Position numbers and translations under genes: made by a program | Part shown: in pieces, positions 1-64,000 of the stretch | Layout: each line of letters opens with the position of its first letter | How positions within the stretch are numbered: the first letter of the stretch is position 1 | Notes under the pieces: model-generated | What the model was told of the DNA's origin: nothing | Databases searched by the model: none | The model's input: the letters and a program-made list of their open reading frames with translations, nothing else | Source: Candidatus Wirthbacteria bacterium | GTDB lineage: Bacteria > Patescibacteriota > CG2-30-54-11 | Length of the DNA stretch: 64,000 bases | NCBI GenBank assembly: GCA_903889905.1 | Contig: CAISZI010000005.1 | Location: 9,376-73,375 of the forward strand | Direction of reading: 5' to 3'

Positions 1-190
1 TGTTGTAATCGTCGACAATCTCATCCTGGTAGGCAATAACGCTGGTTTCTTTGATTTCTTTGGTGTAATTCTGACCACTTCCGGCGCTGGCTGAAATCAC
101 GACAATCAGCAGAAGTAATACCAAAACCACCGCACCGGCAATGATGCCAGGCAGGAAAAGTTTATTTTGGCGCAGCTCGGCAATGTTCAT
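1..190 (-). CDS. membrane protein, N-terminal fragment (continues past window start)
   Basis: The reverse complement from 190 reads ATG AAC ATT ... = MNIAELRQNKLFLPGIIAGAVVLVLLLLIVVISASAG..., a hydrophobic TM stretch. Its ATG overlaps the stop of the upstream gene as ATGA, so the two are coupled. Confidence 0.5.
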   Translation of the reverse strand, partial: MNIAELRQNKLFLPGIIAGAVVLVLLLLIVVISASAGSGQNYTKEIKETSVIAYQDEIVDDYN

Positions 191-876
191 TGCAGGTCCA
201 TTTCTTCTTGATGAATAGCCTTGTCAAGATTATCGTCGGTGGTGTCATCGAGTAATGTCTGCAGTTCGTCTTCCTGTGAAACGGGAGAAGGGGGAGTGGG
301 GATTTTGTCCCGCAACGTGCTCATTTTGGCTATCAATTGCTGTAATTCATGGAACTGATTAAGGATGAGCAGTCCAATGCCGGCAATAAAAACAACCAGC
401 AAGCCGATGTTGGGGCCAATGCTGACCGCGGGCGTGGATTCGCCATGGAAACTGACGACACGGACAATGGCAAGCACCAGCAGTAGTGCCCCCGCTAAAT
501 TTTGAATCACCACCGGGCGCAGCGTATCGTCATCGGTTACGAGTGGAGCAAGTTGCACCGCGAGTGACGCGAATCCCAGCAGGAAAATAATGGTTCCATA
601 GATATCATTGTCCCATTGGAAGCCATTCCAGGTGGTGCAGGTGTAGATCCCGGGGGCACGGAAACAGGAATGAAACCATGGTAGAAGAGGGCTGATCAGG
701 GCGAGCAAGCCAAAAAAAAGGACACCCCGTTGCAGCCAGCTGAAAGCTTGCAGCAACTCACGCAATGAGGGTCGTTTGGGGGATAGATTTTCGGTCGTTT
801 CCATGGGGGTGTTTTGTTTAAGAATTTGGCCTCCGTCATTATATCGGCCGCCTGCTCCCAAGGTCAAGCAATGCAT
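187..876 (-). CDS. polytopic membrane protein of unknown function (true start probably the internal Met at ~804)
   Basis: 229-aa ORF with several hydrophobic helices. The ATG at 876 sits on the -35 box of the divergent hrcA promoter, so the METTENL start at 804 is more likely. Its stop overlaps the next minus-strand gene by 4 nt. Confidence 0.55.
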   Translation of the reverse strand: MHCLTLGAGGRYNDGGQILKQNTPMETTENLSPKRPSLRELLQAFSWLQRGVLFFGLLALISPLLPWFHSCFRAPGIYTCTTWNGFQWDNDIYGTIIFLLGFASLAVQLAPLVTDDDTLRPVVIQNLAGALLLVLAIVRVVSFHGESTPAVSIGPNIGLLVVFIAGIGLLILNQFHELQQLIAKMSTLRDKIPTPPSPVSQEDELQTLLDDTTDDNLDKAIHQEEMDLQ

Positions 877-878
877 GC

Positions 879-907
879 TTGACAGTCAAGACGGGTTTTG
901 TTAATCT
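879..907 (+). promoter_or_regulatory. sigma-70-type promoter for hrcA operon (TTGACA-17-TAATCT)
   Basis: ttgaca at 879-884, a 17-nt spacer, then taatct at 902-907, immediately upstream of the CIRCE element. Confidence 0.5.
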
Positions 908-914
908 GTCCATG

Positions 915-941
915 TTAGCACTCTCACTCTAAGAGTGCTAA
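915..941 (+). promoter_or_regulatory. CIRCE operator (HrcA binding site)
   Basis: Perfect TTAGCACTC-N9-GAGTGCTAA inverted repeat. It is followed by AGGAGG and the hrcA ATG at 952. Confidence 0.9.
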
Positions 942-951
942 GGAGGCCAAG

Positions 952-1647
952 ATGACCATTTCGAACAAACTTGAATTCCTGCTCAAACTGATCATGGACG
1001 ATTATATATCGTCTGGTGAGCCAGTCGGTTCGAAGTATCTGGTGGACAAACACCAGCTCGAGATGAGTTCTGCCACGGTGCGTAACATCATGGCTGACTT
1101 GGCCGAAAGTGGTTATCTGATGCAGTTGCATACGTCGTCCGGTCGGGTGCCGACGCCCAAAGCATACCGGTATTATGTGCAGTTTTTGATGCCTGAACCC
1201 GCCATTCCCGCCGTCTTCCCTGGTGATCTCACCTGTGGTGACAAAAATCTTGCCAACACATACGAATTGCTTTCCTTTTTGTCCGACAATATTGCCCGGC
1301 ACACCGCCAGCATGGGGGTAGCCATGATTGATGGCAAAATTGCCTACAGTGGACTTTCTAATCTGTTTGACTACGATGAGTTCACTGACCTCGGGCAGCT
1401 TCGGACACTGATCAGTTTGATTGAAAACACGCAGAAGATGAGCGGTATTTTTATGGGCATGCGCACACCGGGTGTCCGTTTTTTTATTGGTGAAAACTTG
1501 TTTGAATCAGCCGAAAATTTTTCTATTGCCGTGGCCAACTGTTTCATTGGGCAGCAGCAAGCTTACATGAGCGCGATTGGGCCACTAAGGATGAATTATG
1601 AGCGGGTGATGGGTACTCTTCAATATCTAGCCAATTTACAATGTTAG
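952..1647 (+). CDS. hrcA: heat-inducible transcription repressor HrcA (short form, 231 aa)
   Basis: The N-terminus ([38 protein letters not shown]) matches the HrcA winged-helix region. It sits in hrcA-grpE-dnaK operon context behind CIRCE. Confidence 0.85.
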
Positions 1648-1656
1648 GGTAACAAT

Positions 1657-2262
1657 ATGACCACACACAGCCAAAAAGAACCCGAAAAAGAGCAACCGCA
1701 AACGGGCGCCCCACCCGTTGCCGAGACAGCGCAACCCCAGAATGTACCCGATGCGCAACCGGTTGTAGCGACAGAACCCGTGCCTCCAGGCGTTAGCGAA
1801 GTGGATACTTTAAAAGCCGAGCTGGAACAAGCCAAAGCCGACGTGGAACAGCACAAAAACAGCATGCTGCGGGCAGCGGCGGATTATCAGAATTATCGCA
1901 AACAACATGAAAAAGACCGCGAAGCCTGGGTCAGTTTTGCCAACATTGACTTGTTTGGCAAAATTATCCCGTTCATCGACGATTTTGACAAAGTCATCGA
2001 ACATGTGGACGAGGAAGCCAGGAAATCCAAGTGGTTTGAAGGTTTGTTACTCACGTACAAAAAATTGGAAAAAGTTCTGGAAGAAGCCGGGTTGAAAGAA
2101 ATCGCCGCCCTGAATTTGAAATTTGATCCGCGTCTGCACCAGGCCGTGATGGAAGAAGCCGTAGAAGGCAAGTCCTCCGGCACTGTGATTACAGTTTTGC
2201 AGCGTGGATTTGAGTTAAATGGCCGCGTCGTGCGTGCTTCCATGGTTAAAATCGCCAAATAA
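1657..2262 (+). CDS. grpE: nucleotide exchange factor GrpE
   Basis: 201 aa with an acidic/Pro-rich N-terminus, a coiled coil, and a GrpE C-terminal beta domain (ITVLQRGFELNGRVVRASMVKI). Confidence 0.9.
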   Translation: MTTHSQKEPEKEQPQTGAPPVAETAQPQNVPDAQPVVATEPVPPGVSEVDTLKAELEQAKADVEQHKNSMLRAAADYQNYRKQHEKDREAWVSFANIDLFGKIIPFIDDFDKVIEHVDEEARKSKWFEGLLLTYKKLEKVLEEAGLKEIAALNLKFDPRLHQAVMEEAVEGKSSGTVITVLQRGFELNGRVVRASMVKIAK

Positions 2263-2295
2263 TTTAAGCATTATTAAAGTTCAAGGAGTGTTGCT

Positions 2296-4209
2296 ATGGG
2301 ACGTATTATTGGAATTGATTTGGGTACGACAAACTCTGTCATGTCAGTCATGCAGGGCGGCGAACCGGTGGTGATCCCCAACGCCGAAGGTAATCGACTC
2401 ACGCCTTCCGTGGTTTCGGTAACCAAGGACGGCGAACGTCTGGTTGGGCAGCTGGCCAAACGTCAGGCTGTGACCAATTCAGAAAACACCGTGTTTTCCG
2501 TCAAACGTTTCATTGGCCGCAAATGGGAAGATCCCCTGCTGCAACGTGACGTCAACCTGATGCCGTACAAGATCAAACGTGGCAAACACGATGACGCGCT
2601 TGTGGTCATGGGGGGCAAGGAATACAGCGCCCAGGAAATCTCGGCCATGGTGTTGCAGAAAATGAAAATTGATGCGGAAGCTTTTTTGGGTGAGAAAATT
2701 ACTGAAGCCGTGATCACGTGCCCGGCCTACTTTGACGATTCTCAACGCCAGGCTACTCGTGACGCGGGTAAAATCGCCGGACTCGATGTGAAACGTGTTG
2801 TCAACGAACCGACCGCCTCTGCCCTGGCCTTTGGTCTGGACAAAAAAGGCAAAGATATGAAAGTTGCGGTCTATGATTACGGTGGCGGTACGTTTGATAT
2901 TTCCATCCTTGAGATGGGCGATGGTGTTTTTGAAGTGAAATCCACCAATGGAGACACCCACTTGGGCGGTGATGACTTTGACCAGATCATCATTGACTGG
3001 ATCATTGCTGAATTCAAGAAATCCGACGGCATTGATCTGTCACAGGACAAAATGGCGCTGCAACGCCTGCGTGAAGCAGCTGAAAAAGCCAAAATTGAAC
3101 TTTCGACAACAATGAAATCCGACATCAACCTGCCTTTTGTGACTGCGGATGCGACTGGGCCCAAACATCTCAATCTGGGATTGACGCGTGCCAAACTTGA
3201 AGATTTGACCAAACCCTTGATCGAACGTTCGGTCGAGCCTTGTCACAAGGCGCTCAAAGATTCCGGACTGAAGGCATCGGACGTGGATGAAGTGATTCTC
3301 GTGGGTGGTATGAGCCGTATGCCGGCCATCATCGAAAAGGTCAAGGAAATCTTTGGCAAAGAACCCAATCGTTCCGTCAACCCGGATGAATGCGTTGGCA
3401 TTGGCGCTGCCATTCAGGGGGGCGTCCTCCAAGGTGACGTCAAAGATATTCTGCTGCTCGATGTGACCCCGCTCTCTATGGGACTGGAAACCATGGGCGG
3501 TGTGTTTACCAAATTGATTGATCGCAATACCACCATCCCGACTTCCAAAAGTCAGGTCTTCTCTACCGCTTCCGACAACCAGACACAGGTGGAAGTGCAT
3601 GTGCTGCAAGGCGAACGCGAATTTGCCCGCGACAACCGTACGCTGGGACGCTTTATCCTGGATGGTATCCCGCCAGCACCACGCGGTATTCCTCAGGTTG
3701 AAGTCACTTTTGACATTGACGCTTCAGGATTACTTAACGTCTCCGCCAAGGACAAAGCCACTGGGCGTGAGCAGAAAATTACAATTACGGCTTCCACCAA
3801 CCTCAGCGACGATGAAGTCAATCGTATGACCAAGGATGCGGAGAAGTACGCCGAAGAAGACAAGAAACGCAAAGACTTGATTGAACTCAAGAACCAGACC
3901 GACAGCCTGATTTATCAGTCCGAACGCACCCTGCGTGATGCTGGCGACAAAGTCCCAGCCGAAGAAAAACATGCCGTGGAAGACGCGATCACGAATGCCA
4001 AAAAGGCCCTTGAAGGCGAGGACGAAGCCAAGATCAAGCAATCCCAGGATGAACTTTCCCAGGCGATTCAGAAAGTGTCCGTTCATCTCTACCAATCCAC
4101 CGGCCCAACCCAGGGTGGTGCCTCCTCAGCTGGCGCAGGCCCCAAGAAAGAAGACGTCGTGGAAGGCGAGTACGAGGATGTCAAAGACGACCAGAACAAA
4201 AAACCGTAA
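2296..4209 (+). CDS. dnaK: molecular chaperone DnaK (Hsp70)
   Basis: 637 aa carrying the [17 protein letters not shown] and [11 protein letters not shown] Hsp70 signatures. Confidence 0.97.
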
Positions 4210-4276
4210 AACAAGCAGTTAAAAAGTTTATTAAGTCATAAAGTAAAAGAAGAAATTTGGAATTTCGGGTAAGATT

Positions 4277-4307
4277 AAGAGGCGGGGAAACCTGCCTCTT
4301 ATTGTCA
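4277..4307 (+). terminator. hairpin (aagaggc-N10-gcctctt) plus T-rich tail downstream of dnaK
   Basis: 7-bp perfect stem at 4277-4300 followed by attgtcattt. Candidate intrinsic terminator or attenuator, lying directly against the next ORF start. Confidence 0.4.
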
Positions 4308-4308
4308 T

Positions 4309-5379
4309 TTGATGGAAAAATCATTGTCAAAAAAATCGATACAAGCAACACTAATCGAGATCAAGCCTGGACAGGACGTTCAGCTTGAATTGGATAAATT
4401 GGTCAAAAATGGCTGCAAGCGCATCAAATTTGTGAATGCCCGTCTAAAAGCCAGCGCTTTACCTGCAGGACGGTCAGCGTTTGCCATGCTGGTCCTGGAC
4501 AAGCGTTATAACGGCGTTGAAATAGAAGGTGCCGATGGGGATGGCACAATTTTGGATGCGGAATATCGGCTGGCACATGGCATCGTGATTGAGTCTGGCG
4601 TACGGCGACTTGTTTTGCGGCGGTTAATCATCACGCATGGGCAGCCCAGTCATCACAATGCAATGCAGAAGTTGTCGCCGTGGCGCGCTATAACGAGCAT
4701 TTACCGCTACGTCGACGGTGGTGGTGTTGTGGCACTGGCGGGAGCTGAGGTCGCGTTTGACCAAGTGCATTTTGTCGCCAACCGAGGTCCCGTTTGCGGG
4801 GCAGCAGTATCGAATCAGGGCGCCAGATTGACCTTTGATAACTGCTATTTTGTCGAAAATCTGACAGGAGACACGGGTGCAGCGATTGACAATCTGGTGC
4901 CCGGGTCACAAATCGAGGTGCAACAATGCCGCTTCGAGGGGAACCTGTCCACGCCGGGATTTGGCGTGATTTCGCTTTTTCCGGACACTTTTGCCCAGAT
5001 CGAAGGATGTTCGTTTTATTTAAACCGTCGCCAAAGCATTGCCATTGATTATCAGTCCAGGCAGTCAGGATTGGTTGCGGTCAATAATCAGTTTATTTAC
5101 GACAAGCTTGAACTGGCAGGTTTTAATCCTGTTCCGATTTTACCCGAACCTAAACGCCATGACTTTTTGGCGCACTTAAAAGTGCTGCGTTTTATGGTAG
5201 TTCACTGGCTACGGCAGCGGCTATCAGTCGGCCAGGTCGTTGCTGGAATTGAAAAGAATGATTTTGAAAATTTACCGCAGCGCCGCAATGTCTTTCGCAC
5301 AGAAGTCGAGCAGCGGTTTGGTAAAAGCAGTCTGCAGTGGATTGCCGTCCAGCATGACCGCGACATTATTCTAAAATAG
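4309..5379 (+). CDS. hypothetical protein with parallel beta-helix (PbH1-like) repeats; occupies the usual dnaJ position
   Basis: 356-aa ORF. The repeated motifs (VHFVANRG, LTFDNCYFVEN, CRFEGN, CSFYLN) are typical of right-handed beta-helix proteins. There is no obvious SD or signal peptide. An ATG at 4312 is the likely start; the ORF caller used the TTG at 4309. Confidence 0.6.
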   Translation: MMEKSLSKKSIQATLIEIKPGQDVQLELDKLVKNGCKRIKFVNARLKASALPAGRSAFAMLVLDKRYNGVEIEGADGDGTILDAEYRLAHGIVIESGVRRLVLRRLIITHGQPSHHNAMQKLSPWRAITSIYRYVDGGGVVALAGAEVAFDQVHFVANRGPVCGAAVSNQGARLTFDNCYFVENLTGDTGAAIDNLVPGSQIEVQQCRFEGNLSTPGFGVISLFPDTFAQIEGCSFYLNRRQSIAIDYQSRQSGLVAVNNQFIYDKLELAGFNPVPILPEPKRHDFLAHLKVLRFMVVHWLRQRLSVGQVVAGIEKNDFENLPQRRNVFRTEVEQRFGKSSLQWIAVQHDRDIILK

Positions 5380-5381
5380 CG

Positions 5382-5852
5382 TCAGTTGTTGGCGGCTTTG
5401 ACATTGAAGTAGGCCATGTCTTTGGGCCGCTGAATGAGGAAGGAAAAGGGAACTTCACCCAGTGGTTCGACAGCCTCCAATGGTGTGGCAGCCAGTTCTT
5501 CATAAACGAGTTTATTTTTACTGTCATAGACGCGCAAATCCAGTGAGATCGAGCCATTGAAGGCTTTGGGGGTCATGTTTTTGACCACGCCGACGACTTT
5601 GACCTGGCCAAGCGTTTCTTCAAAAGCCTGGGCTTCTACTTTCCATGCATCCTGCTGTTGGTGAAAGTTTTTGCCAAAGTAAACGTAGACCAGAGCGACA
5701 ATGCCAATGACGGCGATCATGATCAAAAACAAATCAATGATACCCCAGCCTTTAAACAGTTTGGCAACCGGATTCATACGCACTTCTGTGCCGCAGTGTG
5801 GGCAGCGGATTTCTTTTTTGGAAACTTCCTGATGGCAATTTCGACAAGTCAT
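5382..5852 (-). CDS. zinc-ribbon / single-TM membrane protein with DUF4352-like extracytoplasmic beta domain
   Basis: N-terminal CxxC-N13-CxxC motif (CRNC...CPHC), then one TM helix (IIDLFLIMIAVIGIVALVYVYF), then a beta-rich C-terminal domain. Its start lies 2 nt after the atpC stop, so it is probably the last gene of the atp operon. Confidence 0.7.
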   Translation of the reverse strand: MTCRNCHQEVSKKEIRCPHCGTEVRMNPVAKLFKGWGIIDLFLIMIAVIGIVALVYVYFGKNFHQQQDAWKVEAQAFEETLGQVKVVGVVKNMTPKAFNGSISLDLRVYDSKNKLVYEELAATPLEAVEPLGEVPFSFLIQRPKDMAYFNVKAANN

Positions 5853-5853
5853 G

Positions 5854-6111
5854 TCAGAGCCCCGTCAGCACAACGGCTTCATTATTAACAAATTTGAGAA
5901 TACCTCGCTGGATGTTGATCTGTTCGATTTTTTTGTCTTCCCTGCGGATAATCAGGTCGCCATTGGATAGTACGCAGATGAAGGGTGAATGATTGGGCAA
6001 AACATCGAATTTGCCTTTGCGGTTCATGGCGCTGATCGAGAAGGCCTGAACATCGAGCAGGGTTTTTTCGGCATTGATGACGCGAATGTGGAAGGTCGGT
6101 TTTTGACTCAT
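5854..6111 (-). CDS. atpC: F1 ATP synthase epsilon subunit, N-terminal beta-sandwich domain only (85 aa)
   Basis: The fold pattern (LLDVQAFSISAMNRKGKFDVLPNHSPFICVLSNGDLII...) matches the epsilon beta domain. It sits immediately downstream of atpD and is start/stop coupled to it. The C-terminal helical hairpin is absent. Confidence 0.8.
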   Translation of the reverse strand: MSQKPTFHIRVINAEKTLLDVQAFSISAMNRKGKFDVLPNHSPFICVLSNGDLIIRREDKKIEQINIQRGILKFVNNEAVVLTGL

Positions 6112-8940
<2,829 letters not shown>

Positions 8941-8944
<4 letters not shown>

Positions 8945-10653
8945 GTTTTCACCTCCAAACTGGTGGCAGCAGGCGCTGGCACAGCGGCATCCGCGGAGGG
9001 CACGGGTTGAGGTTCCACAACCTTTGTCTCAGTATTTTTTTTGTCCTCTTTGGCTTTGTTCTTTTTTTCGTCTTTTTTGTCTGTCTTTTTATTGTCCTTT
9101 TTCCCACCGCCAAACATTCCTTTTTTGGGTGGCGGCGCGTTTTTGGCTGCTTCAGCAGCGGCTTCTGCCGCGAGTTCATCTTCGGTTTTTGGTACTTCCA
9201 GATGGACATTGAATGGCTCAATGATCGGGGCAACGTCCGCCAGAAACTGTTCAATTGCCGGTTTAACAATATCGAGCTTTTTGTCCATGATATCGATGCC
9301 AAGTTGTTTATACTGATCCCGGTGCAGAAAATCACAAAAAGCGGTTTTGGCTTCTCCCACTTTATCCATCTGTAGTTTGTCGAACAGACCTTCGGTAATA
9401 CCGTAGAACATCATGATCTGGTCCGACAGTTTGATCGCCTCATAAATTTTTTGTTTGAGCAGTTCGTAGGCGCGTTCACCGCGGGCAATACGGTTTTTGG
9501 TTTCATCGGCGAGGTCGGTACCAAAGCTGGCAAATGCCTGTGCTTCGCGGTACTGCATGAGGATGCGCTGCACTTTGACGCCCAGTTTTTTGAGCACGTC
9601 CCCTTGGACTTTGCCGCCAAGTCGTGAAACCGAGAGTTCAATCGCGATGGCTGGCATCAGGCCTTTGTTAAACAGTGACATGTCAAACAAAATGTGCCCA
9701 TCCGTGATGCTCAGTACGTTTGTGGCCACGTAACCCGACAAGTCCCGTTCCGCGGCTTCAATCACCGGCAGTGCAGCCATGCTGCCACCGCCGTATTCGT
9801 CGGAGAGCTGTGCAGCGCGTTCGAGGAGGCGGGAATGGATGTAGAAGATGTCGCCGGGGTATGCTTCGCGACCTGGTGGGCGCTTGAGCAGCAGCGCCAT
9901 CTGGCGGTAGGCTTTGGCGTGCTGGCTCAGGTCATCATAGATCATGAGTACGTGCTGTCCCTTGTTCATGAAGTATTCACCAATGGTGCAGCCGGTGTAA
10001 GGCGCGATATAGTTCATGGTCGGGGACATGGCGGCCGTGGCCATGACAATCACGATTTTATCCATGACCCCTTCTTCGGTGAATTTGTTGGCCAGCGTTT
10101 TGATTTGTGCCTGGGGTTTGCCGATAGCGACATAGACGCTGATCACTCCGACTCGGGCGAGATTGATCATGGCGGTAGCGAGTGCGGCAGTTTTTCCCGA
10201 TTTGGCGTCGCCAATAATGGTGGCGCGCTGGCCACGTCCGACAGGCAGCATGCCGTCGATTTGCATAATGCCGGTTTCGAGTTGAACTTTTACGGCTTTA
10301 CGCTGGAAAATCGTGGGAGCAGGACTTTCGATCGGGCGTTTTTCTTCGTATTCCAGCGTTCCTTTGCCGTCTACGGGGACTCCGAGTGGGTTGACGACAC
10401 GGCCGAGCAATGCTTGTCCAACTGGCGCCGAGAGCGGTTGCCCCGTACTTTCCACTTTATCACCACGTTTAACGGCCTGGGCATTACCCAGAATCACGGC
10501 ATGGATATAGTCTTCGTCGAGACGCAGGACCAGGCCATGTGTCCCGCTTTCAAAAATGACTTCTTCTTCCATGGTGGCATGCGGCAGTCCACGAATCAGG
10601 CAGACTGTTTCACCCACTTCTTCAACGGTACCAATTTGTTTGAATTCACTCAT
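8941..10653 (-). CDS. atpA: F1 ATP synthase alpha subunit with ~65-aa Lys-rich C-terminal tail
   Basis: 570 aa with a GDAKSGKT P-loop and alpha-type conservation (PPGREAYPGDIFYIHSRLLERAA). The C-terminus is a K/D/E-rich low-complexity tail. Confidence 0.92.
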
Positions 10654-11282
10654 GAGGCTGCTCCTGGTGCTACGCGCATATCGGTAAATTCGGCTTTCAC
10701 CATCTCGTCGAGGTACTGCATCGTCAATTTGTGGACATTGTCGCGAATGTGTGGCTCAATTTCCTTGAGCCGGGTAATGACGGTATCTTCAAATTCAAAG
10801 GCATCGGCCTGAATGATGACACCGCCAATGATGGACTGGTCCACGGAGATATCAAAAACAAACTGGTATTGGATATGACGGCGTAATTCCTGATGTAACC
10901 AGGAGATGATATTGTCCGGCAAATAATCGGCCAGAGTCAGGTTCACGGAACGGATGGTTTTGACCTGGTTACGCAGCAGGAACAAAAAGGTGGGTTTATC
11001 CTGGTCATCAATCGCCTGAAATAGATTGTGTCGCACCAGCATGCCGAGAAATTTTTGGGCCACAATCGGAATGTTATGTTTTTTGATAAAATTATTCATT
11101 ACATCTTCTTTGGCTTCTACGGCCAGTTTGGCATCAATCAATTTGGGATAGACATTAGGATCGTAATAAATATCCTGTACCATGAGTTCCATGGATTGGG
11201 CCACACCGGTCAGGATCTGGGTAGTATGGATGGTGCTCAGCAGCAAATCGATCAAATCAAGTTTTTCTTTTTGGGTTGCCAT
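10650..11282 (-). CDS. atpH: F1 ATP synthase delta subunit (OSCP) with ~35-aa C-terminal extension
   Basis: 210 aa. The delta C-terminal domain motif IIGGVIIQADAFEFEDTVITRLKEI is present. It overlaps atpA as ATGA, and its start directly abuts the stop of the upstream NHL gene. Confidence 0.85.
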   Translation of the reverse strand: MATQKEKLDLIDLLLSTIHTTQILTGVAQSMELMVQDIYYDPNVYPKLIDAKLAVEAKEDVMNNFIKKHNIPIVAQKFLGMLVRHNLFQAIDDQDKPTFLFLLRNQVKTIRSVNLTLADYLPDNIISWLHQELRRHIQYQFVFDISVDQSIIGGVIIQADAFEFEDTVITRLKEIEPHIRDNVHKLTMQYLDEMVKAEFTDMRVAPGAAS

Positions 11283-12785
<1,503 letters not shown>

Positions 12786-14243
12786 TTACTTAGTCGGTGA
12801 AAGTGGGGGAGAAGGGGATGTCTGAACGATAGCTGATGGCACTGTTGTCGTGGCAAGAGGAAGTTGTGCAGCAGGCGGGAGCACAGCAGTTGGTTGAGAT
12901 GGAGTGCTCGCGGGAGGTTGCGGCACCGTTACTGGTATCGCCGGTGGGGTTATGGCTGCAGCATTTGCTGGCGATGCTTTGAGTTCGTCTTTGAGAGGAA
13001 AATCAGCGGGATTAACAGGCATTGGCACTGTCTGGCTTGCCAGTTTATTCATGTTGGGCTCCAGCCCTTCCACCTTGACAAGTGGTGGATTGGCTGCCGG
13101 CGTTGTAGCAGGAATTTCCGCAGTACCCTCTTGTTTGGCGGGGGCTTTGAGCTGTTTTTTGAGTTTTGCCACAGCATCCATGATTACTTCCTGGTGCTGT
13201 TCAGGACTGAGTGTCAAATTTAAGGATTCTTTAACAACCGAAATCACATACAGCACAATTTCATTTTCAACCTGTTTGAGTACTTTTTCACCAATGCGGC
13301 GGGCACGGTCTTCACTTTGATTGATGATGCTATCCGAGACTTCTTCAAATTTATTCAGTAATTGTTTGTTGAAATCATCAATTTTTTCCCAGGATTTATC
13401 ATTGGCCGAGTTTACAATCTGGCGGATGTCAGCCAGGGCTTTATCGGCGCTCTGCTGGACCGAGGTGGCAATGGCTTGATTGCCCGCTTCGATTCCTTTA
13501 TCGAGGCGCGTTTTTAGTTCGTCAAGGTAACCGTCAAATCCTTTTTGTGCTGTTTCCACGATTGTTTGAGCCGATGCTCCGGCGGTAGTGAGAATCTGGT
13601 CGGCATGCGTTTTGGCCACATTGATGATGGTGTCTTTTTCACCCGTGACTTTTTCCATCATGCTGGCGGCCTGCTCCCGGATTTTGTTGGCGCTACTGCG
13701 GGCGTTATCAACAATTTCAGTTGCCATAGTCTGGGCGGTCTGCATTTTTTCCAGTTCAGTTTTTTGAATTTCTTTGGAGCTGGAGAGAAATTTGTAAAGT
13801 TCCTGGTACAGTTGTTTTTGGGCTGTTTGCAGATCCGTATCCAATTCTTCCTGGAACTTACATAGCGACACTTTGGTTGCAGCGCCAATTTCGGCACTGT
13901 GTTTGGTGAGTTCATCGAGCAGTGTCGTAATGCGCTTGCGATTTTCATCGACGACCGTGTTGGCGTCATCCTGCATTTTTTTAACTTGTGTCTGCAGGTC
14001 GGAATTGGCAAGATACTGCGCTTTTTGCAAAATATGCTTGGCATCTTCGTTAACTTGTTTGTAAACTTCTTCGATATTACTGACCACTTCAAAGATTACC
14101 TTGGAACGGCCTTTTTTTTGGTTATACATACTGATAATACGGGCAATACCCAACCCACCGGCGATTCCCAGAATGCCAGCGGCGACGCTGATGAGGTTGA
14201 CGATAAGGGTTGGAATGGGTTGTGTCATAGGCCTGAAATCCAC
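12786..14243 (-). CDS. N-terminally membrane-anchored long coiled-coil protein with Pro/Thr-rich C-terminus; possible elongated F0 b-subunit analogue
   Basis: 485 aa with one N-terminal TM helix, then about 330 aa of A/Q/E/K-rich heptad-like helix (a pattern like b or b' stalks), then a PT-rich tail. It lies 9 nt upstream of the NHL gene in the same operon. Confidence 0.65.
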   Translation of the reverse strand: MDFRPMTQPIPTLIVNLISVAAGILGIAGGLGIARIISMYNQKKGRSKVIFEVVSNIEEVYKQVNEDAKHILQKAQYLANSDLQTQVKKMQDDANTVVDENRKRITTLLDELTKHSAEIGAATKVSLCKFQEELDTDLQTAQKQLYQELYKFLSSSKEIQKTELEKMQTAQTMATEIVDNARSSANKIREQAASMMEKVTGEKDTIINVAKTHADQILTTAGASAQTIVETAQKGFDGYLDELKTRLDKGIEAGNQAIATSVQQSADKALADIRQIVNSANDKSWEKIDDFNKQLLNKFEEVSDSIINQSEDRARRIGEKVLKQVENEIVLYVISVVKESLNLTLSPEQHQEVIMDAVAKLKKQLKAPAKQEGTAEIPATTPAANPPLVKVEGLEPNMNKLASQTVPMPVNPADFPLKDELKASPANAAAITPPAIPVTVPQPPASTPSQPTAVLPPAAQLPLATTTVPSAIVQTSPSPPLSPTK

Positions 14244-14420
14244 TTAAGCCAGAGCTTTCAATATGTATAAATATATCCTCTTAGTCTACCATCTATCCCA
14301 AAACCGGTCAACCATGGCCAAAGGTGCCATTCCGGGCCTTTTGCCGTGGCGAGCTGGTTAACTTTGACCAAAATTGTCAAACAGTGATACACTAAAGAGA
14401 TTAATAATCATTAAAACCCA

Positions 14421-15836
14421 ATGACAACCACAAACAAAATCAAAATTTTTGTTATTTTTAGTCTGCTCTGGTGCGGTTTGTCGTGGCGGACTGCGCATGC
14501 TGCGGAGTTTAGGTCGTTGGCGCTTGATCATTATTCCTTGCCCCAAACCAGCGAGGGTGCGTATCAAACGTTCATTGGCGCCAACATCGATGTTAGCGTC
14601 ACCAGCGCCACCGACATGAAGGGCAAAAATGCGAGTGTTGACAGCAATCAAGCCGGGTTTCAACTGGAGAGTGGCGAGATCTATACGGCCACGCTGACCA
14701 TGCCCATTAAACCTGGCTCTTACGAAATCAATATCCAGGGTGAAGGAATCGTGTTGGCCAAAGTGATTCTGCGCGATTTGCCGGTGGTCGTTGATCCGAC
14801 CGGCCATCCGGCCTATGGTGGCCGTGTTACGCTGCAGTTCAAGGATCCCAACGGATTGTGGCAGATCTGGGATAGCCCCAGCCGTAAGCAAAACAATCCC
14901 ATTCACCTCGGGTATACTGGTCAATATGGCTTTTATGTGGACAAGGGGGATTATCGGCTTCTGATTGAAAGTTCGGGAGCAGAGGCCTATTACACTGACC
15001 CGATTGAAGTTAGCTCCCTTACCGTGCTCTCCCAAGGGGCAACACTGAGTTACGCCAAACAAACGCCGGATGTACAACAGGACTCAACCGTAGTCACCCT
15101 GGTGAATTTAATTATCGACAGAATTGCCGAACTGCAGAAAGATCTTAAAATTTCTGAGCTCACTCGCAACGCTATTTTGCCATTTTCCTGGCTTGTATTT
15201 TTGATTACCTTGCTGGGATTTTTAGTTTCAATTCTGGCGCAGTTTGGACTTTCTCTGTCGCTTTTGCCCAGCCTGCCAATGCTGCTCATGCATGGCGGCC
15301 TGAATATTTTTGGGGGCAAGAAGAATTTGATCCAGTGGGGGATTGTCTCGGAACTGCAATCTGGTTTTGCCATTCCTTTGGCAACGATCATGCTGTTTCA
15401 CGAAGACGATCATCGTCTGCTTTCCATCACCGTTTCTTCTATGGATGGCACTTATGGTTTCAAGGCCAAAGAAGGTAAATTCTCAGTGTTTGTCAGCAAA
15501 AGAAATTATCAGTTCCCGGCTGACGCTGCCGGACTTTACCGGGGGCAACCTTTTATGTATGCAAGTGAAAATCCCGTCATGACAAACCTGGTAATGCATC
15601 GCATCAAGCCGTTTGAGGAAGAGCGGGCAAGCGTACTTGCTGTTGGTAGTAAAATGGTTGGTTTGGTCAAGGAAGTTGTCTTAATTATTGGTCTGTTGAT
15701 GAGCCTCTGGGGCGCTGTCATTCTTCCCGGTGTGCCAACAGTAACCCTGGTGATTATTTATTTTTTCCTGATCATGGCGCGTATTCGTAACCACCGTCGT
15801 GTCAGTGAAGCTAAGATGATTGAGAGGGGAGCTTAA
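14421..15836 (+). CDS. secreted/membrane protein (signal peptide, two extracytoplasmic beta domains, several TM helices)
   Basis: 471 aa with the signal peptide MTTTNKIKIFVIFSLLWCGLSWRTAHA. It has internal and C-terminal hydrophobic helices and a carboxypeptidase-regulatory-like segment (GTYGFKAKEGKFSVFVSKRNY). It ends 3 nt before the histidine kinase. Confidence 0.75.
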   Translation: MTTTNKIKIFVIFSLLWCGLSWRTAHAAEFRSLALDHYSLPQTSEGAYQTFIGANIDVSVTSATDMKGKNASVDSNQAGFQLESGEIYTATLTMPIKPGSYEINIQGEGIVLAKVILRDLPVVVDPTGHPAYGGRVTLQFKDPNGLWQIWDSPSRKQNNPIHLGYTGQYGFYVDKGDYRLLIESSGAEAYYTDPIEVSSLTVLSQGATLSYAKQTPDVQQDSTVVTLVNLIIDRIAELQKDLKISELTRNAILPFSWLVFLITLLGFLVSILAQFGLSLSLLPSLPMLLMHGGLNIFGGKKNLIQWGIVSELQSGFAIPLATIMLFHEDDHRLLSITVSSMDGTYGFKAKEGKFSVFVSKRNYQFPADAAGLYRGQPFMYASENPVMTNLVMHRIKPFEEERASVLAVGSKMVGLVKEVVLIIGLLMSLWGAVILPGVPTVTLVIIYFFLIMARIRNHRRVSEAKMIERGA

Positions 15837-15838
15837 GC

Positions 15839-17839
15839 ATGAACCGCAAAATCACTTTTTTGTATCTTCTTACTTTGGTCGCTGCTGGTATTTCGGCGTT
15901 TTTGGTGCTGAGCTATTTTGTCGATTGGCGGCCACGGTATTATCTGGGCATCAGTGTGCTTCCGTCGTTGGCAGTATTGCTGATGGTGGCCATGCGGCCA
16001 AGTGAAAAAATGGTTGATTTTGAAGCCAAAGGCAGTTATGTGGTCAGAACGACCCTGTTTAGGATACTACCTTTTGTTGCGGGTATTCTGTCGGTCGGCA
16101 TTGTCGTCGCAGCTCACCTCATGGCACAGATTCAAAAAGATCTCTGGATCAACGCCTGGCCACTTTTGGTCATCGTCAGTATCGTTTTCGTTGCGACACA
16201 AGCCCTGATCGAGACGGAACTGCTGACCTCGGCCAAAGATGCCGCGTTGTCGCAGTTGACCAGTCAGATTGGTGTGGTCAAAGAGCAGGAATCGACGCTG
16301 CTGGAGCAAATTGTCAACGGCGTGATGGTTATTGATGGTGAAGGTGTTGTGACCATGATCAATCCAGCGGCAGAAAAAATCCTGGAAATTGAATCCAGCA
16401 AAGCCACCAAAGCTCTTTTTGAAACCTTGCTCAAACCCGTTGCGGCATCGCCTGACATTGCCATGAAAGAGTTTCACCAGCAGCTACTGGCAATGCGCGA
16501 GCCTTATGTTTTTGAGCAGAAAGCGATCACGAACAGTGCCGGCAAAGATAGAACCCTCAGCCTGACCGTGACGCCCATTTTGGATAACGAAAAACAGGTA
16601 GTTAAATTCATCCTGCTTTTTCAGGACATCACAGACCGTGCCATGTTGGAAAAAATGCGACTGGATTTCATCTCGATTGCCTCGCACGAACTGCGCACAC
16701 CACTGACCAGCATTAATGGCTACCTGTCGATGCTGCTCAATTTACCAACCATTCAGGGCGAGCCGAGGCAATACCTGGAACGAGTGACAACGTCAGTCCA
16801 TCGTTTGGCAAAACTGGTCAAAAATATTTTAAATATCACACGTATTGAACAAAATAAGCTCAAAATGACATTTAAATCCTGCAATTTATATCAGATTTGT
16901 AACGACGAACTGACCAACTTGGTGCCCATTGCCGAACAAAAACAAATCACCATTTTTGGTCTGGCGGTCAAAGATGCGGCCTGGTGTGTTACGGCCGATG
17001 AGGATATTTTGCGGGAAGTGCTGGTTAATTTTGTCAGCAATGCCATCAAGTATTCCAAAGCCATGACCGAAGTTCATGTGGCGGTCAAAGATCTGGGAAG
17101 CGGTTTGCGGGTGGAAGTGACCGACCAGGGTATTGGTATTTCAGAAAATGATATCAAAAACATGTTTAAACAATTTTACAGGGTCGACAGTGATTTGGTC
17201 CAAAATGAACAGGGGACAGGATTGGGTCTATATATTTCCAAAAAATATGTGGAAAATATGGGAGGCCAGATTGGTGTCGAAAGTCAACTGGGGAGTGGTA
17301 GTACTTTTTATTTTGTTTTGCCCAAAGCAGCCAGCGAACAACCCAAAGTTGCTGCTTCTCCGGTCGTAATCATGCCTGCAGCGCCACCAGTTCCGCCGGC
17401 TGCTCCCATTGTTCCGGTTCCATTTGCCCTACCCGTGCAACCGGATGTTGTCGCGCCAATCGCTGCGCCGGTGATCCCTGTCACTGCCGCACTGCCAGCG
17501 CTCCAGAATGTTCAGTCCTCTGTTGCCTTGCCAGAACCACTGCTGCTACCCGTAACGATCCTCGCACCTTTGTCACCTCCGCCATCTGCTGCCGTCATCC
17601 CTGCCAGCGTGACGACGATTACGGCGCTAGACTTTGCTGCGCAACCGGCAGTTGTTTCACCGCCCCCGATGATGTCTCCCACTGTTCCAACTCCGGTTGC
17701 GCCGACTTTGATCGCAGCGCCCGTTGTTGTCCCTGCTGCTGTAACTGTAATCATTCCGGCTGCTGCGCCATTTGTCCCAAGCAGCGTTGCATCACCACCC
17801 ACAGCTGCGCCCATGCCACCGCCTCCTGTCTTGACTTAG
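15839..17839 (+). CDS. sensor histidine kinase (TM-PAS-HisKA-HATPase) with ~175-aa Pro/Ala/Val-rich C-terminal tail
   Basis: N-terminal TM helices and a PAS-like region. The H-box is ASHELRTPLTSINGY and the G-box is GTGLGLYISKKYVENMGGQIGVESQLGSGSTFYFVLP. No response regulator is adjacent. Confidence 0.9.
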   Translation: MNRKITFLYLLTLVAAGISAFLVLSYFVDWRPRYYLGISVLPSLAVLLMVAMRPSEKMVDFEAKGSYVVRTTLFRILPFVAGILSVGIVVAAHLMAQIQKDLWINAWPLLVIVSIVFVATQALIETELLTSAKDAALSQLTSQIGVVKEQESTLLEQIVNGVMVIDGEGVVTMINPAAEKILEIESSKATKALFETLLKPVAASPDIAMKEFHQQLLAMREPYVFEQKAITNSAGKDRTLSLTVTPILDNEKQVVKFILLFQDITDRAMLEKMRLDFISIASHELRTPLTSINGYLSMLLNLPTIQGEPRQYLERVTTSVHRLAKLVKNILNITRIEQNKLKMTFKSCNLYQICNDELTNLVPIAEQKQITIFGLAVKDAAWCVTADEDILREVLVNFVSNAIKYSKAMTEVHVAVKDLGSGLRVEVTDQGIGISENDIKNMFKQFYRVDSDLVQNEQGTGLGLYISKKYVENMGGQIGVESQLGSGSTFYFVLPKAASEQPKVAASPVVIMPAAPPVPPAAPIVPVPFALPVQPDVVAPIAAPVIPVTAALPALQNVQSSVALPEPLLLPVTILAPLSPPPSAAVIPASVTTITALDFAAQPAVVSPPPMMSPTVPTPVAPTLIAAPVVVPAAVTVIIPAAAPFVPSSVASPPTAAPMPPPPVLT

Positions 17840-17849
17840 CGCCAAATCC

Positions 17850-18030
17850 CGGTACAATCTGATTATAGCGAGCCGGGAAATGGTGCAAGCCTGGTAAATG
17901 TTTTGGCATTACAATCGAAGTGTGAATTGAGAGTATCCCGACCTAACAGCGGGATGAATCAGGGTGGAACCGCGGGGAAATCAACGCCTCGTCCCTTGGA
18001 CTTAAAGTCCATGGACGAGTTTTTTTATTA
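17850..18030 (+). ncRNA. T-box riboswitch leader (glycine-type, short glyQS-class) with terminator
   Basis: Conserved T-box sequence aatcAGGGTGGaACCGCGgg at ~17957-17976. The intrinsic terminator ctcgtcc...ggacgag plus T7 lies at 17988-18027, just upstream of glyQS. Confidence 0.75.
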
Positions 18031-18044
18031 TCAAAGGGGAGACG

Positions 18045-19400
18045 ATGGCCGATGACAAAATGGACAAGATTGTTTCACTCGCCAAGCGCCGCGGTTTTAT
18101 TTTTGCTGATTCTGAAATATATGGTGGCTTGAATGGTTTTTGGGATTTTGGTCCACTTGGTGTGGAACTCAAGAACAACATCAAAAAAGCCTGGTGGAAA
18201 GCCATCGTGCAATCCCGTGACGATGTGGCTGGCATCGACAGCTCGATCATTCACAATCCACGGACTTGGGAAGCGAGTGGCCATATTAGCAATTTCAGCG
18301 ATCCCATGGTCGACTGTCATGTCTGCAAACAGCGCTTTCGTGCTGATCATCTGGCCGAAGAGCAGGGGATTGAAGTCAGCGAGATTCTGATCAAAGGCAA
18401 ATGCCCAACTTGTGGTTCCAAGGATTTTACCGCACCCAAAGCCTTCAACCTGATGTTTCAGACGCACGTAGGACCGGTTGCTGATGACGCCTCGGTGGCG
18501 TATTTGCGGCCCGAAACCTGCCAGGGGATTTTTATCAATTTTGACAATGTTCGCCAAAGCGCGCGGCTAAAATTACCGTTTGGGATTGCCCAGATCGGTA
18601 AAGCGTTCCGCAACGAAGTCAACCCGCGCAATTTCATCTTCCGCTCGCGCGAGTTTGAACAAATGGAGCTGGAATGGTTTTGTGAGCCGCCCCAGTTTGC
18701 CAGCAGCAAAAAACCCGATGAATGGCACGCATACTGGAAAGAAGAACGGATGAACTGGCACCTTGCGATGGGACTGAAAAAGGAAAATGTTCGTTTCCGC
18801 GACCACGAGAAAAAGGAACTGGCGCATTACGCCGCTGCTGCCACGGATGTAGAATACAACTTTCCCTTTGGTTTCAAGGAGCTCGAAGGCATTGCCAATC
18901 GTACTGATTTTGACCTCAAGCAACACAGCGAGTTCAGCGGCAAAGACATGCGTTACTTTGATGAACAGGCCAAGGAAAAGTATTTCCCTTATGTCATCGA
19001 ACCGTCGCTTGGGGTAGATCGTATGCTGCTGGCGCTGCTTTGTGACGCCTACGCCGAAGACGAAGATGGTGGTGAGAGTCGTGTCGTGCTTCGCTTTGCA
19101 CCCCAAGTCGCACCTGTGAAAGCGGCCATTTTCCCGCTCATCAAGAAGCCGGAATTGATGGCGATCAGTGAACAAATCACTCAAAGTCTGAAGCAGGACA
19201 TGGTCGTTTTTTACGACGAAACCGGTTCCATCGGTCGCCGCTACCGTCGCATGGACGAAGCCGGTACGCCCTATTGCATCACCGTGGATTTTGACACCCT
19301 CGACGACCAGGCCGTGACTATTCGTGACCGGGATAGCCTGAAGCAGGAACGGATCAAGATTGAGGAAGTGAAAGCATATCTGTTGGAAAAGACCAGATAA
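18045..19400 (+). CDS. glyQS: glycine--tRNA ligase (alpha2 dimeric GlyRS)
   Basis: 451 aa. The N-terminus (RRGFIFADSEIYGGLNGFWDFGPLGVELKNNIK) and overall class-II GlyRS conservation support the call. Confidence 0.93.
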   Translation: MADDKMDKIVSLAKRRGFIFADSEIYGGLNGFWDFGPLGVELKNNIKKAWWKAIVQSRDDVAGIDSSIIHNPRTWEASGHISNFSDPMVDCHVCKQRFRADHLAEEQGIEVSEILIKGKCPTCGSKDFTAPKAFNLMFQTHVGPVADDASVAYLRPETCQGIFINFDNVRQSARLKLPFGIAQIGKAFRNEVNPRNFIFRSREFEQMELEWFCEPPQFASSKKPDEWHAYWKEERMNWHLAMGLKKENVRFRDHEKKELAHYAAAATDVEYNFPFGFKELEGIANRTDFDLKQHSEFSGKDMRYFDEQAKEKYFPYVIEPSLGVDRMLLALLCDAYAEDEDGGESRVVLRFAPQVAPVKAAIFPLIKKPELMAISEQITQSLKQDMVVFYDETGSIGRRYRRMDEAGTPYCITVDFDTLDDQAVTIRDRDSLKQERIKIEEVKAYLLEKTR

Positions 19401-19684
19401 GTACCGAAGTCATTCTGAGTGCAGCGACTTGTCCTCCGAAGCCAGGCGAAGGAGGAAGAATCCTTACTACGCTGTGAATTATGGCGTTGGGTCAACTTCG
19501 AATTACTTCGTCTGCAGTAAGGATGCTTCACTCCGGAAGCCGCCGTTTCGCATGACAACCATTGTGGCCCAGATTAACTGGAATATTGATCGTGGGTATC
19601 AAGACATTGCCACAATTGCGCAATGGGCGCATTTCAGCTAGCATAGGTATACCTTATTTGACTTGTTAAATTTGATCGGGAATT

Positions 19685-21064
19685 ATGCCAACTTTACCTG
19701 TTGTCGCCATTGTTGGACGCCCCAACGTTGGCAAATCGAGCCTGTTCAATCGCCTCATTGGTCACCGCCGCGCTGTGGTTGAAGATTTCCCTGGCACCAC
19801 TCGTGATCGGCTTTATGGCACATGTGAATGGAACGCGCGTGAATTCTTCCTCGTGGACACAGGCGGTATCGCCAAAGTGGACAAAAACAATCCAATCGAA
19901 ATCGGTCTGGCCAACCAGATCAAAGCCGCGATCCAGGAAGCTGATATCCTGCTGTTTGTCGCCGATGGCCAGTCGCCGATCACTTTTGAGGACGATGAAG
20001 CCCTGCGCCTGGTGCGCCGTACCAAAAAACCCGTCATCTTTACCCTCAACAAAATCGACGGGACGACCTTTGAAATCAACAAAACCAATTTCTACGAGAT
20101 GGGACTGGGTGAACCCATCACTATTTCGGCCATCCAGGGCCGAGGCACTGGTGATTTGCTCGACAAAATTGTCAATCTGTTACCCGCCAAGGTGGAACAA
20201 CCGGTCGTCGTCTCAGACAAAGAAGCAACGCCCCCCATCCGTATTGCCATTATTGGCCGTCCCAACGTGGGAAAGTCTACCTTGATCAATCAACTGCTCA
20301 AATCCGAACGTGTGATTGTCAGCAGCACACCGGGCACAACTCGTGACACCATTGACGTGGACATGGATTTTCAGGGTCGTAAATTGACCTTGATCGATAC
20401 CGCTGGTATCAGAAAACGTGGCAAAATTGACGTCGGCATTGAGCATTATTCTGTCCTGCGTGCCATGCAGGCGATTGCCCGTTGCGATGTGGTATTTGCC
20501 CTGTTTGATCCGGATGAAGGAATCACGAGTCAGGATTTGCATGTGTTGGGATATGCCCTGGACGAGTACAAAAGTATCGTCATGGTGGCCAATAAATGGG
20601 ATTTGATGAAAGACAAAGCGGAAACTATTGGCGTGGCTCGGGACCGCTTTATTGCCACTTACGAACGTGCCGTGCGCGATGAACTCAAATTCATGAGCTT
20701 TGCGCCGTTTGTAACGATTTCGGCGTTGCACGATGTGCGCGTTGGTAATTTGCTGGAAATGGCGACACACCTGTATGATCAACGCTTTATCCGACTGGGT
20801 CACAAGCAGCTCAAGACAATCCTGCAACCCGTGATCACGACCAATCCTGCCCCCAGCAAACGTGGCGTTTCACTTTACGTTTATGACTACAAGCAGATCG
20901 ATGTCAGCCCGCCCACTTTTGAATTCGAAGTCAATGATAAGGAACTGTTCCATTTCTCCTACCAGCGCAGCCTGATCAATGCGATTCGTAAGGTTTATCC
21001 CTTTACTGGTTCACCGATCAAAGTCCTTTGCCGTAATCGTCCCAAAAAAGTGAGGACATCATGA
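19685..21064 (+). CDS. der: ribosome-associated GTPase Der (EngA), tandem GTPase domains + KH
   Basis: Two G-domains (GRPNVGKSSLFN and GRPNVGKSTLIN). Confidence 0.95.
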   Translation: MPTLPVVAIVGRPNVGKSSLFNRLIGHRRAVVEDFPGTTRDRLYGTCEWNAREFFLVDTGGIAKVDKNNPIEIGLANQIKAAIQEADILLFVADGQSPITFEDDEALRLVRRTKKPVIFTLNKIDGTTFEINKTNFYEMGLGEPITISAIQGRGTGDLLDKIVNLLPAKVEQPVVVSDKEATPPIRIAIIGRPNVGKSTLINQLLKSERVIVSSTPGTTRDTIDVDMDFQGRKLTLIDTAGIRKRGKIDVGIEHYSVLRAMQAIARCDVVFALFDPDEGITSQDLHVLGYALDEYKSIVMVANKWDLMKDKAETIGVARDRFIATYERAVRDELKFMSFAPFVTISALHDVRVGNLLEMATHLYDQRFIRLGHKQLKTILQPVITTNPAPSKRGVSLYVYDYKQIDVSPPTFEFEVNDKELFHFSYQRSLINAIRKVYPFTGSPIKVLCRNRPKKVRTS

Positions 21065-22521
21065 CCGACATCCGTGTTCGTATGGCGCCCAGTCCGACCG
21101 GCCTGTTTCATATTGGCAGCGCGCGTACCACACTGTTTAATTACCTCTATGCCAAACGTTATGGGGGCAAATTTATCCTGCGCATCGAAGACACTGACCA
21201 GGCGCGATCCACCCGGGAATTCGAACAAGACATCATCGCTGGCATCCAATGGTTGGGGCTGGATTTTGACGAGGGACCAGGTAAAAGCGGTGAGTTTGGG
21301 CCTTATTACCAAATGCAACGGTTGGACCTCTACCAGCAGACAGCCCAGGAAATGCTGGACAAGAAACTGGCTTATCGTTGTTATTGCACCGCCGCTGAGC
21401 TTGAAGCCGAACGCGAACAGCAACGCCAAAACAAGCAGCCGCCCAAATACAGTGGCAAGTGCCGTCATTTAAGTGCTGCGCAGATTGCTGACTATGAGGC
21501 GGATGGTCGCAGTAGCGTGGTGCGTTTCAGTATGCCGGAGAAAGTTGTCGCGTTCGTTGACCTGATCAAGGGTGAAATCAAAGTGGACATCGGACTTTCG
21601 GGTGATTTGGTCATTCTCAAAACAGATGGCGTGGCGACCTACAATTTTGCCAATGTCGTCGACGATCACTTGATGCGAATCAGCCATGTCATCCGTGGGG
21701 AGGACCACATTTCCAATACACCCAAGCAAATCGTTATGTACGAGGCAATGGGGTGGGAAATACCGCAGTTCGCTCATATTCCGCTCATCCTCAACCAGGA
21801 TCGTTCCAAAATGAGCAAACGTAGCGGCCCAACCTCGGTCACTTCATATCGCGAGGAAGGTTTCTTGCCCGAAGCGCTGGTCAATTTTTTGTCTTTGCTG
21901 GGTTGGTCACCGGGCACGGATCGCGAAATGTTCAGCCTCGCTGACCTGGAGCAAGCTTTTGATGTGACCAAAGTCCAATCCAGTCCGGCGGTTTTTAATA
22001 TGGATAAACTGCTCTGGTTCAATGGCCAGTACTTGCGCTTGCTACCGCAAGCGGACTTGATCAGCCGCTGTCGCCCATATCTGGAGCCACAACTTGGGTA
22101 TTGGAATGAAGCGGTAGAAGGCGCAATTGTGCAGATCATGCCACTCATTTTTGAACGGTTGACCAAATTACAGGATGTCTGGTCTTTGTGCGATTTCTTT
22201 TTTGCTGACAGTGTCGCTTATGATTTGGGATTGATTCAACCGGGGAATAAAACATCGATGGAGTGCCAGCAGGCAATCGAACTATTGATTAAAGAATTGT
22301 TAAATATTCAACATTGGCAGACGCCGGAGATTGAGACAGTGATGCGCGCCGCTGTTGAAACATCGGGCTGGAAAATCGGGGAGCTATTTATGCTGACCCG
22401 TATTGCCGTCACTGGCCGCAAAAATAGCCCGCCTTTGTTTGAAACCATGGCAGTTCTCGGTCAGTCAAAAGTCATTACCCGCCTGCAGGTTGCCCTCAAC
22501 AAATTTTCTCAGCCAAGCTAA
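21061..22521 (+). CDS. gltX: glutamate--tRNA ligase
   Basis: A HIGS-type motif (PSPTGLFHIGSAR) and a KMSKRSG KMSKS motif. It overlaps der as ATGA. Confidence 0.95.
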   Translation: MTDIRVRMAPSPTGLFHIGSARTTLFNYLYAKRYGGKFILRIEDTDQARSTREFEQDIIAGIQWLGLDFDEGPGKSGEFGPYYQMQRLDLYQQTAQEMLDKKLAYRCYCTAAELEAEREQQRQNKQPPKYSGKCRHLSAAQIADYEADGRSSVVRFSMPEKVVAFVDLIKGEIKVDIGLSGDLVILKTDGVATYNFANVVDDHLMRISHVIRGEDHISNTPKQIVMYEAMGWEIPQFAHIPLILNQDRSKMSKRSGPTSVTSYREEGFLPEALVNFLSLLGWSPGTDREMFSLADLEQAFDVTKVQSSPAVFNMDKLLWFNGQYLRLLPQADLISRCRPYLEPQLGYWNEAVEGAIVQIMPLIFERLTKLQDVWSLCDFFFADSVAYDLGLIQPGNKTSMECQQAIELLIKELLNIQHWQTPEIETVMRAAVETSGWKIGELFMLTRIAVTGRKNSPPLFETMAVLGQSKVITRLQVALNKFSQPS

Positions 22522-22537
22522 CCAAACCGAGCGCCGT

Positions 22538-23581
22538 ATGCCAGAGAATAGGCTTGCCAAAGCTTTAGAAAATCAGGTCATAGAGTGCCAGGCCTGTCGC
22601 TTTTTCTGCCACCTCAAACCAGGCCAAACCGGCAATTGTGGTGTACGACAAAACGTCGGTGGCAAACTCAAGTTGCTGGTTGATGGCAGGCCAATAGCAC
22701 TTCACATTGATCCAATCGAAAAGAAACCTCTATACCATTTCCTGCCTGGCAGCCAGATTCTGTCGATTGGCACCGTGGGGTGCAACTTTGGCTGCAGTTT
22801 TTGTCAGAATTGGGATATTTCGCAAGTCACACGTTTGGGTCCCAATATTAAGCATTTTCAGGGATTGGAACTTAACTTTGACCAGATTGGCGATGTGCTA
22901 ACAGCGCACCAAGCTGTGGATTTATGCCTCAAACATCATCTACCGTCGCTTGCTTTTACCTACAACGAACCGACGATTTTCACTGAATATGCCATCAAAA
23001 TAATGAAATTGGCCCGTAAATATGACATCAAGGGGGTTTATGTCAGTAATGGCTATATGACGGAAACGACACTGGATGCCCTGGATGGCTGCATTGATGC
23101 TTACAATATTGACCTCAAGGCTTTTAGCGACGCTTTTTATGCCAAGTTTTGCAAAGCCAGATTGCAGCCCGTGTTGGACTCGATCATGTCTATTTATCAA
23201 CGTGGCAAGTGGCTAGAGCTGACGACGCTGATCATCCCTGGCGAAAACGATGCCAGCGAGGAATTGCGGCAAGCGGCTATGTTCATCGCTGCTCTCAGTC
23301 CTGATATCCCCTGGCATTTAAGTGCGTTTCATCCTGACTTTGAAGTTCAGGATAAAGCCAGGACGCCGCTTAAAACGCTGCAAATGGCATATGATATCGC
23401 CAGGCATGCTGGTTTGCGTTATGTTTACCTGGGCAATGTCAGAGCGCCGCAGGGCAATTCAACGTACTGCCCAAACTGCCAGGCAGTGCTGATTAATCGC
23501 GACGCGGGTGATCTGTCATGTTTCATCCATGAAAATGTCTGTTCGGGTTGTCAAACCATAATTCCTGGAATTTGGAGCTAA
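22538..23581 (+). CDS. amrS: AmmeMemoRadiSam system radical SAM enzyme
   Basis: CNFGCSFCQNW radical-SAM cluster motif plus a C-terminal Cys-rich motif. The start was moved to the ATG at 22538, after the gltX stop. Confidence 0.85.
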   Translation: MPENRLAKALENQVIECQACRFFCHLKPGQTGNCGVRQNVGGKLKLLVDGRPIALHIDPIEKKPLYHFLPGSQILSIGTVGCNFGCSFCQNWDISQVTRLGPNIKHFQGLELNFDQIGDVLTAHQAVDLCLKHHLPSLAFTYNEPTIFTEYAIKIMKLARKYDIKGVYVSNGYMTETTLDALDGCIDAYNIDLKAFSDAFYAKFCKARLQPVLDSIMSIYQRGKWLELTTLIIPGENDASEELRQAAMFIAALSPDIPWHLSAFHPDFEVQDKARTPLKTLQMAYDIARHAGLRYVYLGNVRAPQGNSTYCPNCQAVLINRDAGDLSCFIHENVCSGCQTIIPGIWS

Positions 23582-23584
23582 CCC

Positions 23585-24382
23585 ATGTCAATACGTCAGG
23601 CCGCCGTTGCTGGTAGTTTTTATCCCAAGTCGCAGCAAGCTTTGACCAAATTGCTTGCCGAACTAATGCCTGATCGACCAGCGGCGGTTTTAACACCCAA
23701 GGCCTTGCTGGTGCCGCACGCCGGTTACATCTATTCAGGCCAAACGGCTGGACTTGGTTTTACCAGCCTCCGGCATGCCACCTTTCAGCGCGTGATTTTA
23801 CTCGGGCCTTCGCACCACTTTGGTTTTGATCAGGTGGCCTTACCCAAAGCAGACCATTGGGAAACACCTTTGGGAAAAGTACCGATCGATCGGGAGGCCG
23901 TGGCGGCATTGGCGCAACAAGTTGATTTTATTGTCTCCGACCAAATCCACGCCACAGAGCATGCACTTGAAGTTGAGCTGCCATTTTTGCAACGTGTTTT
24001 GTCCTCATTTGCTTTGGTGCCGCTTTGCCTGGGCCAAAATCTTGATCATCAGTCAATAGCGGCGTCGTTGCTGAGCATACTGGATGAACACTCGATCATT
24101 ATCGTCAGTTCCGACTTGTCGCATTACTTACCTCAGGCTGAGGCCAACCACCTGGATCAGCAAACATTGACTGCTTTTAGGAATTTAGACTCTGCCTTTG
24201 TCTACGACGGTAACGCCGCCTGTGGACTTGAAGGTGTTTTGGTCCTGCTCGAGTTGGCGCGACAGTTGAACTGGAAAGCCGATCTGCTCGATTATCGCAC
24301 CAGTTTTGACATCAGCCAGGATGACCAGCAAGTCGTTGGCTATGCTGCCATGGCGTTTTATCAGCGAAGGCCCGGAAAATGA
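23585..24382 (+). CDS. amrB: AmmeMemoRadiSam system protein B (MEMO1 family)
   Basis: MEMO-like AGSFYP and HAGYIYSG motifs, 265 aa. Confidence 0.85.
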   Translation: MSIRQAAVAGSFYPKSQQALTKLLAELMPDRPAAVLTPKALLVPHAGYIYSGQTAGLGFTSLRHATFQRVILLGPSHHFGFDQVALPKADHWETPLGKVPIDREAVAALAQQVDFIVSDQIHATEHALEVELPFLQRVLSSFALVPLCLGQNLDHQSIAASLLSILDEHSIIIVSSDLSHYLPQAEANHLDQQTLTAFRNLDSAFVYDGNAACGLEGVLVLLELARQLNWKADLLDYRTSFDISQDDQQVVGYAAMAFYQRRPGK

Positions 24383-24945
24383 CACAAAACATCAGCCCAA
24401 CTGATCAACGTTGGTTTTTGGCGCTGGCGCGACGTGCCATCGAGTCCAAATTGCTGCGGCAAAAATTCAGTCTCGACCCCAATACAGTTCCACCCGTTGG
24501 ACGTGCCAAACTGGCGTCATTTGTGACGCTGACCAGACAAGGGGAACTCCGCGGCTGTATTGGACACTTGCTTCCTGTCCAGGTATTGTGGCGGGATATC
24601 GTCGATAACAGTTGTTCCGCCGCTTTCGACGACCCGCGTTTTCAAACGTTGGAAATGTCTGAGCTGAAGGCAATCCAGATTGAAATTTCTGTTTTGAGTC
24701 AGCCAGAGTCATTGCATTGGGGAAGTATTCAAGAATTATTAAAGACATTGCAGGGAACGCAACCGGGTGTCATTCTATCATCCGGACGACAGTCGGCTAC
24801 ATTTTTGCCACAGGTCTGGGGCGAGCTACCGGACGCCATCGATTTTTTGACGCATTTAGCAGATAAGGCAGGTATTGGTTTGCCGTTTGATCCGTCTCAA
24901 ATCAATCTTCAAACTTACCAGGTCACGGCATTTACTGAGCCTTAA
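24379..24945 (+). CDS. amrA: AmmeMemoRadiSam system protein A (AMMECR1 domain)
   Basis: AMMECR1 signature LRGCIGHL. It overlaps amrB by 4 nt. Confidence 0.85.
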   Translation: MTQNISPTDQRWFLALARRAIESKLLRQKFSLDPNTVPPVGRAKLASFVTLTRQGELRGCIGHLLPVQVLWRDIVDNSCSAAFDDPRFQTLEMSELKAIQIEISVLSQPESLHWGSIQELLKTLQGTQPGVILSSGRQSATFLPQVWGELPDAIDFLTHLADKAGIGLPFDPSQINLQTYQVTAFTEP

Positions 24946-26653
24946 GACAGTCTTGTGGGGCTGGAATGGCTTTTTCAATCGTTGCAATAATGGCGTCAAA
25001 TGAAAAGTTGATACTACCCAGTACCGCCGTATTGAAATGGCTTTCACCAGCTAAGTGGAACCACGAGGGCTGAACTGGACTGGATTGGAAAATATCAGGC
25101 AGGGTTTTGAGCAAACTTTTTTTGGCACCCAGGGCAATGGCATAGGCCAGATGTTTTTCCCAATGCTCGGTAAGCGTTGCCGGCACTTCGTCAAAAGAGG
25201 CAAAATCGTTCAGGAAATGACGGTATGCTTGCAGCAAGCCAAGCATTTTACTTTTGTTCGGCAGACGTTTACGCAGCGCAGGGGTCAGGATCAGGGCGAT
25301 CAGAATCGTTGGCGAACCAAGCAAGATAAGTCCACCTGAGAGCAACCAGAGCCGCTGTTCACTGCGGCTGAATTCCATGTCAATAATGCGATGGGACGTT
25401 GCCGCAGACTTTACTTCGTCCTCGAAATGGTGATAAAGGGTTGTAAAAGTGGTCTGTTTGAAGTGAGTTGCAAGTTGATCCAGTGCGATTTTGTTGGCAT
25501 CCATCAGACCATCGGCGCTTTTGAACAAGAGCGCCAGCGTGGTTTTTTCAAAGTTGAGCAATTTATCGCTATGGTCAGCCAAATCCATGCGTTGCAGGTA
25601 AGTTTTGTACTTATGCGTTGAGCCCAGAATGCCGGAAGTGACTTGTTTCTCGATTTCCAGTTTGATGAAGCCGCGTCTGGCCAAATCAAAGATCGTCGCC
25701 GTGAGTGCATTGGGCGCGCAAAATAAGTCAGGTTCATAAAAGGCGCTGGTCAAAGCGGGGGACAGCATTTCGGGAGGTTGTTCGGCATAGGTCGGTGGCG
25801 AACGGAAATAATATTTTGACCGCAGTTTTAGCCGCAGTTGGAAATACAGCAGCAGCCAAACAATCAGCATGAGTGGCTGTGCAATGGCCAGGTAAATCAA
25901 GAGCAGTCGTGAAAGTTTGCTGTTATTTTCCTGCTGGGCTTTGGCGTTGGACTGATAGATGGTTTCAGTATGGATGAGGTCGGCTTTGACGCTTTTGTCG
26001 ATCAGCGCAGTATCGAGTAAATCACTGGGTAAAATGGTTTCGATATTGACTGCTGTTTTGGCTTGGAGTGCGCTGAGCGACAAATTCAGTGTTTGCGGGT
26101 CCGCAAGTGTTGACTGGATGTTGCTGGCTCTGGTATGGACGAACATTTCCCAGCTCCAGTCGCTGATTTGACGCGGCAGGTTGATCAGCACATGGAGATT
26201 GGCCTTGTCTGGCCAGGCACTGCTCACCAGTTCCAGGTCAGAAACCACGGCGTCACGGTAACGGAGGGCCGCATTGGTGACGTGATATGTCACGGTAAGC
26301 GCCGCAGAGCCAGCGGCAAAGGGCAGAAAACGGTAGTCAGCGTTTGGCAGCAACGGCGCGACAAAGGTTCCAGCTTGCATTTCCGTTTTGGCAGGAAACA
26401 GGGGATTGCCCAGAATCGCCAGCTGCACATCACTCAACACTTTGCCGTCCGCGACAGTCGGCAAATAATAGGTGTTGAAGCTGGACGTGTTGGCAAACTG
26501 ATAAGGCCGAGTTTCCACCACATCGACGCTGCCATCGATATTGAGGTTGACCTGAATTTCAACGGTGGCAGGCGAAGAGCTGGCTACAATCCGCGCGGGA
26601 AACAGCCAGAGCAGCAGGAAAGCTGGCAGCAGATACTTAAAAATTGGTTTCAT
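24932..26653 (-). CDS. membrane protein, DUF2207-like (signal peptide, large extracytoplasmic domain, 3 TM)
   Basis: 573 aa with the signal peptide MKPIFKYLLPAFLLLWLFPARIVA and a central/C-terminal TM cluster. It overlaps the amrA 3' end convergently by 14 nt. Confidence 0.7.
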   Translation of the reverse strand: MKPIFKYLLPAFLLLWLFPARIVASSSPATVEIQVNLNIDGSVDVVETRPYQFANTSSFNTYYLPTVADGKVLSDVQLAILGNPLFPAKTEMQAGTFVAPLLPNADYRFLPFAAGSAALTVTYHVTNAALRYRDAVVSDLELVSSAWPDKANLHVLINLPRQISDWSWEMFVHTRASNIQSTLADPQTLNLSLSALQAKTAVNIETILPSDLLDTALIDKSVKADLIHTETIYQSNAKAQQENNSKLSRLLLIYLAIAQPLMLIVWLLLYFQLRLKLRSKYYFRSPPTYAEQPPEMLSPALTSAFYEPDLFCAPNALTATIFDLARRGFIKLEIEKQVTSGILGSTHKYKTYLQRMDLADHSDKLLNFEKTTLALLFKSADGLMDANKIALDQLATHFKQTTFTTLYHHFEDEVKSAATSHRIIDMEFSRSEQRLWLLSGGLILLGSPTILIALILTPALRKRLPNKSKMLGLLQAYRHFLNDFASFDEVPATLTEHWEKHLAYAIALGAKKSLLKTLPDIFQSSPVQPSWFHLAGESHFNTAVLGSINFSFDAIIATIEKAIPAPQDCLKAQ

Positions 26654-26731
26654 GCAAAGTCCTGATTAACTTCTGACATTATAGTGACCAAACCGTCCGT
26701 TGTCATCCTTTCGCGCGAAAGGGTGCTTTTC

Positions 26732-26759
26732 TTGACAAATTTTTGAAAATTGGTATATT
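26732..26759 (+). promoter_or_regulatory. strong sigma-70-like promoter upstream of rpoB (TTGACA-16-TGgTATATT)
   Basis: ttgaca at 26732-37 and an extended -10 tggtatatt at 26751-59. It is preceded by the palindrome cctttcgcgcgaaagg (26707-26722). Confidence 0.5.
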
Positions 26760-26861
26760 GTTAATGTTCAAGTGGGTCTGAGATTTCGTGCTCATGTTTT
26801 TATAACTCACTTTTGGGCGGGTCTTGCGCCAATCTTTTGCGAAATAGGAATTTGGGCAAAA

Positions 26862-26904
26862 CTGGAGGAAAGCAGTGCTTTTCTCTCCAGTCTTTTTGTG
26901 TTTT
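26862..26904 (+). promoter_or_regulatory. hairpin + T-tract in rpoB leader (possible attenuator)
   Basis: ctggagg-N17-cctccag stem followed by tctttttgtgtttt, about 40 nt before the rpoB ATG. Confidence 0.4.
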
Positions 26905-26944
26905 CCAAAGCGAATACAATTAACCTACTTAAATAGGTAAGTGC

Positions 26945-29900
26945 ATGAAAGAGATTCCATCGAGTAAAACTGGGCGTGTCTTTTTCTCCAAGAATCCCGC
27001 TGCCATGGATTCACCCAGCCTGATTGAAATCCAACTGGATTCGTTCAACTGGTTCGTGAATGAAGGGTTGGCGGAATTATTTCAGGAAATTTCGCCGATC
27101 GAAGACTTTACCAGCAAAAATTACGAACTGCACTTTTTGAAACATTCCTTTGACCCTGCCAAAGTTTCGGTGGACGAAGCCAAAGAGCGCGGCCTTACTT
27201 ATGCCTGTCCGCTCAAACTCGATGTCCGCCTGGTCAATAAGCAGACCGGCGAGATCAAGGAACAGAACCTGTTCATGGGTGATATCCCCTGGATGACGGA
27301 ACGCGGTACCTTTGTCATCAACGGCGCAGAACGCGTCGTCGTCAGCCAGCTGATCCGTTCCCCGGGTATTTTCTTTTCGCTCAAGGAAGACCCCACGGTT
27401 GGCCGCATGCTGGCCTCGGCCAAAGTCATTCCCGATCGCGGCGCCTGGCTGGAATTTGAAACCAACCGTGGCGACGTGATCACCGTCAAAGTTGACCGCA
27501 AGCGTAAAATCATTGCCACCGCCTTGCTGCGTGCCATTGGTTTTGGCAAAAACGAGGAAATCCTGTCGCTGTTTGAAGATATTGATAATAATGCCGATCA
27601 CCAATTCATCCAATCCACTTTGGATAAGGATCCTTCCAGCAATTACGAAGAAGGTTTGATTGAAGTCTACCGCCGTTTGCGTCCTGGTGATCCTCCTACA
27701 GTAGAAGGTGCCAAACAATATCTCGACAATCTTTTCTTTAATTTCCGCCGCTATGACCTGGGCGATGTCGGTCGTTATAAAGTCGACCAGAAATTCAACC
27801 AGGAACTGCCAGTGGACGTCAAACACCGCGTGCTGCTTTCCAGTGACTTTATCAACATATTGCGCGAAATGGTGCAGATCAACAATGCCCAGCACAAAGC
27901 TGATGACATTGACCACCTCGGTAACCGCCGCGTTCGCCGCAATGGTGAATTGATCAAAAATCAGTTCCGCATCGGGCTGCTTCGCGTTGAACGTATCGTC
28001 AAGGAACGCATGAGCCTGATCGAACCCGAGAAAATCGCACCCAATTTGTTGATTAACGTCAAACCTGTGGTCGCGATCATGCGCGAGTTCTTTGGTTCCA
28101 GCCAACTTAGTCAGTTTATGGACCAGACCAACCCGCTCGCCGAACTCGCCCACAAACGACGCCTCTCAGCCATGGGACCAGGTGGACTGAGCCGCGAACG
28201 CGCGGGGTATGAGGTTCGTGACGTTCACCACAGCCATTACGGTCGTATCTGCCCAATTGAAACCCCCGAAGGCCCGAACATCGGCCTGATCGGTTCACTC
28301 GCCACCTATGCCAAAATCAATCGTTTTGGTTTTATTGAAACGCCTTACCGGCGTGTCGAGCGGTTTTTGGCCAATGATGGTAAAACCGCCATCGGCCGCA
28401 AAGCCGGTGAGGATCTGATTTTGCCAGGCACCAAAAAAGTGCTGGTCAAGAAAAGTGAAATCATTGACGAAGCGGCAGCCAAGAAACTGAAAGAACACGT
28501 CAAAGACGAGGGCTTTAAACAAGTGCGTGTCTTGCCCTTTATTTCCAAAGACGTTAAATATTTTGGCGCGCTTGAAGAAGAAAAACATATCATCGCACAG
28601 GCCAACATTCGGATCAATGAACTGGGTGAATTTGAAGACGAGATGGTGGAAGCCCGTAAAGGCAGCCAGTTTTTTGTCCATCCCGCGACCGGGATCGAAT
28701 TCATGGATGTGTCACCCAAGCAAATCGTTGGTATCACTTCAGCACTGATTCCCTTTTTGGAACACAACGATGCCAACCGTGCTCTGATGGGTGCCAACAT
28801 GCAACGCCAGGCTGTCCCATTGATCAAACCTCAGGCTCCGGCCGTGGGGACGGGCATGGAATTCAAAGCCGCCCTGGACTCCGGGCAGTTGTGCATCTGT
28901 GAAGCCGAAGGTGTCGTCATGGCAATCAAACACAGTGAAATACACGTCAAAGAAACCAAAAGTGGCAAAACCCGCGTTTATCAGATCGAGCGTTTCAAAC
29001 GTTCCAACCAGGGCACCTGTATCAATCAGCGCCTGCTGGTTTCGATTGGCGACAAGATCAAAAGCGGCCAACCCATGACCGACAGCTACACCACCCAGAA
29101 TGGCGAAATTGCCATGGGTCAGAACCTGCTCGTGGCGTTTATGCCTTGGGAAGGATACAACTTTGAAGACGCTATCGTGCTGAGTGAGAAATTGGTCCGG
29201 GATGATCGTTTTACTTCAGTCCACATCGAAAAGTTTGAAATTGAAGTCCGCGACACCAAACTTGGCGTCGAAGAAGTCACGCGTGACATCCCCAACGTTG
29301 GTGAAGAAAACCTGCGCAATCTCAATTCTGAAGGCATCATCCGCATTGGTGCCGAAGTTGGCCCAGGCGATATCCTGGTGGGAAAAATTACCCCCAAAGG
29401 TGAAACTGAACTCACCCCCGAGGAACGTCTGCTGCGAGCCATTTTTGGTGAAAAAATCCGCGAAGTCAAAGACACTTCGCTGCGTATTCCCCATGGTTAT
29501 CATGGCAAAGTCCTGGGAGTCAACGTACTGGACAAAAACGATGGTGATGAATTGGCACCGGGCGTGGTCAAAATTATCCACGTCTTTGTTGCCCAGTTGC
29601 GTCCGATCGTTGTCGGTGATAAACTCGCCGGTCGCCATGGCAATAAAGGCGTTATTTCCAAAATTTTGCCTCTTTCAGATTTGCCTCATTTGCAGGACGG
29701 AACCCCTGTTGATATCATTCTGACCCCCTTGGGAGTTCCTTCGCGTATGAACCTCGGGCAGGTATTCGAAACCCATTTGGGTTGGGTTGCACTGCAGAAA
29801 AAAATCCGCATTGCCTCGCCGGTTTTTGATGGTGTCAAAGAATCTCAGCTGGAAGAGTTGCTCAAAGAAGAAGGCATGCCCGTTGATGGCAAAACAACGC

Positions 29901-30529
29901 TGATCGACGGTCGTTCTGGAATGCCATTCAAGAATAAAGTGGTGGTCGGTTGTATCTACATGATGAAGCTGCATCACCTCGCTGAAGACAAGATTCACGC
30001 CCGTTCGGTTGGGCCCTATTCGTTGGTGACGCAACAGCCTTTGGGCGGTAAAGCTCAGTTTGGTGGTCAGCGCTTTGGTGAAATGGAAGTGTGGGCACTT
30101 GAGGCTTATGGTGCTGCCCACATGCTGCAGGAAATGCTGACCATCAAATCAGACGACGTGAGTGGTCGTATTCGCGCCTATGAAGCGATCATCAAGGGCG
30201 AAGAAATTGATAAAACTGGCGTTCCCGAATCCTTTGGCGTGCTGGTCAAGGAACTGCAGGGCATTGGCCTCAATATTGAACTCAAGAACCTGGCCACAGG
30301 CCAGCTCATTTCTCCTGATGAAGTGATTGAAGAAGCGTTGGAACAGGAACTCAACAAAGAAACCGGGTACCAGCTTGATGATCCGGCGTTACTTGCCATC
30401 CCACCTGTCGTGGTTATGCCTGGCGCTGACGATGACGGCGGCACGTTCAATGACATGGAACTGACGGAAGATGAAATGAAACTGGATGAGTTCGAAGTCG
30501 GAGATGATAGTGTGCCGGGGGACAATTAA
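26945..30529 (+). CDS. rpoB: DNA-directed RNA polymerase beta subunit
   Basis: 1194 aa with full-length RpoB conservation. Confidence 0.98.
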
Positions 30530-30560
30530 CTAACTTCGCTTACCTCAGGAGGACAATAAA

Positions 30561-33500
30561 TTGATTACCAACACTGATTTTGATGCCATCCGTATCTCGC
30601 TCGCGAGTCCCGATATGATCCGCGAATGGTCCTATGGCGAAGTCACCAAGCCCGAAACGATCAATTACCGCACCCAAAAACCCGAACGCGGGGGACTGTT
30701 CTGCGAAAAAATCTTCGGCCCGGTCAAGGACTGGGAATGTTCCTGCGGAAAATACAAGAAAGTCCGTTACAAAGGTATCATCTGCGACAAATGCGGTGTG
30801 GAAGTGACGCGTGCCATTGTTCGTCGCGAACGTATGGGCCACATTGAACTTGCCTCTCCGGTGGTACACGTCTGGTTTGTCCGTGGAACGCCCAATTATT
30901 TGGCTTTGTTACTCGATGTGACGCCGCGCAAGCTGGAAAAAGTCATCTACTACGCCCAGTACATGGTGACCGCCATCAACGAACAAAAGCGCAAAAAAGA
31001 ACTTGAAAACCTTGATCAGGAAGCGGCGAAAGTGCATGAAGTAGTCGTCGCCGGCCTGGTAGAACTGCAAAAAAACGTTGATGTCGAATTTGCAGCTGAA
31101 CTGGAGAAACTCGATGCCACGCTTGAGGCGCGCCTCGCAGAGCCCGACCTTGCTGCCAGTGACAAGAAAGCCATCACCTCTGAAATCAACAGCAAACGCC
31201 AGGAATTGGAACGGGCTTATCAGCAGCGTTCCAAAAAAATGAAACGTGAAGCTGACAAGGACGAAAAAGAAAAAACCCGTGACATCAATGCCGAAAAGGC
31301 CAAAGTTGAAAGCCTGCAGATCCTCAGCACTTTCAGCGAACTGCAGTATTATCAGATGAAAGAAGACTTTGGCGAATTGTTTGATGCCCATATGGGCGCC
31401 GAAGCTGTGCTGAAGGTGATCGACAAAATTGACCTGCGGGAAGCCCAGAAAGAACTGCGTTCTTCGATGAAAACGACCGGCAGCAAACAAAAGAAGAAAA
31501 AAGCCGTCAAACGTCTGCGCATCATTGACGCCGTGCTGGTGTCTGGCAACGAGCCTTCGTGGATGATCATGAAGTCTTTGCCTGTGATCCCACCCGATCT
31601 GCGCCCCATGGTGCAACTCGATGGCGGCCGCTTTGCCGCTTCCGACCTGAACGACCTTTATCGCCGTGTCATTAACCGTAACAACCGACTCAAAAGACTG
31701 ATGGAACTTGGTGCTCCTGAAGTCATCATGCGCAACGAAAAACGCATGCTCCAGGAAGCTGTCGATGCCCTGATTGACAACAGTTCTCATGGCGAACGCG
31801 TCATCAGCCGCCGCAACCGTAAACTCAAATCCCTCAGCGACATCCTCAAAGGCAAACAAGGCCGTTTCCGCCAGAACCTGCTGGGCAAACGTGTCGATTA
31901 TTCCGGCCGTTCCGTTATCGTGGTTGGCCCATCGCTCCGACTCCATCAATGCGGCCTGCCCAAGAAAATGGCATTGGAGCTTTTCCGCCCCTTTATCCTG
32001 CGTGAACTGCTGGCCCGTGACTTTGTCCACACCATTAAAGCGGCAAACCGCATGATCGAACGTATGCAGCCAGAAGTCTGGGATGTCTTGGACGACATTA
32101 TCAAAGGCTACCCAGTGCTCCTGAACCGTGCGCCTACTTTGCACCGTCTGGGTATCCAGGCCTTCTTCCCAGTGCTGGTCGAAGGTGATGCCATTCAACT
32201 GCATCCACTTGTTTGTACTGCCTTTAACGCTGACTTCGATGGTGACCAGATGGCAGTCCATGTGCCGCTTAGCGCCGCCGCCAAATCTGAAGCCGAACGC
32301 CTGATGCTCTCTGCCCACAACTTGCTTCTACCTGCGAGTGGGAAAGCCGCTGTCGGCCCAACACGTGATATGCTGCTGGGTTGCTATTACATGACATTGA
32401 TCCTCGAGGGTGCCAATGGCACTGGTAAGTACTTCTCCTCACCCGAAGATTCCGTCATGGCGCAGGACATTGAAGCGATTGAACTGAATGCATTGGTTAA
32501 AATCCGCTTTGCCGTCGGGGAAAAGCCTGTTGAGACTTCTGTTGGCCGTATCCTCTTCAATCGTATTGTTCCCGTTGAATTCGGTTACCAAAACGATGTC
32601 ATGAACAAAAAAGCCTTGGGTAAATTGATTGAACGCTGCTATGAACAACTCGGCATTGCTCGTACCGCCAAACTTGTGGATGATATCAAGGATATCGGTT
32701 TTCACTACGCCACCGTTGCAGCAGCCACCATTTCCGTCAACGACATCCACATTCCCAAAGACAAAGCCGCCATCCTGGTCCAGGCTGACAAAAAAGCCGA
32801 GCTGATCAAAGATCAGTACGAAAATGGTCTGATCACCGAATCCGAATCCCGTGAACACACTGTCAACCTCTGGATCCGCACCACCGATGAAATTACCGAA
32901 GCCATGATGAAGCAAATGGATCCCACCAGTTCACTTTCGATGATGATCAATTCCGGCGCCAGAGGTAATATCGAACAAATGCGTCAGATGGCTGGCATGC
33001 GCGGACTGATGGCCGACCCTTCTGGCCGTATCATCGAACTCCCGATCAAATCCAACTTCAAAGAAGGTTTGACCGTTCTTGAATATTTCATCTCCACCCA
33101 CGGTGCCCGTAAAGGTCGTGCCGATACTGCACTGCGCACAGCTGACTCCGGTTACCTGACACGCCGCATGGTGGACGTGGCCCAAAACGTCATCATCTAC
33201 CAGGAAGACTGCGGTACCCCCAATAGTCTTGACGTCATCATCAAACACGATTCCAGCGGCAAAGACCCATTTATGGAAAAAGTCGTTGGACGAATGGCCG
33301 GAGATCGCGTGGTTGATCCTGGAAGTGGGGAAGTGATCGTTAAGCGCAATGAAGAAATTACAGAACCCCTTGCGACACGTATTTTTAAGTCAACGATAGA
33401 GAAAATTCAGGTGCGTTCGGTGCTGCATTGCCGTTCCCACTTTGGTCTGTGTAAAATGTGCTACGGACGCGACCTGGGGCGTGGACAGCCTGTCGAAATT

Positions 33501-34493
33501 GGCGAACCAGTAGGGATTGTGGCTGCTCAGGCTATTGGTGAACCTGGCACACAGCTGACGATGCGTACCTTCCATGCTGGTGGTGTCGCCGGTGGACTGG
33601 ATATCACCCAAGGTCTGCCACGTGTCGAAGAACTTTTTGAAGCCCGCACTCCTAAAGGTGAAGCACCGATTGCCGAAATTGGTGGCGTCGCCGAAGTCCG
33701 TTACGATGGCAATTTACGTAAAATTGATGTCACCGCCGTGGATTTTGCGCAGGAAGACTATCCGATTGAAGAAGGTGTCGAAGCCGTTGTTCAGGACAAG
33801 GACCAGGTTAAAGTCAAAGACGCCATCCTCAAAAAGGGCAACAAGAAAATCTTTGCCAAAATTGCCGGCCGTGTCAAATTGACCAAAAAACATATCACCA
33901 TCGTGGCTGAAGAAAAAGACGTCCGCACTTACATCATTGCGCGCAATGCTCGTCTCAAGATCGAAAGCGGTCAGCTCGTGCATGCCGGTCAGCAACTGAT
34001 CGAAGGCTCCATCAACCTCAAACAACTCCTGGAGGTTTGCGACGTCGAAGCCACCCAGAACTATCTGGTCGAAGAAGTCCAGAAAATCTACCGTTCCCAG
34101 GGTGTGAGCACCAACGACAAACATATCGAAATCATCGTCCGCCGCATGCTTTCCCGCGTCAAAGTGATTGAAGCAGGAGACAGTGATTTCCTGCCCGGAG
34201 ACCTCGTCAACCGCTTCAAATACGACAAAATCCGTGCCGACATCATGGCCAAAAACGGCCGTCCACCGATTGCCAAAGCCGTTATCCTGGGTATCACCAA
34301 AGCTGCCCTCAATTCCGGTTCTTTCCTCTCAGCCGCATCTTTCCAGGAAACCATCCGCGTACTGACCAAAGCCTCCCTCTATGGCATGGAAGATCGCCTG
34401 GTTGGACTCAAGGAAAACCTGATCATCGGTAAATTGATTCCCGCCGGTCCATACTCCCGTGGCAGCCTTGAAGTCAAAACGACTGCCCTTTAG
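30561..34493 (+). CDS. rpoC: DNA-directed RNA polymerase beta' subunit (TTG start)
   Basis: 1310 aa with the zinc motif [21 protein letters not shown] and the NADFDGD active site. AGGAGG lies 8 nt upstream of the TTG. Confidence 0.98.
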
Positions 34494-34526
34494 TTTACCC
34501 AGATAGTGAGATTATTGGCCAAAAGA

Positions 34527-34556
34527 TTGACAGTTTTCGCTATCTGATGTTATAGT
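34527..34556 (+). promoter_or_regulatory. promoter for rpsL-rpsG-fusA (TTGACA / TGtTATAGT)
   Basis: Consensus -35 box plus an extended -10, located in the rpoC-rpsL spacer. Confidence 0.45.
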
Positions 34557-34586
34557 TTCCGACGTTGCATTATTGGAGGAAAATCA

Positions 34587-35000
34587 TTGCCTACTATCAG
34601 CCAACTTATCAAAAAACCACGCCGCAAACCAGCCAAAAAAGACCGTACGCCGGCCCTGGCTTCGATCCTGACCAAAGATCAGCGCCCCAGCCCACTGGAA
34701 TCGCCATTCAAACGAGGCGTTTGCACCCAGGTCAAGATCATGACCCCCAAAAAGCCAAACTCGGCCCTGCGTAAAATTGCCCGTGTCCGCCTGAGCAATG
34801 GCATGGAAGTGACTGCCTATATTCCCGGTGAAGGCCACAACCTTCAGGAACACTCCATTGTTATGATCCGCGGCGGTAAAGTCCGTGATTTGCCCGGTGT
34901 TCGTTATCATATCGTCCGTGGCATTCTCGATACAGATGGTGTCAAAGACCGCAAACAAGGTCGATCCCGTTATGGTGCTAAAGCACCCTCCAAGAGTTAA
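34587..35000 (+). CDS. rpsL: 30S ribosomal protein S12 (TTG start)
   Basis: [15 protein letters not shown]... is an S12 N-terminus. Confidence 0.95.
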
Positions 35001-35020
35001 TTAGTTTAAATAGGTCAACA

Positions 35021-35494
35021 ATGCCCAGAAGAACGAAAAATTTCCTGGTTCGCGATTTTCTTGATCCTCGCTTCAAAAACGCGGATATCGGCAAACTGGT
35101 CAACAAGCTAATGATCAGTGGCAAAAAAGAAATGGCCCTCAGTGCCATTTATGATGCCCTTGATATGGCTGCCGAAAAGCTCAAAAAAGAACCCATTGAT
35201 ATCTTCAACACCATGCTCGAAAATATCATGCCTGTAGTCGAAGTCAAAGCACGTCGGATTGGTGGTGCGAATTATCAGGTTCCGACCGAAATCAAACCGC
35301 GCCGTCGCCTTTCCTTGGCCTACAAGTGGCTGATTACGATTTCCCGCGCCCGCCCTGGCAAACCTATGGCCGAGAAACTGGCGCTCGAGATTATTGACGC
35401 CTATAACAACACTGGATCCGTGGTCAAGAAAAAAGAAGAAACGCACAAAATGGCCGACGCCAACAAGGCACTCGCTCACTTTAGCAAATTTTAA
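35021..35494 (+). CDS. rpsG: 30S ribosomal protein S7
   Basis: 157 aa with S7 conservation. Confidence 0.95.
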
Positions 35495-35511
35495 GCCAAA
35501 GGCCCTGCTTT

Positions 35512-37593
35512 ATGGATAAACACTACGCCCTGGACAAAGTCCGTAATATCGGCATTATCGCCCATATCGATGCGGGTAAAACTACAACCTCGGAACGGGT
35601 ACTTTTCTACACGGGTAAAACCTATAAAATCGGTGAAGTGCACGATGGCGCCGCGGTTATGGACTGGATGGAACAGGAACGTGAACGCGGCATTACAATC
35701 ACCTCCGCTGCCACCACCTGTTTCTGGCAGGATTGTCGTATCAATCTGATCGACACCCCCGGACATGTTGACTTTACTGCTGAAGTGGAACGCAGCCTGC
35801 GTGTCCTTGATGGTGGGGTAGTGGTCTTTGATGGTGTTTCCGGTGTTGAACCTCAGTCCGAGACTGTCTGGCATCAGGCTACCAAGTATCATGTACCCCG
35901 TATTTGCTTCATCAACAAGATGGACCGTATGGGCGCCAATTTCTATGCCGACGTCGACCAGATCAAAGAACGCCTGGGTGCCAATGCTATCTGCCTGCAA
36001 CTGCCAATTGGTGCGGAAGACAACTTCAAAGGCATGATTGATCTGATCAAAATGAAAGCCATGGTCTACGAAGACGACATGGGTAAAGTAATCAACGAAG
36101 TCGAGATTCCAGCTGACATGGTTGATAAATCCAAAAAACATCGTGAAATCATGCTCGAAGCCGCAGCTGAGCAAGAAGATTCCTTGATGGAAAAATACCT
36201 CAGCGGCGCTGAACTCACAATTGAAGAAATTCATCGTGGCCTGCGCAAAGGTACCATTGCCAACCTGATTGTTCCCGTTCTTTGTGGTTCCTCGCTCAAA
36301 AACAAAGGCGTGCAACAACTTCTGGATGCCGTTGTTTTGTATTTGCCTTCACCTGTTGATGTGCCCCCAGTGGTTGCACACAATATCAAAACGGGCGAAC
36401 CCGTTGAACGTGATGCCAATGATAATGCACCTTTCTCGGCTCTGGCGTTCAAAATTTTTACTGACCCTTTTGTTGGCAAATTGACCTATATCCGTATTTA
36501 TTCCGGCAAATTGACCTCTGGTTCTTATGTTTACAACGCCACCAAGGACGAACGCGAGCGTGTCAGCCGCATGGTGTTAATGCATGCCAACCACCGCGAG
36601 GAAATCGCCGAAATGGGTGCTGGTAACATCTGCGCGCTCGTGGGCCTCAAACAAACCCGCACTGGCGACACCCTCTGTGACGACAAAAATCCCTGCCTGC
36701 TCGAAAATATCGTTTTCCCCGTTCCGGTCATTGATCTCGCAGTTGAACCTAAAACCAAAGCTGACCAGGAAAAAATGGCCATTGGTTTGCAGAAATTGGC
36801 TGAAGAAGATCCTACCTTCAAAGTCAAAACTGACCATGACACTGGGCAGACAATTCTCTCTGGTATGGGGGAACTTCATCTCGATATCCTGATCGACCGC
36901 ATGCGCCGTGAATTCAAAGTGGAAGCCAATGTCGGCAAACCACAAGTCGCCTACAAAGAAGCTTTCCGCAAATCCGCGATGGACGTCGAAGGCAAATTCA
37001 TCAAGCAGTCTGGTGGTAAAGGCCAGTACGGACACGTGGTCATCAACCTCGAACCGCTCGAAGGCCACAAGGGCTTTGAATTTGTCAACAAAATCGTTGG
37101 TGGTATAATTCCCCGTGAATTTATCCCGGGTATTGAAAAAGGCTGCCGTGAGGCCGCCGCCACTGGTGTTGTTGCTGGCTATCCTCTCGAAGGCGCCAAA
37201 GTTACTTTGTTCGATGGTTCCTTTCATGATGTTGACTCCTCCGAAGTTGCCTTCCAGATTGCTGGTTCCATGGCTTTCAAAGAAGCGGTCCGCCGTGCCG
37301 ACCCCTGCCTGCTGGAACCGATCATGAAAGTGGAAGTTGTCACACCCGAAGATTTCCTGGGCGATGTCATTGGCGACCTCAACAGCCGTCGTGGCCAGGT
37401 CATGGGTACTGACACGCGTGGAACCATGCAGGTTATTCGTGGCAATGTGCCCTTAAGCGAAATGTTTGGCTATGCCACTCAACTTCGTTCCATGAGCCAG
37501 GGACGTGCTTCCTTTACCATGGAATTTGATCGTTACGAAGAATTGCCTTCTCATATTTCAACCGAAATCATTGCCAAACGTAAGGTTAATTAA
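35512..37593 (+). CDS. fusA: elongation factor G
   Basis: 693 aa with the G-domain motifs AHIDAGKTT and DTPGHVDF. Confidence 0.97.
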
Positions 37594-37608
37594 GGAGTTT
37601 GAAGCTTA

Positions 37609-37932
37609 ATGGCTAAAAAACAGGAATCCAAACAGCGTATCCGTATCCGTCTCAAAGCGTTTGATCATCGTGTTATTGATCAAAGTGCCATGCAGATTGT
37701 CGAGACTGCTCAACGTACCGGCGCCGTAGTAGCCGGCCCCGTGCCACTGCCTACCAAGATTGCCAAATTCATTGTACAACGGGGAACTTTTGTTGATAAA
37801 GACAGCCGTGAACAATATGAAATGCGGACCCACAAACGCCTGATCGATATCTACGATCCCACGCCTCAGACGATTGATGCTTTGATGCATTTATCGCTGC
37901 CCGCAGGGGTTGGTATTGAGATCAAAATGTAG
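37609..37932 (+). CDS. rpsJ: 30S ribosomal protein S10
   Basis: 107 aa, begins [18 protein letters not shown]. Confidence 0.95.
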
Positions 37933-38079
37933 TTGAATTAGCCCTTGCATTCGTCAGTACCGTTGTGTTATTCTGGTACAGCTTGAATTAAACCGGGTGG
38001 TTTTAAAAGCGTTATACGCCTTGCAAGAAATCCCTATTAGGGACGTGAGGATTTTTCTTTTTTTGTTTGATAAAGAGAC

Positions 38080-38709
38080 ATGAAAACAGCACTTGCAAAA
38101 AAAATTGGAATGACCTCGTTATTTAATGAAAATGGCGCCGTGGATGGTGTAACAGCCCTCCAGATTGATCATTGTGTGGTCAGCCAGATCCGCACCGTTG
38201 ACAATGACGGATACGCCACGGTTCAGCTTGGTTCCGGTCAGAAATTGCATCCCAATCGTCCTTCTACCGGGCATGCCAAAAAAGCGGGCATCGAAAATGC
38301 TCCTCTGGCTTTGCGCGAAGTTCGAATCAGCGCTGCTGATGAGTTTACGCTGGGTCAGGTGATCAATGCCGATATGTTCCAGGTTGGCGATGAAGTCGAT
38401 GTAAGAGGTGTGACCCAGGGTAAGGGGTTTGCCGGTACGATTAAGCGCCACAATTTTGGTCGCGGACCTGAAAGTCATGGTCATGATCATCACCGCGCAC
38501 CGGGTTCCATTGGTGCGTCTGCTCGTCCTGGGCATGTCACCAAAGGCAAACGCATGTCCGGTAGAATGGGTAACGACAATGTGACCATTCAGAATGTTGA
38601 AATTTTGAGAATTGATACGGAAAATAATATCATCTTTGTGCGCGGATCAGTGCCCGGCAAAAAAAATGGCCTGGTTCAGATTCGTCAAGCCATTAAGGGA
38701 AAAGCATAA
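38080..38709 (+). CDS. rplC: 50S ribosomal protein L3
   Basis: 209 aa, begins KKIGMTSLFNENG. Confidence 0.95.
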   Translation: MKTALAKKIGMTSLFNENGAVDGVTALQIDHCVVSQIRTVDNDGYATVQLGSGQKLHPNRPSTGHAKKAGIENAPLALREVRISAADEFTLGQVINADMFQVGDEVDVRGVTQGKGFAGTIKRHNFGRGPESHGHDHHRAPGSIGASARPGHVTKGKRMSGRMGNDNVTIQNVEILRIDTENNIIFVRGSVPGKKNGLVQIRQAIKGKA

Positions 38710-38710
38710 C

Positions 38711-39472
38711 ATGTTAGAAGCTGGACTATACAATATTTCTGGTGAAAAAGTTGGCATTGAAAAACTTCCGCCACATTTATTTGGTGAAGAAGTAAATCAC
38801 GAACTGCTTGCCCAGTATGTTTATGTTTACCAGTTCAATCAACGTGAATTTCATGCCAACACCAAAGTCCGTGGCGATGTTCGTGGTGGTGGCAAGAAAC
38901 CCTGGGCACAAAAACACACCGGTCGTGCGCGTCAGGGGAGCAGCCGCTCACCACAGTGGAAAGGTGGGGCAATTGTCTTTGGCCCCCGCGCAGTGGAAAG
39001 AATGCCCAAAAAGTTAACTAAGAAGATGCGACAAGCCGCCATGGTTTCGGCATTGTCATTTCGTGCCGGCAAGACTGAGATTTTTGTTTTAGATAATTGT
39101 GAAATGCCCAAGCCCAGCACCAAGCAAGTGGTTGCTGCTTTGGATCAATTTGTCAAACTTTCTTCTCTGTTTATCATCAGCCACGATGGCGGTAACTTTG
39201 TTAAATCAGTACGTAATGTTTCCGGCTGGGAAGTAAAGCCTGTTAGTGCTTTTAGTGTCTTCGAAGTTTTGAAGCACGATGGCCTTTTGCTTACCAAACA
39301 GGCTTTGGATCAGCTCGTAGCTATGTATCCGGCCCCCAAAAAGGCTCGTTCGAGCCAGCAAACTGAAGCCACTGAAGCCGTGGTAGAAAATGCCGACATA
39401 ACTGTTGATGAAGCGATAGTCAAACCTAAAACTCGCCGCCGGATCTCATCCGCTGCAGCGACCCAGGCCTAA
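38711..39472 (+). CDS. rplD: 50S ribosomal protein L4 (with ~45-aa C-terminal extension)
   Basis: The start is the ATG at 38711, after the rplC stop. The ORF-track N-terminal extension overlaps rplC and was rejected. Confidence 0.9.
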   Translation: MLEAGLYNISGEKVGIEKLPPHLFGEEVNHELLAQYVYVYQFNQREFHANTKVRGDVRGGGKKPWAQKHTGRARQGSSRSPQWKGGAIVFGPRAVERMPKKLTKKMRQAAMVSALSFRAGKTEIFVLDNCEMPKPSTKQVVAALDQFVKLSSLFIISHDGGNFVKSVRNVSGWEVKPVSAFSVFEVLKHDGLLLTKQALDQLVAMYPAPKKARSSQQTEATEAVVENADITVDEAIVKPKTRRRISSAAATQA

Positions 39473-39486
39473 GGAGTACCAGAAAC

Positions 39487-39771
39487 ATGTTACACAATTC
39501 CCAAATCATTATCAGACCTTTGATTACCGAAAAAAGTATGGGTATGACCAGTATGGGACGTTATGTGTTTGAAGTTCAGAAAACCGCGAACAAGTATCAG
39601 ATCAAAAAAGCCATGAAAGAAGTTCTCAACGTTGACACCATCAAGATCAATATCGTCAATGTATTGGGCAAGAAACGTCGCTATGGCAAAACCACAGGGA
39701 CAACATCGAATTACAAGAAAGCGATTGTCACTATCAAGTCTGGTCAAAAAATCGAATTATTTGAAAGCTAA
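39487..39771 (+). CDS. rplW: 50S ribosomal protein L23
   Basis: 94 aa with L23 conservation. Confidence 0.93.
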   Translation: MLHNSQIIIRPLITEKSMGMTSMGRYVFEVQKTANKYQIKKAMKEVLNVDTIKINIVNVLGKKRRYGKTTGTTSNYKKAIVTIKSGQKIELFES

Positions 39772-39777
39772 GGTCAA

Positions 39778-40611
39778 ATGCCAGTTATCACTTTAAAACC
39801 TGTTATCCCAACGTATCGTCATTACAAAAAAATCGATTATCGTAATGCGTTAAGTCAGGGCAATGATCCTCTCAAATCGCTGGTGGTTGGCAAGAAATCC
39901 ACCGGTGGCCGCAATAACATGGGACGTATTACCATGCGTCACCGCGGCGGTGGTCACAAACAAGCCTATCGCATTATTGATTTTCGCCGTGACAAAATCG
40001 GTATCGTCGGCATTGTTCAATCCATTGAATATGATCCAAATCGTACCTGTTTTATCAGTTTGATCAATTATGCCGATGGCGAAAAACGCTATATCCTGTC
40101 ACCCAAGGGGCTTAAGGTTGGGGACAAGGTCATCAGCGACAAGAAAGCTGATATTCAGGTTGGTAATAGTTTGCCTCTTCGTTTTGTTCCCATGGGTACT
40201 GTAATTCACAATATTGAATTGGTTCCGGGCGAAGGTGGTCAGCTGGTGCGCAGTGCTGGGGCCAGTGCTCAGCTCGTGGGTAAAGAGGGCAAGTATGCTC
40301 AGATTCGTGTGCCTTCTGGTGAGTTGCGCCGCGTTTTGGTTGATTGCTCCGCCACCATTGGTCAGGTTTCGAATGAAGATCATATTAATGTCAGTTTGGG
40401 TAAAGCCGGTCGCAAGCGTAACATGGGCCGTCGCCCTGTTGTCCGTGGCAAGGTAATGAGCCCCAAAGACCATCCCCATGGTGGTGGTGAAGGCCGCAAC
40501 TCAATTGGTATGCCATCACCCAAGACCAAATGGGGCAAAAAGGCTCGCGGTATCAAAACCCGTAATAATACTCGTACCGATCACATGATTATCCGTCGTC
40601 GCAGCAAATAA
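39778..40611 (+). CDS. rplB: 50S ribosomal protein L2
   Basis: 277 aa, ends [23 protein letters not shown]. Confidence 0.96.
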
Positions 40612-40633
40612 TTATTCATCAATAAAATTCACT

Positions 40634-40969
40634 ATGTCACGTTCACTGAAAAAAGGTCCTTATATTGATCCCCGTGTCACCAAAAAAGTTGACGCGCTTA
40701 ATGCTGCCAACAAAAAAGAAGTCATCAAGACTTGGTCGCGTGCCTGCGTGATCGCACCGATTATGGTTGGCCATACGTTTGGGGTTCATAATGGCAAAAC
40801 TCATGTTGCTGTTTACATCTCCGAGAACATGGTAGGACATCGTTTGGGAGAATTCTCCCCGACACGCCGATTCCAGGGACATGGTGGCAAAAAAGCCGCT
40901 GCTGAGAAAAAAGCAGTTGCCGTAGCATCTGCAGGTCAGGAAGCCAAAATTATGCAACAGGATAAGTAG
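40634..40969 (+). CDS. rpsS: 30S ribosomal protein S19 (with ~20-aa basic C-terminal tail)
   Basis: Begins [15 protein letters not shown]. Confidence 0.95.
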
Positions 40970-40971
40970 AC

Positions 40972-41310
40972 ATGAAAGAAACGAAAGCAACATTAAGCAA
41001 TTTGACGATTGGTCCGCACAAGGTAAAACTTGTCGCTGATTTGATTCGCGGCATGAAAGCTCAGGAAGCTGTAAACGTGCTCAATAATACCCAAAAAGGT
41101 GCTTCCAAGCCGTTGCGTAAATTGGTTGAATCAGCCATGGCCAATGCCGTCAATGTCAACAATGAAAAAGTTGAAGATCTGCTCATCACCCGTGTGGATT
41201 TGGGTCCTTCCACAACGATGAAACGTATCTGGCCTCGTTCGCGCGGTCAAGCTGATCGTATTTCAAAACGTACATCCAATCTGACAGTTATTTTGGTTGG
41301 GAAAAATTAA
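40972..41310 (+). CDS. rplV: 50S ribosomal protein L22
   Basis: 112 aa with L22 conservation. Confidence 0.93.
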   Translation: MKETKATLSNLTIGPHKVKLVADLIRGMKAQEAVNVLNNTQKGASKPLRKLVESAMANAVNVNNEKVEDLLITRVDLGPSTTMKRIWPRSRGQADRISKRTSNLTVILVGKN

Positions 41311-41326
41311 TAAGGTTTAGAAGCGT

Positions 41327-41980
41327 ATGGGACAAAAAGTTAATCCAGTAGCATTTCGACTTGGTTTCAACAAAACGTGGAGCTCTCGTTGGTTTTCGGA
41401 GAAGTCCTACCAGCGCTATTTGCTCGAAGATATCCGATTGCGTGCATTGCTGATCAAGAAATTGAAGCTGGCTGGTGTGGATAAGGTTGAAATCGAGCGC
41501 TCAGCCAACATGGTTCATTTCATCATCACTGTTGCCCGTCCTGGAATTGTAATTGGTAAAGGCGGTACTGTGATTGAGGAACTGAACAAAGAATTGCAGC
41601 TTAAAACTGGTTCAAAGGTACGTGTAGATATCAAAGAAGTCAAAAATCCCGACTTGAGTGCTCAGGTTGTAGCAGATTCTATCGCGCGCCAGATTGAACG
41701 TCGTATCAACTATCGTCGTGCCATGAAACAATCAATCGATAAAACTATGCAGGCGGGTGGATTGGGAATCAAAATCAAAGTTGCCGGCCGTCTTAATGGT
41801 GCTGAAATTGCACGCAAGGAATGGTCCAAGCAAGGTGCAATCCCGTTGCATACACTACGTTCCGATATTGATTATGCTACGGATACAGCGGCGACGACTT
41901 ATGGTGCTATTGGTGTCAAAGTTTGGATTTACAAGGGTCAGAAAACCCGCATCGAAGATAGTCAAGAAGAAGGAAAGTAA
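41327..41980 (+). CDS. rpsC: 30S ribosomal protein S3
   Basis: 217 aa with KH and S3-C domains. Confidence 0.95.
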
Positions 41981-41982
41981 CC

Positions 41983-42387
41983 ATGTTAATGCCCAAAAGA
42001 GTCAAACATCGTAAAGAGCAACGTCGTCGTGTCCGTGGTATCAATAGCAAAGGAACCAATATCTCATTTGGTAGTTTTGGTTTGCAATCGCTTGAAAGTG
42101 CCTGGATTACAGCTCGCCAGATTGAAGCCGCACGTCGTACGATCTCACGTTATACCAAACGTGGTGGCAAAACCTGGATCCGCATTTTTCCATTCAAACC
42201 AGTGACTCGCAAACCTCCTGAAACCCGTATGGGTTCCGGTAAAGGTGCACCTGAGTTTTGGGTAGCACCGATCCGTCGTGGTACAGTTATGTTTGAGATT
42301 GATGGTGTTACGCGTGAAGTAGCAGAACGTGCCATGACACTGGCTGCAGCGAAAATGCCCGTTAAAACAAGATTTTTAGAGGCTTAA
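41983..42387 (+). CDS. rplP: 50S ribosomal protein L16
   Basis: 134 aa with L16 conservation. Confidence 0.95.
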
Positions 42388-42388
42388 A

Positions 42389-42598
42389 ATGGCAACCAAA
42401 GTTATTACAATCAAAGACTTACGTGACAAAACTGATAAAGAACTGCAAACCACAGTTCAGGATTTAAGGGTTGGCTTAGCCAAAATCCGTTTTCAGGTAA
42501 CGATCAACAAACAGAAGGATTTTAGTCAAGTCACCAAAACGCGTAAGCAGATTGCCCGTATTGAAACCATTTTAAATGAGCGCACTCGCAGCGCCTAA
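42389..42598 (+). CDS. rpmC: 50S ribosomal protein L29
   Basis: 69 aa with L29 conservation. Confidence 0.9.
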   Translation: MATKVITIKDLRDKTDKELQTTVQDLRVGLAKIRFQVTINKQKDFSQVTKTRKQIARIETILNERTRSA

Positions 42599-42624
42599 AT
42601 TTCTGCCAACTTAAAGGTTATTTT

Positions 42625-42888
42625 ATGTCTACGCTTCAACCCAGTAAAAAAATCATCAAACAAGGTCTTGTTCTGCACAATGACCTGGAAAAAACCATTG
42701 CTGTCAAAGTAGAGAATTCCTTTTCTCATCCGAAGTATCATAAAACCGTCAGCCGTTCCAAAAAATACCTGGTACATGATGAATTTAGTAAAGCCAAAAC
42801 TGGGGACCTCGTAGAGATTGAGCAGTGTCGCCCCTATTCGAAACGCAAGCATTGGGCTTTGAAAACCATCCTAGTACGTGGCAAGTAA
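42625..42888 (+). CDS. rpsQ: 30S ribosomal protein S17
   Basis: 87 aa with S17 conservation. Confidence 0.93.
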   Translation: MSTLQPSKKIIKQGLVLHNDLEKTIAVKVENSFSHPKYHKTVSRSKKYLVHDEFSKAKTGDLVEIEQCRPYSKRKHWALKTILVRGK

Positions 42889-42919
42889 TTACATTTAGTT
42901 GTTTTAGGTAATAGATCCC

Positions 42920-43288
42920 ATGATTCAACAAGAAACAGTCCTCGTCGTTGCGGATAACTCCGGAGCCAAAAAAATTGGTTGCATCCGGGTGTTGGGTGGC
43001 AGCAAACGCACCTATGCCAGACCTGGTGATGTGATCATTGCTTCTGTCAAGCAAGCAGTGCCCCGTGCAACTGTTAAAAAGAAACAAGTTGTACGTGCCG
43101 TTGTGGTGAGAACGGTCAAAGAGTTTAAACGTGCTGATGGTTCATCGATTCGTTTTGATGACAATGCTGCAGTATTGATCCAAAAAGATGGTATGCCGGT
43201 TGGAACGCGTGTTTTTGGCCCGGTTGCCCGCGAACTCCGTGAAAAAGATTTTATGAAAATCGTGTCTTTAGCACCAGAGGTTTTGTAA
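42920..43288 (+). CDS. rplN: 50S ribosomal protein L14
   Basis: 122 aa with L14 conservation. Confidence 0.95.
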
Positions 43289-43608
43289 TGTCCAATCTCA
43301 AACTCAAAAAAGGCGACACTGTTCAAATTCTTGCTGGCAAAGACCGCAATAAGCGTGCCAAAATTATGCGTGTTGTCACCCAGAATGAAACCGTTGTTGT
43401 CGAAGGCTTAAACATGGTCAGCAAACATCAGAAGCCAAAGAGTGCCCAAAAGCCTGGTGAAATTCTAAAAAAAGAGATGCCACTTAAGACCAGCAAAGTT
43501 GCTTTGGTCTGTAGTTCCTGTCAAAAGGCAATCCGGGTTGGTTTCAAATTCGATGACAAAGGCAACAAATATCGTGTTTGTCCCAAATGCCAAGAGCAGC
43601 TTAATTAA
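43288..43608 (+). CDS. rplX: 50S ribosomal protein L24, Cys4 zinc-knuckle variant
   Basis: KOW region, then CSSC...CPKC in place of the usual C-terminal strand region. Confidence 0.93.
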   Translation: MSNLKLKKGDTVQILAGKDRNKRAKIMRVVTQNETVVVEGLNMVSKHQKPKSAQKPGEILKKEMPLKTSKVALVCSSCQKAIRVGFKFDDKGNKYRVCPKCQEQLN

Positions 43609-43631
43609 ATTTTTTAGGTCATACTGTCGCC

Positions 43632-44177
43632 ATGAACATTGTCTTGCAACAAAAATATAATCAAGTGATCATCCCTGCCATGCTCAAAGAAGGCAATTAC
43701 GGCAATCGTTTTGCCGTTCCGAAATTGCTCAAACTTGTCGTCAGTATTGGCATGGGTGAGGCTGTATTGAATCCCAAAATGATGGATAACGCGATTGAAG
43801 AAATTAAGAAAATCACTGGTCAAATGCCATCTGTGACCAAAGCCAAGAAATCCATAGCCTCCTTCAAGCTGCGCGAAGGGATGAAGATTGGTCTTAAGAT
43901 AACACTGCGCGGAGCGCGCATGTATGCATTTTTGGAACGCTTGATCACCGTGGCTTTGCCCCGAGTGCGTGACTTTAGAGGGGTTCCATCAGAAGCTTTT
44001 GATGGCAATGGGAATTATAATCTCGGCGTGCGTGAACAGATCGTTTTCCCTGAGATCAGTTATGAATCTATTGATCATGTCCGTGGTCTGCAGATTACTT
44101 TTGTTACCTCTGCTCGTACCAATGATGAAGCCAAGTCGTTGCTGCAGCACTTGGGACTTCCATTTTCCCATAATTAG
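43632..44177 (+). CDS. rplE: 50S ribosomal protein L5
   Basis: 181 aa with L5 conservation. Confidence 0.95.
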
Positions 44178-44194
44178 CATTAAAGGATAGCATC

Positions 44195-44380
44195 ATGGCC
44201 AAGGCCTCGATGGTTGCAAAAGCAAACCGTAAACCGAAATTCGCTGTTAGAAAATATCATCGTTGTCAACTCTGTGGCCGTCCACGCGGGTATATTCGCA
44301 AATTTGGCCTCTGCCGTATCTGTTTTCGTGAAAAGGCCAACAAAGGCGAAATCCCAGGTATTGTTAAGTCCAGCTGGTAA
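44195..44380 (+). CDS. rpsZ: 30S ribosomal protein S14 type Z (zinc-binding)
   Basis: 61 aa with CQLC...CRIC. Confidence 0.93.
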
Positions 44381-44404
44381 TTATCATTTAATCGCAAAAC
44401 ACTT

Positions 44405-44800
44405 ATGGCTCACACCGATCCAATCGCAGATTTTTTAAATCGCCTCAAGAACGCTTCCCAAAGACGCATTGAAGTAGTTCAGCTACCTAGTTCCAAAATC
44501 AAGCTAGAAATAGCTCGTATTTTGAAAGCAAATGGTTACATTGCTGATTACGAGTATGCTGAAAAAGATCAGAAAACGTTACTCACGGTCACATTACAGT
44601 ATTTTGATCGTCTTCCGGCGATTCGTGATTTCAAGCGCATTTCAACACCCGGACAGCGCCTTTACAGCAATGTTGAAAGTCTCCAAAAAGGTAGCCGTCG
44701 CAATCAAACTGTTATTGTTTCAACCTCCAAAGGGTTAATGACCACCAAAGATGCCAAAGCCCAAAAGTTGGGTGGCGAACTTATTTGTCAACTCTGGTAA
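44405..44800 (+). CDS. rpsH: 30S ribosomal protein S8
   Basis: 131 aa with S8 conservation. Confidence 0.95.
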
Positions 44801-44828
44801 TTATCTTCCTTTAAGAAAGTAAGTCATC

Positions 44829-45365
44829 ATGTCAAGAATTGGTAAAAAACCGATTGCAATCCCATCCGGAGTGACCGTCACTTCAGACAATAACATTGTT
44901 ACTGTAAAAGGTAAGCTGGGAGAGCTCAAACAGGCACTTACACCAGACATTTCGATTGTTATCGTGGACAATGTACTGACTGTTGAAACGGTTTCAACTG
45001 AGCGCTTCGCTGGCGCCATGCATGGACTTACGCGCGCGTTGCTTGCCAATATGGTTGAAGGCGTTAGCAAAGGTTTTTCCAAAACCCTGGATATGGTTGG
45101 TGTCGGTTATCGTGCGAATGTCAAAGGCAATAAATTAAACGTCAGTGCGGGTTTTTCTCATCCCGTTGAAGTGGTTGCTCCCGAAGGTGTTACTTTTGTC
45201 GTCAACAATGATACGGAAATTGTGATTTCAGGCTATAATAAGCAGGTTGTTGGTGAAGTAGCTGCCAATATTCGTAAAATTCGCAAGCCTGAGCCTTACA
45301 AAGGTAAAGGTATCAAATACCACGACGAAGTCATCCGTCGCAAGCAGGGTAAAACAGCCAAGTAA
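44829..45365 (+). CDS. rplF: 50S ribosomal protein L6
   Basis: 178 aa with L6 conservation. Confidence 0.95.
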   Translation: MSRIGKKPIAIPSGVTVTSDNNIVTVKGKLGELKQALTPDISIVIVDNVLTVETVSTERFAGAMHGLTRALLANMVEGVSKGFSKTLDMVGVGYRANVKGNKLNVSAGFSHPVEVVAPEGVTFVVNNDTEIVISGYNKQVVGEVAANIRKIRKPEPYKGKGIKYHDEVIRRKQGKTAK

Positions 45366-45396
45366 TAATTAGTTCATTTCAAAAAGAAGTTGCCAA

Positions 45397-45798
45397 ATGT
45401 ATACGAACGTCAACAAAGCATTACAAAGAGAGCGGCGCCGCGCCAAAATCCGCGCCAAAATCCGTGGCACATCAGAGGTTCCCCGGCTTGCGGTTTTTCG
45501 AAGCAACCGTTACATTTATGCGCAGCTTTTAGATGATACCAATAATCAAACGCTGGTTTCTATCTGTGACAAAGTGGTTGAAGCTGACATCCAGGCGCTT
45601 ATTCTTGGTGCAGAGGAATTGCAAGGTGAATTACAGACTCCCAAGGTTACCAGCGCCTACAAATTAGGTAAACTTCTCGCCGCAAAAGCCAAAGCAAGTA
45701 AAATCTCAAAAGTGGTTTTTGATCGTGCTGGATATAAGTATCATGGTCGTGTTAAAGCCTTAGCTGACGGCGCTCGCGCCGGTGGCTTGATATTTTAA
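45397..45798 (+). CDS. rplR: 50S ribosomal protein L18
   Basis: 133 aa with L18 conservation. Confidence 0.93.
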   Translation: MYTNVNKALQRERRRAKIRAKIRGTSEVPRLAVFRSNRYIYAQLLDDTNNQTLVSICDKVVEADIQALILGAEELQGELQTPKVTSAYKLGKLLAAKAKASKISKVVFDRAGYKYHGRVKALADGARAGGLIF

Positions 45799-45806
45799 CG
45801 AGGTTA

Positions 45807-46328
45807 ATGATGAATAAGGGTCCAATGAATTCGCCCAAATCGAGGAACGAAGGCGCCAAAGATTTCGAGGAAAAAGTAGTTGAAATCAAACGTGTATCCA
45901 AAACAGTCAAAGGTGGCCGTAAAATGAGTTTTACCGCCTTGGTTGTAATTGGTAACAAGCAGGGGAAAGTTGGCATCGCACTGGGTAAAGCAAACGAAGT
46001 CAAGGAAGCAGTCCGCAAAGGCGTCGAAAAGGCTCGCAAAACTGCGATCACGATTCAGCTCAAAGGCAACACCATCAGCAATGAAATTGATTGTAAGTTC
46101 AAAGCTGCCAAGATTTTTCTCAAGCCTGCTTCCGAAGGTACCGGACTTATTGCCGGTGGGGCAGTGCGCGTCGTTTTGGATTTGGTAGGAGTCAAGGATA
46201 TTTTGACCAAACAGCGTGGCTCAAATTGCGCCATGAACAACGCCTATGCCACATACAATGCATTGCGTAGCCTGAATGAACAAACCAAGGTGATGGAATT
46301 GCGTCGATCGGTCAGCAAACAAGTTTAA
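45807..46328 (+). CDS. rpsE: 30S ribosomal protein S5
   Basis: 173 aa with S5 conservation. Confidence 0.95.
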
Positions 46329-46347
46329 ATTCTAAACAGTACATCCA

Positions 46348-46542
46348 ATGGCAGCCAAAGAAATTGGTAAAGTCAAAGTCACTTTAGTCAGAAGTATGGT
46401 GTCGCATCCTGAAGATCAACGCGTTACGCTGCGTGCATTAGGGTTGCGAAAAATCCGCCAGTCGGTCATCAAAGATAATACGCCGTCAATCGCCGGTATG
46501 ATTTTTAAAGTTAAACATTTAGTCGAGGTGGAAGAAGTTTAA
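46348..46542 (+). CDS. rpmD: 50S ribosomal protein L30
   Basis: 64 aa with L30 conservation. Confidence 0.88.
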   Translation: MAAKEIGKVKVTLVRSMVSHPEDQRVTLRALGLRKIRQSVIKDNTPSIAGMIFKVKHLVEVEEV

Positions 46543-46985
46543 TGTTAAATCAGCTTCCCAAAGCAACTCAACATAAGAAAAAACGTGTAGGTCGTGGTAC
46601 TCCAACCGGCAAAGGTAAAACGGCCGGTCGTGGTGTCAAAGGACAACATTCACGCAATGGCAAAAAGAATTATTTCGGCTTTGAAGGTGGCCAGACTCGT
46701 TTGGCCAAAAGAACGCCTCGCCTCAAAGGCATGGGACGTCGCCAGGTCAAAACCGTTTATCAGGTTGTCAACCTCAGCCAATTGTCACACATTGAAGTGA
46801 ATATTGTGGACAAGACTGTTTTGCGGGCAGCCGGTCTGATCGCCAATGCAGATCAGCTGGTTAAACTGCTCGGTAATGGCGAAATCAAAGCAGCGCTGAC
46901 GATTACCGTTGATGCTGCCAGCGTTTCCGCCATCAGCAAAATTGAGAAAAGTGGCGGGAAAGTTGTTCTATTAGCCTCGAATTAA
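46542..46985 (+). CDS. rplO: 50S ribosomal protein L15
   Basis: 147 aa with L15 conservation. Confidence 0.93.
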   Translation: MLNQLPKATQHKKKRVGRGTPTGKGKTAGRGVKGQHSRNGKKNYFGFEGGQTRLAKRTPRLKGMGRRQVKTVYQVVNLSQLSHIEVNIVDKTVLRAAGLIANADQLVKLLGNGEIKAALTITVDAASVSAISKIEKSGGKVVLLASN

Positions 46986-47015
46986 TTACCCATAATACTA
47001 TTGGGTGGAAAATAA

Positions 47016-48308
47016 ATGAATTTTCTAAACATTTTCTCGCGCGTCTGGAAAGCCAAAGATTTAAGAAAAAAGCTTTTCCTGACGCTTTTTTTGCTCGTGG
47101 TTTTTCGTATTATTGCGCATATCCCGGTGCCTGGCGTTGACAAAACCAGCTTGAAGTCATTCTTTTCGACCAACCAATTCTTTGGTCTTCTGGATATTTT
47201 TTCAGGAGGCAGTCTTTCCCGTTTTACGCTGGCCTCCATGGGTGTAAACCCCTATATCAATGCTTCTATCATCATCCAGTTACTTTCGATGATTATTCCT
47301 CAACTCGAACAGGTGTCCAAAGATGGGGAACGAGGACGCCAGAAAATCAATCAATATACCCGTTATTTAACCATTCCGTTGGCAGCAATTCAGGCTTTTG
47401 GTTTGGTCATGCTTTTTAAATCACCCAGTATTGGCATTTTCCCAAACTTGACCGCCTGGGGCATGGTGCAAATCATTGTTGCTCTCACAGGTGGTGCCAT
47501 TCTACTGATGTGGATTGGTGAGCTGATTACCGAAAGTGGGATCGGGAATGGTATATCGCTCATCATTTTTTCAGGTATTGTCACACAAATTCCAAGTGGT
47601 CTGAGCGCGGTATGGATCAACGTTTCATCTGGATCTGATTTTATCCCGCTGCTGATTTTTGCTGCAGTCAGCATTGTTTCGATTATGCTGGTTGTCATTG
47701 TCAACGAAGGCACGCGCAGAATCCCTGTCACGTATGCCAAACGCATTCGCGGCAATCGTATGTATGGTGGGGCGAATACGCATATTCCGTTGAAAGTAAA
47801 TACGGCCGGTGTTATTCCGATCATTTTTGCGCTTTCGATCATGTCTTTTCCGACATTAATTGCCAACTTTCTGACGTCTGCCAAATCAACGGTGCTGCAG
47901 AATATCGCGCATTTTTTCGTCAAAGTATTTGATCCACAAAGTGTCGTTTATTATGGCATTTACTTTGTGCTGGTGATTGGATTTACGTATTTTTATACCC
48001 TGGTAGCATTCAATCCCAATGATGTGGCAGACAACCTCAAAAAGCAGGGTGGGTTTATTCCGGGTATTCGTCCTGGCGACGCCACCGTTAGTTACCTGAC
48101 ACGGATACTCAATCGAATCACACTTGCCGGTGCATTTTTCCTGGGTCTGATTGCTGTTCTGCCGTTCTTTATTCAGCAGTTTACGAATATCAAAATGATC
48201 ATTGGCGGTACTAGTTTGCTCATTGTTGTCAGTGTTATTCTCGAAACCATGCGTCAAATGGAAGCTCAGCTCATTATGCGCGATTATGAGCAATTTATTG
48301 AAAGGTAG
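47016..48308 (+). CDS. secY: preprotein translocase subunit SecY
   Basis: 430 aa with 10 TM helices and SecY conservation. Confidence 0.96.
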   Translation: MNFLNIFSRVWKAKDLRKKLFLTLFLLVVFRIIAHIPVPGVDKTSLKSFFSTNQFFGLLDIFSGGSLSRFTLASMGVNPYINASIIIQLLSMIIPQLEQVSKDGERGRQKINQYTRYLTIPLAAIQAFGLVMLFKSPSIGIFPNLTAWGMVQIIVALTGGAILLMWIGELITESGIGNGISLIIFSGIVTQIPSGLSAVWINVSSGSDFIPLLIFAAVSIVSIMLVVIVNEGTRRIPVTYAKRIRGNRMYGGANTHIPLKVNTAGVIPIIFALSIMSFPTLIANFLTSAKSTVLQNIAHFFVKVFDPQSVVYYGIYFVLVIGFTYFYTLVAFNPNDVADNLKKQGGFIPGIRPGDATVSYLTRILNRITLAGAFFLGLIAVLPFFIQQFTNIKMIIGGTSLLIVVSVILETMRQMEAQLIMRDYEQFIER

Positions 48309-48310
48309 TA

Positions 48311-48967
48311 ATGGCAGCTTCGGTTTATGCCTTCTTTGGCATCCAGGGCTCCGGCAAAGGTACTCAAGCCAAGCTTTTGGCAGAAGAATTTTTGCTCAAA
48401 CACATCTCGATGGGCGATATGCTGCGGGAAATGGCGGCGTCCGGAAGTTTGCTTGGTCAAAACGTCAAAGAATTGATTGATGCTGGCAATTTGGTACCCA
48501 ACGAAATAATTGTTCAGGTTGCCGAGGAAAGACTGCAAAAACCTGATTGTATCCATGGGATCGTGCTGGACGGATTTATCCGTACCGACGTACAGGCAGT
48601 CGCAATCGATGCCATGTTGAAATCCATTGGTAAACCATTGACCGCAGCAGTCCTAATTGATTTGCCAGAAGCTGAAATTTTTAGTCGTCTGAATGATCGA
48701 CTCTCGTGTCCTGTGGATGGTTCTGTCTATAACTTAAAAACCGCTCCACCCAAACAGGCGGGGATTTGTGATCAGTGTGGTGCTAATCTCTTGCAACGTG
48801 CCGATGATATGGATACCGAATTCATCAAAACCCGCATTCAGCATTTTTATGATTCAACCGGCAAAGCAATCGAATATTTTCGTAGTCTTAATAAGTTAAT
48901 TTCTGTGAATGGGTGTCAACACATCGCAGCGGTTTATCGTGAATTGAAGAGTAAGCTGGGTTTATGA
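48311..48967 (+). CDS. adk: adenylate kinase (Cys/Asp zinc-lid type)
   Basis: P-loop GIQGSGKGTQ and a CPVDG...CDQCG lid. Confidence 0.95.
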   Translation: MAASVYAFFGIQGSGKGTQAKLLAEEFLLKHISMGDMLREMAASGSLLGQNVKELIDAGNLVPNEIIVQVAEERLQKPDCIHGIVLDGFIRTDVQAVAIDAMLKSIGKPLTAAVLIDLPEAEIFSRLNDRLSCPVDGSVYNLKTAPPKQAGICDQCGANLLQRADDMDTEFIKTRIQHFYDSTGKAIEYFRSLNKLISVNGCQHIAAVYRELKSKLGL

Positions 48968-49707
48968 TCAATATTAAATCACCGTCCGAGTTGGAAGCTC
49001 TACGCGAGGCTGGCCAGATTCATCAGGAAGTTATGCATCAGTTGATCTTCTCGGCCAAAGCGGGTATTTCAACTGGGGAGCTCGATCATATCGCGGAAAC
49101 CAGTATTCGTGCTTTTGGTGCAAAAGCATCATTCAAAGGTTATAATGGTTTTCCTGCCTCTATTTGTACATCACTCAATAGTGAAGTTGTACACGGCATA
49201 CCGAGTCCAAAGCGTATTCTGCACTCCGGTGACTTACTCAAACTCGATCTGGGGGTTTTTTATCGTGACATGCATGCGGATGCTGGGAGAACTGTTGGAA
49301 TTGGCGAAATTGCCCCCAATCTGGTCAAATTGGCAAAAGTGACGGAAGAAGCTTTTTGGGTCGCAATCAAAAACATCAAGCCAGGCAATCAACTCAATCT
49401 AATCGGAAAAGCGATCGAATCAATTGTCAAACAACATGGGTTTTCAGTTGTACGGGATTTGATTGGACACGGAGTAGGGCACGACTTGCATGAGGATCCT
49501 GAAATACCGAATTTTTTCCGTCCCGACCAGAAAGTCAAATTAGAACAGGGGATGACCCTTGCGATCGAGCCGATGGTCAATTTGGGTTCCTGGAAAGTCA
49601 AGCAGCTCAAGGATGGTTGGACAATTGTATCGGTTGATGGTAGTGCTTCTGCTTATTATGAAAATACCGTTATTGTTACGGAAAATGGGTACGAAATTGT
49701 TACTTAA
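48964..49707 (+). CDS. map: methionine aminopeptidase type I
   Basis: 247 aa with MAP conservation. Confidence 0.95.
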
Positions 49708-49817
49708 AAAGATACTTGCACTGCAATGGGCTTTCGGTTATAATTTCTGCGTTTGTCGAAAAACATCGGCATGGGTATCCCTATCACCTTTTTATAGTCT
49801 TAATATGCCGAGGGTGT

Positions 49818-50045
49818 ATGGCCGGGTCTAAAAAGGAAGCAGCGATTGAGGTGGAAGGGGTAGTTTTGGAGGCTCTTCCTAATGCAATGTTCAAAGTAGA
49901 TTGTGGTAATAATCACATTGTTTTAGCCCACATTTCTGGCAAAATCCGTAAGAATTTCATCCGCATTTTGCCAGGCGACAAAGTTAAACTTGAACTTACT
50001 CCGTATGATTTGACTCGTGGCCGAATTATCTTCCGTTTAAAATAA
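49818..50045 (+). CDS. infA: translation initiation factor IF-1
   Basis: The start is the internal ATG at 49818 ([27 protein letters not shown]...). The ORF-track upstream extension was rejected. Confidence 0.9.
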
Positions 50046-50051
50046 GGTACT

Positions 50052-50168
50052 ATGAAAGTAAGAGCCTCAATCACCAAACGCTGTAAAGACTGCAAAGTGG
50101 TTATCCGCAAAGGTATCCGCTTCGTTATTTGCAAACGTAATCCTCGTCACAAACAACGTCAGGGTTAG
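50052..50168 (+). CDS. rpmJ: 50S ribosomal protein L36 (zinc ribbon)
   Basis: Translated manually: [38 protein letters not shown] (38 aa). It is too short for the ORF track. Confidence 0.9.
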
Positions 50169-50191
50169 TTTATTAGAAGGTAAATTAGTAG

Positions 50192-50578
50192 ATGGCTGTA
50201 CGTATTGCAGGTGTTTTGATTCCTGAACAGAAAAAAGTTAAGGTCGCCCTGACCTATATTTTTGGCATTGGACACACAACTTCCGGCAAAATCCTGGGTC
50301 GTGTTGGTATTGATCCCGAAAAGCGTACCCGCGAACTGGAAGAAATGGAAGTCCTGAAACTCAAGGAAGACATCGAAAAGCACTACCAGGTTGAAGGCGA
50401 CTTGCGTCGTGTGATTGGTCTTAATATCAAACGAATGAAAGAAGTGAATTGCTATCGCGGCATTCGCCACAAACAGGGTCTCCCGGTACATGGCCAGAGA
50501 ACCAAGACAAACGCGCGCACCAAACGGGGCCGCCGGGTCTCCGCTGGTAGTGGCAAAAAGAAACTTACCAAAGTATAG
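50192..50578 (+). CDS. rpsM: 30S ribosomal protein S13
   Basis: 128 aa with S13 conservation. Confidence 0.95.
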
Positions 50579-50607
50579 TCGATCAATTTTTTATAAAGTA
50601 TCAACAA

Positions 50608-51006
50608 ATGGCTGGTTCTACCAAGACAACTGTAACTAAAAAGAGAGTCAAAAAAGTCAGCTCACCGCTGGGCCGTTTATATGTTCAGTCAAGCCTGAAT
50701 AATACAATTGTCACCATCACCGATAATGAAGGCAATACCATATCGTGGGGATCGAGTGGTGCTGGTGGTTTCAAAGGCTCCCGGAAGTCAACGCCGTATG
50801 CAGGCCAAATCGCTGCGACGAAAGCCGCCGAAGTTGCATTAGAGCGTGGGCTCAAGGAAGTTTCCGTCTTTCTTAAGGGAATTGGTGCCGGACGTGAGTC
50901 AGCTGTCCGTGCCGTTCGTGCAGCCGGGTTGGCTGTCAATTCCATCGCTGATGTTACACCTGTTCCACACAATGGCTGCCGCCCCAAAAAGGCTCGCCGC
51001 GTTTAA
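50608..51006 (+). CDS. rpsK: 30S ribosomal protein S11
   Basis: 132 aa with S11 conservation. Confidence 0.95.
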
Positions 51007-51028
51007 CCAAGTTGGAGGATAGAAATTC

Positions 51029-51652
51029 ATGGCAAGATATTTAGGTGGTGTTTGCAAGCTGTGTCGTCGTGAAGGGGAAAAGCTATTTTTGAAGGGCGAT
51101 CGCTGCTTTACCAGCAAATGCGGTATTGAAAAGCGTAATTTTCCCCCGGGTCAGCATACACGCCGCGTCAGACCTTCTGACTTTGGTTTGCAGCTCAGGG
51201 AGAAACAGAAAGCCAAGCGGATTTATGGTGTTTTGGAAAAACAATTTAAAGGCTACTATAGCAAAGCTGCGCGTGCCAAAGGTGTTACGGGCACCAAAAT
51301 GCTTGAAATGCTTGAGTGCCGTTTGGATAACATCGTCTATCGTTTGGGTTGGGGGTCGTCACGTAATTTGTCCCGCCAGATGATTTCCCATGGCCACATC
51401 AAGGTGAATGATGAAGTTGTCAGCACAGCTTCATTCCAGGCTCGCCCTGGAGATAAAATCACATTAGTTTCCCAAGAGGGAAAAGATATGGCGACGCTGT
51501 TTGCTGCCAAACAAAAGCATAAAGTTCCAGCTTGGCTATCTGAAGCCAAAGTAGGTAATAAATTATCGAGTGAAGTCCTGAGGATGCCCGCACGCGATGA
51601 AATTGAAGCCTCCGTTCACGAGCAATTAATTGTTGAGTATTATTCTCGGTAG
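51029..51652 (+). CDS. rpsD: 30S ribosomal protein S4
   Basis: 207 aa with an N-terminal C4 zinc motif. Confidence 0.95.
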   Translation: MARYLGGVCKLCRREGEKLFLKGDRCFTSKCGIEKRNFPPGQHTRRVRPSDFGLQLREKQKAKRIYGVLEKQFKGYYSKAARAKGVTGTKMLEMLECRLDNIVYRLGWGSSRNLSRQMISHGHIKVNDEVVSTASFQARPGDKITLVSQEGKDMATLFAAKQKHKVPAWLSEAKVGNKLSSEVLRMPARDEIEASVHEQLIVEYYSR

Positions 51653-51681
51653 ACTTTTACCGGTATCAAGGAGGAAATAGC

Positions 51682-52659
51682 GTGCAATCATCCATTCTTC
51701 CCAAGCTTAAAATTGCCAGTGAATCCAAGGACTTTGGCATTTTTGAAATTGAGCCATTGGAAAATACTTATGGCATTACAGTCGGTAATTCTTTGCGCCG
51801 TGCGCTGCTTTCGGCAATTCCTGGCATTGCCATAACTTCCATCCGGATCAAAGGAATCATGCATGAATTCTCGACTATTGATGGCATGCGTGAAGATGTC
51901 CTTGATTTCATCCTCAACGTCAAACAGATCCGCTTGAAAAAGCTTCAGGATTTTGACAAATCAGTGACATTGACTTTGACGCACAAGGGTGAAGGTACAC
52001 TTACAGCCAAAGACATTGAATGTCCCTCTGAAGTCGAAATTGTCAACAAAGATCTTTATCTCACCAAAATTTCCGACAAAAAAACCATCTTTGAAGCTGA
52101 ATTCGTTGTCGAAGAAGGTCGTGGTTACTGGTCGGTTGAAGATCGCCAACTTGCCCGCAAGAAAGCAGTTGATTTTATTCCAGTTGATGCGCTGTTTACG
52201 CCTGTAACAAAAGTTAATTTCCGGGTTGAGCCTACCCGTGTCGGCCAGTCCAGCGATTATGACAAATTAATCATTGAATTGGGTACGGATGGTAGTCTTG
52301 CTCCCATCAAGGCGATCAATCTGGCCGCAGCCATCCTGGTTGAACATTTTTCATTGTTTGTGAATGAAAAAAATTACAAACCTGAAATTTTGGATTTGTC
52401 AGAAGACTCAGCTGGTGAGGCTAACCTGCAGATTGCTGCCCCGGCAGCTCATTTGCCGGTCGATATGACGATCGAGGATCTGGGACTTTCGACACGCGTT
52501 CTCAACAGTTTACATGCAGCCAATATTAATACGGTAACTGAGCTCATTGAGTGCAATGCTGAAGATTTGACTAAACTGAAGAATTTTGGTCAAAAATCAT
52601 TGCGCGAAATCGAGGAACAACTCAATGAACGTCATTTAAGTCTGAAGAAAGGAGAGTAG
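51682..52659 (+). CDS. rpoA: DNA-directed RNA polymerase alpha subunit (GTG start)
   Basis: 325 aa with N-terminal and C-terminal alpha domains. GGAGG lies upstream of the GTG. Confidence 0.95.
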   Translation: MQSSILPKLKIASESKDFGIFEIEPLENTYGITVGNSLRRALLSAIPGIAITSIRIKGIMHEFSTIDGMREDVLDFILNVKQIRLKKLQDFDKSVTLTLTHKGEGTLTAKDIECPSEVEIVNKDLYLTKISDKKTIFEAEFVVEEGRGYWSVEDRQLARKKAVDFIPVDALFTPVTKVNFRVEPTRVGQSSDYDKLIIELGTDGSLAPIKAINLAAAILVEHFSLFVNEKNYKPEILDLSEDSAGEANLQIAAPAAHLPVDMTIEDLGLSTRVLNSLHAANINTVTELIECNAEDLTKLKNFGQKSLREIEEQLNERHLSLKKGE

Positions 52660-52665
52660 GGGGTA

Positions 52666-53031
52666 ATGAAGCACCAAATGAGTCAGCGTAAATTAGGTCG
52701 GACAGCCAAGCATCGCATGGCTATGCTCAAGAATCTTGCTATTTCAGTGTTTTTGTATGAAAAAGTTGATACAACCGAACCGAAATCCAAGGAAGTTCGT
52801 AAAATTGTTGAAACTTTGATCACCAAAGCCAAAGATAATTCATTGCATTCCAGAAGGCAGATAATGTCGTATCTAAGCAACAATGAAATAGCTACTAAGA
52901 AGATTTTTGAGGTCCTGGTACCAAGATTTCAAAATCGCCCAGGCGGTTATACACGCTTGGTCAAAACAGGGTTTCGGGATGGCGACAATGCGCCTACCGC
53001 TCAACTTAGTTTAATTACGGACGAAAAGTAG
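52666..53031 (+). CDS. rplQ: 50S ribosomal protein L17
   Basis: 121 aa with L17 conservation. Confidence 0.93.
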   Translation: MKHQMSQRKLGRTAKHRMAMLKNLAISVFLYEKVDTTEPKSKEVRKIVETLITKAKDNSLHSRRQIMSYLSNNEIATKKIFEVLVPRFQNRPGGYTRLVKTGFRDGDNAPTAQLSLITDEK

Positions 53032-53032
53032 C

Positions 53033-53440
53033 ATGACAGTTAAAACTCAACACGATCATCAAATGTCCCAGAAACGGGAAAAGCATACATTAGATGCAAC
53101 AGGCGTCTCCCTTGGACGTTTGGCGTCTGAAGTTGCTAAGCACCTGATGGGTAAGCACAAAATAACCTTCAGCTACCATGTCGATTCTGGAGACCATGTT
53201 ATGGTCACCAATATTCAGGCCGTACGCGTAACCGGTACGAAGCCTACTGACAAGATCTATTACCACCACAGCGAATTCATGGGTGGCCTGAAGCAGATTG
53301 ATTACAAGACACTAGCCATTAAAAAACCTGGTGAAGCGTTGCGACTTGCCGTCAAGGGTATGTTACCCCGGACCAAGTTAGGTACTGATATGCTTAGACG
53401 GCTTAAAATTCAGAGTGGGGAAGTGTCCTCCAGTAAATAG
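53033..53440 (+). CDS. rplM: 50S ribosomal protein L13
   Basis: 135 aa with L13 conservation. Confidence 0.93.
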   Translation: MTVKTQHDHQMSQKREKHTLDATGVSLGRLASEVAKHLMGKHKITFSYHVDSGDHVMVTNIQAVRVTGTKPTDKIYYHHSEFMGGLKQIDYKTLAIKKPGEALRLAVKGMLPRTKLGTDMLRRLKIQSGEVSSSK

Positions 53441-53469
53441 TATATTTTCAAAATAGGATTAGCACCGCC

Positions 53470-53886
53470 ATGAAGGATCTTAAACCAACCAGCAAGAGAA
53501 CTTACTATCCCGGGTTAGGCAGACGTAAATCAGCCGTTGCACGGGTTCGTTTACACATGGGTGGAACGGGCAAAATGACGGTTAATGAACGTCCGATTGA
53601 AGAATATATTAATATTCAGCACTTACGTCAGGAAACACTCTTGCCACTAGATCTGGTTGGTCAATTGAGTGCCTACGATGTCACTGTCAAGGTTGTTGGT
53701 GGTGGTTACCATGCTCAGACTATTGCGATTCAATTGGGCATTGCCCGTGCATTGCTTCAGGCTGATGAGGGATTTCGCAAAGTTTTGCGCGGCAATCAGT
53801 TGCTGACGACGGATGCCCGGGTCAAGGAACGTAAAAAACCAGGTCTTGTTAAAGCCCGCAAAGCCAAACAGTATACCAAACGTTAA
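53470..53886 (+). CDS. rpsI: 30S ribosomal protein S9
   Basis: 138 aa, ends KQYTKR. Confidence 0.95.
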   Translation: MKDLKPTSKRTYYPGLGRRKSAVARVRLHMGGTGKMTVNERPIEEYINIQHLRQETLLPLDLVGQLSAYDVTVKVVGGGYHAQTIAIQLGIARALLQADEGFRKVLRGNQLLTTDARVKERKKPGLVKARKAKQYTKR

Positions 53887-53903
53887 TTTTCTCGTTTCAA
53901 AAT

Positions 53904-53931
53904 AAGCCCTGAGAAATCGGGGCTTTTTTTG
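53904..53931 (+). terminator. intrinsic terminator after rpsI
   Basis: aagccc-tgagaaatcg-gggctt stem-loop followed by ttttttt. Confidence 0.75.
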
Positions 53932-53944
53932 AAAGTCTTTCGAC

Positions 53945-53973
53945 TTGCAGATACTGGCATCGCAACGTAAAAT
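53945..53973 (+). promoter_or_regulatory. promoter for tRNA-Glu (TTGCAG-17-TAAAAT)
   Basis: -35 at 53945-50 and -10 at 53968-73. The tRNA 5' end lies 14 nt downstream. Confidence 0.45.
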
Positions 53974-53987
53974 AGCTGTTGTGTTTG

Positions 53988-54063
53988 GCCCCCATCGTCT
54001 AGTGGCCTAGGACGCGGCCCTCTCAAGGCTGAAACAGGGGTTCGATTCCCCTTGGGGGCGCCA
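53988..54063 (+). tRNA. tRNA-Glu (anticodon CUC)
   Basis: Manual cloverleaf. The 7-bp acceptor gccccca/tgggggc, the T-arm GGGGTTCGATTCCCC, the anticodon loop cUCUCAAg and the encoded CCA all fit. Overall it closely resembles E. coli tRNA-Glu. Confidence 0.85.
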
Positions 54064-54230
54064 TAAAGCTTGACTTGGTGAATCTGTGAACCTTAGTCAA
54101 ACTTATCGCTGCAAGACCGTATTCGGGCTGGAAGGGATCTTTCGCTCCAGATAGTCTGCTCAACGCAGAAGAGCTACGAATGGCAGGCCATAAAGGTTGA
54201 CTTAATGAGTCCGCAAATTTAGTCGAATTG
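54061..54230 (+). repeat. pair of ~43-nt direct repeats (each an internal TTGACT-N21-AGTCaA inverted repeat) flanking a hairpin, immediately 3' of tRNA-Glu
   Basis: 54061-54104 and 54188-54230 are about 70% identical. Both start with CCATAAAG; the first copy starts in the tRNA CCA end. Confidence 0.5.
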
Positions 54231-54281
54231 ATAAAGATTTTATAAGACTTAAGCAGAGATGCCTAAGTTTTTTTGTATGAG

Positions 54282-54578
54282 TTATGAATCGGAAGGAATT
54301 TGGCTGTACTGAATGCCCTGCATAGCCTTTTTGAGGTCCATGTCTGTGGTCATTCGGTCAAGCATGTCTTTGAAGGATTTGAAGCCACTCAGGGGCATTG
54401 CAATGCGTGTGTGGACATAAATGGTCGCATTGTTGCTGGGATCTTCAACACCAAACGAAAATATCACACTTTCATTGTTTAATGTTGCCAAAATGCGTGT
54501 GGCGAAACGTGGAGCGTCGGTTGGCATGACAAAATTCTGTGAAACTGGTTTGACGGGAGAGTCAGATCCATTGGCCAT
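54282..54578 (-). CDS. small hypothetical protein, DUF3467-like
   Basis: 98 aa. The weak pattern similarity (FATRILATLNNESVIFSFGVEDP...TRIAMPLSGFKSF) is recalled from memory. It lies downstream of metK on the same strand. Confidence 0.45.
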   Translation of the reverse strand: MANGSDSPVKPVSQNFVMPTDAPRFATRILATLNNESVIFSFGVEDPSNNATIYVHTRIAMPLSGFKSFKDMLDRMTTDMDLKKAMQGIQYSQIPSDS

Positions 54579-54648
54579 AGGTAATCCTGATTAATAATAT
54601 AAGAAACAATGAATTCGCATAATGTCGTAAAAGATATATTGTGCGACG

Positions 54649-55797
54649 TTAAGCTGTTGCTTGACCAGACATGATGTTAATCCTCTGGTTTTGGCTGATT
54701 AGTCGCTCCCAGGGAAATTCGGTTCGACCAAAGTGGCCATAACACGCAGTTTGGGTGTAAATGGGTTGGCGCAGATCAAAATAATCAATAATTTCATGTA
54801 CAGACAAATCCAGCAGATCAAAGGCAAATTTTTCTAGCTCCCATGAACTGATTTTTGCTGTTCCAAAGGTTTCAATTGACTTAGTAATGGGTTCTTTTTG
54901 ACCAATAACGTATGCAATCTGAACCTCACAGCGGTCAGCCAGTCCTTTGGCGACAACATTTTTGGCAATAAAACGGGCGGCGTAGGCTGCACTGCGGTCG
55001 ACTTTGGTTGGATCTTTGCCGGAAAAAGCGCCTCCCCCATGTCTTCCCATCGCGCCATAGGTATCGACGATGGTTTTGCGGCCAGTCATGCCACTATCTG
55101 CCGTTGGACCATGAATGACCCAGGGGCCGGCACCGTTGACCACAATCTGCGCATGTTTGGAAGATATTTGATGGTTATTTAAGACTGGTTCAATGACTTG
55201 TTTTTGTAAGTCTGCTGTTAATTGAGCCTGGGTTATTCCCGGCGCATGAGGAACTGCAATAACAATTCTTTCGATCGAACTGGGATGATTGTAGTCATAT
55301 TTGACGACCGTTTCGGTTTTGCCATCGGGTCTCAAGTACGGAATGGCTTGGTTCTGTCTGGCCTGATCCATGCCTTGTGCCAGCGCGTGGGAAATCATAA
55401 TGGGGAGTGGCATAAGCTGAGGCGTTTCGTTACAGGCATAGCCAAACATCATGCCCTGGTCGCCGGCGCCGCCCTGGTCTACCCCACCACCGATTTCGGC
55501 AGATTGTTTGGTCAAAAGCAGTTGGATTTCACAGTTACTATGAAATTCGGTCGTGTTGTCCAGATAACCAATGTCTTTTATTTTTTGGCGAGCAACCTGG
55601 TCAAAATCAACGTCCGCGTTGGTCGTGATCTCGCCCATGATGATCAGGGATTTACTTTTGACCATACAATCTACCGCAACTCTAGCCTTGGGATCTTTGG
55701 CCAGAATTGCGTCCAAAATCGCATCAGAAATCTGGTCGCAGACTTTGTCCGGATGCCCGTTGGATACCGATTCCGAGGAAAAGTATCGGTAATTCAT
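54649..55797 (-). CDS. metK: S-adenosylmethionine synthetase
   Basis: The start was moved to the ATG at 55797 (MNYRYFSSESVSNGHPDKVCDQISD...), which has GGAG upstream. The GAGDQG and GGGAFSGKD motifs are present. Confidence 0.95.
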   Translation of the reverse strand: MNYRYFSSESVSNGHPDKVCDQISDAILDAILAKDPKARVAVDCMVKSKSLIIMGEITTNADVDFDQVARQKIKDIGYLDNTTEFHSNCEIQLLLTKQSAEIGGGVDQGGAGDQGMMFGYACNETPQLMPLPIMISHALAQGMDQARQNQAIPYLRPDGKTETVVKYDYNHPSSIERIVIAVPHAPGITQAQLTADLQKQVIEPVLNNHQISSKHAQIVVNGAGPWVIHGPTADSGMTGRKTIVDTYGAMGRHGGGAFSGKDPTKVDRSAAYAARFIAKNVVAKGLADRCEVQIAYVIGQKEPITKSIETFGTAKISSWELEKFAFDLLDLSVHEIIDYFDLRQPIYTQTACYGHFGRTEFPWERLISQNQRINIMSGQATA

Positions 55798-55855
55798 ATT
55801 CAACTCCAAAAAAAATGAACCAAACATACAAATGTCGGGCTCATTTGTTGGCTGC

Positions 55856-55884
55856 ACTTTAAGCTGAAAACATTAAATCGTCAA
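55856..55884 (-). promoter_or_regulatory. promoter for metK (TTGACG-17-TAAAGT on minus strand)
   Basis: Followed in the leader by the hairpin acaaatg-agcccga-catttgt (55828-55848) and a U8 run (forward ccaaaaaaaa, 55806-55815) just before the RBS. Confidence 0.4.
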
Positions 55885-55944
55885 GACCCGCTTCCCGTGA
55901 GCCTGCGACTAAGGTAGTATGTCATTATATTATGGGAGGAAATT

Positions 55945-57144
55945 ATGTACCAACCAAATGCAAATATTTTAACTAAATATGGCAATTTACTCGTTAATTT
56001 TGCCCTCAATAGTGGCAAAGGAGTCAAAAAGGACGAGGTCGTCATGGTTTCGATTCCCGATGTGGCCAAACCCTTGCTTGGACCACTGCAAAAGGCGATC
56101 TTGCTGGCTGGCGGTCATCCGCTCATCCGAATGTATCCCACTGGTATTGCAAGCGATTTTTTTAGCTTAGCGCAGGACTTTCAACTGGAATTTTTCCCCC
56201 AGAAGTATGAAAAAGCGCGCGTCGAACTGATCCATCACAGTATCCATATTATCGCCGAACCGGATCCTCTGGAGTTGAAGAAAATCGATCCACGTAAAAT
56301 CATTCTGCACCGTAATTCCCGGAACAAGGTAATGGATTGGCTGACGACAAAAGAAAATGCAGGTAATTACACCTGGACACTGGCTGCCTTTGCAACCGAA
56401 GGCATGGCCGCGCAGGCCGGGTTAACTTTAAGGCAGTACTGGACGCAGATCATCAAAGGTTGCTATCTGGATAGCACGGATCCGATTGCGGAATGGCAAG
56501 GCATTTTCAAAGAACAGGAACGCCTCAAGGTTAAGCTGGACGGAATGGAGATTGAACAAGTGCATGTGGAATCCAAAAGCATTGATTTGTGGGTCAAAAT
56601 CGGCAGAAACAGGGCATGGAATGGTGGAACCGGGCGCAATATCCCGAGCTTTGAAATCTTCACCAGTCCGGATTGGCGCGGCACACATGGATTTATTCAT
56701 TTTAACCAGCCGCTTTATCGTTATGGCAACTTGATCAAGGGAATTTATTTGGAGTTCAAAGACGGGAAAGTTGTTGCGGCCAGTGCCGACCAAGGCAATA
56801 AACTACTGCAGGAAATGCTCAAGAGCAAAAACGCCAATAAACTGGGCGAATTTTCACTCACCGACCATCGTTATTCACGCATAGAAAAATTCATGGCCGA
56901 TACTCTCTTTGACGAAAATATCGGCGGTAGATACGGCAACATGCACGTCGCGATCGGGCGTGCCTATCGGGACTGTTTCAAAGGCGATCCAGCGCAGATC
57001 AGCGAAAACGAGTGGGATAAAATGGGTTACAATAATTCACCCGAGCACACGGATATCATCACCACCGAAGATCGCACTGTGACGGCATATTTGCCTAATC
57101 AGCGAATTAAAGTCATCTATCGGGATGGCAAATTTCTGGTCTGA
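55945..57144 (+). CDS. aminopeptidase, M29 (AmpS/aminopeptidase T) family
   Basis: 399 aa. The N-terminus TKYGNLLVNFALNSGKGVKKDEVVMVS and overall length are typical of peptidase M29. Confidence 0.75.
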   Translation: MYQPNANILTKYGNLLVNFALNSGKGVKKDEVVMVSIPDVAKPLLGPLQKAILLAGGHPLIRMYPTGIASDFFSLAQDFQLEFFPQKYEKARVELIHHSIHIIAEPDPLELKKIDPRKIILHRNSRNKVMDWLTTKENAGNYTWTLAAFATEGMAAQAGLTLRQYWTQIIKGCYLDSTDPIAEWQGIFKEQERLKVKLDGMEIEQVHVESKSIDLWVKIGRNRAWNGGTGRNIPSFEIFTSPDWRGTHGFIHFNQPLYRYGNLIKGIYLEFKDGKVVAASADQGNKLLQEMLKSKNANKLGEFSLTDHRYSRIEKFMADTLFDENIGGRYGNMHVAIGRAYRDCFKGDPAQISENEWDKMGYNNSPEHTDIITTEDRTVTAYLPNQRIKVIYRDGKFLV

Positions 57145-57147
57145 CGA

Positions 57148-59076
57148 TTATTCTACCGTTACACTTTTGGCCAGGTTGCGCGGTTTGTCGATGTCGATAC
57201 TTTTGGGGACACTGGTAATGTGGCCAGGCATGGGGTAGACTTTCTGGATGCCTTCAGGCTGGTCAATGCTGAAGCCTTTGTAAAGTGTCACGTAATAAGC
57301 AAAGAGTTGCATTACGAGCGTGCTGACCATAACGCTGATTTCTTCGGACGACGCTGGCTGATAAATGACATGGTCGGCGTGTTTGGCGATTTGGGTGTCC
57401 CCCGCCTGGGCAATGGCCAGAATGTGTGCTTCCCGGGCGCGCATTTCCTGGATATTGCTGAGCATTTTTTTGTAAACACGTCCCTGGGGCACGAGACAGA
57501 CAATCGGGAACCCCGCGTGAATGACGGCATTGGGGCCGTGTTTGAGTTCGCCCGCGGGATAAGCCTCGGCATGGATGTAAGAAAGCTCCTTGAGCTTTTG
57601 CGTTCCTTCCAGGGCGCAGGGATAGTTGACGTCGCGGCCAATGTAGTAAGCACTTTGTTTGTGAATATAAAATGTGGAAAGTTGCGCAATCTGGTCTTCC
57701 AGCTGCAGCGTTTTTTCTAGCGTTTCCGGTAAGGCGGAGAGCTCATCGAGGAAGCCTTGCATCGCAAGCCCTGGATTATTGGTCTGGGCAAAGTAAAGCG
57801 CCATCAGTGCAAGCGTGGTAATCATTGAACTAAATGCCTTGGTCGATGCGACAGAGATCTCGGGGCCTGCCTGAAGATGACAGATGCGATCGACTTCACG
57901 CGTCATGGAACTGCCATGGGCGTTGACGATCCCCACCAAACGAGCAGGATGACTTTCTTTGGCTTTGTGTATGCTGGCGAGGGTGTCGGCAGTCTCGCCA
58001 GATTGACTGACCGCAATCACCAGTGTTTCACCATCGATGACGGGTTCATGATAGCGAAATTCGGAACCGTAAAACATTTCGGCGGTCACTCTACCCCACC
58101 GTTCGAACAGGTATTTGCCGTAGAGGCAGGCGTAAGCGGCTGAGCCACACCCGAGCAGCGTGACTTTGCGGATTTTACGCAAATCCAGTCCATCCAAACC
58201 AAGTGTTGCACCCTCCACGTGATGGTCAATAATCCGACCGGAAAGAACTTGCCGGAGCACATTGGGCGTTTCGTGGATTTCCTTGATCAGGAAATGCGGG
58301 TAACCACCCTTTTCGGCCTGCTCAGCATTCCAGGTAATGGTTCTGGTTTGGAAAGAGATGGCATGCCCTTCGAGATCGGTTACTTTGACGCTGTTGGACT
58401 TGATCGTGGCGACTTCCCCACTCTGGAGATTGTAGACTTCTTTGGTATACGGCAAGATGGCCGGGACATCGGAGGCCACCAGGTTTTCTCCCTGGCCAAT
58501 GCCAATGATCAGTGGATTGTGCATACGGCCGGCGAGTATGGCTTCCGGATGGTCCTGCGAGAAACAAACAATGGAATAGCCGCCTTCGACCTGTCGCAGA
58601 GCCGCACGAAAAGCTTGCTCAAAATGAGCCAGCGTTGGCGCCAGGCCTAATGGCACAACTTTTTGATACTCATGTTCAATCAGGTGAGCCAGGACTTCAG
58701 TATCGGTTTCACTCTGGAATTTGTGGCCGAGCGTGGCCAATTCAGCTTTGACTTCATAATAATTTTCAAAAATACCGTTATGCACCAGTACGATCTTGCC
58801 ACTGCAGTCGGTATGGGGATGAGCATTGCTATCGGACACCCCACCATGCGTGGCCCAACGGGTATGGCCAATGCCAAGCGTGGATCGAATGTCCTTATCC
58901 TGCAAAGAAGTGATCAGATTAACAATTTTGCCTTTTTTCTTGAATATTTTAATCCGATCATCCGAGAGCAAGGCGACACCAGCAGAATCATAACCCCGAT
59001 ATTCGAGCTTGCTGAGTCCTGACAGTAAGATTGGCAGTACCTGTCGTGGGCCTACATAACCAACAATTCCACACAT
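57148..59076 (-). CDS. glmS: glutamine--fructose-6-phosphate aminotransferase
   Basis: N-terminal MCGIVGYVG (Ntn Cys), two SIS domains, and C-terminal ...KSVTVE. Confidence 0.96.
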   Translation of the reverse strand: MCGIVGYVGPRQVLPILLSGLSKLEYRGYDSAGVALLSDDRIKIFKKKGKIVNLITSLQDKDIRSTLGIGHTRWATHGGVSDSNAHPHTDCSGKIVLVHNGIFENYYEVKAELATLGHKFQSETDTEVLAHLIEHEYQKVVPLGLAPTLAHFEQAFRAALRQVEGGYSIVCFSQDHPEAILAGRMHNPLIIGIGQGENLVASDVPAILPYTKEVYNLQSGEVATIKSNSVKVTDLEGHAISFQTRTITWNAEQAEKGGYPHFLIKEIHETPNVLRQVLSGRIIDHHVEGATLGLDGLDLRKIRKVTLLGCGSAAYACLYGKYLFERWGRVTAEMFYGSEFRYHEPVIDGETLVIAVSQSGETADTLASIHKAKESHPARLVGIVNAHGSSMTREVDRICHLQAGPEISVASTKAFSSMITTLALMALYFAQTNNPGLAMQGFLDELSALPETLEKTLQLEDQIAQLSTFYIHKQSAYYIGRDVNYPCALEGTQKLKELSYIHAEAYPAGELKHGPNAVIHAGFPIVCLVPQGRVYKKMLSNIQEMRAREAHILAIAQAGDTQIAKHADHVIYQPASSEEISVMVSTLVMQLFAYYVTLYKGFSIDQPEGIQKVYPMPGHITSVPKSIDIDKPRNLAKSVTVE

Positions 59077-59179
59077 ATTTCATCCTCATTAATGACGAAA
59101 TGAATGGTATTTGATTTGCATCTAGCGCTGGAGATGAACTGCTTTGGGCAATACTTGCGTATTGATTTGGCAGGCATTT

Positions 59180-59350
59180 GACGATGCCAGCAGCACCGGA
59201 AGGTTTCCGCAGATACTCTAAGCACATAATTTGTTAAGTACTTAGGTCCGATCGTCCCCACCGCTTGGTCGGGACCCTTCTCCTCGTCTTCCTCAGGTCA
59301 TGAGCAAGAGGACCACACGCTTGGTTAATGGTTGCTCGGGTGGAATCCTC
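59180..59350 (-). ncRNA. candidate glmS ribozyme in glmS 5' leader
   Basis: The minus-strand RNA contains AAGCGUGUGGUCC...GACC (P1-like), the conserved GAAGACGAGGAG core, and GGUCC-N22-GGACC and UAAGUAC/GUGCUUA helices. It sits in a 290-nt leader between minE and glmS. Confidence 0.5.
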
Positions 59351-59369
59351 CGGAAATGGATAAAAAAAA

Positions 59370-59864
59370 TCAGACGGTTGGGGTGGAAACAGCTGGCGCG
59401 GTACTTGCCGGGGGTGTTGTTTTGGCTTTGCGCTTGGTGGTCGTCGTCGCTTTACGTGCTTTTTTGCCTTTACGGGTTTTACGTTTTTTGGGAGTTTTGA
59501 CAGGGGTTGGATCCGTCAAAGTTTTACCAATAAGTCCTTCTTCGCCTTCTTCGAAATGTGCTTTGGGGGGTACTTCTTTGCGTTTGCCAACCACTTCGGC
59601 GCGTCCACCTTGGATTGGGATGTTGGCAATCAATGAAGTTTGGGCGCCATCACGGGTAACCTTGAGTTCCAGCTCGTCCTTGTTGACTTCCAGGTACTCG
59701 GAAAGTGTTTTGATTAAGTCAGTTTTCATTTCTTCCATGGCGTCTGGTGTGATTTTGATCCGATCCTGCACCAATACCATTTTCAGCCGTTCACTAGCCT
59801 GGTCCGCGGCTTGCGTATCACTGTGTTTAAAAACTTTGACAATCAGTTCCCAGATACTGGCCAT
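59370..59864 (-). CDS. minE: cell division topological specificity factor MinE with ~75-aa Lys/Thr-rich C-terminal tail
   Basis: The N-terminal 90 aa match MinE (ERLKMVLVQDRIKITPDAMEEMKTDLIKTLSEYLEV). It follows minD. Confidence 0.85.
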   Translation of the reverse strand: MASIWELIVKVFKHSDTQAADQASERLKMVLVQDRIKITPDAMEEMKTDLIKTLSEYLEVNKDELELKVTRDGAQTSLIANIPIQGGRAEVVGKRKEVPPKAHFEEGEEGLIGKTLTDPTPVKTPKKRKTRKGKKARKATTTTKRKAKTTPPASTAPAVSTPTV

Positions 59865-59882
59865 ATCGTAATGCTCCTTCTA

Positions 59883-60701
59883 TCAAGCTTTTTTAGAAAA
59901 TGTGTTTCGGATCAACTGCAGCAGTCTTTTGAATCCCGTAGGTTCGGGATCAATCCGCATCAGTGGAACTTCTTCGCCCATAATGCGAAGTGCGATATTC
60001 TGGTAGGCCTGACCGGCGCGCGACGTTTTGTCCAGAATGGCTGGTTCGCCACGGTTGGAAGTTACGACAATATGTTCATCATCGGGAATAATTCCCAGCA
60101 AACTGATGGCAAGAATTTCCAGGACGTCATCCACACTCATCATATCTCCGCGCTTGACCATGTGGGGTTTGATACGGTTGATGATTAAGGTTGGATCTTC
60201 AATCTCTGAAGCCTCCAGCATACCAATGATCCGATCAGCATCGCGAACCGCTGATACTTCAGGAGTCGTAACAATAATTGCCTTGTCCGCACCGGCGATC
60301 GCATTTTTGAAGCCGCGTTCAATGCCAGCCGGTGAATCCACCAGCACAATGTCGTGAGATTTCTTGAGTTCTTCGCAAAGGTCTTTCATCTGTTCGGGAG
60401 TTACAGCAGTCTTGTCACGGGTCTGGGCGGCAGGAAGCAGATAAAGGCTTTCAAAGCGCTTGTCCTTGATCAATGCCTGACGCAGTTTACAAACCCCATC
60501 AATGACATCAACCAGATCGTAGACAATACGATTTTCCAGTCCCATCACCACGTCCAGATTGCGTAATCCAATATCGGCGTCAATGACCACGGTTTTGTTA
60601 CCCAGCAGCGCCAAAGCAGCACCGAGGTTGGCTGTCGTCGTGGTTTTGCCTACGCCACCTTTGCCGGAGGTGATAACAATGACTTTTCCTGTTTTTTTCA
60701 T
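59883..60701 (-). CDS. minD: septum site-determining ATPase MinD
   Basis: Deviant Walker A SGKGGVGKTTT, 272 aa. Confidence 0.95.
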   Translation of the reverse strand: MKKTGKVIVITSGKGGVGKTTTTANLGAALALLGNKTVVIDADIGLRNLDVVMGLENRIVYDLVDVIDGVCKLRQALIKDKRFESLYLLPAAQTRDKTAVTPEQMKDLCEELKKSHDIVLVDSPAGIERGFKNAIAGADKAIIVTTPEVSAVRDADRIIGMLEASEIEDPTLIINRIKPHMVKRGDMMSVDDVLEILAISLLGIIPDDEHIVVTSNRGEPAILDKTSRAGQAYQNIALRIMGEEVPLMRIDPEPTGFKRLLQLIRNTFSKKA

Positions 60702-60721
60702 ATCGGACGTCCTTTTCTAAT

Positions 60722-61153
60722 CTAGCGTTTTTTGCGTTTGGGTAAGTATTGCTGTTTGTGAATGTTGTCATGAAACTTGGCATGATACAGCGGGAAATAC
60801 TTGACCCATTCAATGACAAAGTAGATGGCCATGCCAATCGTGCAACTAAGCGTCAGGAGCATCAGAAAACGCATGGCAAAAAAAGCAATTTGCTCCATAT
60901 CGGATAGCACAAAAAAGGCTCCCAACAGGCCAAGTGTGAGAAAGACGCGAGCGATTTTTTGCCATTCGCGTTTGCGGGTTAGCGTTTTTTTATCGCGTAG
61001 TTTGAATTTTGTCAACAGTAGAATGGCGATCGATATAATTGACAGAAAAGCATAGAAGAAGAGCAAAACCGTGTCATAACGAAACGATTGAACAGGCTGC
61101 ATATCAAAAAGAAGCGGCAGGTTAAACAAGGCTTGGAGCTCGAGGCGCAACAT
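60722..61153 (-). CDS. small polytopic membrane protein (3-4 TM), unknown function, immediately upstream of minD
   Basis: 143-aa hydrophobic ORF with a basic C-terminus, 20 nt upstream of minD on the same strand. Confidence 0.6.
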   Translation of the reverse strand: MLRLELQALFNLPLLFDMQPVQSFRYDTVLLFFYAFLSIISIAILLLTKFKLRDKKTLTRKREWQKIARVFLTLGLLGAFFVLSDMEQIAFFAMRFLMLLTLSCTIGMAIYFVIEWVKYFPLYHAKFHDNIHKQQYLPKRKKR

Positions 61154-61178
61154 GCAAAACTCCTAATACGTGGGTTGG

Positions 61179-61643
61179 TTAAACGTCCTTGACAACGGCT
61201 TCGTGGTGAGAAGAATGACCACAAAAAGGGCAGATTTTGAATTTTTTATCAATCACTTTGTTGCACTTGGCGCAGGTCTCTTTGACCTTGGTTTTGCAGT
61301 TGGGGCAGTAAACATAGTCGGTTTCCAGACCTTTGCGGCAGCTGGGGCAAAGCAGCAGTTCCCCCACTTCCTGGCGCATGATTTTTTCATCCAGAAGAAG
61401 CAAGCGGCGCTCGTCGAGTGTGTGACCTGGTCGGATAAAGCCATAGACAATCAAGCCAAGCAAAGGGAAAAGGATAACACAGGCAATGCTCAGGATCTGC
61501 AAAACGACATTTTTGGAGCGGTTGAAGATATCCTGGTACACCCAGAAAACAGAAGCGATCCAAAGGCTAAGAAAGGCCACTCCAAAGAAAATCAAGCTAA
61601 AAATCACCGGTTTGGATGTAAACAGTCCACCAAAATTGAGCAT
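61179..61643 (-). CDS. 2-TM membrane protein with C-terminal double zinc ribbon (4x CxxC)
   Basis: 154 aa with CPSC...CPNC...CAKC...CPFC after two TM helices. It heads the putative operon with minDE. Confidence 0.7.
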   Translation of the reverse strand: MLNFGGLFTSKPVIFSLIFFGVAFLSLWIASVFWVYQDIFNRSKNVVLQILSIACVILFPLLGLIVYGFIRPGHTLDERRLLLLDEKIMRQEVGELLLCPSCRKGLETDYVYCPNCKTKVKETCAKCNKVIDKKFKICPFCGHSSHHEAVVKDV

Positions 61644-61713
61644 AACAATCTCCTCAAGGGATTAAACACCGACAGTAATCTAACAAGAAGGATTTGAGTT
61701 GTAAACAGGAAGG

Positions 61714-64000
61714 TTAGAGTTCAGCGATGGCAGAGACCGTAGCGACTTCATCGCCTGCGTTGAGTCGCATCAGACGCACGCCCTGAGTGGCGCGGGCCAG
61801 CACATTGACCTGTTTGAACGGTAAGCGAATCACCTGGCCGGCATTGGAGATAATCACCAGGTCTTCAACACTGTCATCGGTCACGATCGAAGCCGCGATG
61901 ATGCCGGTTTTGGTCGTCAGATTGGCGGTTTTAACACCTTTGCCACCGCGGTTCTGGCAGGGATACTGGCTGACGACGGTGGATTTACCATAACCTTTGT
62001 TGGTGATGATGCAGACCTTCTGGTGCTGTTCATCGGGGTTAACAATGGACATGGAATTGACACGGTCGCCGGCAACGAGACGAATACCGTGGACACCGGT
62101 AGAACCGCGTCCCATCGCCCTGGCATCCGCTTCATCAAAACGAATCGAGAGGCCTTTGTCAGTGACCATGAGAATATGCTGTTTGCCATTGGTCAGTTTG
62201 ACTGAGGCGAGTTCGTCTTTGTCCCGCAAATTAATGGAAATGATCCCTGAATTACGGATATGTTCATATTCATTCAGAGGAGTTTTCTTGATGACGCCAC
62301 TGCGGGTGGCAAAAATCAGGTATTTATCCGGTTCTTTGAGGTTATCAATGCCCAGCACGCTTTGCACCAATTCACCCTGTTCCACCTGGAGCAAATTGAC
62401 AATAGCCTGACCTTTGGCGGTGCGACTGGCTTCAGGGACTTCGTAAGCTTTGAGACGAAAAACTTTGCCACGATTGGTAAAGAAGAGCAGATTGGCATGC
62501 GTTGAACACACCAGCAGATGTTCAACCACGTCTTCTTCTTTGGTGGGCATGCCAATGATGCCTTTGCCGCCACGGCCTTGGGAATGGTAGGTGTCGAGTG
62601 TCATGCGTTTGATATAGCCACCATGGGTAATGGCAATATAGACGTTTTCGTCCTCGATCAGGTCTTCTTCATTGAAATCGCCAACTGCCGACGGGACAAC
62701 GACGGTGCGACGTTCGTCGCCATAGAGTTCGGTCACATCGACAAGTTCTTTTTTGATAATGCTCATGATTTTGTGCGGGTTGGCCAGAATGTCGCGTAGT
62801 TTTAAAATCAAGGCGTTAATTGCGGTGTATTCGTCCTCGATTTTTTGGCGTTCCAAAGCAGCCAGACGACGTAACTGAATCTCAAGGATGGCGTTCGCCT
62901 GAAGTTCACTGAGATTGAATTTGTTCATCAGGTTCTGACGGGCTTCTTCGACCGGTCCGGAAGCGCGGATGGTGGCAATCACTTCATCGAGATTGTCGAG
63001 CGCGATCTTTAGTCCTTCGAGAATGTGGGCACGGGCGCCGGCTTCGTCGAGTTCGAACTGGGTGCGACGGGTAATGACATCTTTGCGGTGGTCAATAAAG
63101 TGCTGCAAAATCTGGCGCAGGTGCATTAATTTGGGTTGTTTGCCATCCACCAATGCCAGCATGTTGTAGTTGAAATTAAGTTGCAGCTGGGTGTGTTTAA
63201 AAAGTTGATTGAGAACAACCTTGGGAATGGCATCGCGTTTGAGTTCAATCACGACGCGCATACCATGGCGGTCACTTTCGTCACGCAGGTCGGAGATGCC
63301 TTTGATTTTTTTGTCTTTGACCAGATCGGCAATGCGGGTGACGAGGACGGCCTTGTTGACCTGATATGGAAGTTCCGTGACGATGATGGCGTTTTTGCTG
63401 GACGACACTTCCTCAATACTGGTTTTGGCACGCATGGTTACGCTACCGCGACCATTGATGTAAACATTGACGATGTCGTTTTGGTTAAAAATAAACCCAC
63501 CGGTTGGGAAATCCGGGCCTTTGATGAATTCCAGCAATTCTTCGATACGGGCGCCGGGGTTGTCAATCAAATAGGCGATCGCGTCAACCACTTCTCCCAA
63601 ATTGTGCGGTGGGATGTTGGTGGCCATACCCACGGCAATACCCGATGTGCCATTGACGAGAAGAGCGGGAATTTTAGAAGGTAAAACCGCGGGTTCCTTT
63701 TCAGAACCATCATAGTTGTCTACCCAGTTGACGGTGTTTTTCTTGATATCGGTAAGCAGTTCGCTGGTAATGGGGGCCATCCGGCATTCGGTATAACGCA
63801 TGGCAGCGGCGTTGTCCCCGTCGACGGAACCAAAGTTCCCCTGGCCATCAATGAGCGGATAGCGCATGGAAAAATCCTGGGCCATACGAACCAGGGTGTC
63901 ATAAATGGCCGCATCGCCATGCGGGTGGAATTTGCCCATGACTTCACCGACGACTTTGGCGCATTTCTGGTATTTGGCTTTGGCACTCAGACCCATTTCA
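61714..64000 (-). CDS. gyrA: DNA gyrase subunit A, C-terminal ~760 aa (N-terminus beyond window end)
   Basis: GyrA conservation ([26 protein letters not shown]) and a GyrA-box QNRGGKG in the C-terminal beta-pinwheel. The ORF runs off the window. Confidence 0.93.

Follow-up and report, generated by a model that had tools for sequence, protein, structure and literature searches.

In bacterial Min systems, MinC is considered to be the output component. The minB operon of Escherichia coli (MinCDE) shares with the locus described here a bacterial MinD with deviant Walker A motif and C-terminal amphipathic helix, a MinE composed of an N-terminal membrane-targeting/contact region and a topological-specificity domain, and the position of minE directly after minD. 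It differs in that our operon contains no minC but two membrane-protein genes in its place and encodes a MinE with a polybasic tail of 74 amino acids. Bacillus subtilis (MinCDJ/DivIVA) contributes the idea of a membrane protein, MinJ, as partner of MinD, but it has no MinE and MinJ is a large PDZ protein with multiple transmembrane (TM) segments, whereas our locus encodes MinE together with two small membrane proteins, here designated P1 and P2, that have no relation to MinJ. In plastids the MinD–MinE pair works with lineage-specific partners other than MinC, namely ARC3 and the membrane protein MCD1. This likeness is an analogy only. In sequence and fold searches neither P1 nor P2 resembled any characterised protein. 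In Synechococcus elongatus minDE likewise stand without adjacent minC, and MinC is encoded elsewhere in the genome (PMC7766704), but nothing resembling P1 or P2 is reported from that organism. A search of the literature found no systematic survey of MinDE lineages without MinC.

Here, we describe a new variant of the Min locus in which a membrane gene pair occupies the position of minC. It lies on the minus strand of a 64 kb stretch of DNA (hereafter the window), downstream of gyrA, and comprises four genes in the order P1, P2, minD and minE. The first-pass annotation had listed a double zinc-ribbon protein with two TM segments, a second membrane protein, minD and minE; all four open reading frames are indeed found there in this orientation, and their identities agree with Pfam and NCBIfam scores and with hydropathy. 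Spacers of 25, 20 and 18 nt separate P1, P2, minD and minE, all four of which are preceded by a Shine-Dalgarno sequence of their own. Within the 70 nt spacer between gyrA and P1 a promoter (61677..61705, minus strand) with a TTTACA -35 element, a 17 nt spacer and the extended -10 element TGTTAGATT was detected by promoter scan and confirmed by direct reading of the sequence. Its motif (TTTACA-N17-TGnTAnATT) is kept in eight of eight aligned relatives with invariant core bases. By these features the four genes form one operon, for which transcription is predicted to start from the conserved extended -10 promoter just past gyrA. The gyrA gene itself (61714..63996, minus strand), which runs off the window, is a conserved upstream neighbour outside the operon. 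On the other side glmS (57148..59076, minus strand) is a conserved downstream neighbour; a gap of 293 nt separates it from minE and it is probably a separate transcription unit. Neither a glmS ribozyme nor any other RNA was found near the operon in an Rfam search.

MinD (59883..60701, minus strand; 272 amino acids) is of the bacterial type and scores 406.7 bits against TIGR01968 (minD_bact; cut-off 212.9; E=3.8e-122). It has the Walker A motif GKGGVGKT and can be aligned over 245 residues with the Aquifex MinD of the MinC–MinD co-structures 4V02 and 4V03. Analysis of the hydrophobic moment locates a C-terminal amphipathic membrane-targeting helix at approximately residues 256–270 (GFKRLLQLIRNTFSK; 59892..59936, minus strand), with a peak of 2.26 in GFKRLLQLIRNTF and equivalents in the relatives L088 and L106. 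Because MinD carries its own membrane helix, the earlier proposal that the small proteins serve as MinD anchors is unnecessary, and an anchor role of P1 or P2 was rejected. At positions conserved to at least 85% in minC-linked MinD only one clade-specific substitution is found, and from the alignment MinD gives no sign of a new or retooled binding surface.

MinE (59370–59864, minus strand) has 164 amino acids. Its core (residues 1–90; 59595..59864, minus strand) contains the N-terminal amphipathic segment MASIWELIVKVFK, the contact segment RLKMVLVQDR and the topological-specificity domain, and the MinE domain is recognised at residues 10–85 (PF03776, E=2e-19; TIGR01215, 60.6 bits with a cut-off of 49.3). 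It is followed by a low-complexity polybasic tail which, together with the stop codon, covers 59370..59594 (minus strand). The 74 residues of this K-, T-, P- and A-rich tail include 15 lysines, 14 threonines and 9 prolines and have a net charge of +14. An unusual basic C-terminus had already been pointed out in the first-pass annotation and turns out to be a feature of the whole clade: complete tails measure 74 (window), 99 (L102) and 111 (L106) amino acids, whereas the median for 79 MinE proteins of named genomes is 5. Incomplete copies have tails of at least 24 and at least 35 amino acids, and every readable MinE of the clade shows a lysine-rich tail. Its composition is conserved across the clade, its sequence is not. 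A comparable K/E tail is found in a Clostridium metagenome-assembled genome (L074), and in the window low-complexity extensions are carried by AtpA, AtpD and one further protein as well; the tail of MinE may be one case of a tendency that runs through the genome. Even if MinC were encoded elsewhere, a lineage-specific MinE variant with a long polycationic tail would stand as a result.

In P1 (61179..61643, minus strand; Shine-Dalgarno sequence GAGGAG), a protein of 154 amino acids, a hairpin of two TM segments is followed by a juxtamembrane helix and, at the C-terminus, by a double zinc ribbon. Hydropathy analysis assigns residues 6–37 and 43–73 to the hydrophobic segments of the hairpin (residues 6–73; 61425..61628, minus strand), which resembles the small 2-TM proteins of the PLDc_N type (PF13396). 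This likeness is weak and below threshold, with 15.2 bits for P1 of the window and 22.8 bits for a distant homologue in L099 at a cut-off of 23.3. The hairpin is the sole part of P1 kept in all homologues, and the core conserved in eight of them has the invariant residues P12, D38, R42, P60, G63, R71, P72, T75, R79 and R90. Four CxxC motifs (CPSC, CPNC, CAKC and CPFC, starting at residues 99, 113, 124 and 138) make up the zinc ribbon (residues 99–141; 61221..61349, minus strand), and this C-terminus passes the threshold of the Pfam family of double zinc ribbons (DZR, PF12773) with 34.6 bits (cut-off 27.3; E=2.1e-8). The ribbon is retained in five of seven clade lineages, lost in L102 and L106, and by this comparison appears dispensable. 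To our knowledge the combination of a PLDc_N-like hairpin with a DZR domain has no characterised function. A structure model of P1 alone, based on an alignment of four sequences, was unusable (pLDDT 58). The window encodes a second zinc-ribbon membrane protein (5382–5852), from which it had been concluded that such proteins recur. The protein is real, but it has a single N-terminal ribbon, one TM helix and then an outside domain; this architecture is different and unrelated to P1, so that the recurrence is a coincidence.

P2 (60722..61153, minus strand; Shine-Dalgarno sequence TAGGAG) consists of 143 amino acids and belongs to an unnamed family. Where three to four TM segments had been noted before, hydropathy reveals three, and its AlphaFold2 model (mean pLDDT 88) shows three long helices at residues 27–51, 55–86 and 94–136. 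Typical motifs are LF..LFD..PP at the N-terminus, FFAMRF in the third TM segment and YLPKRKKR in the cytoplasmic C-terminal tail; loop 1 and this tail have a net charge of +6 each. Comparison of the window protein with Pfam and NCBIfam matched no family and gave nothing better than E=0.009, 20 members of the P2 family scanned in the same way have no consistently shared family, and a Foldseek search of the model against PDB folds returned no match (best E=1.7). An assignment as MreD, FtsL or MinJ was rejected for lack of similarity. While a word-indexed homologue search yielded the query itself as sole match, an exhaustive search recovered 46 cluster representatives, all of 130–163 amino acids, by which an unnamed family of 3-TM proteins is now defined. 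In the metagenome scan for relatives an alignment of six sequences served as query.

The order gyrA–P1–P2–minD–minE occurs in the window and in L086, L088, L089, L093/L094/L108, L095, L102 and L106, which amounts to about six metagenomic lineages. The arrangement is not due to chance, since independent metagenome contigs show it again, with identities of 46–63% (P1), 30–38% (P2) and 72–82% (MinD). In every readable relative both small genes stand beside minDE behind the conserved promoter, and the spacing of the four genes remains tight (15–50 nt) across the clade. A lack of such conservation had been named in the first-pass annotation as grounds for refutation, and this does not apply. MinD from these loci forms a single deep, monophyletic clade, that of an uncultivated lineage; its members are 68–82% identical to one another, a divergence equal to that from the MinD of Bacillota. 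Upstream of P1, gyrB–gyrA are found in L086, L106 and L108, the last of which belongs to assembly GCA_964406175.1. In L102 minE is followed by glmS; in L106 a HAD hydrolase gene has been inserted between the two. The outer flanks vary, with Big_5 or FtsX genes upstream, the HAD gene before glmS and other genes beyond. The linkage is seen inside one organismal clade only, and there gyrBA and glmS are neighbours of equal conservation, so that inherited synteny and selection are inseparable.

That minC is missing from the operon, as the first-pass annotation had it, holds for the whole window. A hidden Markov model of the C-terminal MinC domain, built from 76 fetched minC genes, recovers 76 of 80 comparison loci and detects nothing, even at E<=10, either among the six-frame open reading frames of the 64 kb window or in clade loci totalling 55 kb, which together make up a small fraction of a genome. 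Of the 80 MinD loci from named genomes that are closest among the matches listed, 76 have minC immediately upstream of minD and four have no adjacent minC; P1 and P2 occur in none of the 80. The matches listed from a scan of the genome collection with MinD all show at most 73% identity, so members of the clade contained in GTDB may be missed. In the clade the pair P1–P2 sits in the slot that minC holds in the closest MinD relatives (among the matches listed). Among the open reading frames of the window that were scanned there is no DivIVA-like or MinJ-like protein.

The two membrane-protein genes behave as a unit. Within the clade their reading frames share 4 nt in L088 and in L108 and 17 nt in L102, and in the distant lineages L096, L099/L100 and L101 they are adjacent as well. 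As P1 and P2 are often translationally coupled in this manner, their products probably form a heteromeric complex. The pair, or P2 alone, is further present in contexts with no min genes nearby (lgt–P1–P2–corA, mnmA–P2 and methyltransferase–P2–nusA), and one of the lineages concerned carries the label Patescibacteria. From this distribution P1–P2 appears to be an independent, older and self-standing two-gene membrane module with no general dependence on MinD. The pairing of the P2 family with a PLDc_N-like hairpin protein is a result that would keep its validity with MinC encoded elsewhere. The suggestion that the small proteins are novel partners of MinD is strengthened by their conservation beside minDE and weakened by the P1–P2 loci without min genes, by the unaltered surface of MinD and by the loss of the ribbon in two lineages.

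The reading we prefer, with a probability of roughly 0.4, is that of one P1–P2–minDE operon with canonical MinDE, in which the co-produced P1–P2 complex would be linked to the pattern formed by MinD, either as its cargo or as an effector, but not as an anchor. Judged from family membership, dimers of ATP-bound MinD would bind to the membrane via their own C-terminal amphipathic helix, and the N-terminal membrane-targeting sequence and contact helix of MinE would trigger ATP hydrolysis and release of MinD, giving rise to a self-organised membrane pattern. P1, whose PLDc_N-like hairpin of two TM segments may or may not be joined to a cytoplasmic double zinc ribbon, and P2, with three TM segments, a basic cytoplasmic loop and the YLPKRKK tail, would be made together with MinDE, and their complex at the membrane could follow this pattern. 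The polybasic tail of MinE might tune the pattern by giving the protein additional electrostatic affinity for DNA or anionic membrane. It is also quite possible, although we would put it below even odds, that P1–P2 represent a housekeeping membrane module unrelated to Min, which owes its position to inherited gene order, while MinC is encoded elsewhere and acts in a classical MinCDE system. This would fit with the occurrence of P1–P2 or lone P2 in other contexts, with gyrBA and glmS being just as conserved as neighbours, and with the unchanged surface of MinD including the helix-7 residues, which in E. coli are reportedly used by MinC (Wu et al. 2011). The four close MinD loci (among the matches listed) without adjacent minC and the documented separation of minC from minDE in Synechococcus (PMC7766704) point in the same direction. 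It is harder to reconcile with the tight spacing behind a single conserved promoter upstream of P1 in lineages whose MinD proteins diverge at phylum level, with a block that has stayed intact despite rearranged flanks, and with the lack of a MinC-like open reading frame in the window (64 kb) and in a further 55 kb from the clade, although this covers a small fraction of a genome.

We consider it unlikely that the clade has lost MinC and that P1–P2 act as MinD-recruited effector which blocks the assembly of FtsZ or the divisome where MinD is concentrated. The pair occupies exactly the minC slot in comparison with 76 of the 80 closest relatives (among the matches listed), the operon is conserved, and the basic cytoplasmic loop and tail of P2 as well as the ribbon and helix of P1 would be available for contacts; plastid MinD/MinE with ARC3 and MCD1 provide a parallel. 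But the search for MinC covered the window and the clade loci, the P1–P2 module exists elsewhere without MinDE, the zinc ribbon is dispensable, MinD exhibits no adaptive change, and family and fold searches relate neither P1 nor P2 to any FtsZ-binding protein. Similarly improbable is the more elaborate proposal of a clade that has lost MinC, in which a membrane heterocomplex of P1 and P2 would be the MinD-coupled effector of division positioning, with the oscillator retuned by the polybasic tail of MinE. We give very little weight to a re-purposed MinDE with no dedicated inhibitor, which would directly exclude membrane-bound division proteins or aid nucleoid segregation, with the MinE tail as key element and P1–P2 as bystanders. 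The clade-specific and strongly cationic (+14) lysine-rich tail would suit such a role, and in vitro MinDE pattern unrelated membrane proteins, and Min waves pattern FtsA-anchored FtsZ without MinC (PMC6158289, PMC9262947), which is in line also with a P1–P2 cargo as in the preferred reading. Against it stand the conservation of the tail in composition but not in sequence, the similar extensions on unrelated proteins of the window, the K/E tail of the Clostridium genome and, again, a MinC search confined to window and clade loci.

The P1–P2–minDE locus is a testable lead and not a proof of MinC replacement. Should MinC be absent from the genomes of the clade, it would be a case from nature in which MinDE drive a different effector, a notion that so far rests mainly on in vitro reconstitution and plastids. 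If, moreover, P1–P2 were the effector in a clade that has lost MinC, it would be a first among bacterial Min systems for MinC to be substituted by a membrane-embedded complex.

Concerning the source of the DNA, in comparisons with the PDB ribosomal protein L2 is closest to Firmicutes and EF-G to Thermus, a result of no taxonomic value. Ribosomal protein L30 is present, which speaks against classical CPR, DnaK has a long “diderm-type” insert, and the ribosomal proteins are singletons in clustering at 90% identity.

The genes discussed here lie on the minus strand, where gyrA (61714-63996, truncated at the edge of the window) is followed after 70 nt by the gene of P1 (61179-61643), a 154 aa membrane protein. 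Behind it, separated by spacers of 25, 20 and 18 nt, stand the genes of the 143 aa membrane protein P2 (60722-61153), minD (59883-60701) and minE (59370-59864). The latter three spacers are too short to hold intergenic promoters, and in the sequence a Shine-Dalgarno motif of its own can be read before each of the four genes. The gyrA-P1 spacer carries a promoter (TTTACA, 17 nt, TGTTAGATT) of the extended -10 type, and alignment of the equivalent spacers from eight relatives shows its core to be invariant and the remainder variable. A second, weaker promoter-like match within P2 (61077-61049) is at chance level. Downstream, a 293 nt spacer (59077-59369), with a run of eight T directly after the minE stop codon, leads to glmS (57148-59076); Rfam gave no match in this spacer, notably none for a glmS ribozyme, though glmS directly follows.

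Context look-ups and a metagenome scan revealed the order gyr(B)A-P1-P2-minD-minE also in loci L086, L088, L089-092, L093/L094/L108, L095, L102 and L106 from other genomes or metagenome contigs, so that the co-occurrence in relatives, for which the first-pass annotation had proposed a check, was indeed found. Both minD and minE are present in every such locus reaching far enough downstream. Thus, P1-P2-minD-minE represents an operon of four genes that is conserved and whose MinD and MinE are canonical. gyrBA and glmS are likewise conserved as neighbours, and the outer flanks vary by lineage: Big_5 or FtsX lies upstream, a HAD gene may intervene ahead of glmS, and M29 peptidase or RNase T stands farther out. 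Neighbour joining of 91 MinD sequences places the P1-P2-linked proteins in a single monophyletic group. Their mutual identity is only 68-82%, compared with 63-73% to Bacillota MinD among the matches listed, i.e. divergence within this clade is as deep as the distance to Bacillota.

For comparison, we inspected 80 genome loci, those whose MinD is most similar among the matches listed. An open reading frame with the MinC C-terminal domain adjoins minD in 76 of them (mostly Bacillota, plus Anaerolineae, L015, and Herpetosiphonaceae, L085), and neither P1 nor P2 occurs in any of the 80. Even at E<=10, neither the window nor 55 kb of clade loci gave a match to a profile of this domain, built from the 76 fetched minC genes and run on six-frame ORFs. 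This bears out the earlier remark that minC is missing beside minDE. Hence the P1-P2 module sits in the minC slot and replaces this gene positionally. Caution is needed since minC is likewise not adjacent in four of the 80 loci, which read PBP-minD-minE, and since Synechococcus encodes minC apart from minDE (PMC7766704): absence from the locus does not equal absence from the genome.

The initial description of the four proteins was correct (ORFs, TIGR01968, PF03776, DZR, hydrophobic segments). Judged from its sequence the identity of MinD is unambiguous: it scores 406.7 bits with TIGR01968 (cut-off 212.9), can be aligned with Aquifex MinD (PDB 4V02, 4V03) across 245 residues and retains the C-terminal amphipathic helix. 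Among positions conserved to at least 85% in the 76 MinD proteins linked to minC, a single one sets the clade consistently apart (T to S, window residue 215); an E. coli sequence was aligned for numbering in this comparison. MinE passes PF03776 and TIGR01215 with residues 10-85, followed by a K/T/P/A-rich tail of 74 residues and net charge +14, as unusual as had been supposed, for the median post-domain length in 79 MinE proteins of named genomes is 5 residues. Clade tails comprise 74, 99 and 111 residues, and truncated copies give minimum lengths of 24 and 35; all are Lys-rich yet unalignable across lineages. The polybasic tail is therefore a compositional feature specific to the clade. Since AtpA (~100 aa, K-rich), AtpD (190 aa, P/A/T-rich) and a third protein (PT-rich tail) of the window are also extended, this genome seems generally prone to low-complexity extensions. 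An independent long charged tail (111 aa, K/E-rich) is found in MinE of an uncultured Clostridium sp. MAG (L074, CANONT010000015.1, 6810-7445), whose PBP-minD-minE locus also has no adjacent minC.

In P1, two hydrophobic segments are accompanied by a conserved juxtamembrane helix and by four CxxC motifs. The C-terminus exceeds the Pfam DZR threshold and the hairpin resembles PLDc_N only weakly. The zinc ribbon is missing in L102 and L106, and only hairpin and juxtamembrane helix are invariant. The proposed recurrence of zinc-ribbon membrane proteins in the window proved coincidental, because the protein at 5382-5852 (minus, 156 aa) has an unrelated architecture with an N-terminal single ribbon (CRNC...CPHC), one transmembrane helix and a probable outside domain. 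For P2, three hydrophobic helices are seen (AlphaFold2 model, pLDDT 88), and it matches nothing in Pfam, NCBIfam or PDB folds. Its charge distribution suggests an outside N-terminus and an inside C-terminus; the predicted cytoplasmic loop and the YLPKRKKR tail each carry +6. A word-indexed search with P2 returned no relatives; exhaustive HMMER search yielded 46 cluster representatives, all of 130-163 aa, with an N-terminal LF..LFD..PP, FFSMRF in the last transmembrane helix and a terminal KYLPKKKK.

Overlaps between the P1 and P2 genes (4 nt in L088 and L108, 17 nt in L102) suggest that the two are translationally coupled and that their products form a complex. We tentatively propose, with a probability of roughly 40%, that P1 and P2 assemble into a membrane complex whose function is coupled to the MinDE pattern. 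In vitro, MinDE patterns arbitrary membrane proteins as well as FtsA-FtsZ without MinC (PMC6158289, PMC9262947), which makes a MinC-independent output mechanistically plausible. True replacement of MinC by P1-P2, a subset of this coupling, is rather improbable.

Nearly as likely as the coupling to MinDE is that P1-P2 has nothing to do with Min and owes its place near minDE to inherited gene order. Against a dedicated partnership with MinD, as considered in the first-pass annotation, count the dispensed P1 ribbon, MinD's own helix, the single MinD substitution and the min-free contexts of P2. These contexts belong to distant family members, and NCBI labels one such protein Patescibacteria. On metagenome contigs of high-GC lineages (L096, L099/L100) a conserved block has lgt, encoding lipoprotein diacylglyceryl transferase, in place of the min genes, followed by P1-like (118 aa, without zinc ribbon), P2-like, corA, the gene of a large membrane protein, and that of enolase. 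Other contexts are a P1-P2 pair (L101), mnmA-P2 (L103) and methyltransferase-P2-UPF0102-nusA (L104/L105). Such unrelated contexts mark P1-P2 as an older, independent module. Whether coupled to MinDE or not, the locus is genuine and conserved, a Min-locus variant not described before, from a poorly sampled lineage.

Elsewhere in the window an unusual F1-type ATPase cluster (6112-14243, minus) comprises atpD with its N-terminal extension, atpG and atpA, which is extended at the C-terminus. After these come genes for a delta/OSCP-like protein, an NHL-repeat protein and a b-like coiled-coil protein of 485 aa that bears a PT-rich tail; genes for subunits a and c were not recognised beside the cluster. 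The alpha and beta subunits give good scores, below cut-off, on models of the Mycoplasma gliding F1-like ATPase. Several features offer clues to the lineage. HrcA (952-1647), at 231 aa, is unusually short and matches its model in two pieces, and DnaK (2296-4209) has the long insert in the N-terminal quadrant that typifies diderm phyla. tuf is absent between fusA and the S10 operon (35512-38080 region) and ribosomal protein L30 is present (46348-46542). Clustered at 90% identity, the ribosomal proteins remain singletons, which shows this lineage to be poorly sampled. A complete AmmeMemoRadiSam system of three genes (radical SAM enzyme, MEMO1-like protein B and AMMECR1) is located at 22403-24945.
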